Source: Yuukianura sp. NJ FZ-2021 (Eukaryota). Taken from it: a stretch of 64,000 nucleotides of DNA. The stretch is from positions 186,001 to 250,000 of the forward strand of contig CM102286.1 in the NCBI GenBank assembly GCA_046563655.1, read 5' to 3'. The position numbers and the translations under genes are program-made. Shown piece after piece: positions 1-64,000 of the stretch; the stretch's first letter is position 1; each line of letters starts with the position of its first letter. Below the pieces are notes generated by a model. It was not told the origin of the DNA, searched no databases, and worked only from the letters and a program-made list of their open reading frames with translations.

Positions 1-1266
1 CAAAAACAAACAGTGATGGTGGTGGATATGAGAAAACAAAATGGGATAAAGAATGGGAAATGAAATTGAACAAAAACAAAAAGTTTTTAGGTGTTTTGAA
101 TTTGAATTTTGCCGCAAACGCAGAGAAGAGCGGCAGCTGTGGTTGAGACTTGCTTCTCCCATTTTAAAATGTTCAAACAATAAAAACTTGTAGTACTTTT
201 ATTTATGCATTGACGCCACTAACCTTTCAACAAGCGATGAGTTACTAACTAAACTGCATTTAAATTAAAGTTGATTGTGGAAAAAATACTTTTGTTTAAG
301 TGTTGACTTGAATGCAAGAGTTTTTATTCATCTTAAAATTCCAAGTTAGTATGCTGACTTGGATTGAAACATTTAAAAACAGCGTGGAAGTAATATGCTT
401 ACATCACAATACTAATACGGGTGGTAATTAATACTTTTTAAGTATAATAAACTTAATTCTTAAACACTTTACTTTTAACAAACTGTTTACCAAAGCTAGA
501 AGTTAGGATCTGCTTAAAGTTAGTTCAGTGTATAAAACTTTGTAGAATAAAGTCACATATTTTAGATTACAAACTTAATGTTTTATCAAACATGTTAATT
601 AAATTAAAATAGGAAGGTTGTAAAACGGAGAGCTGATAGTTTTTAACAGTAAAACAAGAGCAACTAATTTCTTAAATTAGTATATGATTTGCTTTGATTG
701 AAAGTGATATTGGCAGCAGTTTTAAAATTTTAAATTATTGGTACTGTTTGTGGTAACATTGCATATTTTTGTGTTAAGTTGGGCGGAATTTTGAAATGAA
801 AGTGTTTTTTCGAAATGGCCGCTTCAGTATTAGTTGTTGTGCTCCGAAAAGTAATTGACATGGACAGTTTGTGACAGCAATTGTAGTTACAAATTGACAA
901 TTAAATACTTAAACGTTAAAGTTACAATAATTAAAAATCTCAGTTTACATTCATTTACACTTGCGTTGTGTAGATTCCTGACTTTTAACATTCACTTAAG
1001 TTATGCTAAAAGTTTTAAAATGTATACAAAAGTTATGCATTTTGTGCTGAACAATTCCAGAGATTCTTTACAATTGCAGATCAGTTTGCCTTCCCTTTGC
1101 TAAACTCAAAAATAAAGCCCTAACAATAACATTCCAGTTCAGATCCAAGTTACAAGTCTACAACGTAACATATAACCCTAACATCGTAACCATCGTAACC
1201 ACCGTAACTTATGACAAGCCAGCATGGTTACGATGGTTACCACCACTACTAAAGCGGTGGTGGCGA

Positions 1267-4200
1267 CTACTTCTTGGGGCTGCCATTCAAACTTCCCTTT
1301 GGACTTTTGTTTCCTTCGTCCAAAACATTTTGTCCGCCGAGAGGAACTACGCCCACGATTTCTGCGTACTCCGTTTTGTCGTCCACGCAACGCACAACTG
1401 GCTTCCCACCACCCGTCTCGTTGACCAAATCCAGCTCTGCATACACGATATCCTCTGCCTTCTTCTCATGCGGAGACTCTATAGCAGCAACTCCCTCTTT
1501 CTCACTCTAGAAACCAAAATTTTGAAAAGTTAAAAAAATTTCAAAATTTCAAAATTTGGAAAACATACTTTGGTGGGATCTTCCTCAGCGGCTGGAGTCG
1601 TTTTGTCCTTCTTTTTGGCAACCAAGTTTTCGTAGATGGCGCTAAGACGAGAAGACAAGCTTTGTGTCACGGTGACTGGCTTCTCCTCTGCGCCGACTCC
1701 AGCCCCACTCTCTCCATCCATACTATGAATGGAAATAAATATATTAATTAAAATAACTTATTTAATTGACATTTAATTTATATTAATTTAAATAATTCGA
1801 ATCTTACCGCTCCTTTTCTGATGCCGTTCCGTCATCTCCTGGAAAAAGGGAAACAAAATATTTAAAATGGAAAATTTTAAAATAAAATGACTCCCACCAA
1901 AGAGTGCTTGACTATTTAAATTTCACAACTCATTTTATTATACTTTGATTATTCAAATAAGCTAAATAACAAAGTTAAGCTAAAATTGATTAATAATATA
2001 AAAATTTGCTGATTAAGTATTACTTAAAAGTAATTAAATTAAAAATTTGATCATGAGTCTTTGAGAACTTCAGCGTCAAGGTGGGAATTTACGCCCACAT
2101 TATGTGTTTAAGACCACAAATTTCTGTTACCATAAAGGGGAACAAGAAGGCAAAGTCTGACATTTCAAAAAATTGAGAGCTTTTACAATATTTTAAAATT
2201 TTAAGTAAATATAATAATCTTAATTATAAATCTGATAATGTTGATTATAAATTATAATTACAAAGTCAACTTGAAACTTATTGTATACCCCCAGCTTAAA
2301 GAAAAAACATCACCCAGAGTTGGCACATTTCCAAAAGAATTAAAAGTTGTTTTTTAAAACTATTCCTAACCTAACCGAACTGAAATTTTTAAGTTGAGAA
2401 ATTGCAAAAGACAATCTGAACATACCCCATTTTGAATTAGTTTAAATATGTTAAATTATTTACATATTATATTTTAGTGCTTCACTTTCAAAGCCAACAA
2501 AATATTAAGCTGCCACATTGAATGATCAACTTCAAAGTTTTAAAAACTGGAAAATAAATTGTGGAAAGTAAAAAATACTGAACGGAATCCTGCCTGTGCT
2601 TATTTTATGCCGAACGCTGCTTTTTACACCAAAACTTCACAAAATTGAATTTGGAACTACGTGTGGCAGCATTTGAGCGCGAAATCGAAATGCTTTATAA
2701 GTTTTCAAAATTTTAAATTTTAAACAGGGCTGTCCTTGACTGGTCGTCCCACTCCATTTTCATAATTAAGAGCCACTTCATGGTCGTCCATTGGTGGGGG
2801 TGGGATGGTGGGTGCTGGTGGGGCGTTAAAATTTCCGTTGAGCGGTGGGGCATTTGAGTTTCCGTTGACATATTTGCCACCATTGTGGTGGAGCGGTGGA
2901 GTTTCTGATGGCGGTGGATATCCGTCGTCATGGTTACCCGGGTTTTCGTTCCCACCGGATTCTCCCATGTCGGAGTTTGGTCCAGGAATTTTTGCTGTCG
3001 AATGCGAATCCTCTCCAATCCCTTTACGTTTTACAATCAAAATATTCATTGAGAAAAACTCAAAATTTTGGCTCGAAAATTTCAGTTTTTGTTAGAAAGT
3101 TAGTTTCTTGATGCGAAGTTTTTAAAAAAGCGATTAGGTCAAGAGCCCTCTGCCGATCGTCACAAAATATGAATTACATTTTGACCAAAGTGAAAACTTA
3201 ACAAATGAAAGTTAAAGTTAAAGTCGAAATATTTTTTTTTTAATTTTTAAAACGGCACAAACTGGATTAAAGATTTTGAGTTTTTCTCAATTTCCATAGT
3301 TTTTGTAACTTAGCAAACTAAGGCCACGCACCTTTAGTCTTAAATTGATTAGTCACTTATTTAAAATTTAAAACAAAACTTATTCCAAATTTCAAAATTG
3401 TGCAAAACCACCAAAAATTAAAACTAAAAAGTATAAGTTCTTTGGTCAAACATGCAAATCATAAACAGAACAAAAAGCATGCAAAAACGACAAAGTAGGT
3501 GAAGCAGATTTTGAGAAATTTTGAAAACAAAGTTTATCAAAATTTACAAAGTTTCCCAACACATTCTAAAGGTAAGTTTTTGCATAATTAATTACAGTTA
3601 GTAACCTTGTACTCTTAAATTAGTCTTAACTTTGCAGTGTGAGTTGGTGTGATGTAGCGGGTAAATTTAAAAGTGAAATGGCGGGAGATTTGAAAGTAAG
3701 CGTTTTTCGTGTTCCTATTTGCAACATAATTATAAGAAATCAGGAATTTGAGTTTCACCTTTGAAACAAAGCAGGCCTCGTGCCCTGGCATAGACTACAA
3801 CCACCGCAATTAGGATGAGGAGAGCAGGAATCCCCAGCACAAGACCCACGATCCCACCGGCACTCAACCCACCTCCTGAAATGTCAAAAACACAAGTTAG
3901 CACTTTTTAGCACTTTTCTACATTGTACATGTCAACTTTGACCTCACCTGAAGCAGGGTCATGCGAAGAAACACGCAGGTCAAAAGTAGCATTTCCATAC
4001 AAATTGGAAGCATCCAGTTTGTAGATTTTGGCTAAATCTTCTTCCTCAAAGTTCTTAATCAAAAGACCAGCAGCGTACACTCCAGGCTACACAAATCACA
4101 AAGTAGATTACAAACTCATTTCAAAATTTCAAATTTTTTTCAAAATTTTGAAAAGTGGACTTACTGAGATTTGTACTAGTTTGTAGGCCGTGTACTTGTC

Positions 4201-7200
4201 TCTGGTTTGCATGGGAAGAATGGCGGTATTTCCCACATGCCAAACAAGTTTGTCTGGAATTGGGTTGGCAGAAATATTTACTGTCAAAGTCACGTCTCGA
4301 CCCATCTCTGGCACAAACTTCGTCAGCATCGCTGAGTCAGCTTTAGGGCCGTCTATAGACAAAATCATTCCATTTTTTAAAAAGTCCTTTTTGAAATTTA
4401 TTGGTTCTTGAAATTTTAAAACTTACAGTTGACGACTATTTTGTGAGCGACTTCCTTCTCGTCGCTGTCCGAGAGGGCTTCGTGGACGAGGACACAGCGC
4501 AGGTCTTTTCCGTTGTCGCTTGAAGTGAACTTGTGCCCTGTCAGTGTCTGGTGGATCCAATTGTCTCCGTTGTGCATTGTACTCTCAATTGGGTCAAGAT
4601 GATCAAAGATTTCTTCATTTCCTGTTTAAAATAATAACATTTTAAGACAAAATTTCAAAATTGAATTTTGAAATTTCAGATTGAGGGACTTACCGATGTA
4701 CCACTTGAATTTTGGTGGTGGTTGGCCTCCATGTGAGCCGCAAGTGACGCTGACCTTGACATTGCTCTCCTCCGGGTCACTCAGATTCTTAATTTGATCC
4801 ACGTTCGTTGAGAAGGCTGGCTTATTTGGTTTTTCTAAAAAAACAACAAAAGAAATCAGAATAAGAAGTTAGCTGAAAACTTTAAAAAATTTCCGCGTTC
4901 TTTGAAGTTTTTGAAATCCTGTTTTCCAAACTTTTTAACACAATGTGTTAAAAAATTAATCAGACATTTCATTTCATCAGGAAACGATAAATCAAAAATT
5001 GGATTTCTAAACCCAACTTGCGCAACATTTTCCACTTTTAGTCCAATGATGCGCATCTTTCAATTTCGTCATACTTTATCATAACTTAACACAGCAACTA
5101 TCATAACAACTCAACTTTCTATAAGGTTCCAATTCAATTTTTATAAAAGCAAAGCTTTTTCCAGAAATGTTAAAATTTTTTATTTCTGATTTCCTAATTT
5201 CGTTTGGATTTGGGGAGAAAGTATGTCACAGAAAATGTTGTTGAAAATTGGTGATGATTGTAATTTGCGCCTGTAGAGCGGAAGAATTTGAAATGACAAG
5301 ACACGAAGATCATCAAATTCCTGAGGGATGCTGCAAAAAGTGATCTGTGTGGAAGATGAGGCGGAATTGCGAGTAAGACGAGAGCAAGAGAGAACAATCA
5401 TGTCGAGAGATGAGCAACGGAGATACGCACAATCGACTTTTTAGTCGTCTTCTTTAGCACTAAAAACTTGAGCATCATCTTCTTTTATAAGGCCAACAGG
5501 ACAAGGAATGCAACAATAAAAAAATACGCCGCAGGGCAAAACAACCTCATCGTTACATGCCCAATCATTATTGGACCAAAGTCATCAAAATTCCGTCAAT
5601 TCTATCAAAATCATCAAATTTCAAAGAACGATTTTTTTTAAAAAAAGTTGGTTAACTTACTGAGAATGCCGACCCTGACGTCTCCCTGGAAGAGATATCC
5701 CTTGAACGTGATTAGTTTGCAGTTCCACACAGAGTTGTCGTCCTCCTTGACGTTTTTGATGAGCAGTCCGCATACGCCTGCGTCAAATCCTCCTCCGACG
5801 TAGCCGTAGGCAGAGTTTGACGTCGTTCCTGCGACTGCGTAGTCTGAGTTGATGTTGACCGTCAATTTGTCGTTTTGACGCTCCCAAATGCACGAGATGA
5901 TCGGCACTCCGTTGGAACCACAAGTCAAGTTAGCAGGAGTCCCAACTTTAGCAGCAATTTCACGTTCGGGAACATTCGCAGGAGAGGTCAACTGCGATTG
6001 GACGAGAGACGACAGTCCTAAAAACACAAAAAAAGTGAAAAAGTGTTAAAAATTTCGAATTACAACTCTCATTTCAATAATCGAAACAAGAACTACAACT
6101 GTTGTAGTTGTGATGATGTCGGCACGTATTTGTGCCACTTTTTTCTTGTATGGACCAGAACGAGTTCAAAAAAACAGAAAAAAAATGAAGTTTTGAGTTG
6201 TTTACTTTCAGTTGATTTTGAAATTGGGAAAATTATTGGCGATGTTTGAACAAAATGGATGATGGACAAATGGGTTTTGGTGGCGGGAGTTTGTTTTGAT
6301 GATTTTCAACTGTTCTTTTTTCTAAATAAGCGGTTGGTCTGATTAGTTGGTTGTACGTGTCAGAGGCACAAGTCATAAAATTATACACTTTCAAATGATA
6401 CGAGGTGCAACAGTACGCGCCATTGCTCATGCTCACAAATCATTTTTATGGACTTGTTTTTGAGACTGATCAATTTTTACGCCGCAATTTGAAAGTTCAA
6501 CTCCTTTTTTTTTAAATTTGGAAGGTTTGGTGAGAAACTGTGAATTTGAAATTGTGAAATTGATGAGTTGGAGCGGAGTTTAGTGGAGCAGAATACTTTG
6601 ACACTTTGAGTAAACTTTCTAATGGACTGGCAAACCACAACCACAACTTGAGTCTAACTGATCTGTGTCATCTCCCATCTCACCATGGGAACACAATCAA
6701 TCTTCCTAAAAAGGTCAACAGGGCAACACTCTGCCAAAATTCAATTCAATTCTCAACTAAGTCACGTTATGGTTTTAATGTTAACTGGGGGTACCATCAC
6801 TCGCTTTAAAGTTTACTTCAACCCGTTTTCCTAATTTCAACTTCCAGAAATTCAATGCATCCGCATCTTTTTCTGTTAAATTCTTCTTTGTGTCAAAATG
6901 CTAAACAACTTTTGGCATCGAATTGCCAAAAGTGTGCAAAAAAATATTGCTTATTGAAAAAGGGAAGTTGAAGGAGAAGAGTAGAACAAAAAACAATAAA
7001 AGTAAAGTGGCACTTTGCAAACGAGTTTCCAACGTCTGTTTTCACGCAAGTCTGTTGACAGAAATATGTTAAAGTTCATGCGTGTTTTTTGAAATGTATT
7101 TTTTTGAAATGTGAGTTTTGAAATTCGTGTTCTGAACAGAAAGTGTGTAAAAGGCCTTGTGCTACAAAAATATTTGTGTAAAGGGTGAATGAGCTGACTA

Positions 7201-10200
7201 CTGTCACCCCTGGCAACCTTGGTGTTTAGTCACCAAGGGAATTAGGATTAATGACTTCATTAACACCGCAAGTGACAACCTCCCGCACTACAAGCACAAC
7301 TCTCCATCATTATAAATTAGCACAAATCATGATTTTAAAAAAACATCATCCAAAAATACATTTTGCATTCTGTTAACCTCAAAATTGCACATGAATTTGC
7401 AAAAATGTAAAAGTTGGCATTCTAAAAAGAACAAAATGCCCATTTGAATTTAAAATGACTAATTCAGGACAAGTTCCACATTTGAGTTTTGGTTGAAATT
7501 GAATTAGTTGTCTTCCCTTGGGGTAATTACTAATGAATTACTGAACTTAAAGTAATTGTCATTTGGTGTAAGGGCCAATTTGTACATTTTGCAAAATTTG
7601 CACGATATGCAGGAATAAGCTCAAAGTCAAAGGAGACAATTGAGAATTAAACGAAAAAGTGGAAAATTCGCCACTCATTCACTTTGCTAATTTGCCAAAA
7701 ATTTGCAAAATCCTGACTCACCAGTTCCTGCTGTAAAGGTGACTAATGGCGCCACTTTTTTATGAAAATGACAATAAAAACTTCTCAGACATGAATTAAC
7801 GTAGGAGTGGAAAATTTTTTAAAATGAAATTCCTGTTGACCTCTCGTGACCTTTGGCTTTAGCCCCGCGGCGGGAGAAAAAGAAAACAAATTTTTTGTGA
7901 ATTGTTGATACTAAAAAGCGTAATTTGAAAAACTAGTTGCGTAATTACTTAATTGTTGTAAAATGGGTTAAATTGTGCTCTAATTCGGGTGGGAATGGTA
8001 ATAATTTTGCGTTTCCTTTCCGTGCGAACCCTCACTGTTATTTTCATTTGACACAAAAACATGAGTGTTTTTTAGAAAAGTGCTGAAGATGACTCTGCTT
8101 AAAAGTCTTTTGTTGTGCTAAAAACAGGAAGTTAAATTTTCACAACGTTATTTAAATGAGACGTTGGAGTGAGTAATCCATGCTACAATTGTGCACTGTA
8201 GTTAAATCCTTACAACACAAACATAGACTTGGGAGTAACAATTTGCAACGTTTTAAATCACGAGGAACGTGAGGTTACCAATCGTGCAAAAAATTTGCAA
8301 ACAATATCAAGAATATCAAGAAATTTGAGCCTTGAGGCCATGAGTTGTCAAAGTGAAAAATGCAAAGGTCAACTTGACCTCAATCATGTCAAAGTCAACG
8401 ATGCAAAAAATTATTATCAAAGTTCCAGAGTGCGGAAATGACTTCAAACAGCCAAAACGTCAATAAATGTCTGCGGTTTGGTGGTTTTATTTTGAAAAAG
8501 TTGATCACTTTGGGTACGTAATTTGACAAATGGAAACAACTCAAAAAGAGTAACACCATTACCCAATTCTCATTCTCCCAAAACCGTTTTTTTTTCACAG
8601 TTGTGGTTTAGTTTTTGAAAAAATCAATTCAAAATATACCAAGTTCGTAACAAAGTTTAAACAATTTAAATTTTTCAACGCAACAATCACGAAATTGTTC
8701 AACTTTTTGCTCAATGAACACTTTTTAAAAAAAATTACTCAATGAGTTCATTGTTCGAAAAGCAAAACTTTGTTTGAAATTGACGTTGACGATGAGCGAT
8801 GACGGGGGCAGGTGGAGCTTGTCTTCTCCATTACCAAAAGTGTAAAGTTCAATGACAATTTAAATATTTGATTTCGCACTTCCTCGCACCCATTCTGCAA
8901 CATTAGCTTTTCCACTTCAACATTTTAAAATGATTTGTTTGGGTGCGTTTGTGAGGATCTAATGCTAAAAATAGAATGTTCCAAGAATTTCTCAAAACAA
9001 ATAAAATGTCAAAGGCGTTTCTCAACACCTCCCTTGCGTTTCAGCCACACTTCCTCCAAAGTTTAACACAAAATTAGATTTTGAATTTCAACTTCCCGCC
9101 GTTGGAAACAAAGAACAGACTTTCCTCCACTTCCGAATTTTAAAAACATTTTCAATTTAGAAAAGTGGAACATAAGACAAGAAAGAGGCAAAACACGACT
9201 TAAAAAGAGTTTTGACAATTGGTCCATTTGTCACACCAAAAGTTTTCACGAAAAAGTTTTCAAAAGAAATTCAACGTCAAGTTTTCCATTCATCAAATTT
9301 AACAACGAAAATTTTTTTCTGAGAAAATGATCAAAAAATGAGCAGCCTAAACAAACGAGTTTTTCTATGAAAATCCATTTGCTTTTTAACAATTTCTCAA
9401 AGACTCAAATTCTGTTGATTTATCCTGAGGACTAAAAAAGTAACTACTGGAACAAGTTTGTGTATTTTTTCAAAGAGAATTTTTTTTCGGAGGGTCAAAA
9501 TGTTACTCAAACAGAAACTTTTTTGAAAAGTTGATTTAGGATGTGAGTTGGGGGGTTGATGTAAATTTTGTTGAGTGAACATGATGTTGAATCTCATGAG
9601 TCTAAATGACACAAAGTTAAGTGGATGAGGGAACTTCACTTTTTCAAATTTAGCTTTTTAAAACTTTTTTGTTTGTCTGTCTGTCTCTCCAAGTACTATT
9701 TGAAGTCATGTCATTAAAGCGGTGGGTCGTAAACACTTTTTAGTTTCAACAAATTACGAACCTCAACGTAAGAAACTTCATGGAAGACAGAATTTTGAAA
9801 AATCCCATGATGAGGTTTTTACATTTCAAATGTTTTTTACAAGACGTTGAAAAGGAGTTCACTAAAAATAAGAATAAAGTTTGTTGCAACAAACCAATTG
9901 TGAAGTGCATTGCACTGTAACGAATGCTGCTCCCAACAGTTTTCGAAATAGGAACTATACAAATGCTAAACACAAAAGAGATCAACACACTTTTTGTCAA
10001 AAACGATTTTCTAAAAAGTAACCATTTTGTTCTAAATTTCAACCAAGTATATAGAGTAACTGCTGCTAAAGTGAGTCATTATGCTTTAGAACGTGGGTGA
10101 AGAAATGACAGGCATTTTTTTTTATTTAGCTTACAATTGACCAATTTGCAATTTGAATTTTTACTTTTGAGTGAAAAATTGCGGAAAAATGAAAATTTAC

Positions 10201-13200
10201 ACTAGAGTAAACGGGCTAAGAATTGACTCACGACTTGTGTGCTTTCCTACTTTCCACTCTTTTAGGTTTTGATTTATTTTAGTCTTTTGATTCTTACTGC
10301 GGATGTGTTATGAATGTCAAATGATAAAAAATGTAGGAATGTGACACTTTCTCTTTTTAAATTGTCCCTCCACCTTACTTTTGTTTTTAGTAGATCAAAA
10401 TTTAAATTTGGACCAAACGGAAAACCAGCAAAAGAGGAAATTGAATTTCAGGTGGCACTAAAATTCTAAAATCCGTAATTCAAATGAAGTAAAAGTTGAG
10501 GTTCGGGAAGGAAGTTGTTTTTTTGAGAGCGGGAAGATAGAAATCAAAATTTGAATTTAGTTGAACGTCCCGCGGCAGAGCAGCAAGGAAGAAGAATGTT
10601 GTGGAAGGAAGTGGATTCATTTCCATTGTTTTTGGTCGACTGACTGTACTTAAAGTAAGAATGTACAGCATGGCTCAGAAGTCGGTTTGGCAAAAAGTCT
10701 ACTCAAAATATTCCTAATGTTCAGAAGACAGAGCCTGAAGTTGTTGAATTGTCGTGACTTGAGGACGTTGAGTGGCTGACACACTTTGAAACAACGGTTA
10801 AACATTATGTTTCATGTGGATTTAACATTAAGCTTCTCATCTTTTTTTCAGCACAAACTTTAATTTTTGGGCCAATTAGGAACTCAGCAAAAATGAAAAC
10901 ATGAGCACGGCAGGGCATGAATTTTTAACATTACACAAAATGAGTTACCACAAACTATGCTACAACCGAGCAAAATTTCAAAATACTTTTCAAAAATAGA
11001 CTAAAAATAACAGTTTTGAATTTGTGCAATTTAAAAATGAAGTGACTTTGAGACGATTTTGAAGTAAACCCATTATGCCAAAAAATGAGCACACAACCAC
11101 CCCTGGCTGCCACTCAAAATTTTTTGTCAAATTAAAACCAAAACCAAAGGAAATCGTTCCAAATCCTCTTTTGTGTGACAATTCCTCACTTCCGTCAATT
11201 TTGAAGTTTTTTCAAAATTTGAAGTTTGTGAGAGTGTTTTTTGTTTAAAAATTGTGCTGGTCCTAATTGAGCATAGTGAGGCCTTTGTGCTAAAAAGCTG
11301 TTTGTGTTCATTTGTAAAAGTAGAAGAGACATGACTGAGAGTAGGAGAGTGGTCAGAGTAGCGGTAAATTTGAAACTGGGCATGTCAGAATGCAGATTTA
11401 TGCACAGATCATGTGATTAATTAAACTAAATAGTGAATTCTTCAGCTAAAACGGCTTCTGCCATTGGCCGAAATTAGCCACTCGTATGATGAATTCAAAC
11501 TTTTCATAACTTTCATAACTTTTGACACTTTCTGTACTTGCACAGAAAGTGTTGATGACTGTAGGTCACGGTTAAAAAGTGAGTAGGAGGTTGAGAAACG
11601 GTGAATGGATTGCAAAAGTTTAAATTTCAAGAGATGATGATGTCGCACATGCTAATTTATCAAGTTCAGAGACGCATGCACACATACATTTTTTTTAAAG
11701 AAAATGAGGTCACTGACGAAATAAAAGATGATGAGTAAGAGAACTTTAAAAATCGTCGTTGAATGCGGAAGATGGAGAAATGACTCACTAGAATTCATAA
11801 CTAATCAGCTAAAACTTAACTTCTTCCAATCCACAGTCTAACATAAGCATAACTTAAAAGAAACTTTTAGGTTAGAAATCCTAATGACTTGATTCTAATA
11901 AGCTCATCACTCACAACTCAAACTGAGTCACACTTAACAATGAGTAATCAAAAGTCACTCGATTGTTTTACGAAAAGAATTACTAAATTTACTATTCGCC
12001 GACTTTAATTTCTTCGCTTAAACAAAAAAAAACTACAACATAAAAATTAGACGGCGCTAAACCTAACAAAGCTACAGCAAAAAACAAAACAGAAAATTAT
12101 TTTTTTGACGTTTTTTTTTAATTTTAGCCTGTTGAGCTCTGCTTGAATTTTGTAAATTAAAAACGCTCATTGCTGGATATGTTGAGAGATGATAGACGAT
12201 TAAGTGGATTGAATAAGCTACTTAAAGGCATTAAGAGAGTCAATTAAAGTCTGACTACCATTCCACAATTCCAGAAGTGGATCGGTGGATCCGTTCCATA
12301 AGTGGAAGTGTGGATCAGTGGCCAATCTTCAAAATCTGCCGCTCAGTAGCCCCATACAGTAGCAGGGAGCCATTACAACGCTCAGATCCCAAGGATAAGG
12401 CAGCGACAAGAACAAAAGAAAAAGCCTTTGTTCAAAATTATTTTCAGAGGGGCCCTTAAACCTAAAAAAAGTTGCCGGCGGGAAGTTTTTTTTTTGAAAA
12501 TGGAAAAGTACCCTCCTGTGTGGAAATGAAGATGCCCCTTTCAGCGACACAACAGGTAGGAGAGCCCTTAAATTTCAAACTTCCCTCCAACTCACGTTTC
12601 ACCTGAATTACATTTCCACTCCCATATTTTTTCAACGGTCGAAACTACAACAGTTAACAAAAAAACTGAAAAGGAAACGAAGGAAACGAATGACTTTTTT
12701 TTTTTAAAAGTGCTTGGGGCAAAAGCCCTCAAAATTTGAAAAGCTTCCATCTGCCTCATGCTTTTCAATCCAACTTCCCATGCTCAATCTTTTGTAAAAA
12801 GGCGGCAGATGCGAACCGAGCAAAATCAAAAACGAAAATTATACACACAGAACGACATTGACAATATTTACTTTTCAATTGTTGTTTCGTTCACGGATTA
12901 CGTCATGTCCATGTCACCCTCATCCACCCAAAAAAAAATGTTCCTGAATTCAAAAAAGTTCGAATTTCAAATTTCAATTTTTAGCACAAATCTTCCTTGC
13001 ACAAGAATCGTCCGTGATTGGTGGTTATCAAATCAGAAAGTACGTCTGCACATGTTTCACAGTTAAAATGATTTGCAATTTTTGAAAATGTGGAACAGTT
13101 GAAAATTCAGTTGTAGCGAGAAAACAATTTATAAATTTCGTATGTCCATATAATTACTATGATTTGGGAGGCATTGCCTCCTTCACTGATCCTCATAACT

Positions 13201-14499
13201 TCCTTTTCAACTTTACTTTTTTTCCCGCGGCAATTCAAACTTGTTTTTCGATGTACAATGTGCATTTTGTACCTGTAAGGCACCACTATTTAACAATTCT
13301 GCAACAAAATGGTAGATTTTGCATTCAATTTCTGTACTTTTGAATTTTGAAAAGAGTAATTGTGCGTATGATTTTTGGATTTGTGGTTGGCTGACATGCG
13401 CAGTTTAAAAAGTGTAAAGTGTGTCACAGGATAAGCATCACTTCAAATGACGTTAAGCCGATTCCAAAAGGATTTGAATTTAAAAAGAAATCACTTCCCG
13501 CTTCACTTGAGAGCGGTGAGCGCACAACTCTAAATTTTATGATTGGTGAGCACAAATGTCTAAATCTTATGACTTTCATCGGCGTGGCGGAAGTTTTAAG
13601 CGTTTGCTTCGCTTGGCGGAAACTTTTGAAACTTTGAGATTTTAGAGCAGGAAAAAATTTAAACAAGGAAAAGTAAACGATGGGTTTCCGCTCTTTCCCC
13701 GCGTAGAGATAAAATCTTTAAAATAATTGGAGCCGCTAAACTTTAAATTGGATTCAATTTGGACGAAAAATCACAACGAAGGGGAAAACGTCGTGAGTTT
13801 TAAAATCTTTTAAGTTTTGGCGCGGTTTCTAAAATGTTTGGAGTTAATTAGGATTTAGAAGAAAAGCCGGCGGAATTGCATAACTTTAAGAGTTTTAGGA
13901 ACGTCTTACAAACTGCAAAGTGTGCTGAATATTGCTCAAGGGGCAAGTAGTTTATAGTTGACTAAAGTAAACAATATTTTATCAGTGGAGAAGAGGAATG
14001 GCAAAGGTTGAAGACTGCTTGAATTGTAAATTTAGCCGCTCTTTTAACACTAACAATTGTAAGCACAACTCACGAGAGTTCAACCACCGCTAATAACACG
14101 GAAATGAACTTCCCTCCAAAATACCTCAGTCAATTCTACATTGAGAGGGTCAATTAGATTCAGTTGACAAACAAACACTCACATAAAACCTGATTCCAAT
14201 GTAAAATGGCTGTTAAAATGTACCGGATGTACCAAAATATAGTTTTAACTTTTAACAAAAGTTTTAATTTTAAACCAAAACATTACTCACTCCCGAAGAC
14301 AAAAGTAAGCGTCTGACGTAAAATTCAGTTCCAAGAATTTTCTAATTTGAGTTCAAGTAAACAACCGCTTTGAACTTTTAAAGTTTTAAGTGCGTCAAAC
14401 CACAAGAGGAAAAAGTATGAAATTGTAATTTTGAAATTGTGTTTGTGTCTTACCGGCGATTAGAAGAGCCACTTTCCAGTGATGCCTGCTAGAGTCCAT
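1267..14499 (-). CDS. Fas3: Fasciclin-3-like Ig-superfamily adhesion protein (signal peptide, 3 Ig-like domains, TM, alternative cytoplasmic tails)
   Basis: Phase-consistent GT-AG exons: 14499-14454 (MDSSRHHWKVALLIA), 6017-5661 (Ig: LTC..CIW..C.LLIKNV.EDDNSVWNC), ~4834-4695, ~4621-4428, ~4353-4166, ~4087-3948, TM exon ~3876-3759 (GIVGLVLGIPALLILIAVVVVYARARGLLCFK, resembling the Fas3 xARxxGxWCF juxtamembrane motif), then tail exon 3021-2720 or exons 1838-1808/1722-1569/1506-1267 (IVYAELDL...DKTEYAEI). Confidence 0.85.
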
Positions 14500-16897
14500 C
14501 TTGACTAATTTATGAACCACACACCTCCTCCGCACAAATCCAACAGAGATACACTTTCTCCTAGCCAAAATCCCAAATTCCGACGAAAGGCGAACCGCTT
14601 TCTCCGGAAATCCAAAAAATCAATAAGGAAAGCGTCCTCTCCGCCCCGAAATTTGTCAAATCCACACACACTCCACACGCACTTCCTTCTTTTTCTACAA
14701 GCGTCTTGTTCCTTACAACTTTCACTCTTTCACCTTAAAAATGTAACTTTAACTAAAATTATGGATTGTGGATTGCTTGAAATTGTGGATTAAAAATGGA
14801 ATGAGTGGAATGATGGATTGAGTTCGTAGGTGGTATGAGAACAGTTAGTTCCTTGAAGTGAAGGTGTGATCTGAGAATCCTTTGTACTTGTGTATTGTTC
14901 TGGTGCTGGGGAGACAGTGCCTTAGAGATTCTCTCCTCAAGCCATTTCCTTCAAAAAACCTTCTGGGACGGGGATTCGAACTCACAACTTCAAACAGCGT
15001 TCGTTCCCCTCTCTTCCATTTCAATTCAACGAGGATGCTTGAGGAAAAAGCTCCTCACGCACCTACGGGAGGGGACCACAACAGGGTTCATTTTTCAAAA
15101 AACCCTCCACTTATTTTGGGTTTTGGCTTTAGGCTAAGCTTATTTCAATTTTAGAACACAAAGTTTCAAACTTTCTAAGAAATTCTAAAACTGAAAGAAT
15201 GAGTTCTCATTGGTTGATGAACATTTTGGAGCAATTTGATTGGTCACTGACTTTCCCCACTTTTTAAATTACCCGGGTAACTTGCTAACCCTGTCCTAAG
15301 TGGATTCTGAGTATAACTTTTTGTGAGCGTTGTGATCTCGTTGATATTCAACGTATATCAAAGTACACTGTGATCTGTTTACATGTATTTCCAGAGTCTA
15401 AGGGTGTGGTCCCTTGGAAGGGAGTCAGAGGCCCCTTATAAAATTTGAATAGACACAATGGACTCCAAAGCAACAATGGGAATAATACATGCCATTAGCC
15501 ACTGACTCGGAAAAGTTATGGCTAGAACAACACTACTAAAAATTCAATTGAGATTTCAAATTTCACAGGCCCCCATTTTGAAATTGTTTTCAAAAACAAC
15601 CCTCACCTGCTCCCCTTCATTTGTAAGCAGAAAACAACTCATTTAAATTTTTAAAGTGGTGGGAAAGTACAAAGTTTTTGGACGGAGGGAACTACGACAT
15701 GGGCGGGTATTTTGAAATGAGTTGATTTTTGTTACACAACTACAACGTGAGGGTGAGATTTTAAAAAAGAGGGGAAGAATTGAAATCGGAGAGATCGGAA
15801 GGGGTGAGATTTTGAGAGGGTGAAATGTGAAATCAGCGGATTTGGAAACTAGAGCAAACGAAGAACATTAAAAAAAAATGAGTAAAAATGTAACCAAGTT
15901 TCACATTGAAATTTTTGAATTTTGTTTTTTTGCTTTTTTGTCATGAATGTTTGTAAATAGTTGAAGTAAAAATTAGTATAAAGAGAAGTTAATTTGGATT
16001 GTGTTGACCTCGAGTTGTGATGAAGACAAAAGGAAGAAGCCGTTGGATGACCCACTCCATTGTCTTTTCTTTTGAATTTGGTGATGGCAGGGATGAAACT
16101 GCAACTTCCTTTCTTGAAAACAAAAATTCAAAAAATTATCACCTCAAGAAACACTCAAAAACGAAACAATGAAATAAAATTTGCAAACATTCAGAAAGGA
16201 AACAATGAAGTAAAATTTAAACTCCGCGGGAGTAGACAGAATCAAATTTCAAATTCTCCCGCGGTGACAAATTCATTGGTCCTATGAAGCTAAACATGAA
16301 TTTGCAAAATACTTGTCCTAATTAATACTGCGATTGATGACAAACAATCACAATTTAAGTGATCCACATTTTCAGAATCTCAATTCTAGCCAAACTGAAT
16401 AAGAAATTTTGAAGAAACTTGCGAAGTTTTAAATTTGAATTTTCGTTCGACCTTGAAATTAAACAAATTCTGTTGACTTTCTACCAACATTTTTTCACGC
16501 CTTCCGGTTCCGGTTTCATCTTTGCAAAACTAAATTTGAGTTGCGAAATACGGCAGGAAAGACTTGGAAATTTAATTTCCTCAGAAGAATTGCTTCTTAA
16601 ATTCCAAATTGAATTGCGTAACTTCATTGCGCCAATTTCAAATTGTGGTTTAAAAGAATTTGACACAGCAAGCACCACAAATTGAAAAGGAAGAGATCCA
16701 GGTCACAAGGAAGTTCAAACAAAGGAATTCAGCCTTCCAATAGTTCAAAGATGTTGCAAAATCATTGATTACTTACAAAATGATATTACTTTATTTTACT
16801 ATTATAATTACAACTTAATTACTTTAATTAACAATTAATTAAAAATCTCAATGAAATTAAAAAGAGAGTTGAATTAAATGTTAACTTTTGAATTTGT

Positions 16898-17412
16898 TTA
16901 GTTGGTGAGGTATCTCTTGGCTTCCTTGTTCGTCAGAATCCGAATTCCGCCTGACTCCAGCTGAACTTCAGTGAAAGGGAAGTTGGCAGGGGGCTTGGGG
17001 GGGCCCTTGACCCCCGAGGGGGCACTTCCATTCGACTCAAGGTCAGCCGATCCAAAAGCCACATTCCCCACAATCGGCTTCAGAGTTGGACCAGCAGGAC
17101 TGTTTGGATTCTGTTGATCTTTTTGCTGTTGAGTGGAAGTGAGTTGAGCCATTAGCGTTTGTCGAAGTGCCTGCAATTTGGCTTCTTGGTCCAGCAGTTG
17201 CTGAAGTTGCCGTTGAATCAACTCGATGTTCGAAATACCTCCACCGTCCGAAGACGCTTGTTGAGGAAAACATTCTACAAATTATTAAAATAGTTTTTAA
17301 AATATTATTTGAAATGTGTTAAAAATGTATCTTGTATAACATGTTTGATCCATATTTTCTTACCTCCTTGGAGAAATGAGGAAACGAGGACGAAGAGGCA
17401 GATCAGCTTCAT
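16898..17412 (-). CDS. Small secreted Gln/Pro-rich protein of unknown function (~141 aa)
   Basis: Exon 1 17412-17364 encodes a signal-peptide-like MKLICLFVLVSSFLQG followed by gtaag. Exon 2 17274-16898 joins in phase (ECFPQQ...) and has a Q-rich coiled-coil-like stretch. Confidence 0.7.
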
Positions 17413-19400
17413 TTTAGACAATTTTTAGTATTTTTGTATTTTGGAAATTGAAATTAGTTTTTCTTTGTGAATTGTTTGTAATTTAGTTTTGTATTTTGAG
17501 TGATAGTGTAGTTGTGTGTAAACTGTTGAATTGTGTAGTTATAACTTTTGTAAGGTCAATGTGAGAATACTAATTGTGGTGACCAAGGAGTGGAGTGACA
17601 ATGAATTCAGAAGTGAGAAATACTAAAAACAGGAATGACGACTTACGGAAATCGAGGTGACGACTTCGTTTGTGAGTCAAAACTGAGAAAAATGAGGATT
17701 TTATGCGCATAAGAACCAATTTCACACTGTCATTCGTTTTGGTTCAACAAACACCCATTTGCAAAACTATCTTCCCGCGACATTTCAATCCATCATTGAT
17801 TTCTTCTGAAAAAGAAGAAAACTTCAATCATAATCAGAATGCGAAAAGTAGCTCATAAACAGACATGTCAAAAAATATTTAGTTCCCATGCCTGTAATGT
17901 TCACAAATTCAATATTTCGAGTCTTTTTGTTACTAAATATTTTTTTTTTATATTTTATATTTATACATTTTTATTGTCGCGAACTGTGATGAATGATCCA
18001 ACTTACACCTGCCATTGGCAGGTTGAATATTTATTTATTTATAAATATTTATTTATTTATCCATGCCCAAGTTTGTAAAAATTTAGACCTTTTACATTAA
18101 ATATTGTATTTATTTAAATATTTCGCTGGTTTTTAGTAAATATTTTTGGCGTATCTGCTCATAAATGAAGCTACAAGCAGAGAGCAGTACGCATGCTCCG
18201 AAGACGAAAAAGAGTGAAGCGATGCTGTTTCGCAGGTTGAGTGGAGCGTACTTGAATGTCCGATGCATAAAATCCTCCAGAATTAGATTGGACTTTACTC
18301 CATAATATTTCTGTTGCATAATTCCAGAGTGTTGAAGTGCTAAAAACCGAATGTGAAACCGCTCATCTTTGTCTTCGTCCATTGTATAGATGGTCCAACC
18401 TAAATTTCCTTTTAACACAGATTCATTTCCATAGTACATTTCAATTAACGGATTAAGGCGATACGCTCTCAAATAAAGCTTTTTCAACTCCGACATGTCA
18501 CCTATGAAAATTCTCTTGTCGCAACGTACAAAATCCGTCAGCAGTGTATCATAGTAGTTGTCGGTAAATTGGAAATGCATACTTCGTATCCAACTCTCAT
18601 ATTTTACTTTTGTCAAATTGCCAATGGTCGTTTTATCGTAATTCAAACTGTCATATAGTAGACTTATGAATTGATTGGGTTTAAAGTAGCGTAGGAACCC
18701 AAAGACGTGGTCCGTATTTTCAGTTTTCAACTCCGTTATGCTGAAGCCTTGTGGAAGGGCTTGAGTTATGTCAGTTAGTATTTTGAATTCAAGTTGGACT
18801 GCCTGATCTACAGTTTCAACTGTCTGCGAAGGCAAAGGAGCCGTAAGGTAAGTGGTAACCATTCCACGGTAGTCGTTTGTTACGTGAAAACAACCGAAAA
18901 TCAACGTGTATGCGAAAATGTGGAAAATCCATCTTCGAGGTTTAGACTTCGGCAGTTTCAGTTCCTGTTCAAATACAATGGTACACAAAAACATCCAGGA
19001 CGACATAGATTGTACTCCATCAGAACGAAACCAAAGCTCCACCAGGGGATACGCGGCAATTAGAGTGATGAGGCAACTTATCCAAACCTCGGCATTTAGC
19101 GGTTGGGTATAAAATTGAAGTGAAAAGTACGGGTATGCCCCATCGCATGCTAAAAATTTGAATTGCGCTTCCCTTGTAACATAGTGGTAGTTTCTTCCAT
19201 TATCCGCTAGGTTAAACATGGACGGCGGTGGCATTTGTGCAATATTGTAGTCATTAACAACTCTTACTACATCGTTGTACGATCCTGTCCAGCGGGAAAT
19301 TGTAATGATGAACATTGACCAACTTTCATTTCCGAGCAATATTTGAGACTGGTTATGCTTTTCCGGTGAGAATATTTGGTTCATAATGAAGGCATCTCTA

Positions 19401-20311
19401 CCGTATTTTCCCTAATAGTACACCGTACTTTAATAGTACACCGGGTCCCTAATAGTACACCGGGGTCGGGGCCCCAAAAATTAATTAGTACACCGTCCCA
19501 AATAGTACACCGGGTCTCCAATAGTACACCGGGTATTTGGTCTTTGGTAATACACCCAAGAAGTATGCCCAGTGATGCTGTATGTAAACATCCAGTGGCT
19601 TAATCCATCCGGATACCCAGCAGAATAAATGGGGTTGTAGTGGACGGTGAATGCAACAAATTAAAAATTAGCGAAGTTCAAATAAATTTAAGTTAACTAT
19701 TATAAAATAATTTATTTGCATTTTAAACCGTCTCTTGATATGCGCACCCATTGACGAAATATCGAAAAAGTGGATTTCCAGCAACTCTGAGTATATGCCT
19801 TTGCCTACTGGAAAAGTTTAGCTATATTTAATTAAATACAGTGTTGGTGGATAGATAAAATTCTTCTCCACTTGCCTCAAAAGTGGTGGATATATCCGGA
19901 TTTTCTTGGTTTCTTCCGGACGAAACTCAATTTCGTCCATCTGAAACTGGATTTCATCCGGAGTTATCCATTTATCCAGTGGATATATCCTGTACGAAAT
20001 TCTCAAAAAGTGGATATCCACCAACACTGATTAAATACAACAGAAAAAACATTAATGTTTTTTATATCTTGTTTCTACACAAATAATTCTACAAAATACA
20101 CATCATTTAGAGGCTTCTTTAAAATTTTTGCAAGCAAAATTCGAATATTTCTTGCGTAATTTCAATGAGAGGTTAGTAAAAAATAATATGCTTTTTGGAA
20201 AAAAGAATTAATACACCGTCCCTAATAGTACACCAGGTCCCTAATAGTACACCACCCCCAGAAGTCGAAAACAAAATTAGTACACCGGGTGTACTATTTG
20301 GGAAAATACGG
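19401..20311. mobile_element. Non-autonomous Tc1/mariner-superfamily (pogo/Tc2-type) MITE, 911 bp
   Basis: TA duplication at 19399-19400 and 20312-20313. TIRs CCGTATTTTCCCTAATAGTACACC / GGTGTACTATTTGGGAAAATACGG, with several subterminal ATAGTACACC repeats at both ends. Confidence 0.92.
19839..20029. mobile_element. hAT-type MITE, 191 bp, nested in the pogo/Tc2-type MITE
   Basis: Perfect 15-bp TIR CAGTGTTGGTGGATA / TATCCACCAACACTG and perfect 8-bp TSD ATTAAATA (19831-19838 and 20030-20037). Confidence 0.92.
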
Positions 20312-21873
20312 TATGTGGAATGGTTCTCTCGCTATCTTCATATATACTATACAACACTATGTTAAACTGGAACTTGTAGTAGCACCTATCGCTCATTGTA
20401 AATTCGTGAAATATTTTCAAAAAACGACGAATTGATGCATTAGTGATTAGGTGATTCGGAACATCCGCTGTCACCACGGTGTCACAGGGATGATGCACAC
20501 TGTCGTGTATTCTATAAGTAGAATTTAGTACTTGAACCTGGTAGTGGGTTTGAAACGTGTACAAGAAACGGTCAAGTAGTTTCGCCGGCAACAACTCTTC
20601 ATGGATCCAAATCACATGAGATGCAACACCGCGGCAATAAGGAATTCCAACTCGTTCATCCGTGTATTCGCACTCATATATCCAGCGTAGATCAGCGTGC
20701 AATTGTTTTGTCCAGTTTATCCACGGGTACAACTGAATGACGTTGAGATGACACAGGAGTCTGCGCGAATAGCGTGTAAAGTTTAACTTCTGAAATGTTC
20801 TAGTAGTCTCCTCCCTTTTGTCATAATGTAGGGAAATTAGCGTTACAGGAGATATTGTCATTTTGTCAAAGTCAAGTACTCTGTTAGTGTTATTTTCCAA
20901 AAAGAAAATGAAATTGTCGCAGTTGTGGAAGTCTTTTACCAGGGCAGTAGAGAAACTGACTACGGAGCAGAATATTGGCAAAATTGTAGTTTCAATTGCT
21001 AAGACGAGGACAAATATTGGGCGATACATTTTCCAAGACTACTACAGTAGAAATGATTCGGAATTCCTCATTGGCCTTCGTGTTCAACGCTGTTCGAGTT
21101 TTGTCTTCGGAGAATACCTAAGTTTGCATAACTGTGGTAATGGCTTTCTTTTGTAATAGTGAATTTGTATTGTTATCAGAATCAAGACGATTTGAACCAT
21201 GTAAAAAAGTTGTTATCCGAAGATAGAAAAACTTAAGTCTGCTTTCGGGTGAAAACTTCTGTTAAATATCAAAAAAAGCGGTTGACTAATTATTAGCTTC
21301 AGCACGTTCTTCACGATAGCGTGGATTTGAAATAGTATATTGAACCGTTCACGTTAAAATTGTTCGTGTTCAATCGATTACAAATTGAAATAGTTCACGG
21401 TGCTTTGGCCAATTTTGGTACACGTATTCGTGTAGCTACTTTTGGTATTTTTAATTTGAAAAGAACTTTTAGAACGCCGTATTCAAGGTCCTTGCGTGGA
21501 GTTTCAAAATATTCTACACACGTATCCCTTTTCTCTGCTTAAATTCTTAATTTTTAATTGCGACCCGATTATAATGTTTCCATTTCTATTTTTTTTAAAC
21601 CAGGAAAGATATTCATTACTTTTCCATCACAAATGCTATTTACTTAGAAATATTTTAGTTCTTCAAAGTATGCCAACACAGTTCAATAAAGTGGAGGGAG
21701 TAACTATTGAAAAATTACTTTCTACTAAAGAAACCAAAAGAATTTTCTTACGTGTCAGTTTTACTTGCGTAACCATTTATTTACTCCTACATTTTTTAGA
21801 GTTGAAAAAGTACGAAAAAGAGACGTCGAGTGAAGATGGTTCCAAAGTTGTTTTGATTAATTTCTGCTTCTCA

Positions 21874-22353
21874 TTAATTCGGAGGAATGTGGACCCTGGA
21901 AAACCAGAAAAACTAAAATTAGTTTTTTAAAACCTACTGCTAAAAAGTTAAAAAAGTCAAAACTAAGAGTTTTGGTCATGTGGAGATGAGAGTGTAAATT
22001 GCTTACTCTCCGAGGCCGACGCCCATGTAGAATGGATTGTTGATGGCTTCGAGTAGTTTGGCGTCCTTGGGTTTGAACTTTTGTGGTCCACTGTCGTAAG
22101 TGTCGTGGTACAACTTGGAGTGGAAGTTGTCCGGTCCCTTTTCACGGTGCAGTCGGTCATTTGCGTCTGGAGTGATGGTCTCATGCATGTCCACGTCTTC
22201 CTTGTTCTTCTTAACGCAGCAGCAGCACGCAAGAAACTTCGCACAGCATCCCTCTTTCTGCGCACCCTCAGAGTTACGGCGAATCGTCTTGTTAGACTTC
22301 ATGCTCCGTTCGTTGTTGATTCCAGATTTCGACTTCACACTGTTCGTAGACAT
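21874..22353 (-). CDS. Small protein (~122 aa) with a Cys cluster (GCCAKFLACCCCVKK), probably palmitoylated; function unknown
   Basis: Exon 22353-22007 ends GGA GA|gtaagc and joins acceptor ttccag|G at 21895 to give ..GLGEVHIPPN* (stop 21874-21876). Confidence 0.6.
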
Positions 22354-22497
22354 CTTCTCAATGGCCACTTCAAATCCACCTTCCTTTTACTTATTCTACC
22401 ACTTTCTTAAAAGTGTGACAAAAACAATGAAAAGCGTTCAAAATTGAACGAATTTAACTACTGTTTTGAATTTGGCCTTAAAAACATAGTGATTCTT

Positions 22498-22511
22498 GTT
22501 TCCTTGGCAAC
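22498..22511. promoter_or_regulatory. Candidate RFX X-box
   Basis: GTTTCCTTGGCAAC fits the X-box consensus (GTTNYY-NN-RGCAAC), ~145 bp upstream of the ATG at 22353. Confidence 0.5.
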
Positions 22512-22567
22512 ATACGCCTCGAAATGTTTAAAAAAATGTAATGAAAAATTAAAAAAATTATAAATTC

Positions 22568-25500
22568 TCAGGATGTTTGGTCCAACTCCAGAATTTCAAA
22601 TGCTTGTGCCAACTCTTCCTAGAATTCAAACGTTCATGTCAAAATATCAACAAATATTTTTGGTCCGTCAAATTAGGTAAATAGAAACATAAATTTTACG
22701 TAAATTTTACTTAGTTTACGTCAAGGTAGTAAACGTATTTTTTACCTTGTGTTGTCTGATGTTTGTGTAAGCAGAGTAGACCCAGTCAACAATTTCTTCC
22801 GTTGAGGGCAGCACTATCTTCGTTTTGGAATTGGTTTTACTCAAAAACGAAGACCAGGCCTCCTCCATCTTTTTCTAAAAAAAAAAACAATCTGAATTTT
22901 TAAAAAACACAACTAAAAAAGCGACAAGTAGAAAAGTGTTACTAGAAAGTTTAGACGGAAGAAGACATTGATTGGCTGGAGCTTGGCTGCAGTGCCCAGC
23001 GGGAACTTTAAATCCAGCACATTCATTTCCTCACACTTCGACTTGATTAGCGGATTTTGATGAAGGTCAAACGAATCCCAGAGCATAAGAAGGTCAAAGG
23101 TCACGGGAGTGAACTTTGACACGTTTTGCTGGTTGACCTTTTTAAAAACGAGGTCAAACCATTTCAAGAAACTAGTTTCAGTGGGTTCTGTACTCGACGA
23201 ATAAAAAACTAGAATTTCAGTGTCTTCCTTTGTGTATGGATATGTTTGGTCCATGTCCTTCGTATTTTCAGCCTGAAATTTTGAAATTTAAAAATATTCA
23301 AAATTTCAAAACTTTCAAAATTTCATTTTTTTTGCGGCTAACCTTGACGATTACCATGGGGGGTAAAAGTGTTCCGTCAGCACGAGTGGCCACAATTACA
23401 GTCGCTTCGCAGTCTTTGATTGACGGTCGTCTAAGCCCATTTCTACTCACTGTGTGACTTTGACCTTGACCTTGCGTGGACACTGACGATGTAAAGGTCA
23501 CCGGAATCTCGTCCAGGCAAATGATTTGGTCTTTTCTGAATTTATACTTCGCCAGCACATTGGTAAGGTCCGATTTGAATTCCTTCACTCGAAGTTCCAG
23601 CTCCTTTGGCAGCGATTCCTCGCAGCGTCCTTCCCAGTTGAGCAGAATGTAATTTCTGTTGATGAAGCGATGAGCCCAGTGCGCAGAAGCCACAAAGGAT
23701 GGTCGCATGCTGGAGATCAAAGTTTGCGCAGTTTCCTGGACACTGGACAGAGTTAAACAAATATTGTTGTCAAACTGCTCCAAAATCCAAGTCAGCACGA
23801 CTGGATCCGCATCTTCGTAAAAGTTCCGAGTTTTCCCGAACCGCACCGACCATCTTCTGTACCATCCGTACGAACATTGAATGTTCTCGTGACCTTTTGA
23901 CCTTAAAAAAAAACAGTTTTCAAATAATTTTTTTTTGAATTTTTTTATTATTACCTGTAAAGTTCCAGAGCCTTGTCTCTGATTTCCTTGCTGGTTGATT
24001 GGAGTGGTAGACGTGACATGACCCAGTCATGGACTTGTCTCTCCACGTCAATGTCCACTACTTGTTTGAAAGATTGGAGAGCAGGTTCGGGTTGACTCGA
24101 ACTGGCGTCCACTTCTGGCATCGCATTTAAACTTGAAGTTGAAGTAGACGCGGAAACATTGGCAGACGACTCGTCGCTCCCAGCTGAACTTTGACCCACC
24201 CATTCACAAACGCGACGCTGAGAAAGTTCAAAAAGTCTCGCAGTTCGTCGCTGGCCAAGAACGCTCGCGAATTTGGCAATTTCAACTTTAAACTCCGGCG
24301 GATACTGAAACCAAAAAAAAATTTTTTTTTAATATCCTCAAACTTTTTTAAATTCACTACTGCAAAAGTACCACTTTGAACAACGACCTATTTCAAAATA
24401 AAAATAGGAAGAATGGATACCGTAATTAAAATATAAATAAAGTATTTATTTTGACCTCATGCAAGTATTTGGCAGTATTCTCAACTTTTGGAAGTACTTG
24501 ACAGTATTTTAGAACAAGTTGATAAACTTATAACTTTCTGATGAACTAATTAACTAATTTCTGAGTAACTAATGAACTTAAATAGTCAGAATTTTAGAAT
24601 TGAACTTTGCTGTGACCGAGTGAGAGAGCCTTCTCCGCCACTTCAATTCTCTCCTTCAGTTTGCTCTTGATGGGTGGATCTGTGAAGATGAGCGGCGTAG
24701 TTACTCCCTCCGGTGTGACGACTTCCTGTTCGTTGAGCATGAAATGGTTCATGAACAGCTTGACGCTGTCTCTGAACAGACGCAGTTTGTCAGACAGACC
24801 AGGCTTAGTAAAAACGTCTTCCAACTCGTCCTTGGTCGACCGGAGCAGGATTCCACCAAGCACTTCCTTCAGAAAGACCAACTTCCAAGGCGGCATGTCA
24901 CCAAAGTCAATGACTTTGAGAACAGTCAGGGGCAGACTCCTGTCCTTCACGAGGTGGATCAGCAGCTCTGTCAAGTTTTTCAACTGATGTTCCTCGGGAA
25001 CAGGGAACTCCTTCAGTCTGTCCCAAAGTGTATACTGCGTCGTAAGCTAGAAAACACAAAACATAAGAAAATTCAGCGAATTTTGAAAATTTTGAATTTG
25101 AAGAATGTTGAATTTGAAAAATTGAAAAGTCACCATAAAACGTCTATCGAGTGAGCAGAATTTGGATGCGAGGAGAGCATAGTATGGATTGAACTTCTTT
25201 TCGTGGAGACAACAGTAAATTAAAACGTGAATAATTTCCCGTTCCAGTTGATTCTTGAGTCCCAGATGATTCAACTTCTCAAAAGCATCTGCATAGTCCT
25301 GTTGTCAACATCAAATCATTTTCAAACTCTAAATTCAAACTTCAAATTTTAAAAAAATCTCCAAATTTTAAAAAAGTAGACAAATGTCACCTCTGCAGTC
25401 ATGAGGATAAAGAAAATGTTCCTTCGTGTGTCTGTGTTCATGCCGAGTTTCTTTGCTTTCTTCATCAGCTTCTTGTTGCCAAGCGCAACAGCAACAGATT

Positions 25501-28500
25501 GACCTGATTGGTCCATTGCTGCTTTGTCATCACTGGATCCAGATACTGCCAAAGTATTGCCAGTATTTGTCCAAGCAGATCCCAAAATCCACCACCTTCC
25601 TCTAGTATCCGCTTCAAGAAAAATAAACATTAAATTGAATTCAAAAAGTGTCGGAGATTGTTTTTAAGCTTACCATTTAGTAAGTCTTGCAAAGAAATCT
25701 TGAGTTCAGAGACGTAGTTCCCCTTGTGAATGAAAGTTTTCATAATTTTTTGTAAATGGTCGCCAAAGGACGGATCGTAGTTCGGAATCTTCGTCATGTT
25801 GTTGTTTCGTATCGCCAGAAGAATCTCCAACATGAACTTCACTCTCGACCTGAAATTCACAAACAAGAATGAGTTAAAAATGTCAAAAAAAAAGTAATAT
25901 TTTGAAAATGTGTAGAAATTGACCCTTGGTTATCGGTTTGTGCTTGAGACGCTTTTTGCTGAAGCAATTGAATCAAACTTTTTAGAGCTGCTGGATCGTC
26001 CTTCCTCAGGCGAAATCCAATGCTTCTCAAAATAGTTAAAATTAGTTCCACATCTTTCGGTCCAAAAGAGTCCCCGAGTAATTTGAGAACGTCGTAAATG
26101 AGGCAGCAATCCACAATCTAAAAGAGAATTAATCAATTGAAATCAAGATTCAAAGGTTAATTGACTTCAGTGCTGATTGAAACTTAATTATAGTTTACCT
26201 TGAAATGGTACATGTATGAAATGATTAGGACTAAATTCTCCAGTTCCTTTCCCTCGGTCTGTTCCTGGTTAGCAGTATTTTGTTGGTATAATTTATGAAA
26301 TTGGTGAGTGAATGACTGGATAAAGAAAGCTCCCACTTCTGTTCCAACATTTGCATGTAAAATCCCAATGAGCATCACATGTTCCAGAATGATGCGATCC
26401 GAATTGAGAATGGGCGAAACCAGAACGGCCGACATGAGTTCCAGCAGGGTTTCGTTCATTTCGTTCCGACTGTTCTCCATGTAGAACGATTCTATCTGCA
26501 AATTTAAAAAGTAACAACATCTTTGGAAAAAAATAGCATTGTTTTTAGCACTTGGAAAGAAAGTCGTACCTGAGTAGCGATGCTATGCATGTTGCTCTCT
26601 GAAAGACGATTGAAGAGCCCTTTGAGTGATTTCTTGATCTTGTCACTCTTCTGCGACTGTCGTTTCATTGGTGGAACGTACTTTCCAGTAGAAGCGGAAG
26701 GAGTTGTGGAAACAGCTGATGCAATTTGAATATCCTTGACCTTAACAAAAAAAACACAACTTAAGACTCATTTTTTTTTAATAATTAAAGCACAATTTTT
26801 TAATTTTGAATCACTTACGACGTTTCCCTCCTTGTCTCTCATCCGCCCGTAAATATCCTCCCAAAACTCGGAATCCTTCTCATTTTTTGGTTTCTCCTTC
26901 GGTGATTCATCACTAGAATCCAAATCATCACTATGATCATCAGCAGCATCATCCTCACTATCTTCCTCAGCATCTTCTTCGTCTAGCTGATCTTCCAGGG
27001 GTTCATCGTTTTCTGAAAGATCTTCCTCATGACCATCTTCATCTTCACCGTCCACTTCCTGCTGATCTTCCTCTACATCCAGTTCGTCAGATGACAAATC
27101 TATGTCATCTTCATCAACTTCTTTATCTTCCTGGTCATCTTCAGAGTCTTCCGATCCCAAATCAACACTCGCATCATCAGGTTCTTCATCATCATCCTCT
27201 CCCTCTGAAACTTTCGAAAAACGTTTTGCTTCTTTTTCCGATTGTGCGTCCACAGAATCCTTCTTCTTATCCAAGTCGTTACAAAAGTCCAGCAAATCTG
27301 TCAAAGTACGTAAATCATTTATTAAATCCCGAAAGATGGAAACTTTTGAAACGTATTGTGTTGTGCGTACCACTACCACTTACAATCAAGACCGTCAACA
27401 CGGAAGGACGCTGGAACCTGTGCCTTTTTATTCAACTTGAGCTTTTTCTGAAGTGAACGAATCGTCCTGTCCTCTTCATCGTTGTCTTCCACCATTCTCT
27501 TTTTCCTCACTTCCTCCATTTCCAGTTTCAATTTGTCTACTTCCATCTTAAGTGGAACTGAAGCGTCATAGTCACTTTCAGATCCACTTCCCTCAGTCAA
27601 TTCTTGAGTGTCCCTTCGATTGCTTTTCATCGGAGCTTTGTCTTTGGATTTGTTCTTTTTCTTCTGCTGTCGTCGCTTCTTCTTCGGCACTTCAACTTCC
27701 TTTCCAAATTTTTTGAGCAAAAAAGTATGCTTCTCCGCCTTCTTCATTTTCCGTTGTTCCTTCCGCAGTTCTTTCCGGGTTTTAGGTGCATCAGGGTTAC
27801 GCTTTTGCTTGAAGTTTTTCTTGAAACTACGGTGACCTTGACCTTTCCGTTTGTGAGGGAGTGACAGCGACACTGGGTTGCATTTCATGATTCTCCTTGC
27901 ACTGTGTGTCAATACTTTTGATAAATTTAACCTTCTGGTGTAACTAATTGTAACTTTAATTAAGAAATAAACTTTAATTTCATTCTTATTTTGGAAAAAC
28001 AACTGTTGAAAAGTTAAAACAGAAAACATGTGCTTAGTACATCACATGTTTGGCAAAATGCAATTCATTTTGCAGTTCTGGAATGGCAATTGCAAATTTC
28101 ACCCTCGCCCCAGTGTTGTTATTCACTGTTTTGCAATTGCAATTGGCAATAGAGTCAAGCGTTTCAGTCATTGGCAATTCAAATCTGACAGTATTGCAAT
28201 TGCCAATCAAACAAAAACAAAAACAAGAAGCTGTGAGTGACTATTCCTCAGAATCGTTGGTTTGGCTTTAGCAATAAAATTGTGATTTGTGAATTTCTTA
28301 AATTTTAATTACCTTGATTAATTTTGGGACTGGAATGAGATCAATTAGATGTTGCATTGTTGAATCCCTGTCATCGTTATAACTCGAATCGTGTAGCCGT
28401 TTTGTCCAAGCCGCCGTCCAAGATTCCACTAAGTTCCTCCGTTGTCCAACTTGGTCCGACCCTGACCCGTTACTGCTTGTACTGTCACCAATTGATTCAT

Positions 28501-28990
28501 AAGCCTCTTTGAAAAGTGTGTTGATTTGTCTGGATAAGCCGCTTGTAGTTGGAGGTGAAATGTCACTGGATGATTCATGTTGACACTTCTCCAGTTCATA
28601 TCTTGTCTTCTGTAATAAATTGAGAACTTTCTGTTCAAATGAACACTGTGATGGATTAAGCAGTTGCTGCGTAGACTCTTGTCCAAGTCCACTTGTCTTC
28701 TGTTCCATTAGTCGTCGTATTTTCGTTTGTCGTTCATCAGCCCGAACCCAGTCAGACACTGTGTTGGGATGGACATGAAAAGTACGAGCAGCTGTTACCA
28801 TGGTCACCTTTACTTTCTCCTTTGTCGCTTGGGTTGCTGTCGATACTTGTGCGTCGTCTGAGCATTGTCTCATGAAATTGAGCACTTTGTCCTTGAACTT
28901 TGGCACGTAAATGTCAGTGGCCTTCGTCAACTTTCCGTCGTAGTCGCTACTACAATACGTCGGAGTTTGGAATCCACTCGATTCTCCCAT
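22568..28990 (-). CDS. Domesticated pogo-transposase-derived protein (POGK/Tigger-like): 2 Brinker/psq-like HTH, 2 CENP-B/Tc5 HTH, degenerate DDE_1 domain
   Basis: Exons 28990-28313 (YVPKFKDKVL..AARTFHVHPNTVSDW), 24304-23955 (YPPEFKVEIA..RRTARLFELSQRRVCEW), 23901-23343 (CSYGWYRRW; FVASAHWAHRF; IICLDEIPVTF), ~23272-22943 (LWDSFDLH; LQPINV), ~22874-22746, ~22618-22568. All junctions are phase-compatible and no TIRs were seen. The exon 1 to exon 2 join is inferred. Confidence 0.72.
24594..27888 (-). CDS. NOM1: Nucleolar MIF4G domain-containing protein 1 (NOM1/Sgd1)
   Basis: Multi-exon. Basic/acidic N-terminus, SFRVDGLDY, EDIYG, KYVPP, LKGLFNRLSESN (MIF4G), LRKDDP, SRVKFMLE, RGRWW.LGSAW, MNTDTRRNIF and MA3-type EKKFNPYY motifs. 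Confidence 0.93.
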
Positions 28991-29298
28991 TTTCCTACAA
29001 CACAAACAAAATTTATAAAAATCATAAAAATTAAAATAAAATGAGATTAAAACTTACGATAATGACAGCAACTTCTCTAACTCCTTTCTTTGGTCTGATT
29101 TGTTAACATTGACAAATTGTTTTATTTTGAAGTTTTGAATTCTTTTTGAAAACTCCCACAATTTTGTCTCAAATAGAACTGGACCAGGGATGTCTTTTCT
29201 ACATTTTCTGTTTCTACACGGATAAATGGTATAGAATTTACTGTAAACTGTGTAAACTATTTTCAATGGAAGTTCTCTCTAAATTAAGAGTTTCACTT

Positions 29299-31594
29299 TT
29301 ACAACTCTTCATGTAGACGCTTGTTACTCTGCGGATTGTGGCAGGCCGTTGGAGTGCTGAATTCAAACTGGTATTCGCAGCGAGAAGGCTCCACGACGGA
29401 CAAGACACGGTTCTCCAGTCCACAACTCAGCAACACCTAAACAACCAACTTCAAATTACAGAAAACATCCAAAATCCGGGAGTTTGAAATGTATGCAGAT
29501 AAAGTTACCCGGGCGGATCGTGCTGGTCCATTCCAGCAAGACTGTCCTTTGTCGTACAGCATTTGACCATACTTGTTCTCTTCTCCTCCAGACCACGACC
29601 CCCACCGACCCAAACTCACAACTCCTCCGCCATTCTTCCCTCGCTGATTCGACTGAAACCACAAACAAACATTTAATACTTCTCCAATAAGTTTCAACTG
29701 GGAACAATTTCAAAAGTTAGAAATGAGAAGCTGATTGGTTGAGAATGGACTTACGTCTTTGAATGGACACAGAGTGTAGACGTACTCACGATCTTCGTAG
29801 TCGAAGCAATGGCCGTGTAAAGGAGAAAATCTGAAACGAATTAATAATAAATAAATTTTACATGAATCAGTGAGAGGCAAAATAAAATTGACGTCGTCGG
29901 TCTTACAGACAGACAGACGGACAGAAATGCCGTTCTTCTTTTTGGCAGAAACAAATTCCTACCTTTCGTCATCTCCAAAATCAAGGTTGAGGATGTCGTT
30001 GACTTCCTGGAGTTTGTGGGAAACATCACGAAATACTTTGTCAGCCTCCTGAAACTCGCTTCTCGCAATATCAGCAGCTGAAAGGAAATTAAACAAACTC
30101 AAATGAAACAACACGCAGCTATACAATAGTTATGGAGGATTTGGGGTACCTCGGATCAGTTCCATTGTTCTCTCGTCGTACTTCGGCTTATCCGATTCAG
30201 GCACGACATTATCCTTCCCTACTTCCAACTTCTGCTCTTCCTCCTCCTCCTCATCGTCAAAGTCGTCGTGAGCGTGATCGTCTTGGTCTTCTTCTTCTTC
30301 CGGTCTCTCCGTAATACCTTCTGTCTCTTCTGCCACTTCAGGAGGCTGTGTTTGACTCGGGGGAGTAAACATTCCTCGCTCCATGAGAAAGTAAGGCTTT
30401 GCCAGTATCCAACCACTCTTCAAAAACTCATCTCTGCTCATCTCTTGTTCTAAATTCAAAAAGAAAGAAGCTTCCTCTTCTGACACTACGCCGTCCTTGT
30501 CTCGATCGAAAGTGGAACGGGCCTAGGACAAACAAAAAAAATTAATAAGCAAAGAGAAAAACAAAAAACAAAGGAATATTTGGTTTCGTTTTTCAAAAAT
30601 GTGTCACTGCTTACTTGAATCTCTGCTACGCCGATGACTCCATCACTATTCGAGTCCAACAGCTCAAACATTTCAATCGCTTCAACCTCCACACGCCCTT
30701 TTTCTTCTTCATCTTCTCTTTTCTTCCGTTCGTCTTCTACTCGCTGATACTCTGCAAGTGCCTCTTTTTCTGGTGCTTCTGCCTCGTTCTTCACAGTTTC
30801 CTTTGAAGTCTTCTTGGCTTCAGCCTGTTTCAATTCAGCTTCCAGTCGACTGCGCTCCTCCTCCTTGGCTTGACGACGACTCTTTCCTTCAGCGCTCATC
30901 TCGAGACGTTTCTGGTAGCCATCTTTGATGAGACGAGCAGATCGTTCTGCTTCTTCACGTGCTGCACGACCCAATTCGTTACATGTATTCGCACAACTGG
31001 ACTCCATACTCTCGTCACTACCATCGCAACAATCTGAAAGTAATTCCTTGTGTTAAGTCGGAACTAATCAAAGATCAGCTGAATCGAACGTAAAAGGAAA
31101 AATTTACCACAAATTCCATCGTTGACTCGAGAAGACTGAAGAAAGGAAGAGACGTGACCTGCATTTACGCAGAAGAATTGACCGTTATTGCAAGCTGCCG
31201 TACCCGGTTCATCTGAAAATGAATCCTCTATTTAGTGAAGTTTGTTTCAATTGTTTTACTCTTGTTTTAGGTGGACTAAAGTTTAAGCCTGACCACTTCC
31301 ATCAGGACAGTCGCAGTAGTCGTCGTTGACGAAGGAAAAGGGAATCAACTTGGATCCATCGAGGCACATGAAGTCCTTCTGAGGGTCATACAAAGCAGCC
31401 CCTGCAAATTAAGTTAGTTAATTAAACTTTAGTTGGTTGTCAAGTTAGGATTTAATTGTTTTGTGGTCCTTACTTGATAAAGGGACTCCTCTTGGAGTGT
31501 TAAAGTTAGCTGAGATGAGGAAGTGACTGGACAGAACTCCGAGGAGACCAAGGAACGATAGGCTCCCCCACACGCACCCATTGTCCACTCCCAT
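29299..31594 (-). CDS. PRKCSH: Glucosidase II beta subunit
   Basis: Signal peptide, [20 protein letters not shown] and [14 protein letters not shown] motifs, EF-hand (LDSNSDGVI), acidic tract, MRH domain ([18 protein letters not shown]), and C-terminal ER-retention HEEL*. Confidence 0.95.
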
Positions 31595-32348
31595 GATTCA
31601 TTCACCTCCCTTCTTCAACAGTTGACCGGAGATATTGGGGAAATAAAGGGGTTATTAACCTTAGCTGACGTTAGTAACAGTAGCGGAAGTGACCTGGTTT
31701 CGGCAAAAGCGGGCCTTGAACTTGTTATTTGTGAACAATCTAAGGTAATCTAAAACTAAATAGTTTCGGTTATTCGGTGGACAGAACAGAACATTGACAT
31801 TTGACGTTAGACGTGTAAGTGAATAAAAATTTGAAAAGAATTCCCGCCATTCTGTCTCAAGTGCTAACACACTCCTGTGCCTAAACCTCAGATAATGCAT
31901 ACAAATTCCAAACCAATGTTTTCTCATTTTCTGCAAAACCCCACAAAGTTTTCAAATTCCTTTTGTTCGGAATTTGTCGGCCGAAATTAGTTAAGTTACG
32001 CGTATTTTATTATTAGTCATTAAAATTCAAATATTCTACAAAATCTCCGTTGATCCAATCATAATTACTCAACGCATGAAATGATTTTCTTGCGGACACA
32101 AAATACTCTGCACTCTGAAGTTGGTAGAAGTTATAAAAATACAAATTTTGCAAAAACACTTATATTAATGAAGATTATTATATTAAATAATTCAAATTTC
32201 GTTGCATGCGAAGCTTCGCCATTTTTGTTCCTAAGGTGTGGCTTGAAAAGGAATCCAGGCCAATGCCATCCCAAACCCAAAGCGAAAGCGCAGCACAGCA
32301 TCTCTAAAAAAGAAGTTCGTGGACGAAACTTTTAAAAACATTTAAAAA

Positions 32349-34889
32349 ATGAATTTTGTGAAAATACTACTCATCTTTGTCTACTATTTCCTTGTACTAT
32401 CGGAAACTAAGGAAGTGAGGTTTTTCGAAGGCGTGAATGCCCTCGTAGCAGAATACGGTGACTCGGAAGTGCTTATTGTCAAACTCGGTCCAAACTCAAC
32501 GTATGACCTTGATGTGGGACCGATTACTTCTGTTCCGTCCATGATACTTGACCGACCAATACGGGAATTCCGAGTTCACAGGGCATGGCGAAATAGTAAT
32601 TACTCAATGGCCTTGTTCGTAGTGGATCAACAAACTAGATTGGAGGAGATGCTTGATTTTACGGTATTCTTCATGCATTATTACCCGGATCCGGCAGGTT
32701 ACAGGTCCATGTACGTCAATATACTGCTCGACGACCCATATCGACAACTGATTACAGATCTACCGCCTAGAATATACGACTTACCGAGGCAACACATGTT
32801 CGTGTCGCATTATGTGTATCGGCAGTTCGCCAAACGGGAAAGCATCAAGACCAGTTACTATGAGCTCATCGATGTAACAATGTCAATCCGTAACGCGCCG
32901 TACACCGATTATAGCTACAGGTTTGTTGGATATACGTATGTTTCATTTGCACAGCAAGTAGAGATGGGAGCGTGTCACAATGAATCGAGGACGGGGTCAT
33001 CATGTAGATCCAAGGTTGACACGATCATGGAACCGTTTCTGGACGGACTCATAGTTGAACCGGGTAAATATTCTGATTGTAAAGGCATCGACAAGCACTG
33101 CTTAAAGGAGGTGACCAAATTGTACAGAAATCGATCCTTGTTACAAACTGACCCCAGGTTTCATCGTATCAAGGATATTATGCGGGCACACTTTGGGTCA
33201 CCGGCTACCAGGGCAAAGGCAAAGTCAAAACTCTTGTCTATTACAGATACCCGGGAATTGATCCAACGGCTTCTAATGGAAGGAGTTGACTTGTGGTTTT
33301 TCTACGCAAACAGTTCTGATCCAAAGAATGGGATTGGTACTAATTCGAACGCCAATTTGTTATCCCGCATGACGCTGGAGACACTGGGGCCTGAGGCATT
33401 TGTCGATGACAGGTACCGTGTACATCGGTCTATCTTCCAAATCGGCACGAAGTGGATGAACTTTATGACGTGTGACGGGGTTCATCAACGACTGACGTTC
33501 ACGTTCTACGTGGCGCCTTACGACACGACCTCATGGATCGTCTATGTTGCTTGCATCACGCTAATTTTCCCTGTTGTCGTACTGTTATACAGAAAGTGGA
33601 GTTTGGCGCCGCCAGCTACGTGGCGTGAAAACGTCCAAATCATGCAGGAAGTTGTGTTCTTTAATGTCGCTGCAACATTTGACATTGGGGAAAGCTTGCC
33701 ACGCAGCCTTCAAAACGTTGCTGGGGCGATGCGAGCGACTACATTTGTTCTTGGACACTGGCTCCTACTCATGGTCGTACTAGGCGGGGCTTACAAAGGA
33801 ATTGTGACTACCGAATTGACATTACCCGCAAGCATTACTCGAACGCACGTCAACGTCACGGAAATGCCCGCATTCGTATTTTATGCCCCAGACGCTTACA
33901 TGAAGAGGCACCGGGCTTTAATAAACTTAAACAGAAGCGTTCTTGGACCGTATGGGCAAGACTGGAATGACATTTCAAATCTACGCCATTGTCTTTGTTA
34001 CCCGAAGCTCTACACGGAAATCCTGAGACTTGGCGAGAGGTTTTGTACGAATTATGAATTTCGAGACAACAATTGTTCCGTACTGCACCGTGTTTTTGCT
34101 GAGATGAACCAATCCATTCCGACCAAGATGCCTCCCGGGTTCTGCGAATATACCTTCGATGATTCTAGAGTCAAAATGATGGATCACAGTTACAGACAAA
34201 CCGGCAGTTTGAATTTAACTGCCTTTAAAAGGCCAAAATCCTATTTCTTAGTGGCAATTCGTTGTGACCCGATATTGGTCGTGGCCAGTAAGAAGGTTCT
34301 GCACAAGCCTCTCACAATCTCGCCCGAACCATTTGCTTACGGAATTGTTGCAGAAAAAAGCAGAGTAGGACCTTTGTTTTCTTACCGCTATGCCAAACAA
34401 AGTCTCCGATCGTACTATGAGGGCATTGTGAACCTCACGAAATCTTGTGACAAGGTGGGGTACATTGACTACGACGACAATTTGGACAAGATCTTGGCGA
34501 TTTCAGAGGAGATGGGTGAAGGTCCTTATAAGAAAGGGGAGTCCAAAATCTTCAAGATGTGGGACGGTTACAGTTTGGCTCATTTTCATCGAGCCGCCAC
34601 TGCCCGGATGTATCGACAGTTTCATCTTGTGGCTCAATCCGGGATTCTGCCTTACTGGACCCAGTGGCAAAGTCGCATTGAGGCATTCGCTTTGGCTTTG
34701 GATCCCACTGAACACATTCCTTTATCCCACAACGTTCCCCATCACTTCAAGCCCGTTAAATTGTCCTCCAACATCCAAACCATTTTTGTTGCTTGGGCGG
34801 TTTCCCTTCTCTTTTCCCTCCTCGTTTGGAGCGTAGAATTAACGCGCGTCTTTGTCTCAGTTGCAAAGCAAGTGTTTTGGTTCCTTTAG
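32349..34889 (+). CDS. Intronless divergent ionotropic receptor (IR)-like protein, 846 aa
   Basis: Single ORF with a signal peptide, NFMTCD, FYVAPYD..SW, TM segments, GAYKGIVTTELTLP, QSGIL and a C-terminal TM; same motif set as the 18-21 kb gene. Confidence 0.8.
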   Translation: MNFVKILLIFVYYFLVLSETKEVRFFEGVNALVAEYGDSEVLIVKLGPNSTYDLDVGPITSVPSMILDRPIREFRVHRAWRNSNYSMALFVVDQQTRLEEMLDFTVFFMHYYPDPAGYRSMYVNILLDDPYRQLITDLPPRIYDLPRQHMFVSHYVYRQFAKRESIKTSYYELIDVTMSIRNAPYTDYSYRFVGYTYVSFAQQVEMGACHNESRTGSSCRSKVDTIMEPFLDGLIVEPGKYSDCKGIDKHCLKEVTKLYRNRSLLQTDPRFHRIKDIMRAHFGSPATRAKAKSKLLSITDTRELIQRLLMEGVDLWFFYANSSDPKNGIGTNSNANLLSRMTLETLGPEAFVDDRYRVHRSIFQIGTKWMNFMTCDGVHQRLTFTFYVAPYDTTSWIVYVACITLIFPVVVLLYRKWSLAPPATWRENVQIMQEVVFFNVAATFDIGESLPRSLQNVAGAMRATTFVLGHWLLLMVVLGGAYKGIVTTELTLPASITRTHVNVTEMPAFVFYAPDAYMKRHRALINLNRSVLGPYGQDWNDISNLRHCLCYPKLYTEILRLGERFCTNYEFRDNNCSVLHRVFAEMNQSIPTKMPPGFCEYTFDDSRVKMMDHSYRQTGSLNLTAFKRPKSYFLVAIRCDPILVVASKKVLHKPLTISPEPFAYGIVAEKSRVGPLFSYRYAKQSLRSYYEGIVNLTKSCDKVGYIDYDDNLDKILAISEEMGEGPYKKGESKIFKMWDGYSLAHFHRAATARMYRQFHLVAQSGILPYWTQWQSRIEAFALALDPTEHIPLSHNVPHHFKPVKLSSNIQTIFVAWAVSLLFSLLVWSVELTRVFVSVAKQVFWFL

Positions 34890-34908
34890 GTTGAAGTAAT
34901 CTTAGGGC

Positions 34909-35292
34909 CAGTGTTCCGTAAAAACGTTTTTTTTTAAACTCGTACGTTGTTTTTTGCTGTTTTTGCTTGAATTCATTTTTTTTGCTTGAATTTATTGCTT
35001 AGAATGCATATGCCTCTATAGAACCGAAAAATCCAGACGGAATTATAAATTAAACGTAGGACTAGTACATTGATGCACGTTAAGGCTTGGATAGTTATTC
35101 CATTGCTTGAGTATACTGATCTTAACCTCAGTTTTACTTCAAAGAAGTTAGTTTCGCTGTTTTAATTAGCTATTATCTAAATAATGCAAAAAAAACAGCA
35201 GAAAGCAAGAAACCCGTCCTTGCTGTATTTGCCTTTAAAAGCAAAAAAAGCAAGCAATTAAAGCAACTGCTGTAAAGCACCTCGGAACACCG
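34909..35292. mobile_element. Degenerate hAT-like MITE remnant (related end at ~52575-52598)
   Basis: Imperfect termini CAGTGTTCCG / CGGAACACCG with an AGCAAA/TTGCT-rich interior; no clear TSD. A similar terminus (AAAAAGCGCTTTTTATGGAACATTG) and interior occur at ~52200-52598. Confidence 0.4.
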
Positions 35293-35970
35293 CATGTCTC
35301 AAGGCAACTCCTTAAAATATTTTAATATAAAGTAGAAAAATATTTATAATATAAAGTAGAAATAGTAATATTATCTCACATAATAAGAATTCGCCTAACT
35401 TAATTAATTTGGGCCGACGAAATAAAAGGAATCCCAACTCCACAACTTTTGTTTCGTTTTGGTTTCGCAGACATTCACAAAAAGTTGGTTTCGAATTTTC
35501 GAAAACAAGCTCAAAAACCAACCAACTTTTTTCGCAAACCATAACTGGGTTGGGATACTGGATGGATTGTTGGGTATATTTGGAAAATATTGTTTATTTT
35601 GAAATTTTTGAAATATTGTTTGATGTTCCGCTTCTAGTCAGTGTTTGTTGTTCCCAATAAATATTTGGTGATTTGAATATTTTGCGGCGGGAAATTTGAA
35701 TTGAGTCGATGTTTTGCATGGAACGGTTCAAAATAAATGTTTCTCTTTTACTATATTCATTCTTATAAAACAAAAAAGTGTGAAAATATTCTATTTGGCA
35801 TTTGCATTATGTTTGTCCTTAATCGAAGGACAATGACCTTGTAAGGGTACTTAAGGGCTACTTTAGCAAAAGTGAAGGAGACAGGAGTTGGTAGGTTAAG
35901 GGCTAAGTGAGCCCTTCGAAGTGTCACAGAAGAACATGCGAAGTCATTTCAAAAAACAGAGTGTAGTTAA

Positions 35971-38900
35971 TTAGTTGTAGCCGAACTTGGGGTTGTTTCT
36001 CACTCCGAAAGGCAGAGAAGGGGCTCCATAGAGTCCCGGTGGGAGCGTTGGTGGCTCCGTTGTGGTTCTCTGGGTGGGGCATCGTGGGTCGAAGCTACCT
36101 GGGTAGCATCGTGGTGCTTGAGTGGGTGGTGGTGGACATCTCGGATCAGCGGATCCCGGGTAACAGACTGGTCTGCTGGTGGTGGGTGGTGGGCATCGTG
36201 GGTCTGTGCTGCCCGGGTAACAACTGGGTGGGCATCGTGGGTCGCTGGATCCTGGGTAGCATCTGAATGGTGGTGGTGTGGTGGGGTAGCTGCCTTGAGA
36301 GTCAACCTGTTCTTCGTCCTCATCAGGGCGGGAAGTGGGTGGGACGTATGGGGGGCGGGTGGTCTGTTGTGGGGGGAAATAGGGCGCTCGGGTGGTCGGT
36401 GGGGCGACGTATGGTCTGGCTTCACCTTCATAAGTCACTTCAGCATTGAATCCGTTCTTCCAGTCAGCAGTGTACCTAAAAAACAAAAAAAAAGGTTGAC
36501 CTTTGACCTTGTTTCTTTAGCTGACCTTCCCCAGAGGGGCTAAATGTCAAATACAGCGTGGATGACATGAGCTGTGGTAGCCCATTTTCGAATTGATCTA
36601 TTCTTCGGGACGTTTTAGAATAGAGCCTGATAGCTCAAGGGTTAGAGCTCTTCCTGGAGTAAAGAGTTCTAGGTTCGAATCCCACTCGGTTCTTTATTTT
36701 TTTCTACACTTTTGGTTCTTTGTGTTTCAAACTATACGAGCCATGAACCTCACAGCAGTTGCATTTGGAAATGGAATGTGACAAAGTGGCACTTACTTGA
36801 CAATTTGCATACGACCATCAGCCATAAGTGTTCTGTACTCTCCTATAAAAATGTAATAAAATTGGAGGGAGTAACTAAAATGCTCTGAATGTTTGGTATT
36901 TATGTTGACAAGTGACAACTAACTAACTAAGTGCCTTACCCTTGACGACTTCGCCGTCACTGTCGGCCTTGTGTGCAAAGTCATTTCCAAAGTCATCTTT
37001 CACTGCATAAGTAAAGTCGTAAGGCATTCCGGGGGCATGGTCTTGATCCTAGAAAAAAAAACAGAATTTGAAAAACGTTTAAAAACACAAAATTTCAAAA
37101 AAAAAATCGGGAAGTGGAGCTAGACAGGTGACCTTGCGCCGAAGAAGAAGCTACTGGAATTCCTTGACTTCTCATTAAAAATGAGACTTTGAAAAATAAA
37201 TGAGTGTTGTCAGCGTCTGCGCACTCCCACTTGTCGGAATGAGTGATGGTAGGGAGGCTGTGAGTTTGAAATGTGTTCAAGTGCTCATCTTCTGCCTAAT
37301 TTCCCAATCACTAATCAATTTCCAAATTGTAAATTGCAATTTGCAATCTTACTCATCTTCCTTCCGCGTTCTACCACTGTGCCATTGAGATTTGGGGTGC
37401 GCATGCGCCACTAAGGACACCAACTCATCTTTTCCTACTAAATCGTGCTCAATTTTCTCATTTTTTTGTAAATTCCGAAGGAGAGCTAATTGAAATGTAG
37501 AGTAAATCAAATGATTTGAGGAATTACATGGACACAAACATTTCAACTTTTTAAAAAGTTGTCCAAATTGTATCAAAGTGACCTCAGAAACTGGTTCTCT
37601 TGCGTGTTTTTTTTTCATTTCAAAATTTGAAATGACATGATGGAATTATTCTGGAGGCTGAGCATGCGTCATGGAAAATTGTTAGTTTGTGGCGGAAATC
37701 TACAAAACGTTTTGAAAAGTGATTGATTTTTAGCAACTGTTGTGATTGATTGATGGTTTTCGTGTAAAGTCTAAAGTAATTGTCGCTTCTGCGCAACTGT
37801 TTTGTTGTGTTTGAGCAACATTGGATAACTCAATAGTTGGAGAGATGATCGGAGTGTAAAAATTGATTGCAGTTTCCAATCACTTTCTTGGCGCTCTTTC
37901 TTGAAAATCGTGAAATCCACAATTTCGTCAACCTCCAACTGCTCATCGTTTTTGAGCCAATTGGGAACACGACCAACAAAAATTTAGCGTTGAAAAGTTT
38001 TGAGTGGCGCCAAGGGCCCAAGGGCCCTTCTGTGAACATGACTTTGAGGAAGTTTTGATCGGCAGTGGAAGGAGACAAGTCAAAGTCTCCAATTTTTCAT
38101 ATTTTTTGTGCGAATATTTTGCAAATGAGGATTGAATTAATTTGGCATGTGCCAAATAATTCAGAGACTAATGCAATTAAGTCATTGCGCAACTCCCGCT
38201 GTCTCAATGCTCCTCATGAGCCAATTCCATTATCAAATGTGGGTTTCATTCTTTCCAATCTTAAAAGATCAATTTTTTAAGTTTTCAAGCTCATTTCACC
38301 ATTTATTTTTTGTTTTGGCGCTCATTTCAACACTTTTGGCTCAAAAGTGGTTTATTTGCTGCTAAAGTGATTCAGAATTTGAAATTGTGAATTAAGTGGT
38401 TTATGGAATTATGATTTTTATCGGTGGAATGATGCCATGGACAGCCTGTGAATCGTTGGGAACTGGCGCATGTGCAGAAGGCAAAATGCACAAGAATAGC
38501 CTCTTTTCATTAAATTCTAAACAAAGAGTGGGAAAAAGTGAAACTGTTTCTGGTTCAGCCCAAAGGTTAAACACTTTCAGAGTTGTTGACAACAAAGAGT
38601 CGCTGTGTCCGCTTTGTCAGAGGAATGGGGTCGCCTCGTGACCTTCCATTCCACTGGAGGTCGGACACTTCTGCCTCATCTACGCAATGTCATCTCGTCA
38701 AGCCAGTTTCGCACAACACCCAAAGCGACATGTGACACATTTAGATCAACATGTCTCTTCACACTTCAACTACTAGCCTGTGGACCAATCACAACCTCGC
38801 AAAATGGACCAATCGTAGCTCTTAAAAATGGACCAATCAGAGCTCTTCAGAATGCTCCAATCAGAGCCGTTCTAAACGAACGAATTGATGGACTTTCGAA

Positions 38901-40826
38901 TTGAACCAATGAGAGATCTTAAAAAATAGACCAACCGGAACCCTTCTGATGCAACGACGTTATGTGATAGCTTTAAATCGGAAGTTGAGAAAAGTGGGTC
39001 GGCTGAAGTGACTTAAAATGCAGGAGCGTGTGAGTTTTGATTTATGCAATCTGATTTATGCAAGGACTGCGCAGAAGCATTTATTTGAGTCCTGTGCACA
39101 AGTTGAAACTTGGTTCTTTGTCCTTGCGAGAGTGAAGAAGAGGAGCTGTCGCAAGGGTGTTAATTGGTGAGTAAGTGGACTGTTACGGACTAATTAATTT
39201 GTCATCTGCCACTCAAGCTGAGACTTCTCTACAAAGGCCCCCTGTCCCTTGGTGCCTAATTGAGGGGGGCTCAAGGCCCCCCACCCAAGGAGACTATAAT
39301 TCCAAGGGGCTATGACCAATTCCGACAATTAGCCTCCCCCCATCCATCAACATTCGCATCTTCTGCATCTTCCCACTCACCTTCCAATTTACGACCACTA
39401 AATCCACCTCTGACCTCTAAACGTCCTACTCCACACGAACTAAACCAAACTAAAACGATTTCTTAAAAAGGAAACGAATTTCAAACGACGAGGAAACGAA
39501 ATTAAAACAATTTCTTAAAAGGGAAACGAATTTTAAACGACGAGGAAACGGAAAGAAAACGGTTTCTTAAAAAGGGAAACGAATTTTAAACGACGGGGAA
39601 ACGAAAAGAAAGCGAAATTGAAACGTTTTCTTACAAAGGAAAAACAACGAGGAAACGATTTAAAAAATGAAAAGGGAATGATTTTAAAACGGAAAGAAAA
39701 CGGTTCCTTCAAAAGGAAACGTTTTCGATACGACAATAAAACGAATTAGAAACGAAAGGGAAATAAAATGGAAAGGAATTTGAAACGACATAAAAATTAA
39801 GTTTATAAAATTAATTGAAAAGGGTTTAAGAAATTTTAATGAAATTGAGAATTTTCGTTTGGAAAGCGTAGTTCCGTGAGAATGGGTTGAGGTATTGGGG
39901 CCTTAAGGGCCCCGTTCACGTTAGATTGGATTCGTGATTGAATTGAATTGCGGATTCTTTTGTTTTGTTGTTTTAATTGTGTGTTTAAGAGAATCTCGTG
40001 ATGAAGTGGCTCTCACAGCTCATGAAGGGCCCATCATCACACAGATTCTTTTCAAGAGGAATCATCTTCTTTTGTGGACTTAATTATCACTCCTCCGTTA
40101 TGCGCAGGCGTCTTTCCATGGCATCAAAGGACCAGGAATTAGTATTGCATCACACACAAACATCACGACACAACGCCAAGTGAAAGCGAATCAATCAATA
40201 ACATTCCTACCAAAATTACATCACTAAAACTAACCTTACTCAACCAAAAACCTAACATAACTATCCATCAAACTAAACTTTTAAAAAGCAAATTTTGGGC
40301 TAGTTTCCTTCACTAAAATCCTAATTTTCAATTCCAGTCTCAAAACTTATCACTTTCTGCCATCGAAAATTTCAAGGAAAAAATTGCAAAAAATGGAAAA
40401 GTATAAAAATTTACAACAGCAGAAAAAATAGTGAATCGAGCCAAAATTTCCGTAGTTGGTTTGAACTATGGCCTTTGCTCATACTCAAAAATGAGCTAAA
40501 AAGTGTGACTTACGTCTCTGGGGGGCCCTTGGCCCTCAGCAGCCACATCAGTTTCTTCCTCATAAGGGCTCTTGGTGGGTGGTGAGGTGGGGGGGAGGTA
40601 GGTGGGGGCAGGGGTGGGTTGTCGGTAATTGTACCCAGCAGGGTTCTGTTCCCGCTGAAAGTTGTACTGACCATGCACACTCCCCAGCACCACCAAACAC
40701 CACAACATCTGTTAAATTTTCAAAACTTTTTAGCATTTGAGGCAAAATTTAACAAAATTTGTTGAGTGTGGGAAATTTCAAAATTTTGAAAAAACAAGGA
40801 AGTAGGCTCACCTGGAAGGACTTCAT
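35971..40826 (-). CDS. Cuticular protein, RR-2 (pro-resilin-type) chitin-binding domain with a C-terminal CYPGSxDPRC repeat tail
   Basis: Exons 40826-40812 (MKSFQ), ~40708-40514 (signal, YLPP), ~37048-36940 (GMPYDFTYAVKDDFGNDF), ~36842-36797 (GEYRTLMADGRMQIV), ~36475-35971 (YTADWKNGFNAEVTYEG). TATA at ~40926-40934. Confidence 0.9.
36623..36692 (+). pseudogene. tRNA-like sequence (tRNA pseudogene or tRNA-derived SINE head) in a cuticle-gene intron
   Basis: A-box-like TAGCTCAAGGG and B-box GGTTCGAATCCC with partial acceptor-stem pairing and a T-run after it; the anticodon arm is degenerate. Confidence 0.5.
38780..38940. repeat. Degenerate ~24-bp tandem repeat built on GACCAATC
   Basis: About 6 units, e.g. 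AATGGACCAATCGTAGCTCTTAAA and AATGGACCAATCAGAGCTCTTCAG. Confidence 0.65.
39445..39790. repeat. Degenerate GAAAC-rich tandem repeat (~52-bp unit)
   Basis: Recurring TTTCTTAAAA(A)GGGAAACGAATTTTAAACGACGAGGAAACG. Confidence 0.7.
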
Positions 40827-41471
40827 GTTAAGGCACTTGAGTTTTAGAGTTTTATGCTCACTTTGAGTTGCGCAGACGAGTCAAGAGAACTGCAGACTGA
40901 CTACTTTAGTCCACCACAGACCATGTTTTATATAGAAGGAGCCACGGAAAGAAACCAAACCAAAAGTACTTGCGCAGTACTACTGCGCAGAGGGGGCCAA
41001 AGTGAGCAGGCACACGACTCATTTCACTCAACTTCCAGAAATCCACTCAAAATGTGTCCATCAATTAGTCCTTAATTACACACCTACCCTAATTCAACCC
41101 CAATCCACATTTGCTAATCCATAATCCATAATTCCATAATTACAATCCACTGCAAATCCATTAATAACAACTTTGTTTCACCACTAAATTTTAATTTCAT
41201 TTTAATTTACAAGCACAAATTAAAAATTTCGAGGAGCCTTGTCTCATTTTCTCAATGATTTCAAAAACGCTTAACTTTTTTTTACGTAAAAAAAATTTAC
41301 GTCACTTTTGGCCACGAACAAAGTTGCGATTGTTTTTTTCTTCTTTTTTTTGTATGCTGAGAAGTTCCCGTGTGAAACTGATGAGATGCGCAGATTGGAG
41401 TTCAATTTAGTTCAGCCATGCGCAACTGTAAAGTTGTTTCCTGAGACTTCGGAGAGTCTGGACTGAACCTT

Positions 41472-41535
41472 GACCTGGATTCGAACCCGTGACTACAACG
41501 ATTGAAGAAGCACCTCTAACCACTCTGCTGATGTG
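41472..41535 (-). pseudogene. tRNA-like / SINE-head remnant
   Basis: Minus strand reads AGCAGAGTGGTTAGAG...GGGTTCGAATCCAGG (A and B boxes); no complete cloverleaf. Confidence 0.4.
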
Positions 41536-43832
41536 GTTTGAGTGTGAAGGTGGGTTGAGGTTGAGTAATTGGAGGTTGCGCGTGGCATTGAGGCAAATCC
41601 TGGCAGATTAAAGACGATTTGAGTCATTTATGGGGGGATGATGCAATTGCTCAGTCACTCCTGCGCACAACGGACCAAAGTCAATGTCATCTGCCCACTC
41701 TCAACTCACCAACTCATAAGCATCAGTGTCCCAAGGTTCCTAGACAACCGAATTGTATTTCCTGCAACAGGTTGTCCAATAACTCGGGGTTTGCAAAAAA
41801 ATTTTGCTTCAAATAATTTTTCCCCAATTCCAAATGTTTTATATGAAAATAATTACTACAGGAAAAATTTTATTTACAAAATGAAACACGTCGAGTTATT
41901 GGACAACCTGGTGTAGAAAAAAACATTTTTTTTTTATTTACAAACCTTGGTGTGTCGTCTTGATTGCATTAGTTCAAAAACGGAAAAAATTTATGCTTTC
42001 GCAGTCGCAGTGACCACATTGTTGACGTTTTTTGTTGTTTAGCGTCGACATTTTTACAAAAAGTGGTGAGTGGGATTGCGATGACTTCGTTTTGCAAATC
42101 CTCGGCATTCCACAGCGACTTGATAACTTTGTGTCACTTTGGCACTCGGCCACACTCACAGTGTCCCATAACAAGGTCACTTGAGTTCTGTGTCAACTTT
42201 TAAGAATATGACAAATTTAAGGAGGAAAGTGACGTAAGAGTGGCCATCTCCACAAGACCACTTTCAGATGTGGATCAGAATAATTTGCAAACTTCCGCTC
42301 AGCCTCTTAACTTTGCAAATTCTACGCAACTCCAACTTCGCAATTTGCGAATTGTGGGTTAGGCTATGCATAACTTTGCAAAAATGAAAAGAGAACTTAA
42401 AGGTTTTATGGAAGCCATAAAGCACAAACCAAATTGAAACCAATTCCACCCGTGCAGATTTCACTTTCTTCATAATTTTATTTTCATAATTTTATTGCAG
42501 TATTGCAAAAAAAAAATTAAGCCAAAGGGCTCATCTCCATTGAATTTTTACATTTAAAAAAACTTGCAAAAAAAACACAAGAATTAGGCTTAACACTTTT
42601 TTTTTGCAAATATTTCCAAACGGTTTACAGGAAAATTTCAAAGTAAAAACAATTTTTGGGTTAAAAAATGCTTACAGACAAAAAAAGTTTTGTTTTGTGG
42701 ATGGATGTTAACGTCAAAATTGCAATTTCAAAAACCCAAAATTAAAAGTTATTGGCATTGCAGTTGTTGTTTCTATTTTTTGAGAGAGTGAGTTGTATTT
42801 TTTAATTTTTTGTAACACATGAGTGGCTTCGTTTGTGACACCTCTAGCACTTGAGGTGAAGTGGAAGATGTTCTTCCTGAAGATGATTTTGCTCTTTTGG
42901 CAATTAACTCCTCTCCATCCCCCGATTGTCCAACAAAACAATCTCCAAACCTGTGGAGTCATGCGCACTGCTGGAAGCTCTACTCCACTCTGCGCAGTCT
43001 CTCCTTTTTAGTTTTTTGTGCCAAAATGAGATCAGAATCTTAAGTAAACTTGTAAAAGACAAAGATGAATTAATTCATCTTTGTCTTATTGAGATGAATG
43101 AGATGCACAACACCCACTCTGAAATGTACACGCGGAAAGAGATCAAGGTTCAGATGCGGAAGACACTTTTGCCAAATGTGCCCAAAGTGAGTGTTGGATC
43201 ATGCGCAGTCACCCTCTCTACACTTGATGTCAGCGGGAATCCAACGTCCAGCAGTCATCTTCCTTATTCAACTCACTCATGACCTTCGTACTAACTTTAC
43301 ATTTTTCAAGTGACTAAAAACCAGAATTCAGCGGAAAAAAGTTTGACAAAATTAAAGTCTAAAATAGTTCAAAATCCAATTGCTTTTAAATCAACAAAAT
43401 CAAAAGATGTCAATATTTTCTGTATGTGATTTATGGTCAGCATTGCATTTTTTGCAATTGGATTGCAATGTTAACTGAAGATGGTGCACAAAGTTGCACT
43501 TTTTAGTTGGAATTGAGCAGAGTCACGACTAAAGTGGTGTATTAGTGAATAGATTAGAGGTTGCGGTGAATTGGGCTTTTAAAGACCTCAATTGGGCTCC
43601 GTGACTCCTGACCCCTTGAAGGGACGTGAGGGCCCTTCGACCTTGTCCATCCAACAACTTACGCAACACTAATTTATGACATCAAACTTAAACACAACTT
43701 TAATCCAAACTACTCAAAATGACTCAGTCTAATGCGATTAATAACAAAGAACTAAATTGAGGTGAACACTTTTCAGCAAAAGTCAAAACAAAAGCTCAAC
43801 TTTTTAAGAACTTTAAAAAAAGTTCATTTTTG

Positions 43833-46685
43833 TTACTTTTTTCTCCAGAGCGTGAGTTGGGCAAAAGTGTGCTGGAACTTGCGTTTTGTTTCTCTGATTA
43901 CAAATTCGACGTCTCTCGGTGGACAAATGAGGTCAAAGGACTTGCTCAGAATCTGTTCCAGCCTTGTAAGGGTCCACACGTTTTCGCCCCCCGCGTCCTT
44001 GAAGCCCCCCAACCACTTTGACTTTTGAGTGTGTTCTGCTAGCCAAGTGTAGGGGGAGCTAAGGGCTAACACTCCCCCTGAACGAATTCTCTTTTTAATG
44101 GACTCTAGGAACTCCAAGGGGTCGTACAGGCGGTCAATCAAGTTAGCAGCAATCACGAGGTCAAAGTCAACAAGAGTTTCCTAAACAAAAAAAAAGTCAA
44201 AAATAAGCAAAAAGTCAAAATTTTACTTTTCACTTTTCAAAAATCAATGACATTACGGCATTTCCTCGCCTATAACACTCGTTATATCTGACAAATTAAA
44301 AAAAATTAGACGCAAAAAACAATTTTTTTCCCTCAAAACTTCAGATTTTTGTTGAAAAATTTTGATCAATGTGCTAAACTGTAGTCGAAACGGTTTTAAT
44401 CAAATGAAAATTCATCAAATGATTTACGAGTGACGTTTTGAGGTTTGTTTCACATTCATTTATCAAAAAGTAAAATGTAAATAGAAAGAAATTAACTTAT
44501 TGACCATAAAAAGGTAGGAAACCTTGTGAAATGCGTAAATTTGTTGAAGTTGTACGTTTTCGGGCTTATTTGGGTATTTTGAGGATTTCTGACTGCGTGT
44601 TACACGTGGCTGCATCTTATAGGCGAGGAAATACCTTTTTTTTGTGATGTAGTACTTTTTAATTGTTTTTAAATTTTACTTTTAAATTGCAGGCGTCTCC
44701 CTGGACAAACTTGACCTTGTTGACAATTTGGGGAGTGAGGTCAAGCTGGGTCAAGGTCACTTGATTGAAACTGACCAAGTCCCCCTCCTCCACATTCTGC
44801 CACTGGATTCTGCCTCTCTGCTGCAAACTGACTGCTGATTGGATGAATCTCACTGAAAAGTCCACGCCCACAACTTCCTCAAAATGGCGTGCCAATTCGA
44901 AACTTGCTCTACCCACCGCTGCTCCCAGGTCCATCGCCTTTATTTTCGGGTGGGTACCCATGGCATTCAATGCATGTTGCACAATGGTCACTGGGTAATT
45001 GGGTACCCCGAGGTATTTGTGTCCAAAGTGGAACTCAAGATACATTGTTAGCAAAGAGTCTGTTTCGTAGTACGCAGTCTCCTATTTCGCTTTTTCGGTA
45101 CTTCTGATGTACCGAAATCCAGCGTGTTGGTAAAAGTGTCTCCTAAAAGCGTATCTGGAGAAATGCAGTGCTGCGTTGCCCGTGGTAACCCATGACCCCC
45201 CTTTGATCAAGTGATGGTCGCCGTCAAATGTCGGAGTAGAAAAGTCGTCGTAGGCTGGATGTGGTTCGAATCCAGCCAATCCGCTGATGGCCGATTCACT
45301 CCACTCCCAGCAGTTCCCAATCAAATCGTAGAATCTGCCGTGTTTGAACTTCGTCACTGGACAACTAGAAGCAAAATAAGCCAAGTCAATGTTTCCTGGA
45401 CACTCGGCTGACCAATGAGGATACTCCATTTCGGGAACTTCGGAATTCCGGAGGAGGAGCCATTCGGCCTCAGTCGGAAGTCTGATTGGTTCATTGGTTT
45501 TGGCTGCCAACCAATTGCAGAAGGCCTTTGCTTCAAAGTAGTTGACCTCCACTGGCCAATCCCAAGGCATGTCAATCACTTCGACTAAACAACGCAGCTT
45601 CATTTGACCTGAATTAGTTTTTATCCAGAAGCGGGGCATTGCCGCCTGCTGGAATTGAACCCACCGCCATCCGTCTTGTGGCCACCACTTTTCTTGGTCG
45701 TAGCCACCGGTTGCCACAAACTGCTCAAACTCATGGTTTGTCACTTTGTACACCGCAGCAGAGAAACTTGCAACATTTTGTACTTGCTGTCCAAATTCAT
45801 TGTCCCACCCGTAATATTTTGTACTGTACCTACACTTCCCTGTAATTTCAAAAAAAATTTTTTTGCACAAATTTTGAAATTTTGAATTTGTAAAATTTTA
45901 CCTATGTCAACAGTTCCAGCGGAGACTGGGAGTAGCTGATTGGTTGGCGGAGTGCCGGAGAGTGGACAAATGGACCAACGAGGCTGTTTGTGGACCATGT
46001 CCAGCGGAAGTTGACGAATGAGGACACTCGAAGTTTCTAAGTGGACTCTCTCGTGTTCAATGCCCATCAGAATGATCCACGCTGGGTCATCCCACGTCAC
46101 AGGAATTTTCATTGGCATCTTCTCAATCACTGAATTCACAACAGCACGAACCTAATCCAAAAAAAAGTGTTTTCAAAAAACAAAATTTTAAATCTAAAAC
46201 GTAAAATTTTGAGTTTTAGAGTTGAAAGTATAATTTACTTTGTTGCGATAGTCTCTGACTGCCAGGACTGTAGGCCAGTTGTAGCTGTTTTGGTCGAGGT
46301 CATCCCAGGTCAACTCGTCCACGCCCACGGCACAAGTGGACTCGATCAAGGGGTCAACACGGTCACTCCACAGTTTAGTAGCCACCAACTTGTTAATGAA
46401 GAAACAGGCTGTGTGACCATAGTAGAAGATCAGAGGATGTCTAAAGAAAAAAATTTGTTCAAAATTTTTGAACAGTTTTAAAAAATGAAAAAAATTGACG
46501 TTATCTGACCTGAGTGGATCTGCTCGTGCGTAGTAGGATTCGTCTTTTGACAGGAGCGTAAACAAGTCTTCGTAGATGGAAAAAGTTTGTTCAAAGTATT
46601 TTTTGAGCTCCTGTCTTTTGTCTTCGGGGTCACCAGAGGTCAAAAGTTGCGTTTTTAGTCTCGAGCCGTAACTCAAATCCATCAT
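43833..46685 (-). CDS. ovoA: Ovothiol synthase OvoA (5-histidylcysteine sulfoxide synthase plus SAM methyltransferase) with one in-frame TAG at 45082-45084
   Basis: Five exons 46685-46510, 46440-46239, 46151-45902, 45839-44680, 44180-43833 (711 codons). Motifs: LRHPLIFYYGH, GVDELTWDDL, MGIEHERVHLETSSVLIRQ (iron-binding His triad), YGWDNE, RLPTEAEW, GNCWEW, HPAYDDFSTP, YAFRRHFYQHAGFR; methyltransferase DLGAAVGR, GVDFS, QGDACNL, ANLIDRL, SPYTW. Confidence 0.93.
44256..44635. mobile_element. MITE (Tc1/mariner-like) in ovoA intron 4
   Basis: TIR GGCATTTCCTCGCCTATAA / TTATAGGCGAGGAAATACC (one mismatch); the left end is preceded by TA. Confidence 0.7.
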
Positions 46686-47375
46686 TTCTCAACAAGAAAT
46701 CTCCGAAAATGTTGGAAATGTTGTTGAAAAGTAGAAAGTGTAAAGTTGATGAGGAATTTTGTGAATTGCCTCGTGCTACAACTTTGTGCCGACTGAGGTC
46801 ATACTCCCACTTTCTTCCCATTTAGTCCCATTTTGGTCTTATTCTTAGTCTTAAGTCTCAAGGACACTTTCATTTCCATTTGAAAAGCAAAAGTGACGAG
46901 GTCACCAAAGGTCACGCGTAACCACACTTTTATCACTTCTGCTATTCATACAGCCTCAAAACCTCAAAAGTGAATGGAATCAAGTGACGACGGGCGTGTC
47001 CCACTTATCGACACAATTTCTGAAACCGGCTTTCCCCAAAAACTTTCCACTCAAAAACATTTTGACGCCAAAAATGTTTATTCTGTTTTAACACAAACTT
47101 AAAAAAAACTGAAAAAAATAATTAAAAGTATAAAAAAAGTGACAAGAGATGATACACCTCGACCTCAGCAGTATACAAGGAAATGAAAACAGAATTCCAA
47201 AATTTGTGGAGAAAATTTGTATACTTGTCCAGCACTACCCAGTTTGTACTGGGATACTGGATAATACTGGACAAGTATTTGTTACCATAAACTGTTGATG
47301 TAGAAAAGTGGATGACTTTTTATCTCCGTCGTTACATAACTTGTTGTGAATTCTGTTCTTTTGAATGGTCGATTT

Positions 47376-49693
47376 CTAGAGGTTATCGTATTTGGCCCCG
47401 CTCCAGTCCAGCAGCCTGGACGTCTCTTTCGCTGATGCTGGAATCGCTGATTTCCTCTTCACTTTCCAACTGAATCTCCACATGTAAAATACAGCGATCA
47501 CCAACTAAACACACAAACATGTGCTACTCAAGTTTTCATTTTTTGAAGTTTTCAAACTAGTTTTCACTTGTTTCAAATTTGAAACTGAAGAATTTAGTTG
47601 ATTACTGAGATTAAGAGGAGTCCGACGCTGAAGAAAGCCCCGCCTTGAAACCCGTAGTTGTCGTACAAAACTCCAGCGATTGGAGAACCAACGCTGAAAG
47701 CGCCAGCGAAGAACCCCAAGTAGCATCCAGACACCAGACTCATCGTCTGCGACCTCTCACGCACCTCATCTCCACTAACCAAAAATAAAATTTCACAAAA
47801 ATTTAAAAAAGATTTCCAAAATTTGAAAATGTTGATGTTTTACCTAGCAGTGTTGAGAGCAGTGACAAATCCACCAATGAGAGCAGCCCCCGTCCCAGCA
47901 GCAGCCAATCCAATACCAACACAAGTACCTACAAAGGAGCTGCAATTCAAAAACACACGAAATTTAATAAAATACATGTAATAAAATATACAATAATATA
48001 AAATATGATAAATAAAGTATTTTTTTGTTTACGGAGTCCAGTTGAAGAGCGGGAGTGGCCCAATGAGAACATTTCCAGGAATGTCCAGCAACAGTCCAAG
48101 AACCACAACATAAACTGGATTGACTTTTGTCACAAGACGACCCCACAGCGGCAGTGGAACTGCGTACAAAAGACCTGACAGCCCAAACACAAGTCCAACG
48201 GCTACCGGACCTGCATCAAACTAGCACAAAATAAATAGTTAACTTACATTATGTTCAACAGTTTAGATTTTTTTTAAATAAATGTTCTGCTTTTATATCC
48301 TTCAAGTGTCGTATTAAGTGGCGAAAACTACTTTATGCAACGAATTTGTCTGTCCTTTTGTCTGGCTATTGGTCAGCGACGATTATGCGAGAAACGGCTC
48401 GTGCATTTACCAATTATCAGCCGTTTGCTATTGCAGCACCATCTTTCCCTACTTTCGTATACCGGAATTTTGCGCTACTTTTGTACACCGGAATCTTTCG
48501 CTACTTTTGTATACCGGAATCTTTCGCTACTTTCGTACACCGGAATGTTTCGGTACTTTCGTAGAGGGGTTTACATTTTTGTTTGAAATGTTACCGTGTG
48601 AGTGAGGAGCGGTGTCCAGAGAGTGTAGTTGAAGGCCATTGCAACCTGTACGCCCAGCAGCATGACGAAGTTCACAAGAATCGCTGGATCCTTGAGAATA
48701 GTGAGAGCACTCTGCTTCTGCGTCGGTTGAAGAGGTTCAGGCGTAAGCCAAATCACAAACGGAAGCATCACGCCAAGAAACACGTTCAAAAGACCAACAA
48801 CGATGAAAGGAACGCAGAAACCACCAGCCTACCATAAAGAAACAAAACAAACCAAAAATTTCAAAGATTTCAAAAAAAAAATAAAATGAATAAAATGACA
48901 TTTTGAAGATAAAACTTTTGTGCTTACCATATACCATGTAGAGTGCTCCACCAATCGGAGGGCCCACAGAGTACCCAATCGCCTGACCCATCTGAATTGT
49001 GGCCTATTTACATTTTACGTTAAATTAAATATTAAATATAATGGTTATTAATTGAAATTATAACATTGGAATATTGAAATATGATTAAGACTTGGACCTA
49101 CCATGATCATGGGCACATATTTAGGAAATTCGAGTGGGATAAGGGTGTACATGGCCACAAAGGCCGCAGAGCATGAAAAGGCTTCAGCCACTCTGATGAG
49201 GATGGAAATAAAAAGAAAGAGATCCAGATCCGGGAAGCGATCCACGAAGCCAAACGCCACCACGGACGCCCCTTGCACCACCACGCCACCAACAAACGCC
49301 CTCTTCACTCCAGTCACATACACCTAACAAAACGTCAGCAAAATATAAGTTCAAATGCAAAATAGTCAAATATAAAATGGTCAAAAGTGAGTTACGAGTG
49401 AACTCCAGAGGGGACATGAAACCACGACAGCAGCCTCGTACACACCGAAAACCAAACTGAACTCGGTGGCAGAAGCGTTCTTGGACTCCGCCTGTAAAAG
49501 TGGATGAAGTTAATTTTCTTAGGCTATTAACGTATTGTTATAATATGTTAAATATATTATGTACTATTTTAAAGTGTTTTGTGATTACAAGTTTAGGATA
49601 GAATGGTTGTTGGAGTGTGTAGATGACTGAACAGAGGAAGTTGACCGTGAAGAAGAAGGCTACGAGTGTCCACTGTCTCCTGGACAGATCCAT
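47376..49693 (-). CDS. MFS transporter, SLC18B1 (vesicular amine/polyamine transporter)-like
   Basis: Multi-exon hydrophobic protein: MDLSRRQW..QQPFYPKLAESK, LVFGVYE, FGFVDRF..IRVAEA, IGYSVGPPIGGALY, GFFAGAFSVGSPIAGVLYD.YGF. C-terminal ETSRLL dileucine and YDNL sorting-like motifs. Confidence 0.8.
48450..48563. repeat. 26-bp minisatellite, ~4.4 copies, in a transporter intron
   Basis: Unit TACTTTYGTAYACCGGAATCTTTCGC repeated head-to-tail. Confidence 0.9.
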
Positions 49694-50314
49694 TTCCAAC
49701 TTAATTTTTAAATTTTAAACTTTGAAAAACTTTGTGAGCACTTGGAGGGTGACATTTGGTTGTGTCCATGGTGGACTCTGTGATTCAACTGCTTAATCAC
49801 TTTTTAAACTCCTTTGTTGTGACTCTGACACATAAATTCTTTAAAGACAGAACACGTTTTGGCAAGCGAAACCTTTCCACTATCAATCCAAAATCAGGAA
49901 ATACAGGTTTCCAAAAAAGTTGTTGTTCTTTCAAAAAGATGAGTTTTTATGAGCTGAAAATTTTATTGTTTTAGTCACTCGAGTGACCTTTGTAAAAACT
50001 GAGTTTGGCTTAAATACATTCACAGAGCTCAGTGGACAGGAGACAGCGGAAGTCAAGCATTATGAAATGGAAATGGGAAATTTTGCACTTTTCAAAATTC
50101 TGGACAGATTTTAAAGTTTTCAAAATTTTTCAACTGATTTTGTTAGCTCCGGAAGTTGAGGAGTTAGGAAGGTTGAAGTATAGGTTTTTAGAGGAGCATT
50201 TTTGAACAAAAGTACAAACTATACAAAGTTAAGAAAAGTTTAAAAAGAGTTAAAAAAGTTGAGTGTTTTGTTTGATTTTTGGCAAGGTTGCATTATTCAG
50301 TAGTTTGTTCATGT

Positions 50315-51798
50315 TCATTTTTTGCCGTAGCCTTGGTTACTTCGTTGACCCACTCTCGCTCCGTAGTTTTTGGCCGGTGGGGAAGGTGGGGCCGAGTATG
50401 AAGATTGTGGTGGGGCCGAGTAGGAAGGTTGCGACGACCCACCGGAATAAGAGTTCCCATGCTCTTCTTGTTGATTGTACTGTTGAGGTGGTGGAGTGTA
50501 AGAAGTAGCCTGTGTTTCATATGTCGATTGTTGTGCTAGAAGTCCGGCCCCACCGGGTGGGCCGTAGCTGCTGGTAGGAGTTGAGTATTGGGGTGCCGGG
50601 GTGAAGCCACCTCCGTTTTTGTATCCTTGGTTTCCTCCACTTGGCCCACCGTAGGATTGTGATGGTGCTCCGTAGTTACTTCCAGGAGCGGAGGGTGGTG
50701 GGCCATAGTTGGAGGGTGGGGCTGAATACTGAGCATTTCCTTGCGATGGAGCTCCGTAGTTTTGACTCGGAGATCCGAATTGGGCTGGTGGGGCTCCATA
50801 AGAAGAAGATGATGGTGGGGCTCCGTATGAAGATGAAGGTGGGGCTCCATAAGATGAGGAGCCACCGGAGTTGCCACCGGAGTTTCCGTAGCCACCTCGA
50901 TTCGGTTCTGGAAACTTGGCTTCTCCTTCTAAAATTCCGAAATGAGGGATTTTAAAAATCAAGTTAATGAAAGTCTAAATTCTAAAATCCTAAAATCCTA
51001 AATTCTAAAAGCGAAAGTCTATAAATTTTGAAAATGAAGCCTATAAATTTTATGAAAGTCTATAAATACCGTAGGTCACTTCGGCGTTGAATCCGTTTTG
51101 CCAGTCAGCAGTGTACTTGACAGTCTGAGTTCTTCCGTCCGGCAGAAGAACTTTGTACTGTCCATTGACGACACTTCCGTCGCTCGTCTCCTCTCGGTTG
51201 TAGTCGTTTCCATAGTAATCCTTCACGGCATAAGCAAAGTTGTAAGGCATCGGAACCTCCTGCATCTAGTACAAAAGAATTATTATTATAAATAATTCAA
51301 TTAATAGAAAATAATTAATGGCTTACTTGTCCGTAGCCACCGCTGTTGCCACCATATCCACCTTGGTTGCCACCAGGGGCTCCATAGCTAGACGATGGAT
51401 TGTTGTATCCTTGACCTCCTCCGTTGGAATAAGAGTTTGATGGGGCGCCATAAGAACTGGAAGGACCGTGGGAATTTCCTGGAGCTCCATACGAACTACT
51501 GGGCATGTGGTAGGATTGTGGTGGGGCCGGGTTGAATGAATGACCTTGACCCCCTGACCCACCATATCCTTGGCCAAATCCACCCCCTGACCCACCGAAC
51601 CCACCACCAGACGGAACAGGAGGCTCTCCTCTGGTCAATCCAAGTACCAGTACAATCAACGCAAGACGCTACAACAAATTCAGAAAAAAAAAATCAAAAA
51701 CTCCAAAATTATGTGTCTTTTTTCTTCAAAATTCATTTTTTTTTCCAACATTTCAACTTTTCAGTTTTCTAGAAATGAAAAAATGATTGTACCTGCAT
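50315..51798 (-). CDS. Pro-resilin-like cuticular protein (YGAP repeats flanking an RR-2 domain)
   Basis: Exons 51798-51793, ~51669-51328 (signal, SSSYGAP repeats), ~51265-51074 (MPYNFAYAVKD..GQYKVLLPDGRTQTVKYTADW.NGFNAEVTY), ~50928-50315 (SSYGAPP repeats). TATA at ~51978-51985. Confidence 0.92.
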
Positions 51799-53298
51799 GA
51801 TTTTTCGAAGAAAAGGTTAGGACCAACGGATTTCCTTCTTTTGTCCAACTGAGTGTCTCAAGTATTTCACACTTGAAAGTTTAGATTCTTAAGCGTCCAA
51901 GATGCTTGAAATGCTGGCAGTAGTTGAGATGCTGAGAAGTACTTGCGGAATGATGCTGTTGGAGGGATGTGATTGGATTTTTATAGCGAGACGTCTTGAG
52001 GACACGCTTGGTCTCGCTTAAGGGTGACGACGGACACTTTGGTGGTGGGAGGCCTCCATTTTCCCATCCACTCCCTGCATCGGGATCAAGGCACTTCACA
52101 CCAACCACATTAAGGGCCACATCTTCCAGAACATGGACCCCTTAAGTCACTTCTAAATTCGCCTTACAGCCATGCTCAAACGCAAACGTCACCGCTCAGC
52201 GGTGCTTGCTACTCCAGAAGCAAGAGAAATATTTTAGGTTTGTTCAAATCCTGTTTTAGCCTGCTTTTTTTGCTTTTAAAACAAAACCAGCAAGCATCGC
52301 TCTTCATTCTCGCTGTTGCTTAGTTTTTCCTGCTTTGAAATGTATCGGTTAAATAACTTTTTAGGGCGAATTTGACATTTAAGAAGTTACAACTAACTAA
52401 TAACTGCACTATCTACCTTATCGTTTGGAAGTGTAATTTGTTAAATTTACATGGATTCAGTAACCTATGTTAAACGAATGCGAGTCAGCAATCCCTTTAT
52501 ATCAGTGTTTTTGCTTTTAAAGCAAAGAACGCAAAAATAGCTTATTTACAGCAAAAAGCAAAGCATTGACTTTAAAAAGCGCTTTTTATGGAACATTGTA
52601 AGTTATAGTGGAAGTTTGAAGGTTGGCGCAACATCCGAATGGCGCAAGGTGACAACATCGAGTGTTGCCAGCGTAGGACGGAAACGTTTTATGATAGTTA
52701 TGTGATGCTTCTCATTTGATAAGAGTATCAATGCGTGTAGGTTGCACAAGTGTAGATGTGTTAGATTGGAGGCACAAAAGCGGTTGCAAATTTGCCTTGT
52801 GTCGGCGGCTAATTTCAAATCTGTGCGGAATCTGTGAATGATGAGTGCATGGGAGAGGAAGTGGGTTTTCTGAAATGGATTTTTGATGCAACTCAATTCA
52901 TGAATTTAGCAAAAGAGTTGAGCAACAAAGCAATTCGAGTCGGTGGACTCACAATTCTTTAACGCTGAGATGGACACCATTGGCAGATGACACGATGGAC
53001 ATGGCACACTTTGGACCCTTTGTCACCCCAGTCAACGTCCAACGGATCCCTTAAGTCATCACTTTTTAGGGATTGTAAAATGGACTTGATTTGATAAATT
53101 GCCATTATGTTGTTGATGCCTTTGCGCTCTGATTACGCCCTCATCACTCTTCCCAAATTGTGCACAAATTCATAAATTAAGCACCCACTTTCTCACCAAT
53201 TTCAATTTCAAAGGAAAGTGGACACAGAGTCCATGTCAACTTTTCCAGAATCCAATGACCTCCCATTTTAACAGAAAACTAAAAAATCATTATGAACC

Positions 53299-53474
53299 GG
53301 TTCCAGGTCATTAGCGCCAAAACAATAAGCGCCAATTTCAAAAGTTGCCAACATTTTGTAAAAACTCGTAATCCGAATAAGATTCAGTTCCACTGTTGCC
53401 ACATTGCTGAAGCTGGTTCAGTACCACCGTTGCCACTTCTCTGAATTGGCGCTTATTGTTTTGGTGGTAAATGG
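53299..53474. mobile_element. Short inverted-repeat element (MITE family; second copy at 57631-57810)
   Basis: Arms CCAAAACAATAAGCGCCAATT / AATTGGCGCTTATTGTTTTGG; internal GATTCAGTTCCACTGTTGCCA is shared with the second copy. Confidence 0.65.
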
Positions 53475-54409
53475 TGATGAAATCACGTGTGCTAAGTATG
53501 GACCGAGTGAAGTGTCAGAGTGACCCTGAAGATGGTCGTGAAGTTGTGAAATGAGGCAGCAGGGGGTAGTAATTTGATTTCAATTAAGTAGGAAGGTGTC
53601 AATTAATAAATGAGGAGCAATGCCAATTGTCTAGGAGAGCCCCACATAATTCGCCCTAATTCTTGCCCTTGACAACATCTCCTCCCCCCAATTGGGGCTC
53701 CTTTCAATCGGCCCAATTTCACCATTAGCACACAGTTTCATCTTCTCTGGTCATCTTCACCAAGGCTCCTCTAAGGGTCTCACTTAAGTCCCTTCAATGA
53801 TCCAGCCAATCTGTACAAGTAGCGAGGCGTGTGAGGACGATTGACTGTGTGCCAATTGTGCACGGAACAATTAGTACCTTGTAAATTTTCACATTAGCCC
53901 CTCTCAATGGAACTCCAATTGAAATTCCCTGCTTGGCTGAGCACAAACTCCCATCAATGGTAGCGTGATGAGCGGAGCCAAGTGATTGTGGATGCTCAGT
54001 TGCATAATCAACTACTGCGTTAATAAATTAAAGTCCAACTACGCTCCGACAGTTTCACTACCAGCACCAACCTCCACAGAAACACAGCATTATTACTCCA
54101 AATTCATGACAGTACTCAAATCAGTCGTCCTTTTGTCTCTCCTCAATCAAAAGTTTCACCAATATCATGCTACATTTCCAAAAGAAGTACTGTCAAACCA
54201 AAAAAAAATATTTTAACTTGAATTAGTCTGAAGACCAATTTTGATCGAAATCGGAAACAAGAAAAGTTTTAATTTTTTGTCAGAATTTTCTAAGAATTCA
54301 ACATTTTTGAAAGCGGGTCAAAAAATATATTTTCATGGTCAGGGGGTCTTAAGATAATTTGTTAAAAAAAATTTTTTTTTAGAGTTAACATTTTCCGGTT
54401 TGAGTGTAT

Positions 54410-54800
54410 AAGGAGTAGAATTCCAAATTTCAAAACACTAAAGGTGGAAATTTAGAGTTATAAGAAAAATTCTAAATTTCAAAAGGCTAGAAGATTAGTA
54501 GGAAATTTAGAACATAAGTAAAACTCCTAATTCTAACTCCTAATTCTCATTAATGTCGAAAATTTTGACTCGGTGACGAACTTCTAATTCTCAGGAAGAT
54601 TCGAAGCAGAATTCCGAACTTCAAAAAGCTATAAATTTAATAGGAAATTTAGAGTTTAATATAAACAAAATTCCAAGTTTCAAAAAGCTATAAATTTAAT
54701 AGGAAATGTAGAGTATAATGTAAACAAAATTCCAAATTTGAAAAAGCTAGAGGTCCAAACTTCAAAAAGCTATAAATTTAGTAGGAAATTTTGAGTGTAA
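54410..54800. repeat. Degenerate AT-rich tandem repeat (~62-bp unit)
   Basis: Recurring AATTCCAAxTTTCAAAAAGCTATAAATTTAATAGGAAATTTAGAGT. Confidence 0.65.
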
Positions 54801-55827
54801 TGCAAGAATAACGAGTGAATTTTAATTCTGAGTTTGGATTACTTCAACCTCTGACATATGTTGGTGTGGTGCGTTAAAAATCGAATTATAAAATTGAATT
54901 TATAATTTATAATAATGCACATAAAAAAAAATGAATTTGTACGAATCAAAACAAATACAAACCCAGATAGGCTCTTTTTCTACTTCGTATATAATATTAT
55001 ATTATATTATTAATTTTTATTATTCTTATTTTGATTTAATAATTCTAGTCTATTTTTCATATACAATAATATTATTGTTGTAATACATAATAGCCTCAAT
55101 GGTATTTTTTTTTCGGGGAATGTGTAAACGTATGAATTTTCAAATGACGGAATTTCCCGCCGTATATTTGTTGGGGTTGCACAAGCAGGTCCACATCACC
55201 CCCGCTTACCCGATCCATCGCATATGGGCATAATTAAACAATTAAATTAAATTCTGGTGGCAGCTGGAAGCTAGGGACTCGCTAATCCTCGGAATCCTCC
55301 GTGGTTTTCAGTAAGGAGTTTTTTTTAGTGCCTCTGCCTGCTGCTGATTAATTCCATTTTGACAGGTTGGATGTTTTGAGAGGTAGTCATTTGCACTGCC
55401 GGGATATCATCATCATCGGGTCATCAATCTCATCTGGCCATCTCCACACTCGCTTATCTTCTCCTGTTGTGGTAAGGTTAGTAACAATTAGTCACCCCCT
55501 TTGCTTAATTAAGTGACTCACACGAAGACTACAGTTTGGTTTTGGTCTTTTAAACTGACATTGACAGCCTGTCAGTCATAAACACTCAAACCACTTTTCC
55601 CTAATTTTTTAGGTTCTGGAACCGTCGGTGACCTGGGTGTAACCAAAGCAAAGCTGGAGAAGAATTCAGAAAGTACTAAAAAGTAGTAAGTGACAGTAAA
55701 AAGTAAGATCTTGAACGATGTTTTGATAATAAGTGACTCAAAGTCTTTGTTTTTAGTTGACCAGCCTACCACCATAACACGACGGAAGGATCATCTGACG
55801 ACTGGCATGTAACTTAGGCGATTGACG

Positions 55828-58800
55828 ATGGCCCAGCATTACAGTTTATATACGACCGGATCTCGGATATGGATTCACGAAAAGGAGCGATGGAAGAGCG
55901 GTGTAGTTTTGGCAGACTGCGATGGCAAGACACTCGCGTACAAATGCGACGACGATGGAACGTCCAAAGTCATTAGCTCGTCACCTCTACAACTTCCACC
56001 TCTACGAAATCCAGACATTCTGATTGGTCTGAATGACTTAACATCCCTGTCATACCTCCATGAACCCGGAGTACTTTTTAACCTAAAGTATCGATTTACG
56101 GAGATGAAGACCATTTACACTTACTGTGGAATTGTGCTGGTGGCTATCAATCCTTATCAGAAAATAGGCATCTATGGAGTGGAGACAATGTGGACATATC
56201 GGGGTCATGCCATTGGGGAGTTGGAGCCACATGTATTTGCAGTAGCCGAAGAAGCATTCAAGGAAATGGAACGGTAAAAAAATGTCAAACGTTTCTGAAA
56301 CGTTTTTCATAAAAATTGTTTTCTTTTGCAGGGCATCGCTGAATCAATCGATAATCGTTTCCGGAGAAAGTGGTGCTGGGAAAACAGTATCAGCGAAGTA
56401 TGCCATGCGGTATTTTGCTACCGTGGGAGGTGCTGAATCAGTGACAAGTATTGAACGGAAAGTACTCGCTTCGCAGCCAATCATGGAAGCTATTGGGAAT
56501 GCCAAGACAACTCGAAATGACAACTCAAGTCGATTTGGAAAATATGTCGAACTTCAATTCAGTTCCATTTATTCAATCATGGGAGCCTCCATGCGAACTT
56601 ACCTTCTGGAAAAGTCTCGCGTTGTGTTCCAGGCTCCAGGTATAAGTTTAAATCCAAAAATCGAAATCATGAAAACGTTTGTTTTTGTGTTTGAAACGTT
56701 TATTTTGCTACAGGAGAGCGAAACTATCACATTTTTTATCAAATCCTGACATCTGAAGACGACGAAGTATCTGATCTGTCTCTTCGATCAACATCTTTCA
56801 ACTACACCAAGACAATGACAATCAAAGGTGTCAATGATGCCAGTCAATTCACAGAAACCGTTCAGTCCATGAAACTACTAGGATTTGGAATCGATGATCG
56901 TCGAAACTACTTTAAACTACTCGCTTCCATTTTGCATCTTGGAAATATCGTGTTTGAGCAAAAAGATGAAGGTTGTGTCATCCCCATGCCTTCAACTCCA
57001 CTCACAGTTCTCTCCAACCTCCTCTCCATTTCTGCCTCGGAACTCATCAAATGGCTCACTTTTCGGCGAATTCGATCCGCTCATGAAGAATTTCTGAAAC
57101 CAATGACCGTCGTGGAAGCAGAGTTTTCGAGAGATGCTTTAGCCAAACTCATGTACGACCTCAGTTTCAACTGGATCGTGGACAGGGTCAACGAAACTCT
57201 CAAAAGTGATGAAGAATGTTTCAAGTTCATTGGAGTTCTGGACATTTATGGATTTGAGACGTTCGAGGTCAATTCCTTTGAGCAGTTTTGTATCAACTAT
57301 GCCAATGAAAAGTTGCAACAGCAGTTCAACTCCCACATGTTCAAACTGGATCAAGAGGAGTACGCGAAGGAGTCGATTGAGTGGACTTTCATTGATTTCT
57401 ATGACAACCAACCCTGTATTGACCTCATTGAGGCCAAATTAGGCATACTGAGTTTACTAGACGAAGAGACGAGGATGCCAGCAGCTAATGACAAGTCATG
57501 GACCATGAAACTGTACAAAGAGTGTGCGAAATATGCCCATTTTCATACGCCAAAGAGAGCTGATGGAGAGGATTTTACTGTTGCACATTTCGCAAGTGAG
57601 GTAAGTATAGTAAGTAAGTAAGATAGCATAGCAGGTCATTAGCACGAAAACAATAAGCCCGAATTGAGCAATTTGGCAACAGTGGAACTGAATCTGAGTA
57701 GGTTTCATTGGTAATGTAGGTTCAGTGTTGCTGACTTATGGAATTCGCGTTTATTGTTTTCGTGCTTATTGTTTTCGCTCTTAATGTTTTCCGTACAATT
57801 ACATGGAACCTTATTTTTTCAGTAATCATAAGGTGTTGCTTTGACTATTAGCTTTGTAGAAGACTAAAATTAATCAAAAAATGATTGATGATTTACGACA
57901 TCACGAATGATAACAATTGTCATGCTTTTTTTTTTTATAGGTGAAGTACACGAGCAGTGGATTTTTGGAGAAGAATCGTGACACTGTCTTGGCAGATCAA
58001 ATTCAGACAGTCAAGAATTCAACAGTGAGTTTACAAACTAAAAGAAACTGAACAGGCAGACTGTTTTAAGTTTTAGTTTATTTACTTCGTTTGTTTGTTT
58101 GTTTTTTTGCTTCCAGAATCCTTTCATTGCCTCGATCATATCCATTGACACTTCGGCAGCCAGGAAGAAAACAGTTTCAACTCAATTCAGATCTTCCCTG
58201 ACTTCACTCATGACTTCTCTCAATTCTACAACTCCTCACTACATCCGTTGTATCAAACCAAACGACGACAAATTGCCATTCCAATTCGAAGATTCTCGTG
58301 CTCTTCAGCAACTTCGTGCTTGCGGTGTTCTAGAAACTGTAAGAATTCAGGCCAGTGGATTTCCAACACGGTGGACTTATATTGACTTTGCAAAAAGATA
58401 CAGAGTTCTCTGCAATTCAAAAGAAATTAAACGGAATGACCTCAAGGCCACTTCAATCGGAATCCTCCATCGAAATATCACGGACTCATCCACCTACAAG
58501 TTAGGCACAACAAAAATCTTCTTCCGCTCAGGCGTACTTGCCTTTTTAGAAAAACTTAGAAGTGCCAAGTTGCACGCCTGCATTCTCCGAGTTCAAAAAA
58601 CCGTGCGTGGGTGGCTGGCAAGACGACGATTTGCAAAGATCAAGAGAAGCTGTGCTCTTTTGCAACGATATGGGCTTGGCTTCTTGGCTCGACGACGGTT
58701 TCTGTTCATGCGTCAAACCGCTGCGGCTATCAAGATCCAGAAACAAGCGAGGATGTACATCATCCGCAGAGATTACGTCATGCTGCGGGATCTTGTTTCC

Positions 58801-61304
58801 AAATTGCAGACGCATTGTCGCACTTATCTGGCGAAGAGAAAGGCCCAAGCCCTCCGCGTTGAAAAAGCGACCATCACAATCCAGAAAAACGTTCGGATGT
58901 TTCTGGTCAGAAGGAAGTACGAGAGAATTCGTCGTGGAATTATCCTGCTCCAGTCATGCACGCGAAGATGGTTGGCCAAGCGGGAGTTGAAGACGCTGAA
59001 GTTAGAAGCCAGGAGTTTAGAGCATGTGAAACAACTGAACAAAGGCCTGGAGAACAAGATTATTGAATTGCAGTTGAAAATTGAAGGTCAGACGAAGGTC
59101 ATGCACAAGTCGGAAGCAATGGCAACTGAATTGGCAATATTGAAAAGTCAAGTGACACAGTTGAAACAACTGGAAGCTAAGCACAAGCAAGCATTAACGA
59201 CGATCGAGACACAGGCAGCAAGTATATTGAAGTTAGAGTCCAGTTTGAGACAAGAAACCGACGAAAAAGTGGATTTGGTTTACAGAAACAAGAAACTGGA
59301 GGGAGATTGTACCGATTTCAAAACGCGGCTGAGTCGGTTGGAAGCAGACAATTTGAAAATGGAAGAAGAAATTAAGAAACTTATGCAGCAACTAACTGGA
59401 TTCAATAATTTGAAAAACGATTACGAAACGTTGGAGCGGGAAAGAGACGAAGAACGGATGATCGGGCGAAACATGAAACCGAACAAAAACGTTCCGGTTC
59501 CTTTACCGCGTGTGAAAGCTCCACCTCCGACCGATACTTTTGTTAATACACTTCAAATTGAAAACGCCTTACTTAGGAAGAAGTTGGACGAAAGTACTTT
59601 GGATATCTTGAAATTGCATGACCTTGAAATGCAAAATGAGCAAGCACAGGCCAATTACAAGAAGTTGATGCTCAGTAAGAGTCCGAGTGACGAAGTATCT
59701 AGATTAGTGAAACAACAAACGGAAGAACTCGGATTAAAGAGGGAAGAAAACTTGATGCTGCGGAGTTTATTGAGTACTGGAAACAGCGATCGTGAAATCA
59801 TAACGACTTTGGAGCAACAGCTGACTGCTGAGAAACTGAATGTGAAGCATCTCCAAGAAGAGAACAAACGACTTCGTGGTTATGCTGGAAAGGAAGAAGA
59901 ATCTTCAGTTTACGAAACGGCAGCATATGAACTGAATAGTAATAGAATGCTGAATCATTCGCCAGCATCTTATACTGGATCAGTTACACAGATACTGCCG
60001 AGGAGAGAGATGTCGGTGGAGAATTATACTGGATTGCTCCAGTATGAACCTTCAGCTGAGCATCGAATACTCAAATCAATCTTGGTGGATTTGAAACCAG
60101 CGGTGGCTCTCACTCTGGAACCACCAACACTTCCAGCATTCATTATCTTCATGATGATCAAGTACATCGATTCTATCAATGATGACACGCGACTTCAACC
60201 ACTTTTCAAAAGTTTTGTCAAAATGTCAAACAAGGTAAAAATTTACAAAAATTAGGACATCACCGTCTGGCATAAATTCTATAATTTCTACAATTCTAAA
60301 ATCCTATAACTTCTATAATTTCTATAATTCATTTATAACTCAAACTCCCTAATATTGATATTTTTTAGGTGATACAAAAAAGAAATCAACTGGACTACAA
60401 CTTTCTGTGGCTGAGCAACGTTTTGCGTCTTTTACACAATCTGAAGCAGTACAGCGGTGAACCAGCATTTGTACGAGAAAACACCGCCAAACAAAACGAC
60501 CAATGCTTAGTCAATTTCGATTTGATTGAGTTTCGAAAAGGCCTAAGTGACATCGGACTTCGGTTCTACGTCGGTCTCATCAAAAACTTTGAAGACCTCG
60601 TGCAGCCCCTCATTGTGCCAGCAATACTCGAATCAAGTCCAGAACTATCTTCTGCCATGGTCAACTCCAAAGACAAATCAACTTCCATGGAGAAACTCAC
60701 GAGAGAACTGACACTCAACTACGATCTCCTCACTAAATTTCAAGTAGATGCAGAAGTAGTTGTGCAAATATTCAGACAAGTATTCTACTACCTCACGGCA
60801 GCATCCATGAACAACCTTCTTCTGAGAAAAGATTTGTGCAACTGGACGAATGGATTACAAATCAGATACAACATTTCTACGTTAGAAGAGTGGTGCAGAG
60901 ATAAAAATCTGGACTCGATTATTCCGATTCTTCAGCCGATTATCCAGGCCAGTCGATTACTCCAAGCCAACAAGTCGGAGAAAGACGTGGACTTTGTCTG
61001 TGAAATGTGCGATGAGTTGACAGTGAGTCAAGTGATCAAGATCCTCCATCTTTTTACGGCAGATGAAGAGGACCTCAGGATTTCACCTTCGTTTATTAAA
61101 CAAGTGCAAGAGAAGTTGAGTAAGCGGAAGGCTAGGAATACTGAGCGGAATGCTGGAGATACTGCGGAGATTCCGCAACAGTTGCTCATGGACACCAAGC
61201 ATCTACTGCCGGTCAAGTTTCCCTATCACCCCTCAAGCATTAAATTAGAAGAACTCAACATTCCAGACAGCCTCGGCCTCAACGACTTGGTCACAAAATT
61301 GTAA
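55828..61304 (+). CDS. Myo5: Unconventional myosin V (1592 aa; motor, 6 IQ motifs, coiled coil, DIL domain)
   Basis: Exons 55828-56273, 56332-56639, 56714-57600, 57941-58024, 58117-60234, 60369-61304, all in phase. [34 protein letters not shown], six IQ motifs, and DIL domain ([19 protein letters not shown]). Confidence 0.95.
57631..57810. mobile_element. Second copy of the 53.3-kb inverted-repeat element, in myosin V intron 3
   Basis: Arms AGCACGAAAACAATAA / TTATTGTTTTCGTGCT; internal TGGCAACAGTGGAACTGAATC is the reverse complement of 53381-53401. Confidence 0.65.
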
Positions 61305-61976
61305 CGGTGTTAAGGCTAGGTCACTAAAATTGCAGCCATAGTTACTCCCTCTGAATTCAAATAGTTACTCCCTCTGTACAGAGTGACAACTTCAGGTATA
61401 TTCCAGGAATTGCATTCCGCGGGAAAACAAGTATTCCAAATATTTAAAAAAAATCGACGACAAGGAATGCTAAGTTTCAGTGAAAGGTGCTTTAACTTTA
61501 CAATTTTAGACGAGATGTTAACTGATAAAGGAAAGGTGCTAAATATTTAGTTAATTGGAAAACGAGATTTCTGGTAATCACTTATGTTGAAATTCGAAAG
61601 TGTTCAAGGTGCCACATAACTTAACAAATTAACTTTAACTGTCACTCAGGAAGGAAGAATTAAGAGAATTAGTTTAATTGCAGAGTGTTAACTTAATGGT
61701 AAATGGGAATCGAAATCCAACTTATATTTAACAACGGGTGATCTCTGGTTTACTTAAAAACTGACGCAGAAGCCTTGTTCCGGTTGCTTTAACTTTCCAT
61801 TCCAAATGAATAGATTCCAAATTAAAAATTAACTTAACATTAAAATGTAAAAGAATTGGGTGTTACTTTAGTTGACAAATCAGTGACGAAAGAGTACTTA
61901 AACGTGACAATTAGTCTCTAAAAACTTAAAAACATTAAATGAACTGAAAATCCGGATCACTTGTAACTTGTTTTTA

Positions 61977-62059
61977 CAAAATTTTCCTTAATTGGCTTTA
62001 GCCTAAAGCCAATTAAGGAAAATTTTGAATTATTCCTAAAGCCTTTAGGAATAATTCAA
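61977..62059. repeat. Two abutting perfect palindromes (25-bp and 17-bp arms, 1-nt spacers)
   Basis: CAAAATTTTCCTTAATTGGCTTTAG-C-CTAAAGCCAATTAAGGAAAATTTTG and TTGAATTATTCCTAAAG-C-CTTTAGGAATAATTCAA. Confidence 0.95.
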
Positions 62060-62230
62060 TTTGACAACGATAACGAAGAGCATTCCTTGCAGAAGTTTTA
62101 ATGTCGAGTTAGTTGAAATTAACTGAGACTTTATAGTTTTTACTGAAAGCATACAAATGTGTGACCTTAATGCCACTAAAGTTAAAGTTTTAAAGTTTAA
62201 TTTAAAGTGTCAAAAAGTGACATTATGTAA

Positions 62231-64000
<1,770 letters not shown>

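Follow-up and report, generated by a model that had tools for sequence, protein, structure and literature searches.

Two sets of exons are interleaved on the minus strand of the window, i.e. the whole 64,000-nt stretch of DNA that was analysed. A complete NOM1 gene is flanked upstream by one exon encoding a psq/Brinker-like helix-turn-helix (HTH) and downstream by five exons, the first of which encodes another HTH and the following ones the part derived from a pogo transposase. These six outer exons, which we consider likely to form a single host gene, are listed together with the inner gene in Table 1.

Table 1. Features of the proposed host gene and of NOM1 (positions counted from the first letter of the window; a slash marks an exon border)
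Feature	Position	Strand	Remark or basis
Putative non-coding first exon of host	29058..29100	-	...ATC/GTAAGT donor at 29057; sequence only
Putative 5'UTR intron of host, 63 nt	28995..29057	-	GTAAGT...TTGTAG borders; inference
Host coding exon 1, first psq/Brinker-like HTH	28313..28990	-	678 nt, 226 aa; ATG at 28990, last base 28313
Predicted host intron 1, 4,008 nt, containing entire NOM1	24305..28312	-	gene models
ATTAAA just past exon 1 donor	28304..28309	-	motif
TTGCAATTG[GC]CAA-like palindromic motifs, 4-copy cluster	28083..28206	.	between host exon 1 and NOM1 ATG
NOM1 exon 1 (ATG at 27888)	27384..27888	-	gene model
NOM1 exon 2 (acidic region)	26819..27297	-	gene model
NOM1 exon 3	26570..26740	-	gene model
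NOM1 exon 4 (MIF4G, first part)	26199..26495	-	Pfam + gene model
NOM1 exon 5 (MIF4G, second part)	25924..26117	-	Pfam + gene model
NOM1 exon 6	25674..25849	-	gene model
NOM1 exon 7	25391..25611	-	gene model
NOM1 exon 8 (MA3)	25134..25298	-	Pfam + gene model
NOM1 exon 9 (stop codon at 24596-24594)	24594..25046	-	gene model
Poly(A) signal of NOM1 (AATAAA), followed by the host acceptor after about 140 nt	24445..24450	-	motif
Host exon 2, second psq/Brinker-like HTH (YPPEFKVEIAKF...)	23955..24304	-	phase 0 start, no usable ATG
Host exon 3, with HTH_Tnp_Tc5 and the beginning of DDE_1 (D473 is the first Asp)	23343..23901	-	Pfam
Host exon 4, DDE_1 (D595, N631)	22943..23272	-	Pfam
Host exon 5	22746..22874	-	aligned to relatives
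Host exon 6 with stop codon	22568..22618	-	gene model

The inner gene (27888-24594) comprises nine exons with GT/AG borders and encodes 886 amino acids without an internal stop, which bears out the first-pass annotation, where a complete NOM1 with its own ATG, introns, stop codon and AATAAA had been placed between two HTH exons in the same orientation. Its ATG lies 424 nt past the host donor, and its stop codon 289 nt before the host acceptor. Pfam recognized an MA3 domain (E 2.8e-13, 50.2 bits) and, on two exons, MIF4G (E 6e-6 and 2e-5; 26.5 and 24.7 bits), each MIF4G score falling below the whole-protein cut-off of 30.8, as the domain extends over more than one exon. A search with exon 8 returned 43 matches, and those that were descriptively named were all 'nucleolar MIF4G domain-containing protein 1' (NOM1). 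When PDB was searched, CWC22 scored below a 928-aa 'MI domain-containing protein'; PDB sequence searches with exons 4 and 9 gave nothing informative, and an Atlas search with exon 9 retrieved generic MA3-linked clusters only. The long charged N-terminus, followed by MIF4G and then by MA3 near the C-terminus, is shared with NOM1/Sgd1, and no notable difference from this family was seen; the inner gene looks like an ordinary ortholog. Members of this family act in ribosome biogenesis.

The palindromic motif clustered upstream of the NOM1 ATG is over-represented in the window, with six copies against 0.49 expected (none of 100 shuffles reached six). Four of the six fall in the cluster given in Table 1, where inverted repeats are also present, and the cluster is a candidate promoter element of NOM1. 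An in-frame path leading from exon 1 to an acceptor-like caacag/ near 28004 and open as far as the NOM1 ATG (ORF 27373-28041) was taken for chance.

When the six host exons (28990-22568) are joined, they give an open frame of 699 codons with compatible phases; every exon is open, all GT/AG borders are intact, and five introns lie within the coding sequence. In the deduced protein, two psq/Brinker-like HTHs are followed by a Tc5 HTH and then by DDE_1. In the downstream exons, HTH_Tnp_Tc5 (E 1.8e-10, 41.1 bits, cut-off 22.2) and DDE_1 (E 3.7e-6, 27 bits, cut-off 22) were both recognized by Pfam. The similar HTHs noted at first pass in the two exons flanking NOM1 each match BrkDBD only weakly (E about 0.08, 13.4 bits, below the cut-off of 23.4); the HTHs are nonetheless conserved in relatives, one of which, P0012, has PF09607 in a precomputed table.

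The catalytic triad of the host reads D473, D595 and N631 (DD35N, the last two being spaced by 35), in columns assigned by means of the QPLD motif. Asn is found at the third position also in Orchesella (QPLN) and in Allacma (QPIN); Asp is retained in Menopon. Compared with the full DDD triad of an active pogo transposase (DD29-56D, PMC7386202), the host has its third Asp replaced by Asn. It is probably a domesticated, pogo-derived gene for a DNA-binding protein, and, with five coding introns, relatives in springtails and insects, and NOM1 as a neighbour as in Allacma, it appears to be an immobile conserved gene and not a transposon. It is a gene of the hexapod lineage, not orthologous to the vertebrate pogo-derived genes.

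A search with the exon 1 ORF against 1.84 billion representatives gave 10 matches at E <= 0.001; motifs of the exon are present in eight of them, and two (P0007 and P0011) are internally repetitive proteins that were treated as spurious. The ORF is more than a product of chance. Upstream of it, the putative non-coding exon sits just past the AATAAA (29126-29121) of a glucosidase II beta-like gene. As had been described at first pass, exon 1 closes in phase 0 with ...TTAATCAAG/gtaatt (AAG/gtaatt), and exon 2 opens at 24304, also in phase 0 and with no ATG of its own, after an acceptor reading tttttttggtttcag/TATCCG; both borders were confirmed from coordinates and sequence. Upstream extension of exon 2 is blocked by in-frame stops eight codons away, the exon has no Met before residue 62, and the 289 nt past the NOM1 stop contain no ATG...GT phase-0 candidate for a hidden mini-exon carrying an ATG. 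Therefore, exon 2 cannot begin a protein and still keep the conserved HTH.

The joined model aligns with P0006, a 709-aa protein of Orchesella dallaii (NCBI/UniRef), with E 2e-112 and 32% identity. The alignment is colinear, model residues 28-690 corresponding to P0006 residues 30-704 with no exon missing or extra; exon 1 alone aligns to residues 30-245, and the host junction ...KLIK/YPPEFKV pairs with ...LKRIS/YPPSFKE. It should be noted that both P0006 and the Allacma protein discussed below (P0015) are gene predictions; the O. dallaii genome is described as annotated by Funannotate with RNA-seq evidence (PMC12693562). The order HTH1 - W..W.KR - HTH2 - Tc5 HTH - DDE is found in the louse Menopon gallinae and in the mirid bugs Lygus hesperus and Apolygus lucorum. 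The Lygus protein owes its name 'POGZ' to automatic labelling.

Relatives flanking only one side of the junction are also informative about the splice sites. In six of seven single-exon relatives of exon 1, Val (GTN), as Val-Ser or Val-Thr, directly follows the aligned exon end. A metagenome scan with alignment A2 retrieved one contig, L001 (1,588 nt), which reads CAT/GTAAGT at the end of exon 1 and stops 66 nt beyond it, too short to reveal the contents of the intron. On the acceptor side, P0001 reads ...FQ/YPANFKKE, that is, TTTCAG ahead of the same residue, so that the acceptor position is conserved. A scan of genome contigs with alignment A3 gave no match.

The gene order in a related species, proposed at first pass as a check, is provided by Allacma fusca, in which NOM1 is immediately followed, in the same orientation, by the counterpart of exons 2-6. 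Here P0015 (1,278 aa) is a predicted fusion of NOM1 with the pogo part, 49% identical to NOM1 residues 120-884 and 42% identical to residues 226-694 of the pogo model. In this model, the pogo part is joined to NOM1 instead of to an exon resembling exon 1, and the first HTH is absent; the model therefore backs the gene order, not the 28313-to-24304 join.

Considering the colinearity with P0006, the domain order in insects, the conserved splice positions and the gene order in Allacma, we regard both HTH exons as likely parts of a single pogo-derived host gene, as the first-pass annotation had maintained, with a complete NOM1 nested on the same strand in its first coding intron. We infer that the 28313-to-24304 junction is used in mRNA. 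The layout appears to be old, since the pogo exons directly follow NOM1 in another springtail too and the intron position is common to several relatives. To produce the full-length host mRNA, a polymerase starting upstream of 28990 would have to read through NOM1, ignoring the AATAAA at 24450, and the spliceosome would have to link the donor at 28312 to the acceptor at 24305, bypassing eight NOM1 donors and eight NOM1 acceptors. NOM1 itself would most likely have a promoter of its own within the 424 nt that follow host exon 1. GTAATT, the host donor, is a weaker site than GTAAGT, which is found in several NOM1 introns, and the AATAAA lies close to the host acceptor; the full-length host mRNA may therefore be rare. 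Coupling or opposition of the host and NOM1 would be a logical consequence of this layout.

It is quite unlikely that the locus consists instead of two or three separate genes, exon 1 encoding a stand-alone, unspliced HTH protein of 230 aa and exons 2-6 being expressed independently, or by read-through from NOM1, from Met-62. The unspliced frame of exon 1 does stop four codons beyond the donor (ending KLIKVIKI), beside the ATTAAA, which could, speculatively, be the signal for such a short host isoform; premature polyadenylation is described for hosts upstream of nested genes (PMC11694760), and short ORFs make up most of the exon 1 relatives in databases, though these are single-exon calls. However, the second HTH would be left untranslated, yet it is conserved in Orchesella, Allacma, P0001, the louse and the two bugs; moreover, the donor past exon 1 is conserved in six of seven relatives, and P0006 of O. 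dallaii contains both parts. A short exon 1 isoform may exist alongside the full-length form, not replacing it. Very unlikely, in turn, is a conjoined or read-through gene in which NOM1 feeds host exon 2 to yield a protein fusing NOM1 with the pogo part, like the one annotated in Allacma fusca. P0015 is indeed such a model, five of the eight NOM1 donors (those ending NOM1 exons 2, 3, 4, 7 and 8) are in phase 0 and in frame with host exon 2, and the NOM1 poly(A) signal is merely about 140 nt from the acceptor. Nevertheless, close same-strand genes are often merged by ab initio predictors, the 13-residue stretch through which P0015 enters the pogo part has no counterpart here, all other NOM1 matches with MIF4G and MA3 (484-988 aa) are without pogo domains, and the conserved first HTH would be orphaned. 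Such a fusion could arise as a minor by-product.

That NOM1 broke the host on its arrival, leaving one or both halves as decaying relics, is highly improbable: nothing direct speaks for it apart from the incomplete catalytic triad, while all six host exons keep open frames and intact GT/AG borders, Asn at the third triad position in Orchesella and Allacma as well fits domestication rather than decay, and Allacma has the same layout. The chances are slimmer still that exons 2-6 are an operon-like downstream gene whose acceptor at 24304 takes a trans-spliced leader, perhaps one supplying the AUG. An acceptor shortly past a poly(A) signal (here about 120-140 nt) resembles the geometry of nematode operons, and the neighbouring genes are all on the same strand and tightly packed. 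However, the closest relatives are springtail and insect proteins, and spliced-leader trans-splicing is not known to occur in hexapods; an Rfam scan of the window found no SL RNA and no other family at gathering score. Furthermore, the ortholog has the exon 1 sequence directly before 'YPP', and the downstream cistron would start without an AUG of its own, the conserved HTH preceding its first Met.

A further possibility, unlikely in our view, is obligate co-transcription, in which exon 1, NOM1 and exons 2-6 would form one ancient springtail transcription unit. The output would then be set by splicing of exon 1 to exon 2 against NOM1 splicing and 3'-end formation, and in-frame chimeras would be possible, exon 1 and five NOM1 donors being in phase 0; hints of mixed products come from the Allacma model and from the P0003 ORF, in which exon 1 is followed, just 45 codons later, by the end of NOM1 exon 4. 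If true, a transposon-derived DNA-binding protein and a ribosome-biogenesis gene would be linked in dosage.

With regard to annotation, the nested arrangement is of practical value, as predictors tend to split such hosts or to fuse host and guest. Given the Allacma fusion model and the exon 1 relatives, most of which appear as orphan ORFs, many springtail genomes probably carry a faulty annotation of this domesticated pogo gene. While the locus opens no long-standing question, it is a compact and apparently old same-strand nest, in which the closeness of the inner poly(A) site to the host acceptor makes it a convenient natural system for setting splicing over a complete active gene against intronic polyadenylation.

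Among known pogo-derived genes, POGK and POGZ share with the host HTH_Tnp_Tc5 and DDE_1, introns and cross-species conservation, and POGK further has an N-terminal Brinker-type HTH (PMC7386202), of which the HTHs of the host are putative counterparts (13.4 bits vs a cut-off of 23.4). A gap of 35 residues separating the second triad position from the third is likewise reported there, as DD35D in POGZ and DN35D in POGK (PMC7386202). In contrast, the host has neither a KRAB nor a zinc-finger domain, carries two psq/Brinker-like HTHs and reads DD35N.

As regards nesting, a close parallel is the cholinergic locus, where VAChT lies in the first intron of ChAT, an arrangement conserved in nematodes, Drosophila and mammals, and two mRNAs are produced through multiple promoters and alternative splicing (PMC3053374). 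The position of the nested gene in the host's first intron and the long evolutionary conservation are common to both loci, but VAChT is a single exon functionally tied to ChAT, whereas NOM1 has nine exons and no evident tie to its host. The first-pass statement that most nested genes are antisense proved overstated: in the mouse and human catalogue, same-strand nesting is nearly as frequent as opposite-strand nesting, with only a slight bias towards opposite orientation, and nested genes favour 5' introns (PMC11694760). The same-strand nests described there consist, as here, of a complete protein-coding gene lying within an intron of a longer host and oriented like it (PMC11694760); mammalian nests occupy long introns, whereas here a 4 kb intron is nearly filled by a nine-exon gene, with 424 + 289 nt to spare. 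Same-strand nesting is already known and common, and the present locus is a tidy but ordinary example of it.

The NOM1 gene is likely to lie, in the same orientation, inside an intron of a single pogo-derived host gene. The window is eukaryotic DNA with a G+C content of ~39% and short introns with GT...AG borders, and its six predicted host exons (Table), when joined, give an open frame of 699 codons with all phases compatible. Within 28312-24305, on the host strand, NOM1 comprises 9 exons and 886 codons with 0 internal stops. Pfam assigned it MIF4G and MA3 domains, and its MA3 exon matches 43 proteins whose descriptive names, where given, are nucleolar MIF4G domain-containing protein 1. The first-pass annotation had located and described the flanking exons and the intervening NOM1 correctly, as verified by ORF, phase and Pfam checks.

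Table. Coordinates of the host gene, NOM1 and other features of the window
Feature	Position	Strand	Remarks
Host exon 1	ATG 28990; last base 28313	minus	678 nt; donor AAG|gtaatt, phase 0
Host exon 2	opens at 24304	minus	acceptor tttttttggtttcag|TAT, phase 0
Host exons 3-6	23901-23343, 23272-22943, 22874-22746, 22618-22568	minus	join with exons 1-2
ATTAAA after exon 1	28309-28304		
NOM1	ATG 27888; stop 24596-24594; AATAAA 24450-24445	minus	
Open frame upstream of NOM1 ATG	27889-28041	minus	51 codons
Repeated motif	28083-28206		4 of 6 matches
Glucosidase II beta subunit-like gene	29298-31100; AATAAA 29126-29121	minus	protein ends in HEEL
Small gene	22003-22386	minus	right after host stop
Long ORFs	20277-21038; 18110-19411	minus	no Pfam match
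MITE-like insertion	19399-20313		TIRs 19399-19424 / 20288-20313
tRNA-Ser (GGA)	36622-36694	plus	sole tRNA in window
Myosin V-type gene	55813-61304	plus	long exons

The host, with its introns and its relatives across hexapods, is most likely a domesticated pogo gene. Exons 3 and 4 matched HTH_Tnp_Tc5 (E 1.8e-10) and DDE_1 (E 3.7e-6). The catalytic triad, in columns placed by means of what we take to be the QPLD motif, reads D473, D595 and N631, with a gap of 35 residues; an Asn at the third position also occurs in Orchesella and Allacma, while the louse retains Asp. Pogo transposases are described as DD29-56D and POGZ as DD35D in the relevant part of PMC7386202, so that the host has the spacing of POGZ but Asn in place of its third Asp.

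That the two flanking exons belong to one gene with NOM1 in its intron, as first proposed, is supported by comparative evidence. Host exon 1 gave 10 matches in a HMMER search of 1.84 billion representatives (E <= 0.001): seven short ORFs of 190-285 aa, the 709-aa P0006, and P0007 and P0011, which were set aside as spurious because they are internally repetitive. P0006, a predicted protein from the annotation of the springtail Orchesella dallaii, aligned with the joined host model in a single HSP (model residues 28-690, 32% identity, E 2e-112) that crosses the junction without gap or insert (host KLIK|YPPEFKV vs LKRIS|YPPSFKE). The O. dallaii annotation as a whole is described, in the methods text of PMC12693562, as produced by Funannotate with RNA-seq-derived transcript evidence. 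The similar HTH domains originally read in both flanking exons gave only weak Pfam matches (Brinker-type HTH, E ~0.08), but the order HTH1 - W..W.KR block - HTH2 - Tc5 HTH - DDE is common to proteins of Menopon gallinae, Lygus hesperus and Apolygus lucorum.

When exon 1 was aligned with its seven short ORF relatives, Val-Ser or Val-Thr was found immediately past the exon end in six of them (the exception is P0010), as expected from reading through GTAAGT or GTAACN. The metagenome contig L001 has CAT|GTAAGT at the matching position, and P0001, a 361-aa ORF, reads ...FQ|YPANFKKE, i.e. TTTCAG before the same Tyr-Pro as in exon 2. On this comparison, the predicted splice positions flanking the junction are conserved. 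Exon 2 cannot itself open a protein: stops interrupt its frame 8 codons upstream, the earliest Met in it is residue 62, after the conserved HTH, and no ATG...GT phase-0 mini-exon was found in the 289 nt past the NOM1 stop.

The top match of the NOM1 MA3 exon was P0015, a predicted protein of 1,278 aa from the springtail Allacma fusca containing MIF4G, MA3, HTH_Tnp_Tc5 and DDE_1. Its residues 57-788 align with NOM1 residues 120-884 (49% identity) and, 12 residues further on, residues 801-1271 align with residues 226-694 of the pogo model, from the last exon 1 residue (42% identity). Our reading is that a gene predictor merged two adjoining same-strand genes. As for gene order in relatives, which had been named as a check, the predicted Allacma protein shows NOM1 immediately upstream of pogo exons 2-6, and covers the order of these only, exon 1 not being placed by that model. 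Of the relatives, P0003, a 209-aa ORF, is nearest to the window over exon 1's second half; it extends beyond the exon end and, 45 codons on, reads LIISYMSHFKV, identical in 10 of 11 residues to the NOM1 exon 4 end and donor (26228-26196; tblastn E 0.09). This hints that in a third species, too, NOM1 sequence lies downstream of exon 1 in the same orientation; possible origins of the tail there are decay of a nested NOM1, a chimera at the transcript level and an artefact of the assembly.

The Allacma model is itself annotated as a conjoined NOM1-pogo transcript, and the same could be imagined here; this is quite unlikely, since the conserved HTH would be left untranslated or orphaned. The same objection makes it quite unlikely that the exons belong to separate genes, exon 1 encoding a stand-alone protein, and makes a spliced-leader operon extremely improbable. 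Disruption of the host by the arrival of NOM1 is very unlikely, as it conflicts with the six intact exons and with the layout common to Allacma.

If NOM1 is nested as proposed, we infer the following steps. For a full-length host mRNA, transcription would have to continue past the poly(A) site of NOM1, and the donor at 28312 would have to be spliced to the acceptor at 24305 across 8 NOM1 introns. NOM1 transcription probably starts in the 424 nt downstream of host exon 1. The ATTAAA after exon 1, together with a stop 4 codons past its donor, would permit a short HTH-only isoform; the passages of PMC11694760 on this subject describe, for mammals, host transcripts that are polyadenylated prematurely, upstream of the nested gene. 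The motif TTGCAATTG[GC]CAA has 6 matches in the whole window against 0.49 expected (0 of 100 shuffles reached 6), four of them upstream of the NOM1 ATG. The NOM1 frame remains open upstream of its ATG. With an acceptor-like caacag| near 28004 matching the phase of host exon 1, a chimera of exon 1 and NOM1 would keep the reading frame, probably by chance.

Upstream is the glucosidase II beta subunit-like gene, whose PRKCSH-like match in Pfam (E 1.9e-7) is below the cut-off; its AATAAA lies only ~20-70 nt from the putative host first exon, so that three or four same-strand genes are packed nearly end to end. The small gene on the other side encodes a basic protein without Pfam match, whose cysteine cluster CCAKFLACCCC is presumably palmitoylation-like. 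The MITE-like insertion (~915 nt, 26-nt TIRs 96% complementary, with a TAGTACACCGGGTC-type subrepeat recurring inside it) is situated between the two long ORFs, and the myosin V-type gene has Myosin_head, IQ and DIL domains.

In Drosophila, nests on opposite strands outnumber those on the same strand. The initial statement that most nested genes are antisense is too strong for mouse and human, whose host/nested pairs are reported, in the sections of PMC11694760 on orientation and position, to have only a slight bias toward opposite orientation and to favour 5' introns; same-strand nesting is not rare. No paper on a NOM1/pogo nested pair was found, although the literature was not searched specifically for the pair. 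In the classic conserved case, as presented in the relevant part of PMC3053374, the first intron of ChAT harbours VAChT; in contrast to that pair, the inner gene here has 9 exons and nearly fills a small host intron.

What the first reader, a model, noticed from the sequence alone, without database searches (positions are those of the whole stretch)
43833..46685. Ovothiol synthase (OvoA) in an arthropod genome
Seen: full DinB + FGE-sulfatase + methyltransferase architecture with the His triad (YGH, HERVH) and the HPAYDDFS Tyr, four spliceosomal introns, and arthropod neighbours, so not contamination. Established: OvoA makes 5-thiohistidine antioxidants, is typical of marine invertebrates, protists and proteobacteria, and is absent from model insects. 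Inference: either a rare retention or horizontal transfer with later intron gain (compact ~711 codons, few introns). No OvoB-type lyase is in the window.
Basis: partly seen in the sequence, partly recalled or inferred. Interest (0 to 1): 0.8.

Follow-up and report, generated by a model that had tools for sequence, protein, structure and literature searches.

The report
Bacterial-type ovothiol synthase in an arthropod
An arthropod genome carries a gene for the enzyme that makes the antioxidant ovothiol; the gene looks borrowed from bacteria and has since gained four introns, but this copy has a stop codon between its two enzyme halves.

Summary
The gene is real: five exons and four GT..AG introns on the minus strand (43833-46685). 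They splice into a 711-codon reading frame that aligns end to end with bacterial OvoA. All five active-site residues of the solved OvoA 8KHQ are kept (PMC10696552).

It lies in the ten-residue linker between the sulfoxide-synthase module and the methyltransferase module.

The host is arthropod-like: a split R&R cuticle-protein gene, and a myosin V whose best matches are arthropods.

Origin is most likely bacterial:
- The 120 best hits are 46-62% identical; 10 of the 11 named rows are bacteria and none is an animal.
- In three trees the gene groups with P0107, P0053 and P0065.
- P0053 sits in a bacterial ovoB-ovoA operon.

I could not obtain labelled animal OvoA sequences, so vertical descent is disfavoured, not formally tested.

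Differences between haplotypes are mostly synonymous on both sides of the TAG (19 synonymous, 10 not). The gene was therefore under selection until recently.

Whether the TAG is fixed, one allele or an assembly error remains open. No RNA data were available.

The parts
46510..46685 (-). Exon 1 (ATG at 46685; N-terminus of the DinB-like part)
   Evidence: TIGR04344 profile 3-48. The N-terminus is collinear with bacterial starts.
46441..46509 (-). Intron 1, 69 nt, GT..AG, phase 2
   Evidence: The junction gives ...ADPLR|HPLIFYYGH, which matches all homologues.
46239..46440 (-). Exon 2 (holds Tyr and His equivalent to Y68 and H71 of 8KHQ)
   Evidence: alignment to 8khq_A 63-129. TIGR04344 profile 50-116.
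46152..46238 (-). Intron 2, 87 nt, GT..AG, phase 0
45902..46151 (-). Exon 3 (HERVH: His equivalent to H162 and H166 of 8KHQ)
   Evidence: alignment to 8khq_A 130-212. TIGR04344 profile 117-199.
45840..45901 (-). Intron 3, 62 nt, GT..AG, phase 1
   Evidence: A contig of run X5 (organism B) joins 45825 to 45900 with 75 other letters in between, which fits an intron at the same place (table 5).
45085..45839 (-). Exon 4, first part: FGE-sulfatase domain with the catalytic Tyr of HPAYDDFS (equivalent to Y406). The synthase module ends here.
   Evidence: Pfam PF03781 E 3.2e-26. TIGR04344 profile 206-444, 347.7 bits. 8khq_A E 1.9e-90.
45082..45084 (-). In-frame TAG, codon 462, in the interdomain linker (equivalent to residue 462 of 8KHQ, whose linker loop is 456-465)
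   Evidence: Linker limits are from PMC10696552.
44680..45081 (-). Exon 4, second part: first half of the SAM methyltransferase domain, in the same frame as the part before the TAG
   Evidence: TIGR04345 profile 1-129, 156.2 bits. Pfam methyltransferase families. PDB OvsM 9bxh E 7.9e-31 and 8khq 465-594.
44181..44679 (-). Intron 4, 499 nt, GT..AG, phase 0
   Evidence: Contigs of run X5 (organism B) cover both of its ends together with the flanking exons (records 26 and 27).
43833..44180 (-). Exon 5: second half of the methyltransferase domain, and the TAA stop (43833-43835)
   Evidence: TIGR04345 profile 132-242, 137.3 bits..
47508..49003 (-). Upstream neighbour on the same strand: exon-sized ORFs of an MFS-type transporter (context, not part of the gene)
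   Evidence: Weak Pfam MFS_1 hits on three ORFs, E 1.6e-4 to 9e-3, all below the curated cut-off.

Best explanation
This is a bacterial-type ovoA gene (5-histidylcysteine sulfoxide synthase fused to a 5-thiohistidine N-methyltransferase). An ancestor of this arthropod lineage took it up from a bacterium, probably one near the Gammaproteobacteria. The gene then became a host gene: it gained four spliceosomal introns, took on AT-rich introns and partly host-like codon use, and was kept under purifying selection.

How it works (inferred from the family):
- The N-terminal DinB-like plus FGE-sulfatase module uses Fe(II) and O2 to join the sulfur of cysteine to C5 of histidine.
- A lyase encoded elsewhere removes the cysteine skeleton and leaves 5-thiohistidine.
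- The C-terminal module methylates the ring to give ovothiol A.

In the haplotype assembled here, a TAG in the interdomain linker would end translation after the intact 461-residue synthase module. This allele would then give at most the unmethylated branch of the pathway. I read the TAG as a young lesion or a single allele, not as a sign of old decay.

Shown: gene structure, domain content, residue conservation, bacterial affinity, host linkage and the synonymous bias.
Inferred: the transfer itself, enzyme activity, and the consequence of the TAG.
For: Structure and family:
- Searches give the gene model and the seamless junctions.
- NCBIfam pieces sum to 581.5 bits for TIGR04344 (cut-off 400) and 293.5 bits for TIGR04345 (cut-off 170), with full profile coverage. 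These are rough sums over exon pieces.
- 8khq_A matches at E 1.9e-90.
- The equivalents of Y68, H71, H162, H166 and Y406 are all kept (PMC10696552).

Bacterial affinity:
- In one search, 7716 of 8000 scored candidates passed E 0.001 and the best 120 are listed. 119 of them are 55-62% identical and one is 46%. Of the 11 rows that carry an organism name, 10 are bacteria and 1 is a protist; none is an animal.
- The same database returns named animals for the neighbouring myosin.
- Identity is 52-56% over about 700 residues for the 45 best printed rows.
- All 80 loci kept from species genomes have bacterial titles, at 53-59% identity.
- The 80 best metagenome loci are 51-61% identical and none is closer.

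Trees:
- WIN+P0107 has support 98, 96 and 95. Adding (P0053,P0065) has support 98, 99 and 96. The three analyses are FastTree (109 rows), IQ-TREE LG+G4 (79 rows) and IQ-TREE C20-PMSF (48 rows).
- In one search this group lies in an 11-row clade (support 97) whose 4 labelled rows are all Pseudomonadota.
- P0053's contig carries overlapping ovoB-ovoA, then dusB, an MFS efflux gene and srkA.

Host integration:
- Animal genes lie on both sides.
- Introns are 26% GC, against 48.5% for the coding sequence. Codon-use correlation is 0.51 with host exons and 0.11 with the bacterial relative.

Selection:
- Only 40 of the 204 differences were listed. They fall in 29 codons, 19 synonymous and 10 not, against 21% synonymous expected (P 4e-7). 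Downstream of the TAG the split is 6 to 1.
- Organism B holds the gene at roughly 92-99% identity, including intron 4.
Against: - The frame is broken by a TAG, so this copy cannot give a full-length enzyme by ordinary translation.
- I have no evidence of transcription or splicing beyond homology.
- I obtained no labelled animal or crustacean OvoA, so the tree does not directly pit bacterial against vertical origin.
Only P0053 was shown to be bacterial.
- The AU test does not reject a tree in which the ten other members of the gammaproteobacterial clade stand together without the window's gene (p 0.365).
- Under the C20 model the link of the four-row group to the labelled gammaproteobacterial clades is unresolved (support 77).
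- The careful bootstrap search did not finish.
- The synonymous bias rests on 40 of 204 differences, those the tool kept as best supported.
- The second sequence could be a recent paralogue and not an allele.
Confidence: 0.62

Rival explanations
1. The TAG is not what the animal expresses. It is an assembly or consensus error, or a minor allele, and the species makes a normal full-length, two-module OvoA and hence ovothiol A.
For: - The methyltransferase part downstream is intact and complete (TIGR04345 profile 1-242).
- It shows 6 synonymous against 1 non-synonymous haplotype difference.
- At least two haplotypes about 4% apart occur in the sample (48 differences and 7 gaps over 1141 bases in record 7).
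- One contig of run X2 ends at 45083, one base short of the first letter of the TAG. A branch in the assembly graph would produce such an end. This is an inference only.
Against: - The window shows TAG, and none of the 40 differences listed lies at 45082-45084. Another 164 differences were not shown, so this is weak.
- Substitution errors are uncommon in modern assemblies (general knowledge).
Confidence: 0.3
2. The gene is a decaying relic: a transferred gene that has lost its function, with the TAG as the first visible lesion.
For: - There is an in-frame stop.
- No OvoB-type lyase is in the window.
- The sample is polymorphic, so nonsense alleles can segregate.
Against: - There is only one lesion in 711 codons and no frameshift.
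- All four introns keep GT..AG.
- All five active-site residues are kept.
- There is a strong excess of synonymous differences.
- The stop lies in the 10-codon linker, 1.4% of the gene, and so spares both folded modules (PMC10696552).
Confidence: 0.2
3. Vertical retention: this is the ancestral animal OvoA, kept in this arthropod lineage while most Ecdysozoa lost it.
For: - OvoA transcripts were reported from 19 copepods and 9 malacostracans, and unpublished hits from 8 insects (PMC8623360; sections 2 and 3 and supplement tables read).
- I had no labelled animal sequences with which to exclude this reading.
Against: - No animal appears among the 120 best hits, although the database holds animal proteins.
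- The gene groups with a protein from a bacterial operon.
- It has the bacterial length of 711 residues, with no inserts.
- It has 5 exons against 19 in sea urchin and 17 in other animals (PMC4768315, PMC8433421).
Confidence: 0.06
4. Contamination or chimeric assembly: a bacterial ovoA wrongly joined to arthropod DNA.
For: The nearest relatives are bacterial.
Against: - Four AT-rich GT..AG introns interrupt the frame.
- Independent contigs run across exon-intron borders (record 3 spans 43852-45623; record 7 spans 45755-46900).
- A second organism label holds the same exon-intron structure.
- No bacterial sequence is closer than 62%.
Confidence: 0.01

Closest known systems
Bacterial two-module OvoA (solved example: OvoA-Th2 of Hydrogenimonas thermophila, PDB 8KHQ)
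   Same: - Same domain order and about the same length (711 against 728 residues).
- The metal ligands H71/H162/H166 and the tyrosines Y68/Y406 are kept.
- The linker is at the same place.
- The FGE part matches at E 1.9e-90 (PMC10696552).
   Different: - The gene lies in an animal genome and has four introns.
- The linker carries a TAG.
- There is no adjacent ovoB, whereas the bacterial relative P0053 has overlapping ovoB-ovoA.
OvoA of bdelloid rotifers, reported as regained by transfer from Gammaproteobacteria (Gerdol et al. 2019, known to me only as cited in PMC8433421; the paper itself is not held)
   Same: A bacterial-type ovoA inside an animal lineage whose relatives lack the animal-type gene. 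A gammaproteobacterial affinity is also suggested here.
   Different: The host phylum differs. I could not compare the sequences, so I cannot say whether the two events are related.
Canonical animal OvoA (sea urchin and others)
   Same: Same three-part architecture and the same presumed chemistry (PMC4768315).
   Different: - Animal genes have 17-19 exons (PMC4768315, PMC8433421); this gene has 5.
- This protein is closer to bacterial sequences than to anything labelled animal in the searches.
Crustacean OvoA transcripts (Roncalli et al. 2021, PMC8623360)
   Same: OvoA in arthropods; the paper reports two separate arthropod clades.
   Different: - Those are transcriptome hits with no genomic context and no bacterial sequences in the tree.
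- No annotated crustacean protein came up near this gene.
- Whether one of their clades is of this bacterial type is untested.
Split or truncated systems: stand-alone methyltransferases OvoM and OvsM (PDB 9bxl, 9bxh), and Bacteroidetes OvoA-like proteins without the methyltransferase domain (PMC8433421)
   Same: - A synthase without a covalently attached methyltransferase exists in nature.
- The part after the TAG matches OvsM (E 7.9e-31) at least as well as 8KHQ.
   Different: Here the two parts share one frame and one exon. The second part has no evident way to be translated on its own in a eukaryote.

Membership tests
OvoA (5-histidylcysteine sulfoxide synthase / 5-thiohistidine N-methyltransferase) | N-terminal synthase module: DinB-like part plus FGE-sulfatase fold (NCBIfam TIGR04344) | tested here: met
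   Exon pieces cover profile positions 3-444 with 36.8+97.3+99.7+347.7 bits, against a cut-off of 400 for a whole protein. Pfam PF03781 matches at E 3.2e-26. The sum over pieces is a rough measure.
OvoA (5-histidylcysteine sulfoxide synthase / 5-thiohistidine N-methyltransferase) | Three-histidine metal site and active-site tyrosines (H71, H162, H166, Y68, Y406 of 8KHQ) | tested here: met
   All five align to identical residues. Residue roles are from PMC10696552 (passages read).
OvoA (5-histidylcysteine sulfoxide synthase / 5-thiohistidine N-methyltransferase) | C-terminal SAM methyltransferase module (NCBIfam TIGR04345) | tested here: met
   Profile positions 1-129 and 132-242 score 156.2+137.3 bits against a cut-off of 170. 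8khq 465-594 matches.
OvoA (5-histidylcysteine sulfoxide synthase / 5-thiohistidine N-methyltransferase) | Both modules in one uninterrupted polypeptide | tested here: not met
   An in-frame TAG sits at codon 462 in the linker. No intron whose length is a multiple of three can remove it without deleting conserved aligned residues (one search read).
OvoA (5-histidylcysteine sulfoxide synthase / 5-thiohistidine N-methyltransferase) | Enzyme activity and product (5-histidylcysteine sulfoxide, ovothiol A) | not testable with these tools
   This needs an enzyme assay or LC-MS.
OvoA (5-histidylcysteine sulfoxide synthase / 5-thiohistidine N-methyltransferase) | Distinction from EgtB and SenA sulfoxide/selenoxide synthases | tested here: met
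   On the FGE exon the OvoA model scores 347.7 bits, against 128.4 for EgtB and 126.1 for SenA.
Horizontally acquired bacterial gene in an animal genome | Nearest relatives are bacterial and the gene branches among them | tested here: met
   identities; trees. P0053 was shown to be bacterial. Nested against sister position is not settled (AU p 0.365).
Horizontally acquired bacterial gene in an animal genome | Physically part of the host genome (introns, host neighbours, independent reads) | tested here: met
Horizontally acquired bacterial gene in an animal genome | Excluded from the clade of vertically inherited animal homologues | tested here: inconclusive
Arthropod host | Arthropod-type genes on the same contig | tested here: met
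   - The two halves of a Chitin_bind_4 (R&R) domain lie at 36926-37048 and 36400-36480, with 14.7+19.6 bits on profile 3-34 and 48-65. Each half is below the cut-off of 25 on its own.
- The named matches to myosin V with the highest identity are arthropods, at most 57%.
- The lineage within arthropods is not resolved.

The most novel reading that the evidence does not exclude
Ecdysozoa lost the animal OvoA, and this arthropod lineage regained thiohistidine synthesis by taking a whole ovoA from a gammaproteobacterial associate. The stop codon in the flexible linker would then be a working feature and not damage. It would turn the fused bacterial enzyme into a stand-alone sulfoxide synthase that yields 5-thiohistidine instead of ovothiol A. 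Alternatively, low-level read-through would set the ratio of the two products. One of the two published 'arthropod OvoA' clades could be of this transferred type.
Probability: 0.12. Interest if true: 0.75.

Novelty: new member of a known kind. Interest (0 to 1): 0.5.

Why it matters
Ovothiol synthesis was long thought lost in arthropods. The only published arthropod evidence I found is transcriptome mining, which cannot exclude contaminants (PMC8623360).

This locus gives genomic proof that an arthropod carries an ovoA: it has introns, host neighbours and a second organism label. It also suggests that the gene came back by transfer from bacteria, as reported for bdelloid rotifers. That would be a second or third independent case of animals regaining this antioxidant pathway from microbes.

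The stop in the linker makes a simple test possible: does the animal make ovothiol A, only 5-thiohistidine, or neither? If the stop turns out to be an error, the finding is an ordinary though well-documented domesticated transfer.

Tried and rejected
- A short intron to remove the TAG. The only GT..AG span with a length divisible by three is 42 nt. It would delete residues that align to conserved positions, including the start of the YETD motif, so I rejected it (one search read).
- Read-through helped by RNA structure. The 110 nt from the TAG onward fold no better than shuffles (z -0.35). This gives no support and is not a disproof.
- RNA evidence. No RNA holder was listed, so nothing can be said about expression.
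- Whole genome. None is held for this window, so I could not search for OvoB or a second ovoA outside the window.
The Atlas does not hold P0107 or P0329. get_proteins returns no names.
- My guess that the 44-row sister clade was animal OvoA was wrong. One search shows Contendobacter, Competibacter, Cyanobacteriota, Aromatoleum and protist records.
- AU test of nesting inside the gammaproteobacterial clade: not rejected (p 0.365).
- The careful bootstrap tree was unfinished after 678 s. Only SH-aLRT values are given.
- OvoB-OvoA fusions among the long representatives: no aminotransferase domain at E 1e-5 in the 6 tested.
- Gerdol et al. 2019 is not held.
- Earlier findings of this scan: nothing on this genome or on this sequence. 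The word search gave only unrelated bacterial and algal loci.
Full report
THE OBSERVATION

On the minus strand an ATG at 46685 opens a gene of five exons: 46510-46685, 46239-46440, 45902-46151, 44680-45839 and 43833-44180. It ends at TAA 43833-43835. The four introns are 69, 87, 62 and 499 nt, and all are GT..AG.

After splicing, the 2136 nt align end to end with bacterial OvoA proteins of 700-733 residues. Each of the four junctions closes on conserved residues without a gap, for example ...ADPLR|HPLIFYYGH and ...GDACNLK|ETLVDFDLVIAANLIDRL. The introns are thus confirmed by homology. No RNA run was available.

FAMILY MEMBERSHIP

- Pfam finds FGE-sulfatase (E 3.2e-26) and several SAM-methyltransferase families.
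- NCBI's two OvoA models are covered completely by the exon pieces. TIGR04344 covers positions 3-444 with 36.8+97.3+99.7+347.7 bits. TIGR04345 covers positions 1-242 with 156.2+137.3 bits.
- EgtB and SenA score far lower on the same exon (128 and 126 bits).
- The solved OvoA 8KHQ matches the FGE exon at E 1.9e-90.
- According to the paper on that structure, the metal is held by H71, H162 and H166, and Y68 and Y406 lie at the active site (PMC10696552, passages read). All five align to identical residues here.

Codon 462 is TAG (45084..45082). It is in frame, and the frames before and after it are the same. In the alignment it stands in a column that every one of the 17 aligned homologues fills with a variable residue, so it is not a hidden intron.

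By the alignments to 8KHQ, the residue before it corresponds to 461 and the third residue after it to 465. The TAG therefore lies at position 462, inside the linker loop 456-465 that joins the synthase domain (7-455) to the methyltransferase domain (466-707) (PMC10696552).

The linker is 10 of 711 codons, or 1.4%. I noticed that figure after the fact, so it should be weighed lightly. The RNA downstream has no unusual fold (z -0.35).

THE HOST

- The window holds a myosin V gene with motor, IQ and DIL domains, a glucosidase II beta-like gene, a MIF4G gene, an immunoglobulin V-set exon and a Tc5-type transposase domain.
- It also holds a cuticle-protein gene whose R&R chitin-binding domain is split by an intron. 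The two halves match Chitin_bind_4 positions 3-34 and 48-65.
- The named matches to a 308-residue myosin V exon with the highest identity are arthropods: a springtail at 57%, beetles at 53-57% and crustaceans at 50-54%. None is close.
- The host is therefore an arthropod with no near relative among annotated proteins.

ORIGIN OF THE GENE

A search with the FGE exon scored 8000 candidates, of which 7716 passed E 0.001. Of the best 120, 119 are 55-62% identical and one is 46%. Of the 11 rows that carry an organism name, 10 are bacteria and 1 is a protist record; none is an animal.

Over the full length the 45 best printed rows are 52-56% identical across about 700 residues. A scan of one genome per prokaryote species kept 80 loci, all with bacterial titles, at 53-59%. 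A scan of metagenome contigs kept 80 loci at 51-61%, none closer.

In three trees the gene is sister to P0107, and the two join P0053+P0065.

| Analysis | Rows | WIN+P0107 | plus (P0053,P0065) |
|---|---|---|---|
| FastTree | 109 | 98 | 98 |
| IQ-TREE LG+G4 | 79 | 96 | 99 |
| IQ-TREE C20-PMSF (quick) | 48 | 95 | 96 |

P0053 lies on a 428-kb metagenome contig. There an OvoB-like PLP enzyme overlaps ovoA and is followed by dusB, an MFS efflux gene and srkA, which is a bacterial operon.

In one search the four-row group lies in an 11-row clade (support 97) whose four labelled members are all Pseudomonadota.

LIMITS OF THE TREE EVIDENCE

- The AU test does not reject a tree in which the ten other members of that clade stand together without the window's gene (p 0.365).
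- Under the C20 model the tie to the labelled gammaproteobacterial clades is unresolved.
- The bootstrap search did not finish.
- P0107 and P0065 have no names.
- I have no labelled animal OvoA. The tools that could name proteins were unavailable. My assumption that a large sister clade was animal proved wrong.
- Vertical descent is therefore disfavoured by several independent signs, but it is not formally rejected. Those signs are: no animal among the best hits, bacterial length and collinearity, and 5 exons against the 17-19 reported for animals in PMC4768315 and PMC8433421.

DOMESTICATION AND SELECTION

The introns are 26% GC and the coding sequence is 48.5%. Codon use correlates 0.51 with pooled host exons and 0.11 with the bacterial relative.

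DNA contigs of three runs of one sample (organism A), and of a run labelled as another organism (B), cover the gene. Organism B's pieces are roughly 92-99% identical. They include both ends of intron 4. One contig replaces the region of intron 3 with 75 other letters, which fits an intron at the same site. The transfer and the introns would then predate the split of A and B.

A second sequence about 4% different is present in organism A. The tool printed 40 of 204 differences. Nine are intronic and 31 lie in 29 codons, of which 19 are synonymous and 10 are not, against 21% synonymous expected by chance (P 4e-7). Before the TAG the split is 13 to 9. After it the split is 6 to 1.

Both modules were thus under purifying selection while these sequences diverged. 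This argues that the TAG is young, is one allele, or is an error.

One contig of run X2 ends at 45083, one base short of the T of the TAG.

MECHANISM (inferred from the family)

1. The first module joins cysteine sulfur to C5 of histidine, using iron and oxygen.
2. A PLP lyase removes the cysteine skeleton.
3. The second module methylates the ring.

No OvoB-like gene is in the window. Animals in general are reported to lack one (PMC8433421).

With the TAG, this allele would give a 461-residue synthase alone. Such arrangements exist in nature. Some Bacteroidetes OvoA-like proteins lack the methyltransferase (PMC8433421). Stand-alone methyltransferases OvoM and OvsM are solved, and they match the part after the TAG (E 8.3e-24 and 7.9e-31). 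A eukaryotic ribosome, however, would not normally translate the second part from the same message.

WHAT IS ALREADY KNOWN

- OvoA was thought lost in arthropods (PMC4768315).
- Transcripts were later reported from 19 copepods and 9 malacostracans, with unpublished hits in 8 insects (PMC8623360; main text sections and supplement tables read).
- Transfer of OvoA into bdelloid rotifers (from Gammaproteobacteria) and into Hydrozoa is reported (Gerdol et al. 2019, as cited in PMC8433421; the paper itself is not held).
- Four searches of the paper library found no report of a bacterial-type, intron-bearing ovoA in an arthropod genome. The library lacks most subscription journals.

VERDICT

This is a real, host-integrated, bacterial-type ovoA in an arthropod, most likely gained by transfer. 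It is a new member of a known kind of event. It carries an unreported stop between its two modules, and the status of that stop decides whether the animal can make ovothiol A from this copy.

Noticed in passing
window 35971-37048 (-): A cuticle-protein gene. Its R&R chitin-binding domain is split by an intron, and it is followed by a long Pro-rich tail with repeated CYPGS.DPRCPP units.
   Followed up: partly
window 55813-61304 (+): A myosin V gene (motor, IQ, DIL). Its 308-residue motor exon is at most 57% identical to any named animal protein. That is unusually far for this conserved motor and points to a fast-evolving or poorly sampled arthropod lineage.
   Followed up: partly
window 32346-34889 (+) and 18110-19411 (-), 20277-21038 (-): Very long single-exon ORFs (847, 433 and 253 residues) with no Pfam match at E 0.001. 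The first two share a look: Cys-rich, with hydrophobic stretches. Their function is unknown.
   Followed up: no
window 22913-24328 (-): ORFs with a Tc5/pogo-type transposase DNA-binding domain (HTH_Tnp_Tc5, E 1.3e-10). This is a transposon remnant or a domesticated copy.
   Followed up: no
window 47508-49003 (-): Directly upstream of ovoA on the same strand lie exon-sized ORFs with weak MFS-transporter matches. The bacterial relative's operon also holds an MFS gene two genes after ovoA. I did not test whether the window's transporter is of host or bacterial type.
   Followed up: no
window 50315-51668 (-): Gly/Ser/Tyr/Pro-rich ORFs with repeated SSYGAP units and no Pfam match. They are probably structural (cuticle-like) proteins.
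   Followed up: no
L087 4125-7473: In the bacterial relative, the OvoB-like PLP enzyme and ovoA overlap by 14 bases, which is a tight operon. The lyase scores below the cut-offs of both the SufS and EgtE models.
   Followed up: partly
proteins P0329, P0390-P0501: A second, deeply separate OvoA type of about 800 residues. It occurs in Competibacteraceae, Cyanobacteriota, Aromatoleum and several protist records. Some members are fused to a PF01594 domain (about 1240 residues).
   Followed up: no
PMC8623360 supplementary file S3 (first record): By eye, the first copepod transcript listed seems to begin with a long extra coding region ahead of the OvoA part. I did not translate or test it.
   Followed up: no
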